DNA of 64,000 nt from the NCBI RefSeq assembly GCF_000143415.4, contig NW_003314320.1, positions 1,129,231 to 1,193,230 on the forward strand, in the 5' to 3' direction. This DNA comes from Selaginella moellendorffii (lineage: Eukaryota; Plantae; Lycopodiophyta). This document shows positions 1 through 64,000 of the stretch, in pieces. The position numbers and the translations under genes are program-made. The stretch's first letter is position 1. Each line of letters opens with the position of its first letter. The notes beneath the pieces were generated by a model. That model did no database searches, was not told the DNA's origin, and saw nothing but the letters and a program-made list of their open reading frames with translations.

Positions 1-263
1 AGTCAATAGTCAATGAGGACATTGACATCTCTGAAGGGGGAGTGAGTGTAGCGCATGTGATTATGGGATGAGATTTGAATATACTGTCACAGTTGACTTA
101 AGGGGAGAGAGATAAGGTGTAGCATGGCTCAGTAGGGGTTGTTAGTCAATAGTCAATAAGGACATTGACATCTTTGAAGGGGGGGTAAGTGTAGCGCATG
201 TGATTATGGGATGAGATTTGAATATACTATCACAATTGGCTTAAGGGGAGAGAGATAAGGTGT
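1..263. repeat. Tandem repeat, 143-bp period (about 2 copies visible, probably continues upstream of the window)
   Basis: 1-120 matches 144-263 almost exactly (agtcaatagtcaat...gagagagataaggtgt). Confidence 0.9.
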
Positions 264-1048
264 GCTACAGATACAATGAGATGCCTTATTAGATTAAGTA
301 TGTTTAGTTTAAATTTTTTATCTTTATGCTCGTCTTGTTTAAATATACTCAAAATGCCCAGTTAACTCCACTAGCACAAAAGGGATTAACAAAGAGTTCA
401 ATAATACCCAATAAAAAACAGATATTAGAAAGGACTCGCTAATAAGTAACTTTTGATATATTCTCCCCTCTTTAGGGAAGATTAACATCCTTGTCGATGC
501 ATACTCTAGTTTAGACCACTGCCAAAAAAATAATTCCAGAAAAAAGTTTATGGTGTTCACACTTTATGAGAAATGTAAATGAATTAGGGGTAACCATTTT
601 GTTTAACATAAATACACTACCACTCAAACATCTTTTGGCCATCATCGATAAGGAAATGAGCCACCTTTGCTATTCTAGGTATTATCCAACTTACAAAAAA
701 TGATATACCCCTACTTGCAAATGATATAGAGAGAGAAGTTAAAGACCCCAACCTTCTTGAGTAAACAAAACAAACCTATTAATAAGGTTTAGATATTGTA
801 ATTAGGCAGTTAGAGTTGTTTCCATGGTTATGCCTCTTTAATGGAATAAAGAACATCGAAAGAGATAAGGGTGATGTGACTAATCTACAATAGTTACTAT
901 ACAGTTAAAGATTTCGTCATACACATAAAGTGCTAAAGTCAGTTTGTTTATACTAGCTCAAACCCAAAGATCAATAGATAGATAACAAACTAAAGAGGGC
1001 AAATTATTAGTGAATAAGTTTTAATTAGAATATAAAAGTATTTCAATT

Positions 1049-1223
1049 TGTGAGGGCCAAGTGTACGGTTATGATGCCGTATACTAATATTAGCGTAGTG
1101 GGATTTTGGTAACCGTCGGATTAGTTTCAATCTGGACCACTCGCTCTTGTATATAAGCTAGGGTTTTTGGGTTAATTAATATGCACATTTTTATATTCCC
1201 TTTCTATATTCCAAGCACTCACA
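1049..1223 (+). repeat. 5' LTR (175 bp)
   Basis: Direct repeat of 5876-6050, 9 mismatches by eye. Confidence 0.95.
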
Positions 1224-1456
1224 TTAGTCGAGATGAGGGGCACCTTTGATTGTCCTTGAGGAATGCTTGGATTTGGGATTTTGGTTTAGATCTAGCTTTT
1301 GCATTGTCTAGATCTAACTTTTTCCATTTCCTTTCTTTTGTTCTTTCTTTTTAGGGTTTTGGTTTAGATCTAGCTTTTTGCGTTGTCTAGATCTACCATT
1401 TCCTTCTAGCTTTTTGTTATTTCTCTTCTTTTGTTCTTTCTTTTTCGTTCATCTTC

Positions 1457-2389
1457 ATGGCAGATCAGCAATCTCCTCCTTTAACTCTAGAGCAGCAGTT
1501 GGTACAATTGCTTGATGCTATGCACTTGCAATTGAACAACCAAATTTAGTTGATGGCGGCATTCATGGCATGTGGTACAACTCCTCCTGCTCTTGGTGCC
1601 AATCCTCGCGTTCAGCCGGAGTTCTTTCGTGGGAATCCTGGGGATGATGTGTACCATTGGTTCGATCACTTCACAGTGATTGCCACATATCATTCTTGGG
1701 ATGATGCTCGACGGTTGCATGAGTTTCCCACATGTCTCCAAGGGACGGCATTGCAGTGGTACAATGGTTTGAGCGCAGCCACTCGTGGGGATTGGAGTGT
1801 TCTCCCGGACGTCTTCAAACGCGCCTTCGGACATGCTGATGATTGTGATGATGCTTTCCAACAATTGCATCGTCTTCGCCAAGGGCCATCTGAGTCGGTG
1901 ATGCAATTTGGTGTTCGTTTTCGAAGTCTTTTGCTTCATGCGGAGCCAAATATGTCGGAGCAGATCAAGCTAGGAATGTTGTGACCAGCACTTCATCAAG
2001 ATCTTGTTGGACTTGTGCATGCACTTGCTCCTGCCACCCTTGACGATGCTCTTCGCTTGGCACAACGTTATGAGACGTCGCCTCTTCCACTTCTCGCTGC
2101 ACGTCCTTCCACTCCACTTCCTATGGGTGATAGTCCTGTTCCAATGGAGGTTGATGCTGCTGCTGCTTGAGTCCAAGGACAAGCGCGAGGACGTGGTCGT
2201 GGCCGTGATGTTTGCTGTTGGGCATGTGATGAAGTTGGTCATACTTATCGGCGTTGCCGTCGTTTTCTAGATTGGCGACCTCTATTTCCTGGGTGGAGAC
2301 CTTGGCGTCAGCAACGTCCTGTGGGTGCTGCTACAGTGGAAGGTCTGGACACCGAGATGCATCCGGGAAACGAGGAGTCGCGCGAGTAA
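1457..2389 (+). pseudogene. gag: Retrotransposon gag (in-frame stops)
   Basis: ATG 1457; PEFFRG and LQGTALQWY capsid-like motifs, PMEVD (2141), zinc knuckle CWACDEVGHTYRRC, TAA at 2387-2389; internal TAG/TGA stops. Confidence 0.88.
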
Positions 2390-2426
2390 CGGAGGGACCT
2401 TGCGCGAATAAATCAGTGACCCCTCC
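2365..2426 (+). promoter_or_regulatory. Programmed -1 ribosomal frameshift signal (slippery heptamer + H-type pseudoknot)
   Basis: G GGA AAC at 2365-2371 in the gag frame; 6-nt spacer; stem1 2378-2386/2399-2407; stem2 2391-2396/2421-2426; protease ORF lies in the -1 frame. Confidence 0.78.
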
Positions 2427-5400
2427 ATCTTTCTTTCGGGAGTATCATCAAGGGGTTCACTCGGCACCAGTTCATCCAGTGTTTACTTTCCAAGCTCGTT
2501 TTTATAACAAGAGGTCTCCTATTATTCTCTCCGTGTTGGTTGATACAGGTTCGAGTTTATCTTTTATTGCTCGACCTGTTGCCACACGTTGTCGTCTACA
2601 CTTGCATCGTGCGACGGAATCAGTTTTCATTCTTTATGGCAACGGCTGTACACATGCATGTGCACGGGATGAGGTGGACCTAGTTGTGCGTGTGGGCAAT
2701 CTCGAGCTTGAGTTACAGTCATTGCGGGTGGTGCCGAGTCAAGCTTTTGACCTAATTCTTGGTATGGATTGGTTGCAACGCAATCATGCCAAGTGTGACT
2801 TTGAGGCTTTTCCCCCTTGTCTCATACTTCCTTATGTTTCATCCATTCCTCTCACTTCCATATTTCTTTGTCCCTCTACTTCTACCTCTGCTTCCATTAC
2901 TTTTGTTCCCCCACTCTTTCCTTCTGTGTTTCCATCTTGTTCTGCTTTTCCCTTTTCTGATATCTTTGTGTTGCAGCAGTTGACTGGCTCATGAAGGAGT
3001 ATTCTAATCTCTTTGAATTTGACCTATCGTCTGGGGCCAAGATTGCCACATGTCATCCGATTCCAACCGGGGATGCTCGTCCAATCAAGGTTCCTATTCA
3101 TCGTCGGTCACCTAAGGAGATCAAGATTTTATGAGCAAACGTCAAGGAAATGCTAGAGAAGGGTGTTATTCGGAAGTCGCGGAGTCCTTGGGCATGTGAA
3201 CCTTATCTCGTGACGAAGCTTGATGGGAGTATTCGTTTCTGCATCGACTATCGTCCGTTAAACGAAGTGACGATCCCAGATGTGTATCCTCTTCCTCACA
3301 CTGCTGATTTCTTGGATCGTCTGGGGCGAAGTTGTTAGTTCACCAAGCTAGATCTTGCTTCTGGGTATTGGCAAGTACTAATGGCCAAAGAAGATATTCC
3401 TAAGACTGCTTTTCATACACCATTTGGTTTGTACGAGTTCTTGGTGATGCCGTTTGGTTTGAACAATGCTCCAGCAACTTTCCAGTGGATGATGGACGAG
3501 GTTCTTTGCTATATGCCGGAGGTGACTGTTAACTTCATTGATGATGTCTTGATCTACTCGGAGGGGACGTGGGAGGAGCACGTTTGTGATATTTGTAAAG
3601 TGTTGGATTGGCTACATGACGTTGGTTTAAAGCTGAAGCGGTCAAAGTGCATATTTGGGTCCAAGGACACAACTTATTTTGGGTACCGTATTTCTCGTGA
3701 GGGTTTGCAAGTTGATCCTGACAAACTTGTGGCTATTCTAAAGTTCCCTACTCCGAAGTGTGTGAATGATGTGCAGCACTTTTTAGGTAAGGTGCAGTAT
3801 CTCGGTCGTTTTGTGAATCATCTTTCCGATCGCACTACACCATTGCGAGCGTTGCTGAAGTCATCAACGTCATCTTTCATCTGGTCTCCGGATTGTGAGT
3901 GGGCGTTCGTGGATCTCAAAGAGCTATTGACGACTTCTCTGGTTTTGGCATATCCTGACTACACTCGACCTTTTATTTTGCGCGTGGATGCTTCTGACAT
4001 TGGTCTTGGAGGTGTGTTGATGCAAGAGAGCTCGAGTGTGCCTGGTCAGCGCCATTCCATTGCATACATAAGTCGTACATTACAACCAGCGGAGATGAAC
4101 TACTCCACGATGGAGAAGGAGTGTTTAGCAGCAGTCTGGGGTTTCAAGAAACTTCATGCATATCTACATGGTTCTTGGACATTACTTGAAGGTGGCCATG
4201 CTGCTGTTACTTCATTATTGAAGCGGAAGAACCTAGTTGGTCGTACGGCTCGATGGGCTTTGAAGCTTCAGATATATGATTTCGATGTTGTTCATCGCCC
4301 AGGGAGTTCTATGGCTGATGCTAATGCCCTTTCTCGAGCTCCTCTTCCTTCTCCACTCACTTCTTATGTTTCTGACGAACATGTTATTCCAGCATCTGTG
4401 GATTTTCTAGATGAGGATTCTGTGCCATCGGCGGTTATTGTCCTTGACGTTCAGTGTCCACAAGGCGCAGAGCAAGATCTACTTTCTCTTGATGAGGTTC
4501 GCGAGGCTCAAAAGATTAAGTCGTGGATTCGAAGGCTTCGAGATGGGTTTGAGAATCCTGCATCACTTGCTGATGACTTGCCTTTCCGGCATTTACATTC
4601 TCAATATCGCCTTGAAGATGGCCTTCTTTATTTTGTGGGGACGAATCCTGATGATCTTTTACGGCTGGTGGTGCCTTCGGTGTTTATTCTGCGGTTTCTC
4701 CATGCCTACCATGATTCTCCTGTTCTAGGTGGGCATATAGGACACCGTGGTGTCATCGAGAAGCTGCACAGGTCTTTCTATTGGCCGGAGATGCAACGTG
4801 ATATTATCCGGTATGTGCGTAGCTGCGTTTAGTGCCAAACTCGTAATACTCCCCCTCGTGCTGCGGAAGGACAATTGAAGTCAATTGCGGTTTCCCGTCC
4901 GTTTGAGTTAATGGCGTTTGATCTTATGGGACCTTTTCCATGGTCGACTTTTGGCAATGAGTATGTTATTATTGCTTTTGACTACTTGACTCGTTGGGTG
5001 GAAGTTGGTGCTCTTGCTAGCACCTCTGCAACTGCTGTTGGATACTTTCTCCTCAATCGAGTGGTGTTCCAGCATTCTTGTCTAGAGCGGATTCTTTTGG
5101 ATAATAGTCCCGCATTTATGGCTGAGGCATTTCATGTTTTGATGTTTCGATTGGGGATATGCCACACTTTCACGAGTGCTTATCATCCACAATCAAACGG
5201 TCTGGTGGAACGGCTTATTCAGACATTCAAAGGGATGATTGCGAAGTATGTGAACCTTCAGCATTCGGATTGGGATGGTTATTTGCCATCTCTTCGATAT
5301 GCATATGTTATAGGGGTGTAGAGTTCTGTTGGTGTTTCACCATATAAACTCCTATATGGTCATGATCCAATATTACCAACGGAGCTGGGTTTACCTTCGC

Positions 5401-5843
5401 AATTGCCATGAGCTGCCGATGCTAGATCATGGGATCAATATTTGACAAGCATTCTTCCACTTGTCCGAACAGAGTCTGCCGAACACTTAGGCCGCGTACA
5501 AGTGGGACAACAACGGTGCTACAACTCCCATCATCGTCCACCTGTGGAATATAAAGTGGATGATTTGGTGTTAGTCCGTTTTCCCCATCTTACGGTACGT
5601 GGTTTATCTAAAGGGCTTCTTGCGCAATGGAAAGGACCGTATTGGGTGTTGCGGCAAGTTGGACCACAAGTTTATGAGGTTTGGCATGACGTTCAGCAGG
5701 CCGATCCTCCAGAGATTGTGCATGTGCAGCGGCTGAAACGCTTCGTACAAAGGGATCAGGAGGAGTTAATACCACCTACAGATCCACTGATGCCTCCTCC
5801 TGACGTTCCTCCGGATCCCGGCCCATATTCAAAAGAACCATGA
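2365..5843 (+). pseudogene. pol: Retrotransposon pol: aspartic protease, RT, RNase H, integrase (disrupted)
   Basis: LVDTGS; SPW, RFCIDYR, MPFGL, FIDDVLIYS; DASDIGLG, EKECLA; HHCC, DLMGP, DNSPAF, NGLVER; GPY/F-type C-terminus (WKGPY...VHVQRLK). Confidence 0.95.
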
Positions 5844-5875
5844 TGGTCTTCCATTATCCCGAGAGGAGGGGATGA

Positions 5876-6050
5876 TGTGAGGGCCAAGTGTACAGTTATG
5901 ATGCCGTATACTAATATTAGCGTAGTGGGATTTTGGTAGCTGTCGGATTGGTTTCAATCTGGACCACTCGCTCTTGTATATAAGCTAAGGTTTTTGGGCT
6001 AATTAATATGCACATTTCTGTATTCCCTTTCCATATTCCAAGCACTCACA
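5876..6050 (+). repeat. 3' LTR (175 bp)
   Basis: Direct repeat of 1049-1223, preceded by a polypurine tract. Confidence 0.95.
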
Positions 6051-7720
6051 AATTAAGTTATCATCTAATAAACAATAAATGTAGAGTATAGCACCACCAA
6101 AATCATGATAATTTATAAATATAGGATGAATCATTCAAAAAAAATTATTAACAAGTATATCATCAAGAAAACTTAATGATAAATCTGAACTATCAAAGAT
6201 TATAGATAACATGTTAAACAACTTATGAAAAAAAAACTCAAAAAACATAAAATATCATCAATTAGTAAGCAAAATACTTGAGAATGTTTGACTCAAAGGA
6301 AATAACTTCCTAATTTAATAGAACTAACTTTAGTAACAGTCAATAGAATAAAATGAATGTCAAAATGGTTAATAAACATTTGTTTGTATTAACCATTGCA
6401 CTAGTCAATCTGAATAGATTTCAATCAACAATACTAAAGAATTTAAGTTGCTTAAACAAACATTAGCAACATCCTATTAATATCTCAAATTCAAAAGACC
6501 AATTTAGAGCAAACCACAAAAAACATATGGTAATGCGAAAAACCAAACGCTATAAAAAAAATAATTAACCATTATAAAAAATCACTAATTATTTTATCAA
6601 TAAAGAGACACATAATCATTGTTAAAGAAATAATCCACCATCCCAAAGAATTGCAAATCATTCAATATTAATAATAATCTAGTAAAACCTTTGATATAGA
6701 TAATCAACTATCCTTAATGAAAGTTAATCATCACCAATAATCACAAAATGTAAACACCAACTTCACGATCAAAACTAATAAGCCAAAATACCTTCCTTGA
6801 CAATTCCTAAAATAAATGGAATAATAAACATGAAAACTCAAAAAACCAAAAACTTGAAAAAGTCTATAGCCAAATTTCGTATAACAACAATCACAAATCT
6901 TATATCAATTAATTTTAATACCAAAGAAGAAATTATGGTACAACCCACAATATTCTTCTTAACACATCCATAAATTAAATTTCATAATGCAAAAGCTAAT
7001 GAATCTAAAATCCAAACATAACAAATCTATGCACAATAAGTGATCATGAAACAATCCTCCATGAATCCATTTATAACAAGATTTAACTCACTTCATAATA
7101 AGCACAAGAATCATCATCAATGATTGATATATCCCCAACTTAAATCTATAAAGAATTAAAAACTTTAATATTGATCATAAATTCTTCCTTTAGTAAAATT
7201 GGTATAGTCTATAACTAAATCACTTTTTAAAGAAAGGCCAAAGCTCAATCTTTAGTAAGCAATTTTGTCTAAAACACAATTAACCCAAATTATTAGTGAA
7301 CTCATTTGAATGCAAATATAATTGCTAACTAGCAAATGCATGAATATCAATAACACAAAACTATAGCTAAATCATCAATACTATCTACATCAAAACTAAT
7401 GAAACTCAATATTAATCATATAAAGAGATATCTTATCCCGCTCCAATCTCAACTTTAATAATGTCAAAGCATCACTTCAACATCATCAACATTAGAACAA
7501 AACCAAAAAAAAACATTGATTTAGAGTGCTATGGAATCTAAAATCTTAATAAGCTCAAACTTTGGAAGATCCACACAAGTGCTTTTGGTAACTCAATGCT
7601 ACAGATGTAAAATCTTAAGCACAATGCTACAACTTTCACAACTGCTCAGCTCAGCTAGATGCACAACTTGGGTGCTTCTTGAACTAGTACCCAGTTCACA
7701 AGTCAGCCAGTTCAAGGATT

Positions 7721-8980
7721 AGACCTGGGAGTGATATGCTTAGTGGCTGCTAGTCAAGTCAGGGTGAGAGTGAAAAAATGGAGCAAGAGAAGCTCTAAAA
7801 TCAAACCTTGTACCTTCTAAGTGTTTGTCATCGCAACATTGCCTTGTGTTCTTTTTTTCAGTCTCCATAGAAACTGAAATTCTACTGATCGATCTTTCCT
7901 TTCGTTCCTCCAGATAGCGAATATTCGTTTGTTTTTAAAATTTTGATAGAAAACCCTAACTGGTGATGAAACTCAATTTGGAGCAGATAAAAGATTGTTT
8001 CTTTGGAGCGATCCTCTCCAAAGCTGGCGAGTGTGTCTTCTTGCCTTCCTCCACATCAGCAAACTTAGAGGGCTTCTTCACAAATTCAAAGCTTAGAAAT
8101 ATTTTGTACAAAAACTATTGATGTTTTTTGGGATTATTTTTTATCATCACATTCACCCAAATGTTTGTGGAGATATAAGCTTTGTCATTTTTAAACCATC
8201 TTTAGCTCAAAGAAGATGAGCACTTTTCTGCCATGAATGAATTATTTTTATGTTATTTTCAAATAAAACCAGAATTTTATTTTATTTTCCCAAAAAATAG
8301 TCATTTTCATAAATACCACAATTATATCACACATACCAAGATTGCAATATTTAAAACATCCTTGTCAAGTGTTTGTACTTAGAACTGTTGACATCCTCTC
8401 CTTGCACAGAAATATCCTCAGCACTGTTGGAGATTAATGGCCAAGGTGGCTGCCAAGACTACCTTTCTACAAGTCAGAGTAGTTTTGAAATGATTTGTAC
8501 CAGAATAATATAACAACATAACGTGGCCTCTTTGCGTGTAGCATGGACGTGATCTCAGTCTTGTCAAAGCGCTGCTGCTCTATGCCCAGCTGCTTTGCGA
8601 ATTGCATCGCATGCTTGCTCGTGATTGCCTGCGAGTTTCGGTTCTAGGGAGACATTGTGGAGCCCCTCCTGGTGACGATGCTGGCCAAAACCTATGGAGT
8701 GTGGTTGCCACAGTCACCTTTGTGGCAGCCACGTATAAACTCCAGAGGAGTTCTAAGTTCACGCTCTTTCAAGTCTCCGTCCGGTACAGATTCTCGCCTT
8801 GGCAGCATGGATCTCGGGGATTTGCAAAGCCACTCGAGGGGTGTGAATTGATCGTGCTGCCGGTGGTGATGGGTTTACTTTGCGGAGTGGGAGAGCTGGG
8901 AGATGGGCTCGTCGGACGTGGATGCGTGGGCCGGGTGGCGGCTGGCGTGGTGTGCGTGGTAACGGCTGCCTGCGTGGATA
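7721..8980 (+). pseudogene. Fragmented, decayed paralog of the Sec61alpha-like gene at 10409-11590
   Basis: 7721-7768 matches about 10612-10659; 8543-8980 matches pieces of about 10767-11450 (KALLLYAQL, LWSVVATVTFVAATYKLQ, VAAGVVCVV) with large deletions. Confidence 0.85.
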
Positions 8981-9459
8981 GTTTGCCACGTAATGTACGC
9001 ACGATTCTAAATTGTCAATGCAACATCTGCGATCTTCTTCATGATGTTTCAGTCTCCGTAGAAACTAAATATCTACTGATCGATCCTTTGTTTCGATCTC
9101 CAAAACCATCTCCCAGCCACCATCGTCTTGTTGAGCCACTGCCACCTCTCCTCCACTACTATTGCTCTCCAGCGTTTCTTTTCGCGGACTACTTTTCAGC
9201 GATCGAGATAATACGTGGTGAATATTGGGGCCAACTGTTGACCGTTTTATAAAACTTCATACTTTTTTAGTGGCTAGCGAAGAGTGGATTCTATGCGGCA
9301 AGAACGGTGATGAAGCTATCCCTTTGAGCAGCATGCGGCGAAACATTGTCACTGCCGTCGCAGGTCGTACTCCTATGAGAGACAACTTCTTGATCATGCA
9401 AAGTTTGAGTTGCCCATTAGTTGTCTAGCGACCCACGTCTGGCACTTCGCCTTGTGCCA

Positions 9460-9850
9460 TGGATGGTCTAGAAATACAAAGCCTGTGCTTAACATTTTCC
9501 ACAAAGATCTTACAAGTGGAGAAGCAAGGATTATACTTAGAACATCCAGGGGATGTTCTCCTGCATTTGTGCAGGCACTGTTGATCCGGATTAATAAAGG
9601 GCATGATAGCGAGGGTGTTTAATAGACACAGTAAACTATCATTTAGCAAATATTGATAAACCAAACTCAATATTGTGGAGGATACTTGCAAGTGCAAAGG
9701 TGGCTGCAAAGAACATCATCGAAAATCTTTTGCCTATTTCTACAGAGACAAGAATGAGATACTGAAGCCCACAGCAGAGAATGTAAGACGATTCCAATAC
9801 TAGCCTCGGGGCAACGTAGAAAGCACTGCCAAAAAGATCTTCACCCGGTC
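9460..9850 (-). pseudogene. CDPK gene fragment including intron sequence
   Basis: Nucleotide similarity to about 21941-22366 (ggatggtctagaaat...aaagcctgtgctta...tacttagaac); [11 protein letters not shown]; deletions and stops. Confidence 0.8.
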
Positions 9851-10408
9851 TAAAAGGATGATCCAGACGAAGAATGATCTCTACTTCCAATGTGGAAAAT
9901 ACAGAGAAATTATGTGAAAGGTAGTAGACTTTAATGGAGGGGCTAATAATGGATTAAGGAGAAAAAGTTCTGTTCTTCTCATCCATGTCTGCAGTAAAAG
10001 CCAGAATCAATTGTGCATTGTGGCCAAAACAGTCCTAAATGTAATCATTGAGAAGATGAGCAAAATGGCACTAGTAACAATGCTCTTAGTTATTTTGAAT
10101 GTATAGGAAAGTGAGAAACAAGCAAAAAGTACCTTTAATTAGCTGTAAGCCAGCAAAACCAAATCCTTACTCCATGGCATAAATATTCATATCCATTATT
10201 ATTATGCAATTTCACAATAGAACCGTTTGAACCAGGCATTAATTTGTTATTGTGGCACAATTCACAGTGATTTTAAAATGAATGCCATATATTATTCTTA
10301 ACAGAATTATTAAAAATAAAATGCCTGGAATTCTCGGCGTTAACTTAAGGTTTGCTGCTCACTTTGTATTCAGGCAGACGCCTCAAAGGGTTTCTTCAAA
10401 CTAGGGCA

Positions 10409-11590
10409 ATGGCTTTGTGGATCCTCTCGCACCCGTTTTCGCGCAGGCCCCCGAGGTATTGGGGCTTGCCTCACAGGTTCACCGTCCTAGCGGCGATCTC
10501 CCTGCTGTGGATAGCTCTCGGCAGCATCCCGCTCTATGGTATGTCCAAGACGCCGGCAGCTGGCTGGGCATGGGTGCGCGAGGTGTTCGCATCCAGCCCA
10601 GGAACTCTCACAGACCTGGGAGTGATATGCTTGGTGGCTGCTAGTCAGGTGAGGGTGAGGTTGCCAATGAGCGAGGAGGTGCCCATGCCCGAAGACAAAG
10701 TAACGAAGTTCGTCATGTTTGGCGTGTCGCTGCTCCTCCCAGTGCTGCCCCTTGCTGCTGGTCGCTATGGACGTGATCTCGGTGTTCTCAAGGCGCTGCT
10801 GCTCTATGCCCAGCTCAGCCTTGCGAATTGCGTCGCGTGCTTGTTCGTGATTGCCTGCGAGTTTCGGCGCTGGGGAATAGGAGTTGACATTGCGGAGCTC
10901 CTCCCCGCGGCGACTCTGGCCAAGAGCTTGGTTGTCAAGGCGTTGAGCCCATTCCCTCCAGCGGCACCGGTTAGTGGCAGAAGGTTTGAAGGTGCGCTGC
11001 TTCACGGGCTGTCTGTGGTGCATGGCAATTACAGTAGGAGTGCCTTTTATAGTGCTCTTGGCACCGGCGGCGGCGACGGCGGCGGGGATCTTGCTTCTGG
11101 GAATGAAGTGGTGAGCTTGTGGAGTGTGCTTGCCACAGTCACTTTTGTGGCGGCCGCGTACAAACTCCAGAAGAATCGGAAGGTCACGCTCTTTCAAGTC
11201 TCGGACTGGCTACAACCGGTACAGTTTCTCGCTTTGTTGGCATGGATCTTGGGCGTCGTTTCCTCCAAGGCGCTCACGCTGTCCGATGGGCGCGGTTTGC
11301 TCACCTGGATCTTGGTGCCGGTGGCGATGGGTTTACTGTTCAAGGCGTTTGCGGCGTGGGAGAGTTGGGAGCTGGGCTCGTCGGAGACGGATGCTTGGGC
11401 CGGGGTGGCGGCTGGAGTGCTGTGCGTGGTGGCGGCTGCCACGGGATGCGTGGGCTCGGCTTTTGGATGGCTGATAGTTTGTCGGCTGATCTACAAACTT
11501 TACCGCTCAGTGTGCTCTGCAATTATGACCCGGCGGATGCTAGAAAAATTGGAGCAGGAGGGGGTGCCCTCCATGTACGCACGCTTCTGA
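10409..11590 (+). CDS. Divergent intronless Sec61alpha/SecY-family membrane protein (~393 aa)
   Basis: Colinear Sec61alpha motifs: IPLYG, W.R.VFAS.PGTL.DLG, GRYG..LG...A.L...QL, KALSP, FEGA, LATV.F, AG.L.V.A...G.VGS..G.L.....IY; about 10 hydrophobic segments; uninterrupted ORF. Confidence 0.8.
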   Translation: MALWILSHPFSRRPPRYWGLPHRFTVLAAISLLWIALGSIPLYGMSKTPAAGWAWVREVFASSPGTLTDLGVICLVAASQVRVRLPMSEEVPMPEDKVTKFVMFGVSLLLPVLPLAAGRYGRDLGVLKALLLYAQLSLANCVACLFVIACEFRRWGIGVDIAELLPAATLAKSLVVKALSPFPPAAPVSGRRFEGALLHGLSVVHGNYSRSAFYSALGTGGGDGGGDLASGNEVVSLWSVLATVTFVAAAYKLQKNRKVTLFQVSDWLQPVQFLALLAWILGVVSSKALTLSDGRGLLTWILVPVAMGLLFKAFAAWESWELGSSETDAWAGVAAGVLCVVAAATGCVGSAFGWLIVCRLIYKLYRSVCSAIMTRRMLEKLEQEGVPSMYARF

Positions 11591-13965
11591 AACTCAAATC
11601 AAATTTTGTAGTTTATCATCAGTAAGGGAACGAAAGAAATAGACGGTTTTCAGCATTCACCTGTTAATTCTTGTAAGAAACTAAAAGAATCTCAAACTAC
11701 TTTGTGGATGGATGAGGCATGGCTCTAGGCACTGGGCGGCGAAGATATCAGCATGCTCGACAGATTACGCCAGGACTTTGTAACAGGCACTCGGTGAATT
11801 TGCACACGGGTAGCTGGTCAACAGGGTGACAGCGAGCAATATGGGATATGTCCAGCAGCAGTGACCAATCATCAGCTCATGCCATGAGAGTGTAAGATCT
11901 TGGCCAGGCAGTTTCTAGATGAAATAAAAGACAAGCAAGCACACTTAATTTTTCTTCTAATCCTTTCTAGGAATTGCATTATACATTGGACTATGCTTCT
12001 TGACAAAGATGGTGAGTTATTCAAGAGGTATTTTAACAGTTCAACAATTCAAAAGAGAGGTTGCAAAATAATTAAGTTTACTTTGTATGTGTAGGCCGTT
12101 GAATCTGAAGCAAAAGCGGATCTACAACATGATTCTTAGATTTGACCAACTTATGGTGTCTCCTGATCTGATTCCGGCTTGGCACAGCAGATTGCTAGAG
12201 TTGAGGAAGAAATTATATTTTCATAAATTTGTAACCATTGGGATCAGTAGGGTGGAGATACTTTTTGTGGTAGGGCTTTTCTGGAGTAGGGAAGACTGGG
12301 TTACTTATTGAGGCTATAGCAATGATTCGAAAATTTCTGGCTCCAAGCAACAAATGGGCCTGTGGATGCTTTTTACATCAGTTTTAATGGTTTAGATGTC
12401 ACACTTTTAAGCTTGCCTCGAGTGTTTGAGGGACTGTCCATTTCTGATCCATCCATTTTTCAATTGATATCCTAAACACTCACTTTGGTAGAAGTGATTG
12501 GCATTATATTTGTCTTTAGATGTTTCTTCCTCAATTTTTTTGGTTGTCTTTTTTTTTTGTCTGAAGTTTTAAACATTTTTTTCTTCAAAGGAGGGGGTTA
12601 AAAGGGATAGATGGGAATTTGGCCTCAACTATAGTGCATATAGTTTTCACCTTTTATGTTATAGTGATTTATTAACCACAAAGTGGAACTTAAACCCTTT
12701 ATATACCATGTGCCACATGCCATATATCTAAGGATAATAGAGTGAAACTTGAGTTTTAAGGTTTTAAACCACTGAATGATGATATAGAAAGAGCAATAAA
12801 ACTGAAGCACAGAGCAACTCCCGAATATATTAAAGAATGAAAGGACAAGAGCACGAAGCAATTTAGAATAGTCCCAAAACTTATAGCATTCTAATGCTAG
12901 GACTAACACATAAAATAAAGCCACATAAAGTTTAATGCTGTGGGTTAATGCTGGCTTAATGTGAGGATATATTAACTAAATTTTGTGGAATTTAGGCTTA
13001 AACCCAAACCAGACACAGAATAAACATAAGTACATAAATGGGAACTAAACTATACCTTAAGTTAATTAGCCATACCTTACCCATTATCCTTATTATATAT
13101 TTAAAACCCTTCACATCCCCTTTATTATCTTTATCCAACATTGCACATAGGAAGTTAAGTTTACTTCATTTGTTTTTCACATCCTCTTTATCCCTTTTTT
13201 GAATTCTGAAGCATTAAGTCTATTCAAACTTGTTATACTTGTCTTCACTCTATTACCTATGTTCAAAGTTCAAAATTATGACTTTAAAGTTCATTTGAGC
13301 ATTTAACAATTGCACACAATAGTTCATTGGGATTTAATAGTGAGCTAATGTGTGTGCTATAGCTTTGAGTTTTATTTTAATCATGGTTATAAATAACTAT
13401 GTTAGTAGTTTTGTGAGAACTTTAACTTATTATAGTAATTTATAATGACCCAACAAAAGCTCCAAAGAGTTCCACCTTTATCATCATCACCTTTTCATTT
13501 TCCAAGAGGGGATTCTGTAAATATATGTATATATATAGTTATATTTACTCATCTACTAACTAGTAAGTAGGGTCTAAACCCCAATTAATATATTTATTCT
13601 AAGCACTCACAAATAGAATTATTATACTTATATAAATTTTAATTTATAATATGATTCATTAATTATGCAAATTAACATATTTTTGTTCAATATATCATTG
13701 ATAAGAAAATAGTAAATAGAGAATATCCAGGTATAGTCAATCGAGAGTTGGAAATCCATCCGTAGGCCCTGAGGGCTTCCTGCTACATCCTTCTCGATGT
13801 GGTGGAACTCAACCTCACTGATATTGTGGTGGCAGACTTGAGGTTCTTGACTGACAGCATGCCTCAGCAGCACGGCCTGTGGTACTTCTGCACCCCCGTC
13901 AGCTCGATGTTTAGCCTGGTCACGTAAGCTGCCACGATCTCGTGGATCCACCGCCCGACCTGACG

Positions 13966-15120
13966 CTAGATCGAGTTGAGCTTGTCCGAGACGTTGAGCC
14001 TGTCCTGCATGTAAGTCTGGAGATCCGATTCCGCGAAGTAGATCTCGGCGTTGTGAGGCTCCGTCGCCAGAGCCTTCCACCTTTGCCTTGTCGCAGAGAG
14101 TCGATTGAGTCTGGCACGCCGCCAGGAGCGTCGTCGCCTGGCTCGAAAGGCAAGCTGTCGATGGGCTCCTCGGCCCGGCCGAGCAGCCCCTTCCGGCACA
14201 GGATCCGCCAGGCAGTCGTAGTGAGCCAGCGCCGGGCTCACGCCATGATAGATGTTGGCGAAGTTGAAGACCCGCAGCGTCTCAGGTGGATGACGCTTGA
14301 TCACTTCCATCGTTATCATCCAGTTCTCGCTGAGAGGAGAGCCCGCCACCGTCTTAACAAGTTTGCGGCGTTTGAGAGGCGGATGGTCACAGTAATGATC
14401 CGCCGCCGCTGGTGTCTTCCTCTTGTTTCCAGGCAGCGGGTAGAATAGCCCTGTCAAGGAAAAGAGTTGGCCGATTCCACAGAAATCACGAAAAAACTTA
14501 CTGTCAGGGAGAGTAAGTTTGCGGTGATTGAGAGGCGGCTGATCACAGTAATGATCCACCGGTGCCATCCTACCACGACCATCAATCTCGGAGTAGAATA
14601 GCCCTGTTTACAAGGAAAAGAGTCGGCCGATCCCATAGAAATCACGAAACAATCTTACTGTCAGGGAGAGTAAGTTTGCGGCAATCAAGAGGCGGATGAT
14701 CACAGTCATGATCCACTGCCGCCGGTGCCTTCCTCTTATTTCCAAGCAGCTCTGCCGCACCACGATCATCAAACCCCCCAGTTTAGTGAGCCGACCACAC
14801 AGAAATCACGAAATAAGCTTACTGTTAGGGAGAGTAAGTTTGCCGCGATCGAGAGGCGGATGATCACAGACCGCCGGCGGTGCCTTCCTCTTGTTTCCAA
14901 TCACTGTGTTATGATCATCGAGCTCCGGGTATAACAACCCTGCTTACAAAAAAAAGCGTTAGCGGAAAACAAGCGACAAGACCTTGGAAACCTTGACCCA
15001 GCTCGGGCTTCCGGGCGAACTCCTGTAGCTCCACCACCTTTTCATCGTCAGAGCGTAGGATTTGCTGCTGCTTGGGCGGTTCGACGCTGCAAAGCTGTTC
15101 GGGGGATGAATCGTGCTGTA
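13966..15120 (-). CDS. Orphan multi-exon gene (or pseudogene) with tandemly repeated exons; product unknown
   Basis: GT-AG introns at 14451-14501, 14604-14658, 14940-14982; repeated exons encode GNKRKxP..(DHY)CDHPPLxxxKL. Start not identified. Confidence 0.4.
14355..14900. repeat. Four degenerate ~155-165 bp tandem units
   Basis: Anchor aagtttgc..gagaggcgg.tg.tcacag recurs at about 14359, 14515, 14672 and 14837. Confidence 0.85.
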
Positions 15121-15569
15121 CCAAAGAGAGCATCAACAAAAAAGGAAAAAAGAAGGGGAAAATGAGAGAGGAAAAGGAGAAACGCTAGCCATACCACTTC
15201 CTGTGCAGCTTCGATTTCCTGAGCCTACAAGCAGGAATGAGAAATTGAGAAGAAGCCCCAAAACTCACCTCAATCAGAGCATCTAAATCACTCGGGAGCT
15301 CATCCTTGACATTCCATTCACTGCATACAAAGTTAAAAGCAAGCACGATTTCCGCTATCTGTAATAGCTCAAACAACATCTTGGAAAGAAAGAGAGAGAG
15401 CGCTCGCTAGAAACAAGCAAATACCCAAATCTTAACCTAGTTAAGCAAATGGCTTGTAAGGTTTAGGTAACCCTTGACGGTACCTTTTAATTTTCAACCA
15501 AAGTATAATTAACACGAGTAACTGAGAGTAAAGGTCTTGGATTTACCGCTCTGCTAGTAGTATGCATGA

Positions 15570-16714
15570 CGAATCTTTCCATGGCTGGAGCATTCTTCCA
15601 CAAGTAGTAGGACCAGTCCACCATTGCATTGAAATAGTACTTTCTGCACCACCTTAAAATGTTGAGATTTGATGACTACATTGTCACAGCCGTTTCAACA
15701 CTTAATTCCAAGTTGTTTGATGTCCCCAATTGCCTCGGGAGCTGTAAAAGAAATCGCTCTAGCACTCTCATGTTGACATGCCCATCGCAAATTATAAACT
15801 CCCCCACCTCACTAAAAACCTCCATATATGTTTGCTGAAGCTTGTCAATGCCATGGTTTTGGAGGGCAGGAAATCATTCCCCAGAAGGAAGCACAAGAAC
15901 ACGAGATCCCTCACGGTGGACCACAGCCACATGGAGCATGGCTTTTCCATCTGCATCTCAAAATCATGCATGAGCGTCTCGATGCTGATGAGCTCGTAAA
16001 TCATCACTCCATCCTTTGGCGTTTGGCAGAGGATGTTGATCTTCCTGGAGAGCAGGCTAGCGAGAGCCAGCATGATCAAGTTGGTGTCGCATCCAACCAT
16101 GCAGTGGAAGTCATGGGCGTTGAACAGCAGAGTTCATATGTGGTTGAAGATGTTGAGCTTGCCCTCCCTGTCCTCCTCCAATGTGGAAATGATCCACTCG
16201 AGCCTCGAGCAAGTGATTGATGTCCTCCGGTGATGATCATATGAACTTGACAGCATGCTTGCCACAAATTGTCACAATTCACTCTCCAACCCATTCATGA
16301 AAGGTGTTCCATCGTGGAGCATTGCCATCTTGGCTTTGCAATTGCTTAGGATGAGATCATTTGTCTGATCTTTAGTGGAATTCTTAGATGCAAAAATACA
16401 TTCTCACGTCCTTTTTGAATGGATCAAAACATCATTAATAAAGTTAATAATCACCTCAAATTCATCTTCTAAGGGGGACAAGGAAGATAAACTTAATTGG
16501 AGCCACCATGGTGATGAACTTGCAGAACTCTTAATAAAAGGTGGTGAAGGTGGCAGGGCAATTGTCACTCTCCAGGATGACTCAGATGATGGCGTTGAGG
16601 TCAACATACAAGTTGGCAGTATCATAGAGAAGAAGATTGTTCTTGGCACATCACATCTCTCGTGCAACAAGGATGCTTGGATACAAGCCAGGCGAAAAAC
16701 CCAAAAACTCCCAT
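15570..16714 (-). pseudogene. Apparently intronless XRN-family 5'-3' exoribonuclease pseudogene
   Basis: MGVFGFFAWL start, NLYVDLNAII, GTPFM, HCMVGCDTNLIMLALA, DLVFLCFLLGNDFLP; stops, frameshifts and deletions. Confidence 0.82.
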
Positions 16715-16841
16715 GATCGATTGCTTGATCCCTTTTGGAAAGTGATACACCCTCACAATCATTTTCGCTGTTATATAGTCGTGAGGATTAAATGTGGTTA
16801 GATAAATACGTTTAGCTAGTAAAGTTAATTAAATATATTAC

Positions 16842-18108
16842 TTATCTGCGGTTTTGAGCATATACCTTTGTCACCCCCAAAATCTTCCAAGCCGAGAGAC
16901 TAGTTGCGCTCGTCAATGGGCAGTGAATCTGGAGTTACTCCCTTAATAGTTTCCATTACGGCTTTCTCAGTGGCAGGCTTGGCTGAGAAGAAAATACACA
17001 AAGAGTGAGCTTATCCCGTTTAGAGCTCAAAACATACCCAAGGCGTATACAAGGATGGACCATTTCAATCCTGGTTCCAGCAACGCCGGCATTCGTATTT
17101 CAGGGTGGCCGTATGTGATCTGCAGTGAGAATGGTTATAGATCAAGAACTATAGAAGTTTTCTGTTTTCCTACCAGCATAAACACTCCTTGTGGTTTCAA
17201 AATCCTGCAAGAGAGAGAGTATGAACTTAATCAGTAGTAGTACACACAGAACCTGTAAGTCTCTCTTCGCATTTGTAGAACGCCTTCGGCCGGATCAACT
17301 CCACACTGAAAGAAGGAACGCAAATTGCATTAGACAAGGATATTTTTGGTGACACAAACACGTTCTAGCATGGCGCCGGCCAGGCCTGAAAAACAAAGAG
17401 AAAAAAATGTAAGAGGAGACTCTGGAGAGTAAACTATAACTTTGTTACCTTTGTCAATGACCGCATCAAAGGAACAGTCTTGAAACGCACTCATGTCCCG
17501 TGAATCTATTGCCACATCTTAAGTTTCGTCAAGGAAGATATGGCTGCTGCAAAGAAGTAACATCACCAAGCCCAAGGATACAAGAGAGCTGAGGAACGTG
17601 AGCATATCTAGCTTTGAAGTTGTCAATCACCATCGAAGATAGATCAGTGTTGACGATTTCCCGGTAGCCATCTTCCACCATATCGTTGACATTGCTGTTT
17701 TACATCACTGGAATTAGTATTCTTTTCTATGGCATCGCTCATTGAGATCTTGGTACCTGAATTGCCACACCCAGCCATCAAAACCCGGGAAGATTCGGGG
17801 ATGTGCTTACGGACAATCGTCTCGAATCTGGAGTAATCCGAGAACCAAAGCATCGGGTTGCTCAGCGTAGCGCTTGTCCCAGTAGGATATCTCGCCATAG
17901 CCACCGGGCTTGGGTGCTGAAGGAGCAAGGAAGAAGGCGGGGTAGCTACAAGCTCCAAATATTTCGAGAATTTCTTACCAGGGAATTTCACCGCTGAGAA
18001 TGGAGGAACCGAGGAGCTGATCTTCGCAAAGCACCGGATGATTCGCGATCGCGCCCTCGCCTCGATGCTGCCGCAGTAGCACGCGCAAGCAATGCGCGCC
18101 GAGAGCAT
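16842..18108 (-). pseudogene. EEF1AKMT4/METTL13-like SAM methyltransferase with transit-peptide-like N-terminus; frameshift near 17848
   Basis: YGEISYWDKRY, WFSDY, VLMAGCGNS, FDAVIDKG, ITYGHP motifs over several short-intron exons; YWDKRY and WFSDY are in different frames. Confidence 0.75.
17518..17581 (-). other. U12-type (minor spliceosome) GT-AG intron
   Basis: Minus strand: GTATCCTT donor and TTCCTTGAC branch site just upstream of the AG. Confidence 0.8.
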
Positions 18109-18179
18109 TTGGCTTAAACCCTAGATAAACCCTTTGATATACAATTAGAGTGGTTCCGATCGAGTGATGGGATTGTTCC

Positions 18180-19165
18180 AGCTGAATCCGTGTAGCAAGG
18201 AGGAAGAAGAGGGAGCGCATGGCAAGGCCATAGCCGGCGCACAGCCTCCTCCCGACGGAGAATGGGATGATCTGGACGTGCTGCCCCGGGCGAGATAGGA
18301 ATCGCTCGGGCTGGAATTCGTTGACGAGGAGTTTGCATTCGCGGGGATTATGGTGCCATGGCCATCGCCGAGCTCCACGGGGCGGAGGCGCCCCAGCGGC
18401 AACGCCGGGTGGAGGCGGAGGGCCTCCTTGAGGATCGCCTGGATGAATGGGAGATTTGGGAGGTCGGATTCTTCCACCCCTCCCGATGATTTGATCCAGT
18501 TCTTCTTGGGCGTTGCGCATGACCTCGTGTTTGCTGATCACTTCGGACATGTACCACTCGATCGTGGAGGTTTGAATCCGGCACCCACCATATCCTGGAA
18601 GAACGATGAATCGTCACATCGCAGAGAAGAGGATCCAGAAGGATGGTGATCACTTACGCACAATGATCTCTTGGTCCGAGAGCTTGTCACTGTCGTCCAG
18701 GGAGATGAGACCGTCCACAAAGTCGCGGCAGACAAACCCATCGCCCCGCCTTCTTGCGCTCCCGGTGCTCCCGGACTTGATCGTCGAGCAGCGCCTTGAT
18801 CCGGGGCATGATCTCGCCCCTCATCTTGGCGTAGACGCCGTGGAGATCCATCTAATCGAGCGACGGGATGATGTTGAGGTCTGCCCGGCCATGTTATTGA
18901 TCGTCTCTACCACCTCGGGACACTCCTCGCTGAAGAGCGTAAGGCACAGCGACCCGACGCGTGTCTGGCGAAGAGGGTCGGCTCGCTGCGCCGCGATCGA
19001 TCGAGGATGCTGTCCATGGCGGCAGGGGGCACTGGTGGTGACCATGGCGTTGCTGAAGAGGTTCGTGGCGCAGATCTTGCGCATGAGCTTCCCCGGTGAG
19101 CGGAAGGCCAGGTCGCTCCAGCCGAAGCTGAAGATCCGGAAGAACTCCTCCGACTGGGACTCGGC
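18180..19165 (-). pseudogene. Cytochrome P450 (CYP71 clan-like) pseudogene
   Basis: ESDLPNLPFIQAILKEALRLHP, FQPERF, PFSVGRRLCAG heme motif, spread over several frames. Confidence 0.9.
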
Positions 19166-21137
19166 TGATTGGAGGCAGTATTTTAATGCAAACTTGTTTA
19201 ACATCGTCTGTACTTTATGGTGAGCCATTCGGTATGCTACCAAGTGATATCCAGGCGGAGATTAGATGATAAAGTGTCATGTCTCATGATCACGTTAGGA
19301 AAGGGCTTGGGATAGCAAATGGGAAAATGTTGCCTCTTTATTTGTTATTGGATGAGTCTCAAATGCTTGTGCAGGAGGTTATTGCCAAAGGCAGTGATCT
19401 TCAGGGGCATGTGTAATTGGGTAGGCACTATCATGACTAAACAGTCCTCCCAATTGCTGGGAAATATATGCCAGGGTGGATGGACATCAAAATCACACTA
19501 GAGCCTATGGCTTCTGCAATTCAGGTATTAAGTCTCTCTGTCAAAGACTCCAGGTTTGCATCCATCGAGCCTCAGATAAGGGTACTTTTAGAATACTGTT
19601 CCTGCATGCAAAACTGCAAGTCGTGGTGAATAGGATCCTATTGGAGGGGAACAGAGACATGGTGAAGCATATGTTGCAACTTTGTTTGACAGGTGTGAAG
19701 CTTAAGGCTGCTTCATCATTGGAGATCCAAGAATGTTTAAAAGGGTACGTATATATGCAGGGAACTCCAGCAGGAATCAGGTATAAAAGTCCAACACTGT
19801 TGCTATATGTTCTTTGCAGCTTGGTATTCTTAAGCCAGAGCCCCTAAGAGGGGATTACCTTGAGTACGAGTTTTTTTATGTTCTGATGAGAGTCTATGAG
19901 GGCACTATATACTTTGATTGCAGGACATGGCGCTCGAGGAGCTTTTTGATCTTTCCTGGGGCAATAGGGGATAATAGCCTTCTTCAGATGGAGGTTGAAG
20001 TTAAGGGGGTAGTGATCATCTCATTGATCACATGTATCGATTCTATAATCTCTTCCATGTTCAAGGTATGTTTGAGTGAGACTTAGAGATGTACAAATTC
20101 TATAGTACTAATGTATGGATTTCTTTTCTTTCTGGATGACATTTATATTACAAGAAATGATGATGGATGCCATTATTCATTGTAGTGTAAGGACAAGAGT
20201 TTTGCTACTGATGCTAGGTTCTTTTCAAAAAGCTAAACCAGCAAGAACCTGTAAGAGATTTGGCTAGAACTAAAAAGAAAGAAAACCCAGATCAGTGTGC
20301 AAGAAGGAAAAGAATAATTACTGTTGCCTTTGATCCCAAGTTTATTATCGAAGGTAAGACAAAGATATTTGGTCTTTGGAATGGATGCTGGAGAATGGTT
20401 TACTTCTAAGCTTTCATAGATTTATGCCTAAGCATATGCAATAAGAATTTCTTGGGTTGTAAAAATAATAAATCTAATTCAAACAAATAGATATGATTCA
20501 AAGTTTAGAAAAGTCATATATAAACTTCAATCTCTGTTCTGGGCCATAACTAAAAGGCTATGTTTTTGGTTGTCAAGAGGATCATCAGCTAAATTGGTTT
20601 GAACGATCTGATATTAAGAATTACAAAGATATTTTGTTACAGAGTCAAACCGTGATGCGTCAAGATATGGAAGCCCCAAAAAGGTGATATACAGATTCAC
20701 AAAGAAGATTCCCGCAGATTCCGTTTTGAAATCCTAACAGTTGAAAAATACAGCAATATAATTTGGAAATCCCACTCCTCGTGTTTAGATCGAATTGGGC
20801 TCCACGGCTCCAGCTCCCACCTTGCATTCCCATCCTCCTCGTCTATGCTCCTCTGCGTTTCTTTTCCACTCGCACATAGGAAATCGCGGCCAGCCGAGAG
20901 AAAGGAGGGGTGGCTTCAAATTCGGGGAGTTCGGCGGGAGAGAACGTTGCGTCAGACGCCGGCCAGCAGACCACCGATGCTCCCAATAGTGGCGACGATG
21001 GGCGGAGTACGCCGGCACACACTCAAACATGGACAAGTGAGATGGTACTCCATCAAACAGCGTTTTTTTCTAACGAAACCATCCCTCCTTCCACCATATG
21101 ACAGAACACTCTCTCTAAGTTTTATTCTTCTTCTTCT

Positions 21138-23527
<2,390 letters not shown>

Positions 23528-23838
23528 TTTCTTTTTTGATGATCAAGTACACCACTATGGTTTGACGATATGCTCCGAAAGAAATCGATTTTCCTGAGCT
23601 TTTGGAGACATTTTAGATCGCAACAATGGCACTCTCGACTCGCGCGAATCGCGCGGTGAATTGATTTCGAGGGCCGGGCTGGATCCTTTAGGAGATTCAC
23701 AGTCTAAAAGATGCTATAGCATATGCTTAGACGTCAAATAAATCTGAACCGTAGAATGTTGGACGGTTGAGATGTTCTATGAATGTCTTCTTCCTTTAGC
23801 GAATATGCCACGGGATTGTCTTTGTTGGAAGACCTAAA

Positions 23839-26239
23839 ATGCGGGTGGCCTGGAAGCGTCCCCTGAGGAATGGCGGCCTCCCTAGGTTCTTCAGCTCCTC
23901 TTCTTCTGGTGCGTTAATTGTGTAGATTCATTTGTTAGCTCAGCTGATATTGATTGGATCCAGGGCCACGCGCGCGCTACGAGGAGATGGTCGCGCTGGG
24001 GATCCTCAAGCACGACGAGCAGCAGCACAGGGTTGCGTCGATGCTGGAGTTGCTGCTGGAGAATTTGAAGATCCACCAGAAGAACATGGAGCTCTACAAT
24101 GTAAGTTATGTGATGTTTAAGGCTTTTTTCTTCTCTCTTTTCGTCTCTAAATATCAGCAGACTTTTAGATTGAGCTCCAGAGCTGGAAGAGAACGAGACA
24201 TGAATTACGGGAGCAAATGCTGGAGGAGGAAGCCGAGGCAGAAGAAGCCAGGAAAAATGTGCAAGCGAAAAGAAACTGGAGAGAATCCATAGCGAAGATG
24301 TTCACGAGGTATGGAAAAACAAGTTGTTTTGTTTCTTTCTGATGAAATTTTTCATTTCAGGCAAGGAACATTACGGCAAGTTGAACCGGGAGCTGGAAAG
24401 ATGGTGGCTCGAATAAAACGAGAGAAAAATCTCGACAACTTAATAGGACGTCGCCCTCTTCCTCCAGAATCTCCCAAAGGAATTTATCTTCACGGAAATG
24501 TTGGCTGTGGTAAGCTATTTCGCTACAATGTTTTTTGTTTTTTAAAAGTCAAGCGTTTGCTTGCAGGAAAAACGTTACTTATGGATTTGCTATTCAATTC
24601 CTCAGAAGGTGTTGTGAAGTACCGTCGAAGAATGCATTTTCATGCTGTTAGTAGATCCTCTCGCTACTTAATACGCTGCTCACTTTCTTGTTTTCTTTCT
24701 CAGGCAATGCTGGAAGTTCACGATCGCATGCAGAAGATATGGAAAGAATGGCGTTCATCAGAAAAACCGGGTGACGAAGAGGAGGAAGGAGAATTGGAAC
24801 CGCGAACCGATTCTGTCAGTCCAATCTTTGATGCTATTGCTGACGAACTCTTAAAAAATGCCAGCGATGAAGATGAGTTTGAAGGCGCAAGCTTGTTATG
24901 TTTCGACGAGGTCCAGGTATTATTTTGGTTTCAGCACCGCTTGTTCTGATTTACTTTCACAGGTGGTTGATCCGTTTACCGCGGTGGCACTAGCCGGAAT
25001 TTTTGGTAGGCTTCTTAACAGAGGTCTTGTTCTTGTTGCTACAAGCAATCGTCCTTTCACTGATTTGAACAAGGTCCACAATTCATTACAGTTTTACGGT
25101 GTCCGACTTACAACTCTTATTTCTCTCTTGCCAGGACGGGCTTCAGAAGGAGGTGTTTCTGAAGTTTCTGGAACGCTTGGAAAAACATGTGTGTCCCGTT
25201 TCTGTTGACAACAAAGTGGACTACAGACGAGTGATAGCAGACTCGTATAACAAGGTGCGTTTCTCTTGGAGTCTTTTATTTCACTTACAGATTTCTTTCC
25301 AGGACGAGCAAAAGCACTACTTTTGGCCTTTAAACAGTCAAACTGATGAAAAGTTGAGAGTGGAATGGAAGAATGCGATCAGTTCTTTAGAAAAAAACGG
25401 CCTGACCGTTTCATCAAGTCGTGTGCCGGTTATGTTTGGCAGGTACTTACCATCTTTTGTGTCCAAGGATTTGGTAAAATTCTTTTCGTGATTGCTGCAG
25501 AGCTCTCGAAATCCCAGAGTCCTGCGACGGCGTTGCAAAGTTTACTTTCGAGCAACTCTGTGATTACCCTGTAAGTTTCTGTTTCCAAAACTCTTTACTC
25601 TTCTGAGAAAACGCACAGCTTGGAGCAGCGGATTACATGGCTCTCGCGCAAAGATATCACACTGTTTTCATCACTAATATCCCTGTCATGAGCATGAAGA
25701 TTCGAGACAAGGTAAATATAGTTTAGTCTCTGATACGATTTATAACTGACTGTTTCGCTAGGCTAGAAGATTCATCACCCTGGTGGATGAACTATATAAT
25801 CATCAGTGTCAACTCATTTGCACAGCAGCAGCTCCTCCAGACGAACTTTTCCTTGGAACAGATGAAGGCCCCTTGATCGATCTAGAAGGGTGAGTGCTAT
25901 CTTCACCAATTCTCTGGTCACAGCTTTTTATGTTTCCATCCAGGCTACAGTTTGAGACCGAAGCTGAAGGAACGAGGCTTCGAAGAAATGTCCTTGTATC
26001 GGGGAACGTCGCCCCAGTCACAGATCACAGCAAAGTGCAGCTACTCCTGTCTGGCTACGAGGAAATGTTTGCATTTCGTCGTGCGGTATGTCTTTCCTGA
26101 TCCTTTACCTCCCAACTTCTGGCTTGATCACACCGAGCTTTGATATTCGCAGGCCTCGAGGCTTATAGAAATGCAAACCCCTGCCTACACTCTCGAACGC
26201 TCGTTAATGGGCCTTTCTCAAACTTCGAAAGGTACATAA
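23839..26239 (+). CDS. AFG1: AFG1/LACE1/ZapE-like mitochondrial ATPase (multi-exon)
   Basis: PKGIYLHGNVGCGKTLLMD, HFHA, LLCFDE, LVATSNR, ARRFITLVDELY, SRLIEMQT. Confidence 0.93.
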
Positions 26240-26392
26240 TAAAGGTTAAGGCTCTTAAGCTAATCAGTTGTTATCTTTAAAACCTGAGGTCGAGAGTTCA
26301 AGCCTCTCTCACGCAAAATTTTGGCGTTGGGTTTTAAATTTTGCATTTTGGCGCCAAACACGTTTTAGGGTTCTTGTGTTAGGGCTTTGGCG

Positions 26393-27595
26393 ATGGAGAA
26401 TGTGGGGGAGTGCCCGGATCTGGTATGCGCGATACTTCGCAGGCTGGATCGGCGCCGCGATCTCGCCCGCTGCAGTAGGGTGTCCAGGCTGTGGCGCCGA
26501 TGCTGCGCCGACGCAAGGGGCTCGGTAGCGCCCGCCGCGACTCACTTGGTCGGGACAGACAGGGATTTCGATCTCTGGACGCTCGACACCGCCACAGGCG
26601 AGCTATGCTTCTCTTCATTCGGCACCTACTCGGGACGGATCCTTGACTCCGGAATGGATGGATCCAGGATCCTGTGCGCTTGCGAGGGCCTCGTCGTTGT
26701 TCTCTTCGACGTGTGGTTGCTCGCAATTGGCGAGCCGATCTTGGGCAAATGGCGACGTCTTTGGAATGCGGAATTTCCTCGCGGTGTCGTCGCCGGTGCC
26801 TTGTTCCCGGATCCCGATCGCACAGGAGGGGAGATTGCCCTCGCCATCCTGCAGTACAACGGGAGGGTCGATCGATACAAGTTCGAGGAGGGGCGCTGGG
26901 AGCAGCAAAATGCCCCCTTCTGGGGCTGGTACGCAGATTCCTCGACGTGTTCGCAGCTCTTCTATCACCAGGGTGGCTTGTTCTGCGTCTTCCAGAAATG
27001 CCGTGGGCCGTTCCGCCGTTGGCCGCCCCGCCGTCTCCCGCTCCAGAATGGGATCTTTCGCTACAACTTGGGCGAGAGGAAGTGGTCGCAGCTCCGATTT
27101 GGCAGCGATCAGGAGGAAGGAGATCTCCGCTGGCCCGATGAGCTGCACTTCTTCCATTGGAATGGCAGGCTCATGCTTTGCTTGTCACACTCTCAGCAAG
27201 CCCGCGTTAAGTTTTGCGAGTGTGTCACGGATGGTAGCACCGATGGCGATGGTGGTGGTATTCACGGCAGGCTGGTGGAAGTGCCATCCTTTCTGGGGGC
27301 CGGGGTCGATGAGTTCTACCGTGAGTTTGTGGGGAACGAGAACGAGCTGTTTGTGTTCCGGGGCGACCACGCAGTGAGGCTTTCAGGGAAGGACACGTCC
27401 AAGACCAGTTTCAAGGTTCCTCGAGCGATGATGTCGAGCGTTTCCTGTTACACACCCGATGAAGGAGAAGCAATCGGACGCGTTGCCACGAGAGAGAATT
27501 CGTCAGACACCGCGGGTACCAGCGCCACATCTCACGCCAAGCCGAAGGTGGTTCCAGCTCGGCCTTGGATTGTTGTTGCTCCAGAAAAGAAATAG
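26393..27595 (+). CDS. Intronless F-box protein
   Basis: PDLVCAILRRL...LARCSRVSRLW F-box; CEGLV and W-rich beta-propeller-like region. Confidence 0.8.
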   Translation: MENVGECPDLVCAILRRLDRRRDLARCSRVSRLWRRCCADARGSVAPAATHLVGTDRDFDLWTLDTATGELCFSSFGTYSGRILDSGMDGSRILCACEGLVVVLFDVWLLAIGEPILGKWRRLWNAEFPRGVVAGALFPDPDRTGGEIALAILQYNGRVDRYKFEEGRWEQQNAPFWGWYADSSTCSQLFYHQGGLFCVFQKCRGPFRRWPPRRLPLQNGIFRYNLGERKWSQLRFGSDQEEGDLRWPDELHFFHWNGRLMLCLSHSQQARVKFCECVTDGSTDGDGGGIHGRLVEVPSFLGAGVDEFYREFVGNENELFVFRGDHAVRLSGKDTSKTSFKVPRAMMSSVSCYTPDEGEAIGRVATRENSSDTAGTSATSHAKPKVVPARPWIVVAPEKK

Positions 27596-27657
27596 TTGCT
27601 CTTGACATTCTCTCAACCCAAGCGGAAGAAGGTCCCAGCACGACCCTGACTTAAAAT

Positions 27658-27750
27658 AATGTTCTTGTTCTTGTTATGTTCTTGTTCTTGTTAATAATGT
27701 TCTTGTTATGTTCTTGTTAATAATGTTCTTGTTCTTGTTGTTGTTATTCT
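27658..27750. repeat. (GTTCTT)n-type simple repeat
   Basis: Repeated gttctt/gttaataat units. Confidence 0.85.
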
Positions 27751-28228
27751 TGTGCAATATAAGCTACGTCAAGCCTCATATTGCTTCCTCGTTTTGTAGG
27801 ATAGTACGTGAGCTTGCTGGATTGGCTCAAGTAGCGAGTAAACACTTTCCTTCCTATGTCTGGTAAACATCTCCTGCTCGAAAGCCAGGCCACAGAGCTT
27901 CCGAACCATTGGACGGTATTCAGAGACCTCCTCAAGATGCAGGACATCAGATAGATAATTCAACACAAAAACACACACGCACCTAGAGTATGAAACAGCG
28001 AGCTTGGCGTAGAAATCAGAGTCTTCTCTGCCAAGTTGAGGAGCTCTGGAACTCCAGGAAATACGTCAACAAAGGTGCCAGAGGCGGGGTGCACAGGCAT
28101 GCGTCTGCAGGCCTGAAGTTGGAAACTTGTGGATGGTCTCGCTGCTGCATCATTCTGGAAATCGCATTATCAAAGCTCGTGGGAGGACAAATGAGAACCC
28201 TAATTGTGGGTGAGATTTTAGGGTTAGC

Positions 28229-29444
28229 ATGCTTTTTGGGTATGATATACTGGTACGCATCTTGCTGTCGCTCGGCTGGGAATCACTGCTGCAAGCCCGC
28301 GGCGTGTGCAAGGAGTGGAGATCCATCATCAAATCCCCCGAGTTTAGGGCGCTGTGGCGGCCGCGTTCGAGCGACGAAGACTGTGTCCTCCTCACGGCTT
28401 ACACCTCCCACTGGCAGCATCACCCTCGACCACTCCACGTCTGCGCCTGGAGCCCAGTCGCGCGTCGTCTCTCCGCTCCCGGCGTGGATGAAGCTCCCGC
28501 TCCCGCCCGGCTCCTTCTTCGACATCGTCGCCTCCTCCGCGGGCCTGGTGCTCATCCGCCAGCCGTCTTGGCCCGACCGTGAGACGCCCGGGGTGGAGTT
28601 CACGGTGGGCAATCCGGCAACCAACGAGTGGGTCAGGATCCCACGCCTGGATCCGCAGCAAGCCGGTCGAATCTACAGCATGAGTGCCGACCCGGCGACT
28701 GGGGAGTTCAAGCTGCTGGACAACCATAACTGGCGTGTCTATGAATCAAGTTCACGGGCCTGGGGGCCGACCCTGAGGATGCCTGACATCTCCGAGACTG
28801 GCGAACTCAACGATAACACAGATACGCTGGGGTGTCTCCCTTTCGTGTGGGAGCACAAGGGAGTGCGCTACCGGGCGTGCGCAATCGCTGATACCTACGG
28901 CAAAGTCACGTACAAGGTGTGGGTGTGGAGCGGCCAGTGGCGAGGTGTTGCGAGCGATGTCTTGGACCTCTACTTCGACACCATGGATGGCGCTGGTCAG
29001 TGGCTTGGGGTTGGGAGCATGGGCTTGGACAAGACGGGTATCTACACTGACTGGTCCATGGCGCTCGAGTGCCAGGCCGAGGGCAATCTCGTGTGCCTGG
29101 CCGGCCAGTGCCGCCATTGCTACGACGACGGTGAGAAGTGGGCTGACGAAGGTGGCGAGCCTCTGCCACCCGTGGTCTACGACTTGGATCGCGACGAGTG
29201 GATGTACGTCCGTGCCAAGAGCGGCGAGGGTGTGCAGTACCGGCGGGCGGTGGTTTACCGCCCCTCGCTTGTCAAGCCCTCTGGCGTGGAAGGAGCTGTG
29301 GCGCTTGATCCCGAGGGTGGCGAGGGGCACAAGCGCAAGAGGGAGCAGCAGCCGCTAGACACGGTTGCCAGGATCCGGCAACACAGGATGAGAGCATTCG
29401 GAATAGAGGCTGAGGTGTATGAGGACATCTTTTTCATGACGTGA
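28229..29444 (+). pseudogene. F-box gene with frameshift at about 28469-28484
   Basis: F-box (DILVRILLSL...ARGVCKEWRSII) in one frame; WMKLP, ASSAGLV, VGNPATNEW..IP in another. Confidence 0.72.
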
Positions 29445-29880
29445 ATTCTCTTTAAAAGTCGTAAAATAAATAAAAATGTAGAAGTCCGAACTGCCATCTA
29501 AATCGAAGTAGGCGAAACCTCATATTGTTCTACAGAGGGATTGTATGATGTGAGCAATGATCTCTGGATTGACAATTTTTAATCTTCTATGCGACTTGCG
29601 AGCTCCAGAGTTCTGATGGTCAATTCCTCAGTCGAGTAGACTTGAAAATTTACTCAGGGAACAAAGTATAAAACCGTAGTTAAAAGAAAAAAAAAAAAAC
29701 CGATCATCTCTTCTCTTTGTTTGTCTTAAAGCATCCAACACTTCAAATCTCAGCCGTAAATTCTTACAGTCTTCTCAGATCGCTTAGCAAACCACCATAA
29801 AATTCTAGATCAAAATCCGGGGTTTAAAAGCGAGAGCTGGTTTGCCCTAAATTCTCGTTGCCAAGGAGGGCATGGTTCCC

Positions 29881-32234
29881 ATGGCGGCGGGCAAGCGCTC
29901 GTATGGCCATATGCTCATGAACGATCCAGGTACTTATCCCTCCTCCGATACCAGCAAGCGCCACCAGTCCTCGTTCCGGCGATCCGACAGCTCGCGCGGC
30001 GCGGCAATCCCCGCCTCGCAGCAGCAATTGATCCAGCAGCAGCAGGAGGAGCTCTTCCGGATCCTCTGCCCGGCGTCGCGGATCGGCAGCGTGATTGGCA
30101 AGGGCGGCAGCATTATCAAGACGCTGCGGCAGCAGACCGGGGCGAAGATCAAGATCGCGGACGCAATCCCTGGCTCGGATGAGCGAGTGATTATAATTGG
30201 GGCCTTTGACGCCGAAGGGGGCGGGGACGAAGACTATCCCGCTGGTAGCGGTGGTGGCTCCGCCGCGGCTCTTGACAAGGATGATCGAGCAATGGACGAG
30301 TACACGAATGGGAGGGATGTGGCGTGTCCGGCCCAGCTAGCGCTCTTCAAAGTCCACTCGCGGATCCTCGACGCCGACAAGTATGAGGACGATCTGGACG
30401 ACTCGGATAGCGTGGAGGAGGATCTCTCGGAGAAAGTTGTGACGAGAATGCTTGTTCCCGAGAACCAAGTTGGCTGCTTGCTTGGGAAGAAGGGGAGGAT
30501 CATCGAGCAGATGCGTGAGGAGACGGGGTCGCAGATCCGGATACTTCCCAGAGAGCAGCTGCCGGTGTGTGCATTGCCGACTGACGAAGTTGTCCAGGTA
30601 TCTAGCGTGTTTCTTCCTCTTTCTTTCTTCTTCTTCTCATTCTTTTTCCTTTTCTGGACAGGTTGTAGGGGATCGTCCTTCCGTGAAGAGAGCTCTAAAC
30701 GCGATCTCGACTCGCTTGCTGGACAATCCGCCAAAGGATCGCCCCTCGAGTGCATCCTTCCAGTCCGGCAACTTTGGTGGTGGTTCCAGGAGCTCCGGTT
30801 TTCCAGCTAGCGAGCCTTATATCCCGCAACATACTTCGCTGGCACCTCAAACAAGGCTACGAGCTGAGCCGCGAAGTGATTCTGGTGACAATGGCTATCA
30901 GTTGCTGCGACCGACAGCGCCTGGTTTATCAGAGTTTGGGACCGGCAGACACTTGGTTCCAATGGACGAGGAGCTGGTCTTCAGGATTCTGTGCCCAAGC
31001 GAAAAAATTGGGAACATAATCGGCAAGTTCATCCAGACGCTTCAAGAGGAGACAGGGGCGAAGATCAACGTTCCGGATGCGGTTCCCGGCTGCGAAGAGA
31101 GAGTCATCATCGTATCTGCTGTTGAGGTGATAACAGGTTTAGTTTCTTTTTCTCGTTTGCTGCCACCATGCGATGATGAGGAGCTCTTTCTTTCTGTGCA
31201 GTCCCCGGATGATGACCTCTCGCCCGCTCAAGAGGCTGTTTTTCATATCCAGGACAAGCTCAGGGATGATGGAGGAGAGACGTCCGAGCGTGTTGTCACT
31301 AGGCTGCTGGTTCCATCGAATCACGTAGGCTGCCTTCTGGGAAAAGGTGGCAACATCATAAGTGAGATGCGGAACTCGACTAGAGCCATCATCCGAGTTC
31401 TAGACAGAGAGCAGCTACCACTTTGTGCTCTAGACAATGACGAGGTCGTCCAGGTATGGTTTTGTTTTTCACTTTTCTGCTTTCGTCTGCGACGCGACAC
31501 GGTCTTTGGACTTCCAGGTTTTAGGCGAAATACGTGTTGCCCGTGATGCTTTGGTACAAATCACCTCAAGACTGCGAGCTAACCTGTATAGAGAGAAAAC
31601 TGACCGCTCTGACGACTATGGATACCAGAGATCCACTTCCCCGTTGTCGAACTTCGGTTTGCAAGCGAGTCAGCCACCCGGCATTCAAGCTCCGAGAAGT
31701 CCTCCGTCATGGTTACTACAACAGGTGCTCATTCCTTCCCCCCTCGTTTAAATCTCGACTGACAAGTTTTCTTCCATGTCTAGACCGAAAGAGGAGCCTA
31801 CAATGGTTTGCCACGGCTTACAAGCTATGCTGGAATCGAGAGAAGCTATGGCTTGGCAGGAGATCGTTCGGCCTTGCCGACTGGCCTTACCAAGTAAGTC
31901 ACTCTATACAACGTCAGTATCTTAACTTCTTTGCAGCCTCAGCGTCGTCACGTCAACCAAGATCGATGTTCTCATCCCTGAAGTCACTTTTTCTGCTGTT
32001 CTTGGACAAAATGGAGACAACTTGACACAGATTTCCAAGGTGAGCTCATGTTTTCTAGAACGGCAATCAAGAACACAAGTCTCTATGCAGATGTCCGGAG
32101 CTAAAGTCACTCTCGCCGATGGATGCACTGCCACCGGCGATAGATTGATCGAGATATCTGGGACTCCAGATCAAACCAACATCGCCAAAACGGTCGTGGA
32201 AGCATTCGCGGCGTCTGGAAACAAGAGGAGCTAG
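29881..32234 (+). CDS. Multi-KH-domain RNA-binding protein (HEN4/RCF3-like)
   Basis: FRILCP..IGSVIGKGG, RMLVP..QVGCLLGKKG, RLLVPSNHVGCLLGKGG and a terminal KH domain (SGAKV...IEISGTP). Confidence 0.92.
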
Positions 32235-32842
32235 CGAGAAGAAAGGAGTGGTTTAGGAATAAAAAATTGTGTGTGTTAAAGAAAGATTACATTACTTTGC
32301 AAAGAACCCTAAAAACAGAGTGCAACTCTGTTTTTAGGGCTAGAAGAATTCTAGGAATTTAGGGTGCACTCGAGGAGGAGAGCGAGCGGCAGGCCATCGA
32401 TTCTACCGCTGCATTGCGGAAGCGAGCTCGAAACAGGTGATCGCCTTGCGAAACCCCGCCTCCTCGAGGACAGTTTCTCAGGATCGCCGCTCCATTTGTC
32501 CACTGACACAGGCGAGTTTGCTTCCCCGTGCTGGAATCCCAGCGATCGAGGCCAGCAGCGGATCAGGGGCGAGCGCGGCGTCACTGCTCGCTCGAATCGA
32601 GCGAGCGCGGCGAGATTTCTCGGGTGTATTGGGCTACAGGGACGACATTTTCGTTTTAAAGGTAAGGGGGAAATTTTCTTCTTTTTTCTCACTTTGGTTT
32701 TTGGTTTGAGGACGATGATGATGTCACGTGATTAGGGTTTGTTGTTTGGTGCAAGAAAAGAGAGCGAGGCGGGGAGATGGTGGAGTGAGAGGGGAGAAGG
32801 CGCCGCGCGAAGCGAGTGGAGAATCACAGGAAGAAAAGAGAG

Positions 32843-34129
32843 ATGAAGATGCGTATGGGGGCGCCGAAGCAGAAATGGACAGCAGAGGAGGAGTGCGCGC
32901 TGCGCGCTGGCGTCGAGAAATATGGCCCAGGGAAGTGGAGGGCGATCCAGAGGGATCCAAAGTTTGGACCAGCGCTTGTCGCTCGCTCAAATGTGGATCT
33001 CAAGGTGCGTGGAATCGTTTCTCTGCTTGCTTTGCTTTCTTTCTTTTGCTTGGTTGTTTCTTTCTCTCATCAAAGTTGGTTTTTTTTTTTGTTCGCTTTT
33101 CCTTGGCGTTCTGACAGTTCTTTGCTGCAGGACAAATGGCGGAACTTGAGCGTTAGTTCCGGCCAGCCGCGGATTCCCAGGTCGAAGGTGCGTCGTGTGT
33201 CGAAATCCTCGGAGCGTACTGGCTCCGGGAAGAACCTCAGTGGCAGCAGTGATTCCGAAGAGGGAGAGGGAGAGGAATATGAAGATGAGGACGAGGATGG
33301 GAACGAAACGCCTCCAGTTTACAATCAAAGGAAGCAACTTGGCTCCAGGTATGCGGGAAAGGCTCCTTTTTCTTCTTTCATCTGTATCTGGCTGCGTGTT
33401 GCAGGTACGATGAGCTCGTGTCTGAAGCCATACTCACGCTCAAAGAACCTAATGGTTCAGACATCTCGGCAATCGCAAACTACATCGAGGTGAGGAGTTT
33501 TCTTTTGCTCTCGCTCTTGCCTCACTGTGTTTCCTTTTTGCTTCTCAGGAGCATCAGAGAGTACCATCTAGATTTCGGAAGTTACTCACCTTGAAGTTGA
33601 AAGCTTTGACGGCTCAAGGAAAGTTGGTAAAGGTACGAAACTATATCTCAATTTTACTGTTCAGTCTAAAGATCAGCGTGATAGCCAGGTAGGTAAATCA
33701 TTCAAGGTGCGAGACTACTTGTTTTTCGGCAAGACAGCCAAGGGCACACGGTTACGACGGCAAGATCTGGACGAGACGTCGCCAAAATTCCTGAGAACCG
33801 CAACCGCGTTCGACTTGAGTAATGCCAGGTCGAAGATGAAAACGGCGGAGGAGGCTGCGAGGCTGGCCGCTCAAGCCGTCGCAGACGCCGAGGCCGCCGC
33901 CGCCGCAGCCGAACAAGCAGCGAGAGAAGCCGAGGCCGCCGAGGCCGTGGCCGAGGCTGCCGCCGAAGAAGCCGTAGCTCTGGCTGCAAGGTCCGGGAAA
34001 GGTATGTCTCTGTTTACTTCCATCCTTTCGAGTTTTTGTAAGTTTTTTGTTTTGTTGGTGTGCTTTGCAGATCTAATAGCAGCAGCTCCTGTGCCTAGCG
34101 AAGCACTCCCCGTAGTTGCTGCCATCTAA
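32843..34129 (+). CDS. TRB: Telomere repeat-binding factor (single-Myb-histone family)
   Basis: [23 protein letters not shown]...RSNVDLKDKWRN Myb; H1/H5-like exons; Ala-rich coiled coil AEEAA..AA.AVADAE. Confidence 0.93.
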
Positions 34130-34497
34130 CTCTCCCTCGCCTGGGCGGTCGCATTTTTGGGAAAAGCTGGTTTAACTTTGGTGTCCGTGTGGGTCGCTAC
34201 GACGACCCTTTGTCAACTCACAAGTAAAGCAAAGGCAAGTAAGCAGTGCATCCAAAAACATCATCTCATTCACCATTGCTACCACTTCATCACTCATCAC
34301 CACCATCTGTAATCTATGAGAGGGACAGAGAGGGAGACATAGAGCACGATAGAGACAGGGAAAGAAAAGTTTGTATGTTAAAACCACAGGAAGGCTTTGT
34401 AATTCCAATAGATTCATTCACAGCGAGAGCTTTCTCGCTTCCAAACGCGCGCGAAGTTCTTCTTTTTCTCTCGTGATCTAGCGGAAGTTCGCGAGAT

Positions 34498-36377
34498 CTA
34501 CCTCGGCTCGCTGTAGAACGCTTGCAAGCTCGTCCTGCGCAGCGGCTCGCCGCGGAGCGACGCAAACGTCGTGTCGAGGATCTTCACTGCGACGTAATCG
34601 CCGGGCTTGGTGTCCACCAAGTCGCCGCTTTGGTGGTCCGGGACTGGAGCTCTGGAGAAGAAGACTTTCTGGCCGCTGTCGCAGCGTCCTCCCCACTCGT
34701 TGGGATTTCTCTTGTTTGGAGCCTCGATGAGAACGAGCTGCGTCTTCCCGAGCTGGGAATGGTACCTGGCGGCGGATGATCTCTTGAAAGTGGCGATGAG
34801 CTCCGAGAGGCGGCGCTGCTTCACTTCCTCTGGAACGTCGTCTACGTCGTGCCTGTGCGCTGGAGTTTTCTCGCGCATGCTGTACGCGAACATGTAGGCC
34901 ATCTCGTAGCCGACGGTCTCGACGATGCTGAGAGTTTGGAGGTGATCTTCTTCGGTCTCACCGCAAAATCCTGGAAGAGAAAAACTTCGAACTTCAAGCA
35001 AGCAGAAAAAACGAAATTTTTTCTACCTGCGATGAAGTCACTGCTGAGAGCTACACCCGGGATGATCTCTCGTATCCTCTCCACGAGCTCGAGATACGCC
35101 TCGCGAGTGTAGCCTCGTCTCATCCTCTCCAAAACCCGCGAGCTCCCGCTCTGGACCGGCAAGTGGATGCTGTTGCAGACGTTGTGATGCTCTCTCATCA
35201 CGAGCAGCAAGTCGTCCGGGAAGTCCTTGGGATGAGGCGACGTGAACCGGAAGCGCATCTCGGGATACGTCTCCGCCAGGCACTTGAGCAAGCTCGCGAA
35301 ACGCAGACCCGACTCGTTGGTGCGATAGATCGCCGAGAAACCCGAGCTGAGAACGTCCGACTGGAAGTACTTGATCGCGTGCTTGCCTTGTCCCACGACC
35401 ACGGCCTCACTCTTCTTCTTTTCCTGCTCGCGGCGTTGATCTTCGGCAAGATCTCCTTCTGTGATTCCCGGAGTGTTGGACAGATCGCAGTAGCTGTTTA
35501 CGTTCTGTCCCAGGAGAGTGACTTCCTTCACGCCCTGCTCCCACAGCTCCCCGACTTCTCTCACGATGGATTCCAGCGGACGCGAGCGCTCGCGTCCCCG
35601 AGTGAAAGGAACAATGCAGAACGCGCACATATTGTTGCAGCCTCGCATGATCGACACAAAGGCGGTCACCGAGTCCTTGGCGATCCTCACCGGCGAGACG
35701 TCGGCATAAGTTTCTTCCAGCGAGAGCAAAGTGTTGATCGCCTGCTGGCCCTGCTCCACCGAAGAAAGCAGCCTCGGAAGATCCCTGTATGCGTCGGGGC
35801 CACAAACCACGTCCACCATCTTGTCCGCCTCGATGAGCTTCTCTTTGAGCCTCTCGGCCATGCAACCGAGAACCGCGACCTTGGGAGGAGGCCTGGAAGA
35901 TTTGGTGCCATTCTTCCTCCAGTTAGATTTGATGTGCTTGAAGTAGTTTAGACGCTGCCAGATCTTGTTCTCGGCGTTGTCCCGGATGGCGCAGGTGTTG
36001 ATGAGGATCACGTCCGACTCCTCGGGGAGCTGGACGATGTCGCCATAGCCGGCCTTCTTCATGATCGCGAGAACCACCTCTACATCGTTGAAATTCATCT
36101 GGCAGCCATACGTTTCCAGATAGAGCTTCCTTCCTTCCAGGATCGACGAGGGCGAGGAAGGCAATTCCTCGGCAGTGCTGGGAAGAGGGAAAGGGAGACA
36201 TCCATAGAAATCCAAGAACAAAAAGCTGCGCTCTTACGGCAGAATGGCGACGCTTGCTGCCGCTCGCACACCGCGATTCACGAGCCTCAGCCGCGCCCTC
36301 CCTCCATTCCAATGCTCGCTGGCGAATGTGGAGGCCGCGACGCACAGGCTCCTCCCGGGCACCATAGCCATTTCCAT
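34498..36377 (-). CDS. CDK5RAP1: CDK5RAP1/MiaB-like tRNA methylthiotransferase
   Basis: [31 protein letters not shown] radical-SAM motif, TSPHPKD, TRAM domain. Confidence 0.95.
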
Positions 36378-36453
36378 CAATCCCCCATAAACCCTAAAAC
36401 CCTACTTTACCTTTACCTTTATCCCCTTGCGAGTAAAATTAGGGTTCTTCGTG

Positions 36454-37032
36454 ATGGAGAGTCCGGGCATTGCCGAGCTCGATCTCCCGGACGACGATGA
36501 CACTTTGGCGCCGGAAGAAGAGGAAGCGCAAGAGCAACGCCCTGCCGACGATCTAGAAGTCGAGATTGTCCAGCAGCGGATCGTCTTCATCATCCCCGCA
36601 TTGCCTCCGAGGCCGGAGATCCACAAGAACAGGAGGAAAGAGAAGCGGCAGCGGCAGCGCGATCGCGATCGCGGCCAGAATCCAGAGCAATTGCAGGAGA
36701 GGCAGAGGGAGAGGAAGCGCCAGAGAAAGGAGATTATCGTCCCAAGCATCAATCCAGGGGCCTTGGCGAGATTGCTAGCGCCGGGCCAGGAGGAGAATCT
36801 CATTCACAGGACCAAGACACTGTTCTTGAGAAAGAGGGTGGAGAGAAGAGGAGGATTGCGACTGTGGCTGGGCTCCAAGGGGCTGGGAAGGTTTGCGCGG
36901 CTCTTCCAGGAGCACAAGATCGATGTGAGCGAGCTCTCGCATCTCACCATGGATGCTCTCAAGCAGATTGGTGTTCTTCCAGTCGGGCCTCGCAGAAAGC
37001 TTATCGCAGCGATCGAGAAGCTGTGCATCTGA
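36454..37032 (+). CDS. SAM (sterile alpha motif) domain protein
   Basis: WL...GLGRFA.LF.EH.ID...L..LTMD.LK.IG..PVGPRRKL. Confidence 0.85.
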   Translation: MESPGIAELDLPDDDDTLAPEEEEAQEQRPADDLEVEIVQQRIVFIIPALPPRPEIHKNRRKEKRQRQRDRDRGQNPEQLQERQRERKRQRKEIIVPSINPGALARLLAPGQEENLIHRTKTLFLRKRVERRGGLRLWLGSKGLGRFARLFQEHKIDVSELSHLTMDALKQIGVLPVGPRRKLIAAIEKLCI

Positions 37033-37127
37033 GCGCTTGGACGACGAACGAAGAACAAAATTTCAAAGATTGGAACTTACAAATCTCAAATGGTGGTTTC
37101 GTATTTAGATTTCGTTCGAGCGAATCA

Positions 37128-38056
37128 TCATCTCCGTGCTTCGAGCTTCTTGGCTTCCTTGGCTGCGAAAACAAAGAGATTCTTGTTTAGCTTCCAGTGG
37201 ATGGATTGGGAAAAATCTTCTTTTTACCAGCTTTTTCCTCTTCGCGTTTCTTCGCAGCCTCCACCCTCTGCTGTCTGATCATTGCTAAGCGTTCTACAGC
37301 AAAAACCACACTGCGATAAAGAGAGAAGAAAAGAGAAGAAACTTTACCAAGATCCTTTCGAGCTTGCTCAGTTTTTCCTTGCTCCTGGAGTTTGAGATAG
37401 CGTTCATGCGCTCTTTGCTTCTCAAGCTCCTCCCTGATCGATCAACGCAAAAGTTTAGTTTTTTTTCATAGATTCTAAGAAGGTTGTCTTCACCTTTCGC
37501 GTCTCGAGAGCTCGGTTGGTCTGTCCAACTACAAAACGAATGGAATAAACGCCATTTCGAAAGCTACTCACTTACATCAACATCTTTCGCTTTGGTCCCT
37601 TTGGCTTTGGCCAAGTTGGGATTCTCCACTTCAATCACGCCTTGAGTGCCTTTCTTCTTCTGCGAAAGAAAGAGCATAACAAAACCAAATGAGAAGATCA
37701 ACAATAAAAAACGATGAACGAATACCTCCGGCTCCTCTTCCGATTCTACCTCAGACTCCTCGGACTCCTCCTCCACTTCCTCTTCCTGAAGAAAAAGCGA
37801 AGAAAAAAAAAAAAAAATCGATAGAGAAATCACGACATAGAAACAAGAAGAGAGTTTTCTCTCGAGCAAAGCGCGCCTTACCCGTCTAAATGTGCGAGGC
37901 TTCGCAGACGTGCCAGCAGCTGCGTGAATGCGATCAATTCAGCTCCAAGACAGGCAAGCGAGGAAGAAATACGTTACCCATCTCTTCCGGCGTGGAGAAA
38001 TTTCGCTTGCCCGTAGGCTTTCCCTTGAACTTCCCGCGGCCTCCGCCCTTCCCCAT
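37128..38056 (-). CDS. 28 kDa heat- and acid-stable phosphoprotein (PDAP1-like)
   Basis: [16 protein letters not shown]; [13 protein letters not shown]; ELSRRERE; [13 protein letters not shown]. Confidence 0.9.
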
Positions 38057-38222
38057 GACTGGCGAAAGCGCAGCTCCACCGCCGAGAGCGCCTTGGAGCA
38101 ATAGAGATCCACACTAAACAAACCCTAAAACTCGGAGGTCTGAAGTTCGAGGCCAATAAGCCCAACAAAAACGTTAACCCTAAAACAGAGTAAAGTGAAA
38201 ATTAGGGCCTTTGCTGTGAGCT
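38057..38222. promoter_or_regulatory. Bidirectional promoter (PDAP1/LSF2) with telo-boxes and a site II-like motif
   Basis: aaaccctaa (~38120), aaccctaa (~38176), ttagggc (~38202), agcccaa (~38159) between divergent ATGs. Confidence 0.6.
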
Positions 38223-39292
38223 ATGGCGTCTTTGGCGCCAGGCGCCTTCCTCTCTCCGCTCAATCCGATCGCGTCCAGCAGGAACACGAGGATTTCAGTG
38301 CAATGCGGGCGCGGCATTGGCTATCTGAGCGCTGGATCCAGTCGATCGTTGAAATTAGGTTCGATTTTGGTAGCAGCAGCAGCCGCGGATCCAGATACTT
38401 CGGCGGCAGCAGCTAAGTCTGACGACTACAATCGAGCAATGCAGCGGCAGATGAGGAATCCGTATGAGTATCACCACGATCTAGGTCGGTCTTCTTCCTC
38501 TCCTCGTTTCCATTTGTCTAGTTCGTGCTGGAATTTGTGTGGATTGAGGGCAATGCAGGCATGCATTTCACTGTGATAGAGAAGAATCTCATCGTGGGTT
38601 CGCAACCGCAGTGCAAAGAGGACATCACTCGCCTGTACGAGGAAGAAGGCGTCCGGGCGATCCTCAACTTGCAGCAAGACAAAGATGTCGAGTACTGGGG
38701 TATCGACTTGCCCGCGATCATGAAACAATGTGCCTCTCATGGCATCGCTTACTTTCGTATCCCGGTACGCTTTCTCATATTTGCTCGATCTTTGCGTTCT
38801 ACTCCTCGATGGCATTCTCAGTTTTGCTCGATCTTTGTTTTACTTTGGTTCCAGGCGCGAGACTTTGATCCAAACTCGCTACGCAACGAGCTGCCAAGAG
38901 CAGTAGCTGCTCTCGAGAGCGCGATCTCCAGCGGCAGCGTTTACGTCCATTGCACCGCCGGCCTGGGAAGATCACCGGCAGTGGCCATTGCCTACCTCTA
39001 CTGGTTTTGCGACATGGATGTGAGTAGAACTTTGCTCTTTTTCTTCTTCAAGCTTGGCATTTTTCTCTTCCAAATCTTAGTTTTGTTCTTCCAGATGAAC
39101 ACCGCGTACTCGCTGCTCACATCCAAGCGCCCGTGTGGGCCAAAGAAAGAAGCGATTCGTGGCGCCACTTATGATCTAGCGAACGACGATCCATTCAAGC
39201 TTCCGCTGGAAAAGCTTCCAGAGGATGCCTTCACGGACGTTTCCGAAGAAGAAAGAAGACTAATCCAACAGCGCGTGAGAAAGCTTCGATAG
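38223..39292 (+). CDS. LSF2: Phosphoglucan phosphatase LIKE SEX FOUR 2
   Basis: NPYEYHHDLG, IVGSQPQ, VHCTAGLGRS, KRPCGP..AIRGATYDLA; no CBM seen. Confidence 0.92.
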
Positions 39293-39365
39293 AAGTTCTA
39301 CAATCATGGAAATAAATTTTAATAGATTTTAGGGCTCTTGGCACTATGAGCCCTAATTCTTGGCG

Positions 39366-40255
39366 ATGATGGAGGCCGCCTACGATCGGCGGAGGTATGA
39401 CCAGCATCATCCAACGCGGCCGCCGCCCCCCAATCCGTCATCGTCATCGTTCTATCCTCGTCTCCCGCAGCAAGCGCCGGCGCCTCCGACTGTGAATCGC
39501 GCGGCGCTGCCGCCCGTGCCTGGAGCTCCTCCTCAATCATGTAAGTCTACTCGCTCGCAGCTCATTGCTGTTGGATCAACGCTTGTTATGCAGCAGGACT
39601 TGGTATCAAGGTCGCGCTCAAGCCACAGTATCGAATGGCGCCTCCGGTGAGGATAAAAATCTCTCTTTGGAGGGCAATTCATGGGTTTTCTTTCTTTTTC
39701 TTATCAATGGTTTCTTACAGGCGCAATTGTCTCCAGTTATCGGAGAAGTTCCAAGAACATCGATCGCCCAGTTTGATTTCGATTTCGAGCGCAAAGTTAT
39801 AGACGATGCTGAGAGAGGAGTTCGCACTCAAATCCGGCAACATCAGCTGGCAAATGGCGGTGAGACAGCCTCTGCTAGTGTAAGTTCTTCGCTGTTCGTC
39901 GTCTCCAGTGATGGCAATTTCCTTAGCCTTGTGTGATTCTCCTCTTTTGTTCTATCTTCCAGCAAGCGAACGACGATCCTGTTATCAGCAAATACTTGTC
40001 AATGGGATTAAGTAGAGAAGCAGTGTCTTTGGGAGTGGCGGCTTACGGCGATGTGCAGGCTAAGGTACCAAAGTTTCCTCTCTCTTTCGTTTCTCTCTCT
40101 GGCTTGCTGTGCTTACGTTTCTAAGCTTCCAGGTGGTGGAATTTTGCTCTGCGTATAGTCTCCTTAGAGAGATGGGCTTTCCATCCACCGCTGTTGCTGG
40201 AGCCCTTGTTATGCACGACAATGACAAGGAGAAAGCACTCGCACAATTTGTATAG
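39366..40255 (+). CDS. UBAP1-like protein (UMA-like motif + C-terminal UBA-like domains)
   Basis: Pro-rich N-terminus, FDFDFERKV, DPVISKYLSMGL, LREMGFP...VAGAL..HDNDKEKAL. Confidence 0.78.
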
Positions 40256-40666
40256 ATAAGTAGAAGGGTTGTCTCTTTTATCTTCGCAAATGTATGAATT
40301 GGAATTTTTGGATTAGCAACGTAAATACATCAAATTAATAGGAGCCGTTGGATTTGAGCATTCAACCTGCTTGTTTTAGGGTTTAGGGTATAGCGATGCG
40401 GGCGGGCAGCTCAAAGCTTGTAGCGCAGAGGTATGGGAGCGGGAAATAGATTTTCTACGAGGGCTGTCCCCCGGGAAAAAATTCGGCAGCGCGGGCGTTT
40501 CCCAATCGCCCTCCAGAAATAGTGCTAGTTCCTGTGGCATTTGGTAGAGGAAAGCTCCAAGTTTTGCGATCATCTCAAGATCTCCAGTGATCAAGCTAGC
40601 CATCTTGACTGTCAATTGTCCATGCACGAGAAACACACCGACGAGTAGCACGTAGACACAGTTTAA

Positions 40667-41260
40667 GGAGGTGCTGCGGAGAGGAAGCTACTGGAAACGC
40701 CAGAGTTTCTCATCGCCTTTGCGGTGACTGGCACGAAATGGCAGCTCTTTGCGAAGAGAGCTTCGGCTCGGCAACTGGAACCTTACGACTTAAGCGAAGG
40801 CGACCGAGTGGAAGTTGCTCTGTGGTGTTCTTCAAGCTCTACTTTCTAGCAGCTGGTGGTAAGACTTACAGCACTACAGCACTACTTACGGCTCGTTGTT
40901 TTTCATCTTTTTCAGAATGCTGGCGCTGTTTAAGGTGCACGAGCGGCTCTAGTAAACGATTCAGCTGGACGTGTCTCAACTGGACTGGTTCGTGCGGTGG
41001 CTTGGCCGAGCGTCAGCACGGTGCGTAAGAACTTCGCGAGGGACGTGGTTGCTGCTCTCGCCGCTCTGCACGGTGCTGGTCTTGTTCATCGCATCTGGTG
41101 GGCGGATGTTCGGATCTGCAAATTCTCTTTTGGCAAGTGATTTCTCTTTTCCATCAAGGTACGTGGATCCTTTGGTTGCTGGTTACAATGTCGCTTGACG
41201 GACTCGTTGCTTGAAGTTCTGAGCGTCGATTTTGTTTGATTCGGACTTGAGGACAAAGTT
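40667..41260 (+). pseudogene. Degenerate protein-kinase-like gene remnant (possibly Crinkler/CR-kinase type)
   Basis: FLIAFAVTG..WQLFA, PYDL...DR, ARDVVAALAALHGAGLVHR-IWWADV, FCLI.DLE; frameshifts; HRD Asp missing. Confidence 0.5.
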
Positions 41261-44200
41261 CCGAGGACAAACGTGTTGCTTGTACTCCAATCCGGCAGCA
41301 ACTCAACGATGACCAGCAAAGACCAAGGGTACCATGCAAGCCAAGGTTCCCCCTCCTGTTTTTTCTCTCCCGTGCTGTGCTTATGTTTGTAAACTTCCAG
41401 GCCTTGGAACTTTGGTCCGCTTAGAAAGTCTTGCTTAAACAGATCCAGTGACGAGGAGGAGGAAGGCAGAGGTTGAGGTTGTCTTTCTTATCTCCCTTTT
41501 AGTTCCTTCGGCCTTGAACTTAAAACAAGTACGTGCTAGATCTCTCCATTTTGACATGCTCATGTGGTCTCAGGTCCATCATGATGTGTGTGCTAAAGGC
41601 ATAATAAGCTGGTGCTGGCCTCCAGAAGCTGGAGAGATATGATTGACGCGGGTATCGCCCTCGTTTCACATAAAAGAAGGCTGCCAGTATGCAGTGACGT
41701 CCCCGGCCCTGGCGTTGCATGGCCAGGTTGCTTTGCACGTCTCGTCTGTACTCCACACAAGGTACTATCCACTTATATAAGCAAGATGTGATCCTTGGCT
41801 TTTCATTCTCAAACTTTTAAGCCTTGTATGCAGGCTGCGATTAGGAAATCCTAAGAGCTCTGAGGAAAATCCGTCTTGGCAGCACTGCAACTTTGGGGAT
41901 TCTGAAACAGAGCTAAAGCCGAGCCGCCGACAGTACCCGCATTTATTCCCGCCAGGGCAGCAGCAGCAGCACCGATAAGAAGAAAGGAACATTAGAAAAA
42001 TGGCCATTACTTACAGCAGCAGCTGCTACAGCATTCCTTGAAGTGTGAGAAGAAGGGAAGATCATAAAAAACATTAGAAATCAGGCCTACTAGTAGCGCA
42101 GCTGAACGGGCTCACAGATGTGAGAGCGGAGGAAAGACGCAGTTTGGAAAGGAACAGGTGCCTCTACATTTGGAGCTTGGCCAGCAAAGGAAAGAAAAAA
42201 AAGCAGACAGCGATGGTGGCGATGGTGGATTACGGAGAAGGTTTGCTCTTCCAGGTACTTTATACTTACTAGAGCTATGCTGAGACTTTCAAAGGCTATA
42301 CTACCTAACTGTGCTCTCCAGGTGTGGTTTTCTTTGCGGCAGTCAAAGAGAATTTTTCTCGGTCGCGACTCGGGCGCTCCTGCTAGTAGATCCTAGAAAT
42401 GCTCCGCCATTATGACAATGGTTTTCGGAGGCGTGGTACTCTACCACCACTACCAAGTAAGTCAGTCTATAAGATTGTTGTAGCTACCTGGGAATAGCTA
42501 ACTCCAATCAATCAGGTGGTGTGAATTCGATGGAGCAAGCAAGCAGCCTCTGGAAAAGATAAGAAAGCAGGAGGAAAAAAAAAGAATTTTTGAAGAATTC
42601 ATTGGCAGTCAGGGGTGGTACTGGTACGATTCGACCGAGATCCTCGTCTAGTCCTCGGCGACGCACGACCACGCAGCCACTTAGTCATTGGGGGGCACCT
42701 TTTCCCAAGCCCGGCCAAATTGCAAGTACCTGGTTGTCCAACAGGGGAGAAAGGAACAGTGTTGGAGCTGTGGCTGGAAGAGCTCACGGGTGGTCTTTAA
42801 GCGAGAGAAGATCGCCGGAAGAAGAAGCAAAGAAGGGAAGAAGCGAAAAGAAAAGCCAAGAACAAAAGAAAGAAAATGGACGACGAACAGGACCATATCA
42901 GTCTCTGTGAGAAGATTTAAAGCTCTCGGGGCAGCGGACAGAGTTCCGTTATTGGATTCGGTGCTCGCTCTGGATCAAAGCTACAATTTTTAGACAAGAA
43001 AACAGAGTGGTGGTGAAGACAAGTTACGCTGGTTTTGGAGAAACGTCTCGAGTTTTTCTTTCTTGTTGTTTTTGTCCTTGTGTTTTTGGCTGATTGTTTC
43101 GTGCCTTCCAGGGATCCTGGCCGAAGAGATTAACAATAACGAGGAGAATCATTTCATAGTATGTTCTAAAGCTTTGAATATCTTTGGCCGGGAGATCGAG
43201 GAGAGCAAGAACAAGCGACAAAACGAAGGGAAAGGGTCTGCCTTGGAATGCATGAAACTCTCGTGAACAAGTTTGACATTCGCTCCACAGCGCACAGCTC
43301 ACTCCCACCAACGAGTGGATGAATGAATGAATGAATGGATGGATGGATGGTTTGTCCATTCTCTATGATCAAAGTGTTGGTAGTACTCCTCCCGGGATTT
43401 CCACCACAGTGTGTGTTTTTTTAGTTCTTCCAAATCCCATCCTTCCACTTCACGATAGCTCGCTACTTACGTGGTTTGACCGATTTGGGTTTGTTCCTTG
43501 GGGTTAAGTTATCCAGATTGACGTGAACTTCAACATATCCTCGCCCTCGAACAACGATAAACAAGATTAAATTGTCTTGTGCTTGGATGGTTTGAATGAA
43601 ACGCAAGGAAGAAAACTTAGAACAGAACAAGATCCACGCAGTAAAAAAGTCTCAAAGCAACTAAGACTGACTTTGGAAGTCTAGGAGGTCGTGCCAAAAC
43701 CATTTGACAAAAGCTTCGTATAGGTGGTGGTGTTTGTGTCTTTGTTTTGGACGTGATCCATCAATCGCTCGTCCCCCATGCCACGACGAGCCATTGCCAT
43801 CTTTGCGAGCTGGACGGGCGATAAATCGGTATATAGCTACATTCTATACGTTTAGATGATCTGGACGCATCGATTGGAGAGAAGCAAAAGTTTGTTTTTT
43901 ACGTAGTCAATACGTTCAAGCCTTCAAAGCCATGGGATCTTATACATACATACATGGGGAGGGAGAGAGAGAGAGAGAATTTGGTGATGGTTTTGTTTGT
44001 TTGCGTTTGTGGTCCGAGAGAGAGGGAGTTCTTGGTTGTTTTTGCGAATTTGATGATGGTTTAAAGCTTGTTTTTTCTGCGTTTGTGGTCCGAGAGTTTG
44101 ATCTGTCAGCAGTGCTGTGGCTTGCTATCAGCTGGGAATCTGATCCACACACGACGAAAGAGCTTTGCGCTCTTCCAGTGTCCAGTGTTTCTCGTCCCTT

Positions 44201-44995
44201 TCACAATACGATAAAGTAAAGAGCTAGCTAAGCTACACGGTCTTGAGAGATGTTCTCCCGTACACAAATGGCCTGGCTGACACAACCACGGTGACAATCA
44301 CACAAGCATTTTAAAAAGGATAGAAAAAAGCAGAAATATTTCGGCAAGAAAGAAAGGGAACGAAAGAGAAAAGATCATTCTCTTCCCAAGGAAGTTCGTG
44401 AAAACTGCCTCGATCGCTTTTGTGCAGCGAGTGTAGCTCTACAAATGTGGTGCTAGCTGTGAATGCCAGAGATCCACGCTCCTTTCATCTCTATAGTTGT
44501 TGATAAATATGTTTCGCTTGATCGCGAGATTTGTGGTGATTCATGGGTTCCACTTTGAAACAACACGACACACAGCTGTGGAGACGACTAGTACGAAGCG
44601 ATTGACCAAAGCCCACCAAACTGAAAAGTTTTGGAGACAAGGACCAGAGCGTCACCACAAATCTAGAAGCTGTGAGAGAGGGATTCACCCAAGGGTCACA
44701 ATTCACAAGTTAGAAGGAAAGAATCTATCAAAAAGAAGAGAGGGATGGAATGCTAGATGGCAAGTTTGCAAACGTTTAATGTGGGTTTTTTTTGGGGTGC
44801 TGGTGGAGGGCCGCTGCCAGTGCATTAATGGGAAGAGAAGACATGTCTTTGTCCTGCCTTCTTAACAAGACAAGGTCCTTGTCTTGAAATTTTGCTATGG
44901 TTGAAAGAATATTGTACTGCATGGCATATCTATCTTTCCAAATGCCATATACTTGGCCGCTTGTTTATGTGATTGACCAATCAAATCAGTTTAAA

Positions 44996-45000
<5 letters not shown>

Positions 45001-45032
<32 letters not shown>
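45001..45032. repeat. (CT)n microsatellite
   Basis: About 15 CT units. Confidence 0.9.
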
Positions 45033-45033
<1 letters not shown>

Positions 45034-48000
45034 TTTCTCTGTGAAAAAATTAATAAGAAAAAACTAATTTCTGGCTTTGTTTTCTTCTCAAGGAACACAC
45101 CACAATGTTGGCTTTTGCAACGTACAGAGTACACAAATACTCACTGTCCTCCAAGCAGAGATACCATCTCAATGTGTTGGTTCTTTGAATCTGTGGAAAA
45201 ACATGCTTGTAGGGGAGATTGATGGACTGGAATAGATGGAATCACTCTCCACTTGTAGAGTGGCAGTGGTGAGGCTGCAATCCACAAAAAAGCAAGGAAA
45301 AAACAGTGGGCCTCAAAAACCAAATGTGAGTTTCTTGCCTGTGGTCCAAAGTTTCTAGCTCACTCACAATCTTCGTCCTGAAAAAATTCTTCCTGGCTTT
45401 GGAGCTCTCCAAGCTAGCAGCATTTAATGAGGGATGAGAATATCATAAACCTTGCATTTGAACACACTGAATGAGAGAAAAGTAGTGTGGACCAAACAAA
45501 GTAGTGCACAGCAGCATGTAGCTTGCAGCAGGAGGCAAGCAAGCAATCACACTGCATTGATGAAAACTGTGCAAAGTTACTTACTATAAATCTCGCTGCT
45601 TCGTCGCCATCTCGCGAATTAGTAAGCCGATAGCCAACAGGTAGAGCGAGCGAGCGCTCGCTTTCACCGGTTCCACGTCCAAAAGCCCCTGTCCAAAGCC
45701 CAAGTAAGTAAGCAGATAGAAAGAAACCAAAGAGAGTAGCGGGCGAGTAACGAAGTTATGACTAAGTGGCGACTGTCTCTGTGTGCGTCCCGTCCTTGTT
45801 GTGTGGTAGACACAACAACATCAACACGGAGAGAACGGACGGAGGGATCCAGGCCCCCCGACGGACGGACTGGATCTCGTGGAGATCTTAATGGCGTTTC
45901 TAGAGAGACCCTGCCATTAATGAGCCCAGCCCAGCCTCTCTCCTGCTCAGGTGCCCCTCGGTCTATTCCTCTTAAAATCTAGACTAGTCTCATCATCTTC
46001 TAACAATTACTACCCCCTGTTGTTGGACGGATACGACTACTACCACTCTTATACTACAACTGAGAATACAAACATGTATACGCACCTTTCAAGCGCAGTC
46101 CAGAAGTTAACCAGCTCCTCAGAGAGATTATAAGTATCTTTGGTGTATCACATTGGATACAAGTCTCCATCCTTCATGTAAATGCCGGGGGATGTCCAGA
46201 GAGAAGCGTCGTCAAGCTTGGCTGGCTTGGAGCTTTGATAGCTTTTCCCTCTTCTAGCGCTGGTGGTGAATTTTGCCTCCCTGCATTGCAACCAGGAATA
46301 AAGTAATCGTTTTCTATAAGCACACCGCATTACCCGAGGAACAATGGTGACATTCTTCTTCCTTCCTGCTTCCTTTGTTCCTTTCTCCGGACCCGACTTT
46401 TATAAGCCCTCCTAAAGAGCGATGGATGTAATTTATGTAAACTTAGTGACAAAAATTGACACCAAGCGATAAAACTTAACCTTGATGACTCAATCAACTT
46501 CTAGTAGAGCCAGACGGACGAGCGAGCAAATTGATTGATTGATCACGTACCAGCTATCCTCGTGTTTTTAAGTCCTGTAGAGACCACATACACAAGCAAG
46601 TGGCGAGTGAGAAAGTGAGAGCGTGTAAAAAAAATAAAAAATAAAAAAAACTTGTTAGCGATCGAGAAGCAAAGCACAGCCTTTTGTTTACCTTAACTGC
46701 AGCTTTTGGGTCGAGTGATTGACGATGCCTTTCTTCCGCCTGGCACAGATCTGTTCCTCGTCTTCTCTGTCTGATACTACTACTACTACCGCTCTGGTGG
46801 GTGGCTCCTCCCTTTCAGTGTCTCTGCTTACTGTATAATATCATGCTGTGCCGCCTGCTGACTTGCGCTTCTGCATTTGTCTCGGCGCTCAATTGTTTTT
46901 GCTGCCTCCTGAGTCCTGCTCATCGTTTTTTTTTTCTCCCCTGCTATACGGCTCTTCCACCGCTGCTGGCAAAACTCTCTAGAGAGAGGCTTTAAACTCC
47001 CTCTATAACAACACCGCTCGGTGTGTGCTGCCTCTTCGAGATCGCGTCTTTAGCCCGATGCTGCTGATGCCACCTGAATATTTATATATATGATAAGAGA
47101 TTCCCTTCCGCCTCTAAAGTCCATCCTTCTTATCATCATTCCGCTCCAAAGCCTGGATACTATTTTCCTGCTAAGCAGTAGTAGTAGTGGTTGTGTGTCG
47201 GTCTGACCCTCCCGGTTCCGGAGATATAAGAATCCAGCCAAAGGTCATCTTAATCCCTGCTGCTGGTTGCTTCCCTCCGGCTCTCCCATATTCCTCCCAT
47301 CATCGTCACGGAGTGGCTTCTCCTCCTCTTTCCTCCCTTTAAAATCTATGCTTGGCAGTAGTGCTTCGCTCTCATGCCAGACGTGCCCTCTCCCTTTCGA
47401 TGCATTCTTCGCCTCTATTGCAGCCTTTCTTGTCCGCAAGTGATTCTTTGCTGCTGTTTGCTCTTTGCCGTTTCTGCTGCTGCTGCTGCTGCCGCTGTTA
47501 CTGCCAACGAATTACTACATACTCCTCCGCTTACTCGATCAGCATCTCCCCTTCTCGATTGGTTGTTCTTGACATCGTGCTAAATTGTTAGGTGAGCCGC
47601 AGCAGGCATCTTCTTGTACTTCCGCTTGCCTTGCCAAGGTCGCTGCCAAAGCATTCAAGAGTTTCTCATGCTCTTTCTCCTCTTCGCGTCGTATACACCT
47701 GCAAGCGGAGACCACCATGATCACGATGAGTGCTCGTCGAAATCCAGAATTATTCAAAGTGAGCTGTGATATGGGGTAGCACAGTACCGGTTGCAGTAGT
47801 TAGCAGAAGCTGTCAAAAATTCTCTGAAATTGCGTCCCAGTATATCTTCCATTGCAGCAACCACGAACAGCATTTTCCCAAAGGGAGTATGAGCAGCGGC
47901 GACGCCTCTTACTAAGGTTGGATCCCACTGCTGTCTGTGATTGCGATACTAATCCTTCAGCAGGAAGAAAAACGTGAGAACAGCCTTTATCATAATTCTC

Positions 48001-48156
48001 AAGACTCTTACGCTGCTTCAAGCACGATGCCAGGCCTGGGTTATCGGCTCTTCGGAGTAGTCAACGGCATGTTCTCGGAGCAGCAGCTGTTTCGGGAGTC
48101 TCTGAGCTATGACAGAGGCTTTTGTTGATGGAAAAGCTGAGTAAGAGAGGCCGAGC

Positions 48157-50019
48157 ATGAACAGAAGAAAGCAGGACCACTCTGTTCCAGATTTGTCACT
48201 CCAGATCAGCCCCCCGTCGACAGGCAAGAGCACTCCCATGGCGACTTATCAAAAGAACTACCAGGAATTCGATCTCTGGAGTCGGGCTCAGCACAACTCA
48301 AGCAGCTCAGTCAGTGACAACTCCTCCAATTCCACTTGTGGGAGTGAGAGGTGGTGCAGGGAAGCAGCCGCTGCACCTCCATCCACGGAGCTCTCGCTAG
48401 GAGCAAACCCCTTGTTTCGAGCGACTCCTCCCTCTCCTTCTTTCAAGAGCAGCATAAGATCAAGCTCGGAATCATATGCAGCAGCTTTGGAGGCGTCTAG
48501 ACCAGGATTCGCTGTATACAGCAGCAGCTCGTCACACATTCCAGCAGCGCAATCATTTCAGAACTTAAGAATTGCAAATGAGGATGCTCACTGCAGATCC
48601 GCGGATGCGTCCACCAGGAACAGCTTCCATGCTTTCTACTCACACGCATTCGGGTATGGTGATCAATCGGGGGGAGCAGGCCAAGCAGGACATGGGCTTG
48701 TTGCAACTTACAGCAACGCCGCTGGCGGTCTACAGCAGCAGCAGCAGCAGCAGCAGCAACATCAGGCATACAGCTCGTTCCACAGACTTCACAATCGAGA
48801 AGGACTTCCCAACATCTTGTCAGCAGTAAACAGCACGTCATACGACTCAAGGGACTACCATCAGCGAAGATATACACCAAGCCTTCAGGAAATCTTGCAA
48901 GGGAGGAGCCCGCAAGGCCAAGGTCGGTACATGGAACTAGCTGAGAATGCAGGCATCACATTGTCGACCCTAACAAGGAGCATTGCACAGCAACACGAAG
49001 CTCACACAGGTAGCAGCAATCTCAGGTCGCAGTTTATGCCTCGCTTACCCACCAAGAGAAGCATGCGTGCTCGGAGAATGCGATGGACAAGTACACTCCA
49101 CGCTCACTTTGTACATGCAGTGGAGCTCCTCGGAGGACACGAAAGTAAGCCTCGCTCGAAACTGATCTCTCTTGCATTGTTCCGCAGCTGCTAGAGCATC
49201 TGTCAGGCATGAGACGTATCAGCACAATTTTTCTGCAATCATTATGCATCAGAGAGCATGCAAAAGAAAGGAAAAAAAAAGAAAGTTTCTCACGAGATCA
49301 TGAACTGGTTTCTCATTTTCTCCATCATATGCATGATCTTTGTCTCACAGTTTTCGATTTGATGATCAGGGGCAACACCAAAGTCTGTGCTGGAGCTTAT
49401 GAACGTCAAGGATCTCACTTTAGCCCATGTCAAGAGCCATCTCCAGGTACGAAGGGAAAAACTCTCTCTTCCAGAGAACTAAGTTACTCCACTGGAACAT
49501 TGTTTCCATTTTCTAGATGTACAGGACGATCAAAACAACGGACAAAGCAAGCAGCAGCTCAGGTACTTCAAACTTTTTCTAAAGACCAAAAAGATCCTCA
49601 CGTAACCAAACACGCAGGCGCTACGAATGACGCGACCTCAGGAAGCCTGGAATCGTTGAACGCAAGAAAATCCAGCGAGCAAGTAGCGTGGCATGATCCA
49701 GAAAGGTAGAAAAGGACCTACATTCCTCCTGAAAATCCTTGGAAATTTTCATGATCCAGGTCGAAAACACGAATGGAAGAGGGGCGATCATCGGGCTGGG
49801 AGGCTTGCGATCACGAGGTAGCCGTAATCTAGGTTTTTGAGACCGATATTTCATCGATCGATGCAGGAACACGAGGAGGAGGACGAAGACTTACCAGGGA
49901 AGAAGAAGCAATCGAAGCCGCCATGCCCGGAGCTCAGCCTGGGACGATCGAGCTGGGACGATCCACCGCCATCGCCGCCATCCTCCGAGGGCGAGGAGCT
50001 TATGTTACTAAAATGCTAA
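48157..50019 (+). CDS. KAN: KANADI-type GARP/G2-like transcription factor
   Basis: PDLSLQISPP; KRSMRA.RMRWTSTLHAHFVHAVELLGGHE/RATPKSVLELMNVKDLTLAHVKSHLQ/MYRT; C-terminal ELSLGR; poly-Q (CAG) tract. Confidence 0.92.
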
Positions 50020-50358
50020 TCCTAAAGGAGGGCCGTTAAAGTTTTGCAAGGCGGTTAAAAACTTCGCTTGTATGTTTCTTCCAATTTTGAAAGAGCCGGA
50101 AGAAACAAACAAGATGGAAGCTCACACTCAAGAAAAAAAGTTATGAAGTAAAAAAGTTCTTCGAGAGGAAAAAAAAAAACGCTCACTTATTCACACAAAG
50201 CTCTCCTTATTCTCGCGTTCCTTCTCTCTCTCTCTCTCTCTTTTGGTTTCCTAGACTCGAATCCAGGCGATTCAAGGACGATCTGATCGACGAAGTTCAC
50301 TCCTGGACGAGCAGCACGCATGAGAATTAGATATAGTAGAAGCCCACCTCGATCAGTC

Positions 50359-51357
50359 TTAGAACATGATATCTTCGTCGCGATCGGTCTCGGACAGCAG
50401 CATGTTTGAGTTGGATTTGTAGCCCGAGTTCCCAAAGTCTTGGAAATCGTCGCTCTGATCGTTACTATGAGACGCAAACGATGATCCAGTCGTGGTGGAA
50501 GCAGCAGCCTGGTGACCACCACCGCCACCGCCACTCTCACTCCTGTAAGAAGAGTCGGTCTCGTCGCTCCGATAGCTCGGGCTCGGGCTGCTCGGACGGG
50601 GTGGCGGACTCGGACTCCGGCTACTCGAGAAGAACCCGCCACCTTTCTTCGCGGGCGGAGGAGCCGGCTTCTTTGGAGCTTTCCCGACCGCCTCGAGTCT
50701 CTTCCTCTCGACTTCCTTCTTCTTGAATCCCTGGATCTTCTTCAGCCGGAAAAACTCCTCTCTCTCGAGCTCGTCCAGCTCGCCTTTGATGTAGAGGATG
50801 GTGTTTTCGATCCTCGGCTTGACGACGTTCTCCAGCGCGTTCACTCTCCGGTTGGTCGTCTTGATCGCCTCGTCCAGCGTGAGAAAGGAGGTCTGGAGAG
50901 ACGCCAGCTCCACCAGAAGCTCCACTGCCTTGATGAAGGAGGACTTACAGAGCTGGACCTGGCGGCCCCCTCGAGCGAGGCCCGTGAGATCGTTCTTGGT
51001 CTCCACCGCCTCGACGTAGTGCTCGAATTTCGGGATCTTGACGCCCGCCACATTCTCCTGCTTGGCCCTCACCTTGATCGTCGCGGCGTCCACATTCTCG
51101 AGGACGACGTGCTTGATGCTGTCCCCAGCCGTGTATTTCACCTCCGTCAGCGCGAAGGAGGCGGATTTCATGGTGTCGCCCATCGCCTCCTTGGTCTGGA
51201 CGATGCGCTTGAGGATCTGCCGGAACTGCATCGTCAGGGCATCGCTCTTCTTCTTGAGCAGCTGGTGCCCCTTTGTGGCGCCGATCAGCCGCGCCTTGAT
51301 CGCGCCCAGGACCGTCACGGTCGGCACCACATTGAGGCGCTGCTGCTGTCCCGCCAT
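50359..51357 (-). CDS. VHA-D: V-type H+-ATPase subunit D, intronless, with extended C-terminus
   Basis: GH.LLKKKSDAL, LVELASLQTSF.TLDEAIKTTNRRVNALE, ELDELEREEFFRLKK, terminal DEDIMF. Confidence 0.96.
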   Translation of the reverse strand: MAGQQQRLNVVPTVTVLGAIKARLIGATKGHQLLKKKSDALTMQFRQILKRIVQTKEAMGDTMKSASFALTEVKYTAGDSIKHVVLENVDAATIKVRAKQENVAGVKIPKFEHYVEAVETKNDLTGLARGGRQVQLCKSSFIKAVELLVELASLQTSFLTLDEAIKTTNRRVNALENVVKPRIENTILYIKGELDELEREEFFRLKKIQGFKKKEVERKRLEAVGKAPKKPAPPPAKKGGGFFSSSRSPSPPPRPSSPSPSYRSDETDSSYRSESGGGGGGHQAAASTTTGSSFASHSNDQSDDFQDFGNSGYKSNSNMLLSETDRDEDIMF

Positions 51358-51456
51358 CGATGGATCTTCTCTTCTTACTCACCAGCCCTAGAGTAAAAAG
51401 CCCTTCTTCCTCCTCGCCAAGAACCCTAATTTCGGCTCTCCTCCAGTGGGGATATT

Positions 51457-54400
51457 ATGGCGCGCATTTCGCCGCTGCCGCAGACAGTCGCGAGCTGCCT
51501 GCGATCCAGCAGCATTCTCTCCGGCATCTCGCAAGTAGTCGACGAGCTCGTGTGTAATGCGATCGACGCGCAAGCGACACAGGTATGAATCGATCGATCG
51601 ATGATAGCTCAAAATCTTGCAACACTGCTGGATGATGGCAGATCATCGTTTTCCTGGACATCAGAAGCTGCTATATCAAAGTCGAGGACGACGGTAGAAC
51701 GAAGCAAGCTTAGATTTCTTTCTTTGACATTCTTTTCGATGCAGGCTGTGGTATTAGTCGTGAGGACTTCGTATTTTTGGGAGAGAGACATGGTAAGCAG
51801 TGTCTGTTTTTTTACTTGGAACGTCTTGAACGTCTGTTCTTTGCAGCTACATCAAAGCTCCATCGCCTGGATGAGCTAGAGACTGGTCTCCAAACGCTTG
51901 GCTTTCGTGGAGAAGGCTTGAGCTCTGTTTCCGACATAGGCCTTGTAGAAGTGACGTCCAGAGCCAAAGTTAGTCCTCATACATATCGCAAGATTTTCAA
52001 GGTGCGTTCTACAGCATTTGCTTTTGGCAGTTTTGATATTATCTGCCCTTGCAGAATTGTAAGAGTTTGTCACTAGGACTTCCGGGGAACCAAAGAGATC
52101 CTGGTACAACCGGTACGTTTACTTTGCGTGGAGAAGCTTGCCTTCTCTAAGCTGTGGTCTTGTTTCTCAGTTGTTGTGAAAGACGCTTTCTACAATCAGC
52201 CAGTTCGCAAAAAGATTCTTCACAGAAAGTTGAAGAAGCCTTATTTTCCTCCATGGCATTTGTGTTAAACACTGTCTGGTTCTGCAGCTCCCGAAAAGCC
52301 GTGGAGTCAGTAAAGAACCACATTCTGCGATTGTGCCTTGTTCACCCGAAAATCCAGTTTACGTTGGTAGACCTTGAAAGGTGCTATCTCTTACGATTCC
52401 AACTAATAGCCGAAAAGGTTTTTTCATAGGGAGGAGAAGGTGTTTCAAGCGAAACCAGCAAGATCACTATCTAGCAGGATTTCTGATATGTTTGGGGATG
52501 AAACTCGAAACACTCTACAGAAAATAGATTTTGCAAAGGGATCGCTTAGGCTCGCTGGTTATATCTCCAAGCATTTGAAATCGTTTTCTACAAAGGTATA
52601 ACGTTTCTTTTTATAAATTCTCTTTCATAACGTGCTGTAGTGCAGGCGTTGCAGTTTCTCTGTATCCCAATTAATCGGTACCTTTTTTCTCTGCTAGTTT
52701 TTCTTGACAACGAATTCAGATATAAATCGGAGGTTCGTCGTTAAAACTCCGTTGCACAAGGTTTTAAACTCCTGGCCGTCAACACAAATTGGCTGTCCAT
52801 CGTTTGTTTTAAACCTTGTCTGTCCACATGTGGACTATGACATTACACTTGATGCATCTAAGTCGCTTGTCGTGTTTAAGGTAATGTCTACGATCATATC
52901 ATTGCCTTATTGACATTCCTCTTGTTTTTAAGGATTGGAGTCCGGTGTTGTCTTTTGTTGAAGAAATTCTTAAACAACTCTGGGAAGTCGAATGCCATAT
53001 TGGTACAAGCAGGAAGCCAAAAGCGAAGAGAAAGCGCGGGGCTGGTCTTATAAGAGGTGCTGAGACGTTTTCTGAATTACCTGCCTCAGATTTAGATGGT
53101 ACAAAGGCATCCCGAACAGTGGTGAATACATGGAGAAGCTCGTCTGCACCCCCATTCTACAAGCCACGGAAAAAGTTTGCGACGCATAAAAGCTTTGACG
53201 ACATTTCTGTCACCTACGAGGCTCCCAGAAAAAACAAAATCTTAAAGCTGGATACTCTCGACTACCAAGACCGAAAACTTTGCAAGTGGAGACAGATTCT
53301 GCTGCGACCGAGACAAAATACTTTCACAACTATCGAAAGGCCTATTTTGCAAATCGGTTCCGGAACCTTGTCCAGTGGAGATTTTCAACCTGATTCTATA
53401 ACTAAGGAGATGCTGTCAGGCGCGAAAGTGCTTGGTCAAGTTGACAGGAAGTTCATTGCGGCTATCACAAATGGAGTTCTGTTTTTCATCGACCAGGTTT
53501 GCGAGCTTCCAATTAGATTTTCATTGCTAGTTTTTCTTTGCAGCACGCCGCTGATGAAAGAGTTCGTTTGGAGGAATTTCGCGATGACGTAAGTATGAAG
53601 CCGAAGTATGTACTTACCACCAGTGACTTCTTCGTGTGCTAGATCTTTTCCACGAAAGAAGGCCACGGGACATCCCTTGGAGATCAGTCGGAGGAAGTTG
53701 TATGTTTTTCAATTATGCTGTGTGGATTCCGTTGTCTCAAAGTTTCTTCCAGATTTTAACTCGGTCAGAACAAGAGGCTCTTGTATCTTACCGGGAAAAA
53801 ATCGAATACTGGGGTTGGAGATCAACATTTGTTTTCTCTCAAGGGTAAGACTATTGTTATTAGCATGAAAAGCTAAGTATTGTTGCACAGTCGTTCCTCG
53901 GAAATTTGCAAAGTAGTCTTGGCGGCGGTAAGACTTTTATTTCGTGATTTGCGGTGTAACCGGCGAAAATGTTTCCAGGTTCCTTGCATCAAAGGAGTAA
54001 AGCTTACATCGAAAGACTTATTGGAATATCTTCGCCAGGTTTCTTCATTTCTTGTTCTTCTTCTATAGCACATCACTAAGTGAATAACTTGTAGCTGGTT
54101 GATACGCATGGATCATCTAGTGCACCGCCAGCAGTTCTGAGAGTCCTGAACTTCAAGGCATGCAGGGGTATGCGTGTGATTGTTTACTTTTTGGATGGGA
54201 CTTTGACGAGACAATGCAGGTGCTATAATGTTTGGAGATTTCCTGCTACCTAGCGAGTGTGAGCAGTTGGTAAATGCGCTGAAGAAAACATCGTTGTGCT
54301 TTCAGGTTCGTCTTGTTGTTCATTTCCTTCTCGATATTAAAACTTACTTATGCAGTGTGCACATGGTCGCCCAACTATGGTCCCGATTGTAAATCTCGAG

Positions 54401-54487
54401 ACTATCCGTACTCACCAGTGGCAATCACCGAAGAAAGACTTTTCCTTTTCCGTCAACAAGGCCTTGTTTTCTACAAGGAAATTCTGA
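51457..54487 (+). CDS. MLH3: MutL homolog MLH3 (many small exons)
   Basis: ELVCNAIDA, ATSK, GFRGE.L, DQHAADERVRLE, ACRGAIMFGD, FQCAHGRPT. Confidence 0.92.
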
Positions 54488-54588
54488 CAAGGAGGTATCC
54501 TACTTTTTCGCAGCTGCTTTTATAACGTTGTTGTCAAACTTGAAGCCACCGTTGCGTTGAAGCACTCTTTTTGAGCCCTACTTTATCC

Positions 54589-56067
54589 ATGGCGTATCCT
54601 CTTTCGCAGTGCACGGCTCTTGTGTTTGTTCCACCGCCCTCTGCAGCTATCTTTGCTCCTTCCAATAGCAGGCTTCATTTAACAGGTGGGAGCATTTGCA
54701 ATCGAAGCACTGAGACTCTCAAGAAAGTGTCCAGATGTGGTTCAGCATCCTCCTCAATCAATTTTGACTACCAGGTACTGTGAAGTTCACAATGCGTTTT
54801 CTGATAAGAAGTATGCAGTTTCGGGATGACGGTGGAGAGCTAGAACTCCGACTCCAGGTGCCGCCTGATCATGAAGAGATTAGCTCCAAGAACGTAGCAA
54901 TCAATGCACACGATTTTTCTCTCGACGTGGCTTTGATGTCCCAAAAAGGCATCAGGACTCTTCTCAGCATCCCTCGGTTGTATAGCAGGATAAAGCCGAT
55001 TGAAACAATGTGGTATGGTGTTGTATTTTACTAATTTTTTATTTCTAAGATGTAGCCTTATGCAGGTTCATTGACGAGGACGAGATTGTCTTGAGCTTGA
55101 AAAAGCAAGATGTCACACAACCGTGGCCTGGCCTTCTGGAAGCTTGGGAGTACCTTGGGAAAGGTGTGGCCGGCATGCTCAAAGCAACTTCCATATACAT
55201 TGTAGGAGATTCCACATTGATTAACTCAGCAGTTGCACAAGAGCTGGCTTTGGCGTTGGGGTAAGCCCATTAGCAAGCTCTTTGTCTTTTGACGCTACTA
55301 CCTTTGCAGATACGTGCCTCTAGAAAGTAAAAAACTGATGGAGCAGCTACTCAAGACGTCACTTGATGATTGTAAGTTGCTCGACGAGATTTTATTCCTA
55401 CCGAGTTCAGCGATTCCTACTTAGATGCGAAGTTGGAAGACCGGGATGCGGTTGCAGAGTTGGAGTGCAAAGTTTTCGAGACTCTCAGCAAGTAAGTAAG
55501 CTCCAAACGATCTCTACTTCGATTGCTAACATCTATAATTTACGTCAGGCAGCTGAGAGTTGTCGTAGCAACACTAGGAGGAGTTCAAGGCGCGGCATCA
55601 AAACCACATAGCTGGAGATTTATGTATGCTGGTTTTACCGTGTGGCTTTCACGCAGCCAGTCCCAAGGTTCGTTTCACTCATTTCAATCCGTTGGTTCTT
55701 TATTCCTTCTTATATTTCACAGATGAAGCTGGCGCAGAGAAAGAAGCCGTGAAAGCGAAAGAAGAAGGCAGCGTCGTCTACAGCAAAGCTGAGACGGTGG
55801 TCGCTCTTAGCGGCTGGGAAGAGGGCGCTGCTAGAGACGCCGCGGAGGGTTGCCTTCGAGCTCTCAAGTATCTCATCGAGTCCGATAAAGAACTTCCAGG
55901 TTCGCATTCCTGGTTCCACAGTTTTAATTCTCTCTCTTTCGTCTTCCCACTTCGTTGGAGGCTGATTCAAGCTTTTAAATCCAGGGAACAAGAGCTTGTA
56001 TGTGCGACTAGGCGCTCGTGGTGATTGGCCCAACATCATGCCTCCAGGATGGGATCCAGCGGCATAA
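54589..56067 (+). CDS. SKL2: Shikimate kinase-like 2 (CS domain + SK-like fold)
   Basis: ELELRL, IKP.ET.WFIDED, TSIYIVGDST.IN, VVATLGG..GAA, KSLYVRLGARGDWPNI.PPGWDP. Confidence 0.88.
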
Positions 56068-56326
56068 AAGAAGGAAAAAGAAAAAGGAGGGGGGGCTGTC
56101 GGGATCGAACCGGGGACCAATGCCGGGGTCGTAGAGTAGGGTAGCGGACAGCGCGCTTGCACGCGCCGTTCTCCGCGGTTCCAGGGCGACGCACGCTTCC
56201 ACTCGCCATCGCGAGGTACGAATATGCTCGGGCCGTTGTCCAGGAGCCAGGAAAGAGGTGGATTGATGGGTTTAGCAGCAGCTCAGGGCAGGCTTTGGAA
56301 ACCAATCGGTGGCGGCAGTGGAATGG

Positions 56327-57857
56327 ATGGGGGAAATTCACAGGAAGTATTGGTGTGAAGACGGCGACGAGCTGGTCGACAGTGGTGGGCACTTCTTTTT
56401 CCCCGAGCTGGAGGCTATGGATGGGGAGTATCAGGTGGACATCTTAAACCATCACCCAGCTCCGTTTTTGTCCGAGGCAGCGGCGTTGGGCTTGGCAAAG
56501 AGTGGCGGCGGTGTGGTGGTTTCTTCTTCTCAGGCTGGTGGTGGCAATGCTGGTGGTAGCAGAGTTGGAGCTTCCACAAACGACCAACGTTTCCTTCTGG
56601 TTTTCATCTTTGGAGCTTACTTCGGGCCGGACTTGAGGAACGAAGTTCCCAGAAAGTCAGCACTGCAGAGGATTGCTCACCGGCTCCCAATATACACGTC
56701 CGATGACTTGGGCGGTTCCGTGTTTAAGCTCTCGGAGATGGAAAGCATCTACTACTACGCGCTCAGGCATTCGCATCCGTCCGCCAGGGTGAAGCTCCAG
56801 TCCCTGTACAAGTTCCTGCAGGGCCATCTTGCTCCACCCGTGAGAGAAGCCCTGGAAGACGATCGGCAGTTTACGACGTTCTTCCCTCCTCACTTGCACA
56901 GGCAGTCTCGGTACAAAGGGACGTACAAGGTGGTGGAGAGCATGGTGTTTATCAACGAACCGGAACTATCCTATATGAAGCTGGAAGATATCGAGAGGTT
57001 TAAGAGGTTGACGGGGCTGAGTGATCTCACGATGGACCGGGACTTAGCGAGAAGTTTCCAGCATGGGCAGAGAAACGACAGGGACGAAGAGAGGCAGGCT
57101 AGATTTTACGCTCTGGCAGAAGCTCGTGGACCACTTGGAGTGGATCAAGACGGTCGGCCACTCCCTCATGTTTTGCCGGATCCCAACTTGGAGTCTCGAA
57201 AGAAGAGAAAGAAAAGAGAGCAAGCAGAGGCGTCTCTGGCTGCTGTCACGGACTTGACACAAAGAGATGACAGGACGTCTGCGACGCAGTGGCCGCCAAG
57301 TTCTCAAATGCCTGCTGCGGCCATGCTGCTCATCCCGTCACTTCCGACCGTGGAGCAGTGGAACAGGATAGTGGACGCTGCGAGGCCGTCAATAGTTCTT
57401 ACGGGGACTGCCGCGGCTAGACAGTCGGGGCCACTGGTCGGACTCGTGGATATCGGAGTCGCCGACGACGCTTATCTCTTCAGAGCTGCATTGCCGGGAG
57501 TCAAGAAAGACGAAGGTATGCTCGAGTCGAGAGCGAAAAGAGTTTGTTTGGATCTCTCTGACTGATATGACTTGTGAATCAGGCGACTTTAATTGCGAAG
57601 TGGAGTGTGATGGGAAGGTTACTATCAAAGGCATGACAACAACCGGGGAATCCAGGATTTTCAGGACGAATAGAATGTTTCACATGCAAACGCAGTACCT
57701 TTGTCCGCCAGGCCCGTTTAGTGTTTCTTTCAACCTTCCGGGACCCGTTGAGCCGAATCAGTTCACAGGCACGTTTGGATCCGATGGCGTGCTCGAAGGC
57801 ATCGTGATGAAAGCGAGAGTCAGAAGCGGTGCTGCGTGCTTGACATTTGAACCTTGA
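56327..57857 (+). CDS. Alpha-crystallin-domain protein, IDM2/IDM3-like
   Basis: DQ.FLL.FI.G.YFGPDL, KSALQR, LTGTA...GP.VGLVDIG...DAYLFR.ALPGV, LCPPGPFS.SF.LPGPV.P..F.G.F..DG.LEG.V.K. Confidence 0.88.
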
Positions 57858-58017
57858 GACTACTTTCGTCCCAAGGCAGCGAGACTTTCGTCGTCACATA
57901 TTTTTTCAAGCCTGATAGGACAAGAGGTACATGGTTTTTCTGGTTTTCCGGGGTTACGTGAATTGTTGGTTTCCCTGTCAGATGTGGAATCTATAATGAC
58001 TTCGGACGCGCTTTGGA

Positions 58018-59085
58018 TCATGGTCTTTTGAGGTAAGACACGACAATCTTGTTGTACTCAGAAACTCTCTCGAACTGCGGTGCATGAGCTGTGTTCTTGA
58101 TGACTGCAACCTCTGCTTGCTCCCCGAGATGCCTGCGAGAAAAAAAAAAAGTTTTAGAAAGATTAGAGATTTGAAGTCGAGTAACTCACTTCTTTAGCTT
58201 GTATGCGTATTCAACGTCGAAAACTTTGTCATGGTCTCCCCAGACGATGAGAACGTCCTGAATTTTCCAGTCAGCTCACTCGTTCTCTTTGGACAACGCA
58301 GGAAACTTACCTGGCTCAGCGTTGGCAACTCTGGGGAGTCGGCTTTGCCGAGAACAAGCCCCTGCAGCAGCTCAAGCTTCTCCTTGGTGTTCTTCTTGTA
58401 CACAGCCTGAGAATTCACGCAAGAGGTTGTGTTTCTACTCTTTTCTCTGGATTCTTATACGTACCTCCAGATAATCCTTGAAGACAAAGTCGGGCATGAT
58501 GCGTGGGAGTTTGTAGAAGCAGAGCTCAAACGCGGTCCTCGCATCTCTCCAGTTGCTAGGCATCAAAACATCGGCCACGCTGCGAACGCCACAGTACTCC
58601 ACGAGCCGGCGATCCGAGGCAGGGTCCTTGTTGGGAGCCGAGTTTGAGAGAACGACTCTACGCACAACCTCGGGGAACATATGAGCCATCCTGTACGCGA
58701 CGAAGCCACCGTAGCTGGTTCCAACAACGTCGAACTTGTTGACGCCGAATTTCTCCAGCAGCTCCACCACGCACTCGGCCTGGTAGAATTCCGATCGCTC
58801 CGCGCTGCTGCTGGTGGAGTCTCCGAAGAAGACGAGGTCCGGGATGTAGAGGTCGAAGGATTTGGAGAAAGAGGGGACCTGGAAGATCCAGGACAGACCA
58901 TACAGGCCGAATGCGTGGAGCAGCACCAGGGGTGGATTCTTGCGGGTTTTCTTTGGAGCCCAGCAGCGGATAGTGGCTCCATTGTCGAGCTTGACGACTC
59001 TCGACTCGAGGCCATACCAGTGGAAGAAATTGGTAGCGCGAGCCATTGCAAAGGTCGCCGCGTTACATCCCAGGCAGCCACCCAT
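58018..59085 (-). CDS. Alpha/beta hydrolase (MAGL-like)
   Basis: LLHAFG, PDLVFFGDS, GTSYGG nucleophile elbow, VWGDHD, AHAPQFE. Confidence 0.9.
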
Positions 59086-61720
59086 CTTCTTCTTCAAGCA
59101 AAGCAAGGCTCACAGCTCGCAGCTCCTCGTTCTTCGTGGATCCACCGCTTCTTCGATTCGATCAAACCAACAACCATTCGGGCAAGAGCAGTGGAAGTAA
59201 AAGGAGAAAGAAGGCCCCCGCGAGTTTTATGGGACGAAAAGGAAACTTCTCGACGCGATTGATAGCGCTTTTCTCTCGGAGAGGAGGAGGAATCAGGAGG
59301 GGAAAATAGGGGGATGATCTCTTCCTGAAATTTCGTGAACTCCCCACGCCAAGAAGGTGAAGGAGCACAAGGATGATATGATAAAAGAGTGGTGCCTCAG
59401 CTCCTACGCATTGCGCCATAAAAGAAGAGACATGGGGTGGTCTTTTTGGCTACTCATTTTTTGGCAGCACTAAATGCCAGGCGGTAGTAAGTTGTGGCAG
59501 AGAGGGGGTCCATGTCAAAAAATCAAAGCTCCTCCACTTCTTGACTTCCCGCGCGCGCCAAATCTTTTACTTTTGAGATTTAAATCGGGTAGGAGGTCGC
59601 GATCTCGACTCGGCTGTAGAGCACAGTTTGCAAATATTCTCTTCCCTCGCTTTTTTCTTTAAATCTAAGGTTTAGGGTTGGTTTAGGGTTTCATTAGAAA
59701 ATATTTCTCATTTGCTCTTTATTTGTATTTCAGCGAAGCAAGTGGTCCTTGGGGTAAGGGAGATCCGGAGTGTTTTAAGTACCATTCTGCAACGAAGCGG
59801 CGATAAAGGTGGGAAATTTTGTTTCTAAATTTTAGTTGAATCGTCTCGTTTTCGAATAAAGCAGGCTATGCGACGTCAAAATGCGATTGCTCAGCTCGAA
59901 TGCATAGTCACTGTGCTAAACTAAGTTCCAAAGGCCCGGGGTGATTTTATTCTAATCTCTGTTTCTGTGTTGTCAGATTCTGAGGTCTTGCACTAGTTGT
60001 CTGCGAAGGTTTGGATCCGACTGAGGACATTCAGCCAGCCGAGAACGAGCAAAGGACCAGAGCAGAAGCTAACTGTTTTTACTTCTATGCAGCAGGCACG
60101 GCTGAAATAGAGTTTGCGATCGCCTTTGCCCTGTGAGTCCTTTTTTACTTCTTCTACCGTTTTCCAAGCTAGCTAACGAGTTTTGAATACCACTTCAAAT
60201 GATGGACGAATCTATACATACGAAATTTAAGAGACTGTCAAAGAGTATTGAAGATGAAAACCACTTTTGGCTGTGATGAACATCAAATTTGTTACTTGCA
60301 ACTGCCTTTGAGATACTCAAAAGTCTGGCTGGTCGGATTGTTCTTAGAGCGGCAAGGCAATGAACGCAGATCAGCACTGCGAAGACAGCGAATTAAAAGT
60401 GAAGTTTTTCTTTGTTTTCTGACCAAAGATCAGTTTTTCTCTGACGCTGTATGGCTTTCAGAAGCCACAGTATGTGATATTGTCCATGAAATGGAAGTAG
60501 CAGCCCACTGCCTGAGGTGTGCACCTCTGAATCATCTCGCAAGACCAGCACTCCAAGCGGAAGCCGCCTTGCTTGCAAGTTACATTGTAAAACGGCTGAC
60601 AGCTCTGCGCGACAGTATCACGATGGCATACTCCTGCACAGTACGTAAGAATGTCATAAACTCTCGACCGAAAAAAAGAAGAAATGGACAAAGATCTCTT
60701 CACCAAATTGTGTTCTGTACAGCAGCTTGCGACCGCTCCGTCCCTTCTGATTTCATTTCCATCAGTTCCAAGTTCCCACACTCAAAAAGTACAATGCGAG
60801 CAGGAGCAGGATAGTACCTCTGAGTTCCCGGACGATCCCAGATCATACCACGGTTTACTTTTCGCCAAGAATGATCGCAAGCTCTTGATCCAGCGACCAT
60901 TATCTTCCACAGCAAGAGAAGATGGTGGTGGTGGTGATGATGAAGAAAACGGGTGAAGCAGCAGCAATCCCAGGAGAAGCATTAAGAGCAAGAGCAGCAA
61001 AACTAGAAAGCGTGTCATGATCATCCTTCCTCCTCCCGCGACGAGAAGAATCATTACTTGAGCAGAGCGAGCTCACTCGAAACAGGCAGGCAGAGCTGTG
61101 AGAAGAAGAAGAGTGTAAGATTTTCTCCGGAAGACAAAGCCAAGATCACTCTAGCGAGGAGAATTTGGCAACGCTTTAAGTAGGGGATCGAGATGACCCG
61201 CGTGGAGTGTCCAGAAACTCCAGAGATGGAGCGATGAGGCCACCGGTTTAGTCCGGTTCTGCAAACTCTCTTTAAAGCGCGTGTGATAAGACAGAACTGA
61301 CCAGTGACCGCCACCATTGTGAAGCTCGAGAAATACCTGTGCGTGTCCTGTGTCCTTCCTGTGCAAGGTTAACTTCACCCACATTTAAAGGTGGTGTGTG
61401 AGAACACTCAAAAAAAGGAAGAAAAAAACGAAGAAAGATGCCCTCCAAGCAAATGAGAGCAAGCAAGAAGCTAGAGCTATGCACGCTTCACAACACTAGC
61501 AAAATTTAGGGCTTCTAAATGTGATAGCGTTCATTGGCCTCGCTCAAGTGACCATAAGAATATCCAGTGCTCGAGGAAAGCTGGAAAGTTGGCGGACAAT
61601 AGGATAAAAGCCCTAAACCCAGATATTAGGGCAACTCTCGCTCTTCATTCTTGGCACTCCGTGAGCCACGTAAAAAGCGATGTTGGAGGAGAGGCTGCCC
61701 TCTTTCTAGCCACATTCTCC

Positions 61721-64000
61721 ATGGCTGCCAAGAGCGGCAGCGAATTGGACGCGCCACTGCTCGATCGCAGCTCCTCTCCTCCTCCCAGCAGTAATGGCGC
61801 GGCCGCGAGGAAGATTACGGCATGGATGCTGCGCGCGCTCATGTGGATCGTGTTCCTGGCGTGGATTTTGGTGCTTCTCGCGTTCCCCAAGATCAAGCTA
61901 GGGCCAGGGAGCTCTGGCACGGGTAAGATAGAGAGAGATCTAGAATGCATTCTTTGGTTTCTAAAATAATTTCTTTGCAATGCCGCAGGCATTGTGTTGC
62001 TACTATTTGCTGCTCCAGTTCTTTCGCTGGCGCTCTTGGCGACAATCTATTTGGAGATTAGAATCAAACCAGTCTCCACGACCAAGTAAGTTTTCGCAGC
62101 TGGTTTCTCTCGTAGACCATCTCTGGGTTATAATTTTCTAGGAAGAGCCAGCCAGCGATTTCTCTATGGACTTGTCCTTGTCTCGTCGATGGACTGCTGG
62201 GTGTAGTCTCTGCTGCCGAAGTTCTTCTTATCGTTGCTTTCGTTGGCTACCTGGTGTGGTGCTTGACGATTTACGTGATCAACGATAGTGATCTCGTCCA
62301 ACGATTCATGAAATTTCCTGCCATCCGAGAGAAGTTCCTACCGTAAGCTACGAGTTTTTTATTTCTTTTTTCTGTACTAAAATAATCTTCTTCCAGATGG
62401 GAGCTGTGGACGTACGTCATTGGACTCCGGTTTGGATTTCTTGGTCTTTTCTGTCTGGGCTTCTTGCTCCTTCCGGTTGCGAGAGGCTCCCCGTTGCTTC
62501 GGCTGGTAGACATCCCTTTTGAGCACGCTGTGAAGTATCACGTCTGGCTCGGACACCTTACGATGGCCATATTTACCATTCACGGTCTTTGCTATGTCGT
62601 GGTTTGGACAGTTCAAGGTCGATTGGAAGAGGTAAGCTTTTCAAGTTTCTTTGCTGCGAGATTTTCTCCGTTTCCAGCTTCTAGCATGGCAAAGAATTGG
62701 AGTTGCGAACTTGCCAGGGGAGATATCTCTTGTGGCTGGGTTACTTCTCTGGATGACGTCTTTTGGCTACATCCGGCAGGCCTTCTTTGAGCTTTTCTTT
62801 TACACACACCAGCTCTACGTGGTGTTTTTCGTCTTCATGGCCTTCCACATTGGCGACTTGTCGTTCTGCATTTCCATGGCGGGTTTCTTTCTATTTATGC
62901 TCGACCGGTTTCTGAGATTCTGTCAGTCACGAAGGTCAGTAGATCTGTTAGTATCCAGGGTACTACCATGCGGTACCATTGAGGTTGCGCTCTCGAAACC
63001 TCAAGGTATAAACTCATTATATGTTCTTCCCTTTATTTGTTTATTTTTTGTTTCTGTGCAGATCTCAACTACAATGCTCTCAGCTTTATATTTCTGAGCT
63101 TTCCTAAAATCTCTTTTCTCCAGTGGCATCCCTTTAGCGTTTCATCTAGTCCATATGATGCACGAGACAACATGTCTTTCCTCATCAAACCTCTCGGTTC
63201 CTGGACTGACGAGTTGCAAAAGCTTATCAAGGAGTCTACGAACAAAAGAAATGCCTGCCCGGTGCTTGGTGTCGAAGGTCCATATGGACACGAGTCTGAC
63301 TACTACCTCAAGTAAGTAATCTAGCTATCTAGCAAAATCATAACGGCTTGAATTTTTAGGTATGAAGCATTGGTCCTGGTAGCCGGCGGAATAGGAGTCT
63401 CACCTTTCATAGCAATCTTAAGAGATATTTTGCACCGTTACAACATGAAGCACGGCAATCTTCCGAAAGAGGTGACGCTTATATGGGCAGTAAAATACTC
63501 CAAGGAACTCGGTATCATCAATTTGGTCCAGCCGGAGTTTATTTTCCCCGACTATGCTTCAAGGCTCAAACTCACTATCCAGGCTTTTGTAACTAGAGAA
63601 ATCCAGCCAGACATCGAGGAAGCTACGCCACTGCCAGAACATATCTTGAGCTTCGCAAAGAAACCAGACAGCAAACCAGTCTCCACTCTGGTTGGAACTT
63701 ACAGCAACCTTTGGATGGGAGTCTACATCGCTGTCTCGACTGCCGGTTTTTTTCTCACTCAAACTATTATGGAGAAGTTTTTCCTTGGACCCATGACGGT
63801 GCCCACCGAGGGAGGTAGCAGTGGCGGCTCTGTCTCGTGGACAGTGAGAGCGGCAGCTCTCCTCTTAAGTATGACGTGCGGAGTCGTAGTATTTGGAGGC
63901 TTGGCCATCGCCTTGTGGAACTGGATCGAACGCTCTCGAAAGGGACGAACGTCCGGTTGCCAGGAAAGTATTATTGGAGCTACCGGTGCCGGGGACAAAG
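61721..64000 (+). CDS. FRO: Ferric reduction oxidase (FRO6/7/8-like), runs off the window end
   Basis: [50 protein letters not shown]. Confidence 0.93.

What the first reader, a model, noticed from the sequence alone, without database searches (positions are those of the whole stretch)
10409..11590. Intact 'loop-less' Sec61alpha paralog: channel core kept, ribosome-docking loops deleted
Seen: an uninterrupted, intronless ~393-codon ORF among decayed neighbours. By eye it aligns colinearly with plant Sec61alpha through all ten TM segments and the plug region (WAWVREVFASSPGT vs YWMRVILASNRGT). The cytosolic loop after TM6 is cut to about KNRKVTLFQVS, the loop after TM8 to about ELGSSETD, and the lumenal loop 7/8 to about ALTLSDGRG. 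Established: loops 6/7 and 8/9 of SecY/Sec61alpha carry the basic residues that dock on the ribosome, and Sec61alpha is normally very conserved (~475 aa) and intron-containing in plants. Inference: a lineage-specific, probably retroposed translocon-fold protein that cannot act co-translationally. It could be a post-translational or ERAD-type channel, an ion/solute leak, or a decoy for Sec61beta/gamma. This is the best candidate for an undescribed system here.
Basis: partly seen in the sequence, partly recalled or inferred. Interest (0 to 1): 0.78.

Follow-up and report, generated by a model that had tools for sequence, protein, structure and literature searches.

The report
Loop-less Sec61alpha-derived gene in spikemoss
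The spikemoss Selaginella moellendorffii carries and transcribes an intronless, extremely diverged copy of the protein-export channel Sec61alpha that keeps the ten membrane helices and the plug but lacks the loops that dock the ribosome. Selection still protects part of it, and its function is unknown.

Summary
Window 10409-11590 (+) is an uninterrupted 393-codon ORF in Selaginella moellendorffii scaffold GL377624.1.

- **Homology:** it is a true but very distant Sec61alpha homolog, about 20-28% identical. PDB phmmer gives E 1.7e-11 and hhalign 99% for TM1-5. TM9-10 is weaker (E 1.5e-5). No Pfam SecY hit reaches threshold.
- **Fold:** a model built with a Sec61 alignment superposes end to end on Sec61alpha/SecY (Z 26, 355 residues).
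- **Lost loops:** loops 6/7, 7/8 and 8/9 are reduced to 12, 13 and about 4-7 residues. The ribosome-contact residues K268/R273 and H404/R405 fall in the gaps.
- **Expression:** contigs from four studies cover only 10394 to about 11930, without joints, while the flanks and a decayed upstream copy are bare. This fits a discrete intronless transcript.
- **Selection:** dN/dS against the tandem paralog is 0.55 (CI 0.38-0.82). It is 0.16 over TM1-plug-TM2b (p 5e-5) and near neutral in TM6-10.
- **Family:** it belongs to a small birth-and-death family (P0002, a pseudogene at 7721-8970, and a frameshifted copy on GL377658). No kin were found in any other organism.
- **Open points:** function, and whether the copy arose by retroposition, remain unshown.

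The scan had already reported sister copies on other DNA (s1-402693, s1-374896, s1-385141).

The parts
10394..11929 (+). Transcribed unit as seen in assembled contigs of four public runs: a short leader, the ORF and about 340 nt of 3' sequence. The strand is assumed from the ORF.
   Evidence: contigs span 10394-11007, 10978-11116 and 11087-11929 (X1), 10412-11758 (X2), 10428-11611 (X6) and 10477-11611 (X15). There is no depth at 7600-10357 or beyond about 12330, and there are no joints.
10409..11590 (+). Intact intronless ORF of 393 codons plus stop: the loop-less Sec61alpha-like protein.
10463..10666 (+). TM1, the IPLYG motif, the plug helix (TM2a) and TM2b (aa 19-86). This is the most constrained part.
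   Evidence: Alignment. Against the paralog there are 13 synonymous and 6 nonsynonymous differences, pN/pS 0.16, Fisher p 4.6e-5.
10691..10945 (+). TM3, TM4 and TM5 (aa 95-179), with the conserved GxYG, QL and GxG motifs.
   Evidence: TM3 has 5 synonymous and 1 nonsynonymous difference; TM4 and TM5 are near neutral.
10946..11116 (+). Lumenal hinge loop 5/6 (aa 180-236), with the SP...FEGA motif and a Gly-rich GGC-repeat stretch. It is a deletion hot-spot among the copies.
   Evidence: FEGA is aligned to Sec61. Deletions in this region: 129 bp in L001, 143 bp (frameshifting) in L002, about 196 bp in the decayed copy, and 9 bp in expressed alleles.
11117..11173 (+). TM6 (aa 237-255).
11174..11209 (+). 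Stub of cytosolic loop 6/7 (aa 256-267, 12 residues, still basic). About 21 alignment columns that hold K268/R273 of vertebrate Sec61alpha are missing.
   Evidence: residue roles from PMC4081569.
11210..11260 (+). TM7 (aa 268-284).
   Evidence: It is near neutral between the paralogs.
11261..11299 (+). Stub of lumenal loop 7/8 (aa 285-297). About 38 columns are missing.
11300..11371 (+). TM8 (aa 298-321).
11372..11392 (+). Stub of cytosolic loop 8/9 (aa 322-328, acidic). 35 columns that include the GHR motif (H404/R405) are missing. The flanking anchors ELGSSETD and AWAGV align to canonical sequence on either side.
   Evidence: PMC4081569.
11393..11524 (+). TM9 and TM10 (aa 329-372), with the GxxGSxxGxL motif.
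   Evidence: Second phmmer stretch; the confident part of the hhalign C-part alignment.
11525..11587 (+). Fast-evolving charged C-terminal tail (aa 373-393).
   Evidence: pS 0.68, pN 0.51. A 5-bp indel relative to L001 changes the last residues.
11923..11928 (+). AATAAA hexamer next to the end of the longest X1 contig. It may be a poly(A) signal. The 3' end is not defined by contigs.
7721..8970 (+). Decayed tandem copy (pseudogene): fragments matching ORF positions 10612-10659, 10767-10923 and 11120-11440, in different frames, with an in-frame TAG at the W155 position and an AT-rich insertion. It is silent in the four runs.
   Evidence: no depth.

Best explanation
This is a real, transcribed, intronless nuclear gene of Selaginella moellendorffii. 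It encodes an extremely diverged derivative of the ER translocon subunit Sec61alpha.

It is the most complete member of a small birth-and-death family. The other members are P0002 (5.8 kb upstream of the window), a pseudogene at 7721-8970, and a frameshifted copy on scaffold GL377658.

The protein keeps the ten-helix SecY core in the canonical topology, the plug and mostly hydrophobic pore-ring positions. It has lost most of cytosolic loops 6/7 and 8/9 and of lumenal loop 7/8. What remains of loop 8/9 is acidic.

Shown here: homology, loop loss, expression, and purifying selection concentrated on TM1-plug-TM2b-TM3.

Inferred: it inserts in the ER membrane and cannot dock ribosomes in the canonical way, because the segments holding K268/R273 and H404/R405 are absent. 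It therefore does not serve as a co-translational translocon. Selection falls on the plug and N-terminal gate module, while TM7 and the other C-half helices drift. From this I judge it more likely to work through that membrane-embedded module without a ribosome: as a mostly closed pore-like scaffold or a competitor for translocon partners or substrates (Sec61beta/gamma, signal-peptide-like helices). A finely gated protein-conducting channel seems less likely.
For: - **ORF and composition:**
- **Homology:** PDB phmmer E 1.7e-11; hhalign 99.2% for aa 2-220; TM9-10 at E 1.5e-5.
- **Fold:** AF2 model pLDDT 69, pTM 0.68. The top 46 Foldseek PDB hits are all Sec61/SecY. VIA gives Z 26.4, 355 residues aligned, model 1-372 against chain 11-465. 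The ESM-atlas search gives TM 0.78 over 357 residues.
- **Loops:**. Ribosome-contact residues are as reported in PMC4081569. PMC2171681 was seen only as a search listing.
- **Helices:** ten hydrophobic helices are present. My reading of that sequence is that loop charges fit the positive-inside rule.
- **Expression:** contigs from four runs in four studies cover only the ORF plus short flanks and have no joints. X1 matches this copy with 0 differences over 10394-11116.
- **Selection between paralogs:** dN/dS is 0.55 (bootstrap CI 0.38-0.82), TM1-5 is 0.41 (Z 3.15), and aa 19-86 has pN/pS 0.16, p 4.6e-5.
- **Frame preservation:** five of six indels against the paralog are in frame. Seventeen variant sites in transcript contigs (8 synonymous, 9 nonsynonymous) include no stop or frameshift, and the 9-bp deletion is in frame.
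- **Hydrophobic pattern kept at about 25% identity:** the stem branch is 4.17 substitutions per site, which is hard to reconcile with long neutral decay.
Against: - Constraint is weak for a Sec61 relative. TM6-10 has dN/dS 0.78, not different from 1.
- The family shows decay: one pseudogene in the window, and a 143-bp frameshifting deletion in the GL377658 copy.
- It is found in a single species, so there is no deep conservation.
- Pfam SecY does not hit, and Plug_translocon is below its cut-off (18.1 against 22.1 bits).
- The 3D model rests on the Sec61 alignment; the family-only model failed (pLDDT 38).
- The runs are only guessed to be RNA, and contigs give no strand or level.
- No protein-level, localisation or interaction data exist.
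- One aligned pore-ring position in TM5 is a proline, and a glutamate is inserted nearby.
Confidence: 0.55

Rival explanations
1. It is an expressed but functionless duplicate. On this view a Sec61alpha-derived family once had, or briefly had, a function and is now decaying slowly by birth and death. The open frame and the residual dN/dS below 1 would reflect recent ancestry, gene conversion among copies, or selection against toxic misfolded membrane proteins rather than a present function.
For: Overall dN/dS is 0.55-0.63, and the C half is near 1. The window holds a pseudogene copy. The GL377658 copy is frameshifted. P0002 has lost the FEGA hinge. The family is restricted to one species. A segment of low dS at aa 298-345 suggests gene conversion.
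Against: Selection on aa 19-86 is strong and significant (pN/pS 0.16, p 4.6e-5). Indels are in frame, and every expressed allele seen is intact. Ten hydrophobic helices are kept across a stem of about 4 substitutions per site. The decayed copy is silent while this one is transcribed.
Confidence: 0.3
2. It is a working protein-conducting or solute/ion channel that runs without a ribosome, for example post-translational import, retrotranslocation or a Ca2+ leak. On this view the short loops are an adaptation.
For: The full SecY fold, the plug and mostly hydrophobic pore-ring positions are kept. The plug and TM2b are the most constrained part. The Sec63 FN3 contact with loop 6/7 is dispensable in yeast (bioRxiv 10.1101/2020.12.14.422728), so losing that loop does not by itself exclude Sec63-type gating.
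Against: TM7, the partner helix of the lateral gate, and TM4/5 evolve almost neutrally. TM5 carries an inserted Glu and a Pro at a pore-ring position. Loop 6/7 is the universal docking or priming site for the ribosome, SecA and Sec63. There are no functional data.
Confidence: 0.2
3. It does not descend from the plant's own Sec61alpha. It would instead be an ancient eukaryotic paralog, or a gene acquired from a foreign source such as a protist, a symbiont or a virus.
For: The ML tree places the family outside the sampled crown of eukaryotic Sec61alpha (support 93/81, not starred). The AU test disfavours a family-plus-plant clade (p 0.028).
Against: The stem is 4.17 substitutions per site and the composition is deviant, which is the classic setting for long-branch attraction to the outgroup. 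The best non-family hits in the exhaustive search are plant proteins: Oryza, Artemisia and Festuca. No donor-like sequence exists among 1.84e9 representatives, viral contigs or metagenome contigs. The gene sits among ordinary plant genes.
Confidence: 0.07

Closest known systems
Canonical eukaryotic Sec61alpha (Pfam PF00344 SecY + PF10559 Plug_translocon)
   Same: It shares the colinear ten-TM core, the IPLYG motif, the plug helix motif, the GxYG, QL and GxG motifs, SP...FEGA and the TM10 GxxGSxxGxL motif. The model superposes end to end (Z 26).
   Different: It is only 20-28% identical, whereas canonical proteins are 87-91% identical from angiosperms to mosses and Klebsormidium. It has 393 residues instead of about 475. 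Loops 6/7, 7/8 and 8/9 are cut to stubs, with K268/R273 and H404/R405 lost. The gene is intronless, whereas a Rhododendron Sec61alpha gene spans 9.6 kb in at least 6 coding blocks. It fails the Pfam thresholds.
Yeast Ssh1 (non-essential Sec61 paralog)
   Same: Both are diverged, dispensable-type paralogs of the channel subunit that exist beside the essential one. Ssh1 appears among the fold matches (2ww9, Z 21.3).
   Different: Ssh1 keeps the cytosolic loops and binds ribosomes; it is solved on the 80S ribosome. It is full length (490 aa) and works co-translationally. The spikemoss protein lacks those loops.
Accessory SecY2 of Gram-positive bacteria and plastid SCY2
   Same: These are lineage-specific, strongly diverged second copies of the channel subunit that are dedicated to special substrates (from general knowledge, not tested here).
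   Different: They are bacterial-type SecY proteins that work with a SecA-type motor through loops 6/7 and 8/9. The spikemoss protein is of the Sec61/archaeal type and has lost those loops.
Engineered yeast Sec61 loop mutants (L6/L8 point mutants, PMC2171681; loop-7 deletion, from memory)
   Same: They show what loss of these loops does. L6 and L8 mutations give co-translational translocation defects, and L8 mutations lower ribosome affinity (as summarised in PMC4081569; PMC2171681 seen only as a listing).
   Different: Those are laboratory alleles of the essential gene with single changes. Here all three loops are removed naturally in an extra gene copy.

Membership tests
SecY/Sec61alpha superfamily (homology) | Significant sequence similarity to SecY/Sec61alpha | tested here: met
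   PDB phmmer E 1.7e-11; hhalign 99.2%, E 3.8e-19 for aa 2-220 and E 1.5e-5 for the C part; NCBIfam archaeal-type SecY E 2e-6, far below its cut-off.
SecY/Sec61alpha as defined by Pfam | Score above the gathering threshold for PF00344 SecY and/or PF10559 Plug_translocon | tested here: not met
   There is no PF00344 hit even at E up to 10. Plug_translocon scores 18.1 bits against a cut-off of 22.1.
SecY/Sec61alpha channel | Ten TM helices in two pseudo-symmetric halves (TM1-5, TM6-10) | tested here: met
   Hydropathy and model helices. Full-length superposition on Sec61/SecY structures. The model depends on the Sec61 alignment.
SecY/Sec61alpha channel | Plug helix (TM2a) after TM1 | tested here: met
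   Residues R57, A61, S62, G65, T66, L67, L70 and G71 align to nearly invariant columns. This is the most constrained region.
SecY/Sec61alpha channel | Six hydrophobic pore-ring residues | tested here: inconclusive
   By alignment V72, V76, I161 and L355/I356 are hydrophobic, but the second TM5 position aligns to P166 beside an inserted E163. The TM7 position cannot be assigned. Reference numbering is from memory.
Ribosome-coupled Sec61alpha translocon | Cytosolic loop 6/7 with conserved basic residues (K268, R273) | tested here: not met
   These residues lie in a 21-column gap. The stub is 12 aa, although it is still basic.
Ribosome-coupled Sec61alpha translocon | Cytosolic loop 8/9 with the GHR motif (H404, universally conserved R405) | tested here: not met
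   It lies in a 35-column gap flanked by well-aligned anchors. The remaining stub is acidic.
Sec61 heterotrimer | Association with Sec61gamma (SecE) and Sec61beta | not testable with these tools
Retrogene (processed copy) | Intronless copy of an intron-containing parent | tested here: inconclusive
   The copy is intronless and its transcripts are colinear. One angiosperm Sec61alpha gene has at least 6 coding blocks over 9.6 kb. The Selaginella parent gene was not retrieved.
Retrogene (processed copy) | Poly(A) remnant and target-site duplications | tested here: not met
   None is visible in the flanks, and no flanking direct or inverted repeats were found. They may have eroded, and later tandem duplication would blur them.

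The most novel reading that the evidence does not exclude
A naturally minimised Sec61-type core is kept by selection and works without any ribosome, SecA or Sec63 docking loops, for example as a partner-independent pore or as a regulator that titrates translocon subunits or signal peptides. If so, the universal cytosolic loops of SecY/Sec61 would not be needed for every function of this fold.
Probability: 0.25. Interest if true: 0.8.

Novelty: new variant of a known kind. Interest (0 to 1): 0.55.

Why it matters
Sec61alpha/SecY is one of the most conserved membrane proteins. Plant copies stay about 90% identical from angiosperms to mosses and streptophyte algae. Loops 6/7 and 8/9 are its universal docking sites for the ribosome, SecA and Sec63.

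A transcribed extra copy that has shed exactly these loops, yet keeps the ten-helix core and a selectively protected plug/TM2 module, is a natural deletion experiment on the translocon. If it is functional, it would reveal a ribosome-independent use of the SecY fold and give a minimal scaffold for structural and reconstitution work. If it is not, it is a rare, well-resolved example of how an essential channel gene decays after duplication.

I found no description of it in the searchable literature.

Tried and rejected
- **Family-only AF2 model** (query plus P0002): pLDDT 38, so it is uninformative. The fold evidence is therefore not independent of the Sec61 alignment.
- **ESM-atlas feature search**: no usable hit. 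The atlas structure search found only full-length Sec61/SecY clusters and no other loop-less cluster.
- **Kin in other collections:** none in viral contigs or metagenome contigs.
- **Naming other hits:** the other phmmer hits turned out to be canonical Sec61alpha of plants, animals and protists, plus an Asgard SecY. None were intermediate Selaginella paralogs.
- **Canonical Selaginella Sec61alpha:** a search with a plant Sec61alpha did not list it; the top 120 were angiosperms, mosses and algae. No parent gene could be compared.
- **Phylogenetic placement:** the family sits on a branch of 4.17 substitutions per site at the base of eukaryotes. The AU test for a plant clade gives p 0.028. I treat this as long-branch artefact and inconclusive, not as evidence of foreign origin.
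- **Retroposition hallmarks and TE capture:** no poly(A) tract, target-site duplication, LTR or inverted repeat was found around the ORF.
- **Chance ORF in GC-rich DNA:** rejected (P about 2e-6). Long ORFs in other frames and on the antisense strand are composition effects.
Full report
**1. Where we are**

The window is Selaginella moellendorffii scaffold GL377624.1, about 1129231-1193230. The locus fetched for the annotated paralog P0002 overlaps window 1-5215 at 100% identity. The neighbourhood is ordinary plant nuclear DNA:
- Spt5 lies upstream.
- Ty3/gypsy protease, RT, RNase H and integrase remnants lie at 2254-4832.
- Downstream are a P450 fragment, a protein kinase ORF (the haplotype gene model has EF-hands, so it is a CDPK), F-box ORFs and a KH-domain ORF.

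**2. The observation**

Window 10409-11590 (+) is an uninterrupted ATG-to-stop ORF of 393 codons. At its own composition (59% GC) the chance of 393 stop-free codons is about 2e-6. GC3 is 0.69 against GC2 of 0.49, which is the pattern of coding sequence.

Fragments of a second copy lie at 7721-7768, 8543-8688 and 8695-8970. They are in different frames, carry an in-frame TAG where the intact gene has W155, and are interrupted by an AT-rich insertion.

**3. Is it Sec61alpha-like?**

Yes, but very distantly.
- phmmer against all PDB sequences returns only Sec61alpha and archaeal SecY. E is 1.7e-11 to 1e-7 for aa 19-200, with a second weak stretch at aa 329-369 on TM9-10.
- A profile of the family against a profile of twelve Sec61alpha sequences gives 99.2% probability and E 3.8e-19 for aa 2-220.
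- The C part alone gives 79.8% and E 1.5e-5, and only TM9-10 aligns with confidence.
- Pfam's own criteria are not met. There is no SecY hit, and Plug_translocon scores 18.1 bits against a cut-off of 22.1.
- Identity to canonical proteins is 20-28%. Canonical plant Sec61alpha stays 87-91% identical from Artemisia to Sphagnum, Riccia and Klebsormidium.

**4. Fold**

An AlphaFold2 model built with 37 sequences, mostly Sec61alpha, has mean pLDDT 69 and pTM 0.68.
- The top 46 Foldseek PDB hits are all Sec61alpha or SecY.
- VIA-align gives Z 26.4, rmsd 4.0 Å and 355 aligned residues, with model 1-372 on chain 11-465 of rabbit Sec61alpha.
- The ESM-atlas search gives TM 0.78 over 357 residues to a 466-aa Sec61alpha cluster.
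- A model from the two family members alone failed (pLDDT 38).

The model is therefore a consistency check on the homology, not independent proof. Independent of any model, hydropathy shows ten hydrophobic helices in the expected order. My reading of that sequence is that the N-terminus, loops 2/3, 4/5 and 6/7 and the C-tail are positive, as expected for cytosolic segments.

**5. The loops**

Two alignment methods place the same three large gaps in the family:

| Loop | Columns missing | What is left |
|---|---|---|
| 6/7 (cytosolic) | about 21 | 12 residues (aa 256-267), still basic |
| 7/8 (lumenal) | about 38 | 13 residues (aa 285-297) |
| 8/9 (cytosolic) | 35 | 4-7 residues (aa 322-328), acidic |

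In a vertebrate sequence in the same alignment, the residues that contact the ribosome fall inside these gaps. These are K268 and R273 in loop 6/7, and H404 and the universally conserved R405 in loop 8/9, as reported by Voorhees et al. 2014 (PMC4081569). Cheng et al. 2005 (PMC2171681) was seen only as a search listing.

The loop 8/9 deletion is sharply bounded. The end of TM8 (W-E-x-W-E-L-G-S-S-E-T-D against W-I-E-V-S-G-S-S-A-K-D) and the start of TM9 (A-W-A-G-V against A-A-F-G-G) align on either side.

Residue-level alignment of TM6-8 is weak. The conclusion does not depend on it: only 133 residues lie between FEGA and TM9, against about 206 in canonical proteins, and three helices must fit in that span. 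The short loops are shared with the paralog P0002, so they predate the duplication.

**6. Expression**

Twenty public runs from nine studies hold the sequence. I laid four runs from four studies on window 7600-13500.
- In all four, contigs cover only 10394 to about 11930, with thin traces to 12252.
- There is zero depth over 7600-10357, which includes the decayed copy, and zero depth beyond about 12330.
- There are no joints.
- One contig ends in an Illumina adapter at 10412.

The runs are only guessed to be RNA. Their total contig sizes are 24-56 Mb, which I compare with an assembly size of about 213 Mb recalled from the literature and not checked here. Together with the bare flanks, this fits transcriptomes and not genomic DNA. 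X1 matches this copy with no difference over 10394-11116, so this locus itself appears to be transcribed. Contigs cannot give strand, ends or level.

X6 and X15 carry an allele or close copy with many of the substitutions of the GL377658 copy. It lacks that copy's 143-bp deletion and has an in-frame 9-bp deletion at 11068. That makes 1173 bases, which matches the length of scan note s1-385141.

**7. Selection**

*Against the tandem paralog (L001, dS about 0.25).* I used Nei-Gojobori estimates.

| Region | Result |
|---|---|
| aa 1-360 | dN/dS 0.55, bootstrap CI 0.38-0.82 |
| TM1-5 | 0.41, Z 3.15 |
| TM6-10 | 0.78, not significant |
| TM1-plug-TM2b (aa 19-86) | 13 syn : 6 nonsyn, pN/pS 0.16, Fisher p 4.6e-5 |
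| TM3 | 5 syn : 1 nonsyn |
| TM4, TM5, TM7 and the loops | about neutral |

*Other evidence.*
- Five of six indels between the paralogs are multiples of three. The sixth lies in the last codons.
- Among 17 variant sites in the transcript contigs, 8 are synonymous and 9 nonsynonymous, and none gives a stop or frameshift.
- Against the GL377658 copy there are 8 synonymous and 7 nonsynonymous differences.
- In the protein tree the terminal branch of this ORF is 0.04 against 0.31 for P0002, so this is the slower-evolving copy.
- This copy is also the only one that keeps the SP...FEGA hinge.

Against these points stand a dead copy in the window, a 143-bp frameshifting deletion (window 11010-11152) in the GL377658 copy, and the near-neutral C half.

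**8. Distribution and origin**

In 5.8e9 clustered proteins and an exhaustive HMMER pass over 1.84e9 representatives, the only close relatives are P0002 (SELMODRAFT_423035) and P0003 (SELMODRAFT_427691). P0003 is a chimeric model that reads through the frameshift in another frame. Everything else is canonical Sec61alpha at about 30% identity, with plant proteins as the best hits. Viral and metagenome contigs hold nothing.

An ML tree puts the family on a stem of 4.17 substitutions per site at the base of eukaryotic Sec61alpha. An AU test of a family-plus-plant clade gives p 0.028. With such a branch and a deviant composition, I read this as long-branch attraction and leave the origin open. A vertical origin from the plant's own gene is the more parsimonious reading.

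The copy is intronless, and one canonical angiosperm gene has at least six coding blocks over 9.6 kb. However, no poly(A) tract, target-site duplication or flanking repeat survives, and the Selaginella parent gene was not retrieved. Retroposition is plausible but not shown.

**9. What it most likely does**

*Shown:* this is a transcribed gene for a ten-helix SecY-fold membrane protein. It lacks the canonical ribosome-docking segments, and its plug/TM2/TM3 module is under purifying selection.

*Inferred:* it sits in the ER membrane in Sec61 orientation. It cannot be primed by the ribosome through loops 6/7 and 8/9, and the acidic loop 8/9 stub would if anything repel rRNA. So it is not a co-translational translocon.

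Loop 6/7 is also the docking site of SecA and of the Sec63 FN3 domain, but that contact is dispensable in yeast (bioRxiv 10.1101/2020.12.14.422728). A Sec63-type mode is therefore not excluded.

TM7 and most of the C half drift while the plug and N-terminal gate module are protected. For that reason I favour a role that depends on that module: a mostly closed scaffold, or a competitor for partners or signal-like helices. I favour this over a finely gated channel, with low certainty.

My odds:
- The gene is functional in some way: about 0.55-0.6.
- It is an expressed gene in slow decay: about 0.3.
- It is a working ribosome-independent channel, as a sub-case of 'functional': about 0.2.

**10. 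Comparison and novelty**

The closest known kinds are canonical Sec61alpha, yeast Ssh1 and the accessory SecY2/SCY2 channels. All of these keep the cytosolic loops. Laboratory loop mutants of yeast Sec61 show what such losses do to the essential channel.

I found no paper describing this family. Within this scan, sister copies were already reported:
- s1-402693 is the P0002 gene, 4.8 kb before this window, which I re-analysed here.
- s1-374896 and s1-385141 are on other scaffolds.
- Three further notes describe other divergent intronless Sec61alpha paralogs in this genome. I could not check them.

**Verdict**

This is a new variant of a known kind. Interest is moderate (0.55): it is a surprising natural loop-less translocon core, but it occurs in one species, is weakly constrained and has no shown function.

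Noticed in passing
window 2254-4832 (+): These are Ty3/gypsy-type LTR retrotransposon pol remnants (aspartyl protease, RT, RNase H, integrase zinc-binding domain). They lie between the P0002 paralog and the decayed copy.
   Followed up: partly
window 10924-11152: This is a deletion hot-spot in the loop 5/6 hinge and GGC-repeat stretch. Four different deletions occur among the copies: 129 bp in frame in L001, 143 bp frameshifting in L002, about 196 bp in the decayed copy, and 9 bp in frame in the expressed alleles of X6 and X15.
   Followed up: partly
window 11300-11445 (aa 298-345): Synonymous divergence from the L001 paralog drops to about 0.06 here, against about 0.25 elsewhere. This suggests gene conversion between the tandem copies over TM8-TM9.
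   Followed up: no
L002:10001-12525 (GL377658.1), protein P0003: The annotated model SELMODRAFT_427691 is chimeric. It joins a Gly-rich upstream ORF to the Sec61-like N half and then reads on in another frame past the 143-bp deletion. The alternative frame is open in the window too (11119-11625).
   Followed up: partly
L002 versus window 10396-23241: GL377658 is syntenic with the window downstream of the ORF, at 90-94% in the flanks and 98% in the ORF. Upstream of 10396 it is unrelated. It may be a divergent second haplotype or a segmental duplication. Together with the 1173-base allele there seem to be at least three near-identical copies in the assembly.
   Followed up: no
window 10978-11116, run X1: The X1 assembly breaks into three contigs at 11007 and at 11087-11116. 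The first break is 2-3 bases from the left edge of the 143-bp deletion (11010). It could mean that deletion-type transcripts are also present, but no joint was reported.
   Followed up: no
run X15 (organism B): A run labelled as a different organism holds a near-identical, intact copy (17 differences and a 9-bp in-frame deletion over 10477-11611). This is either a close relative or a labelling difference. If it is another species, it would be the first ortholog.
   Followed up: no
window 7856-7907 and 9047-9098: A 52-nt direct repeat (85% identical, 1191 bases apart) brackets most of the decayed copy. It may be the ends of an inserted element or a duplication scar.
   Followed up: no
window 17975-18550 (-), 22715-23527 (-), 26387-29444 (+), 29872-30810 (+): These are ordinary plant gene pieces: a cytochrome P450 C-terminal fragment, a protein kinase exon (a CDPK, by the EF-hand model on the other haplotype), F-box ORFs and a KH-domain ORF.
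   Followed up: partly
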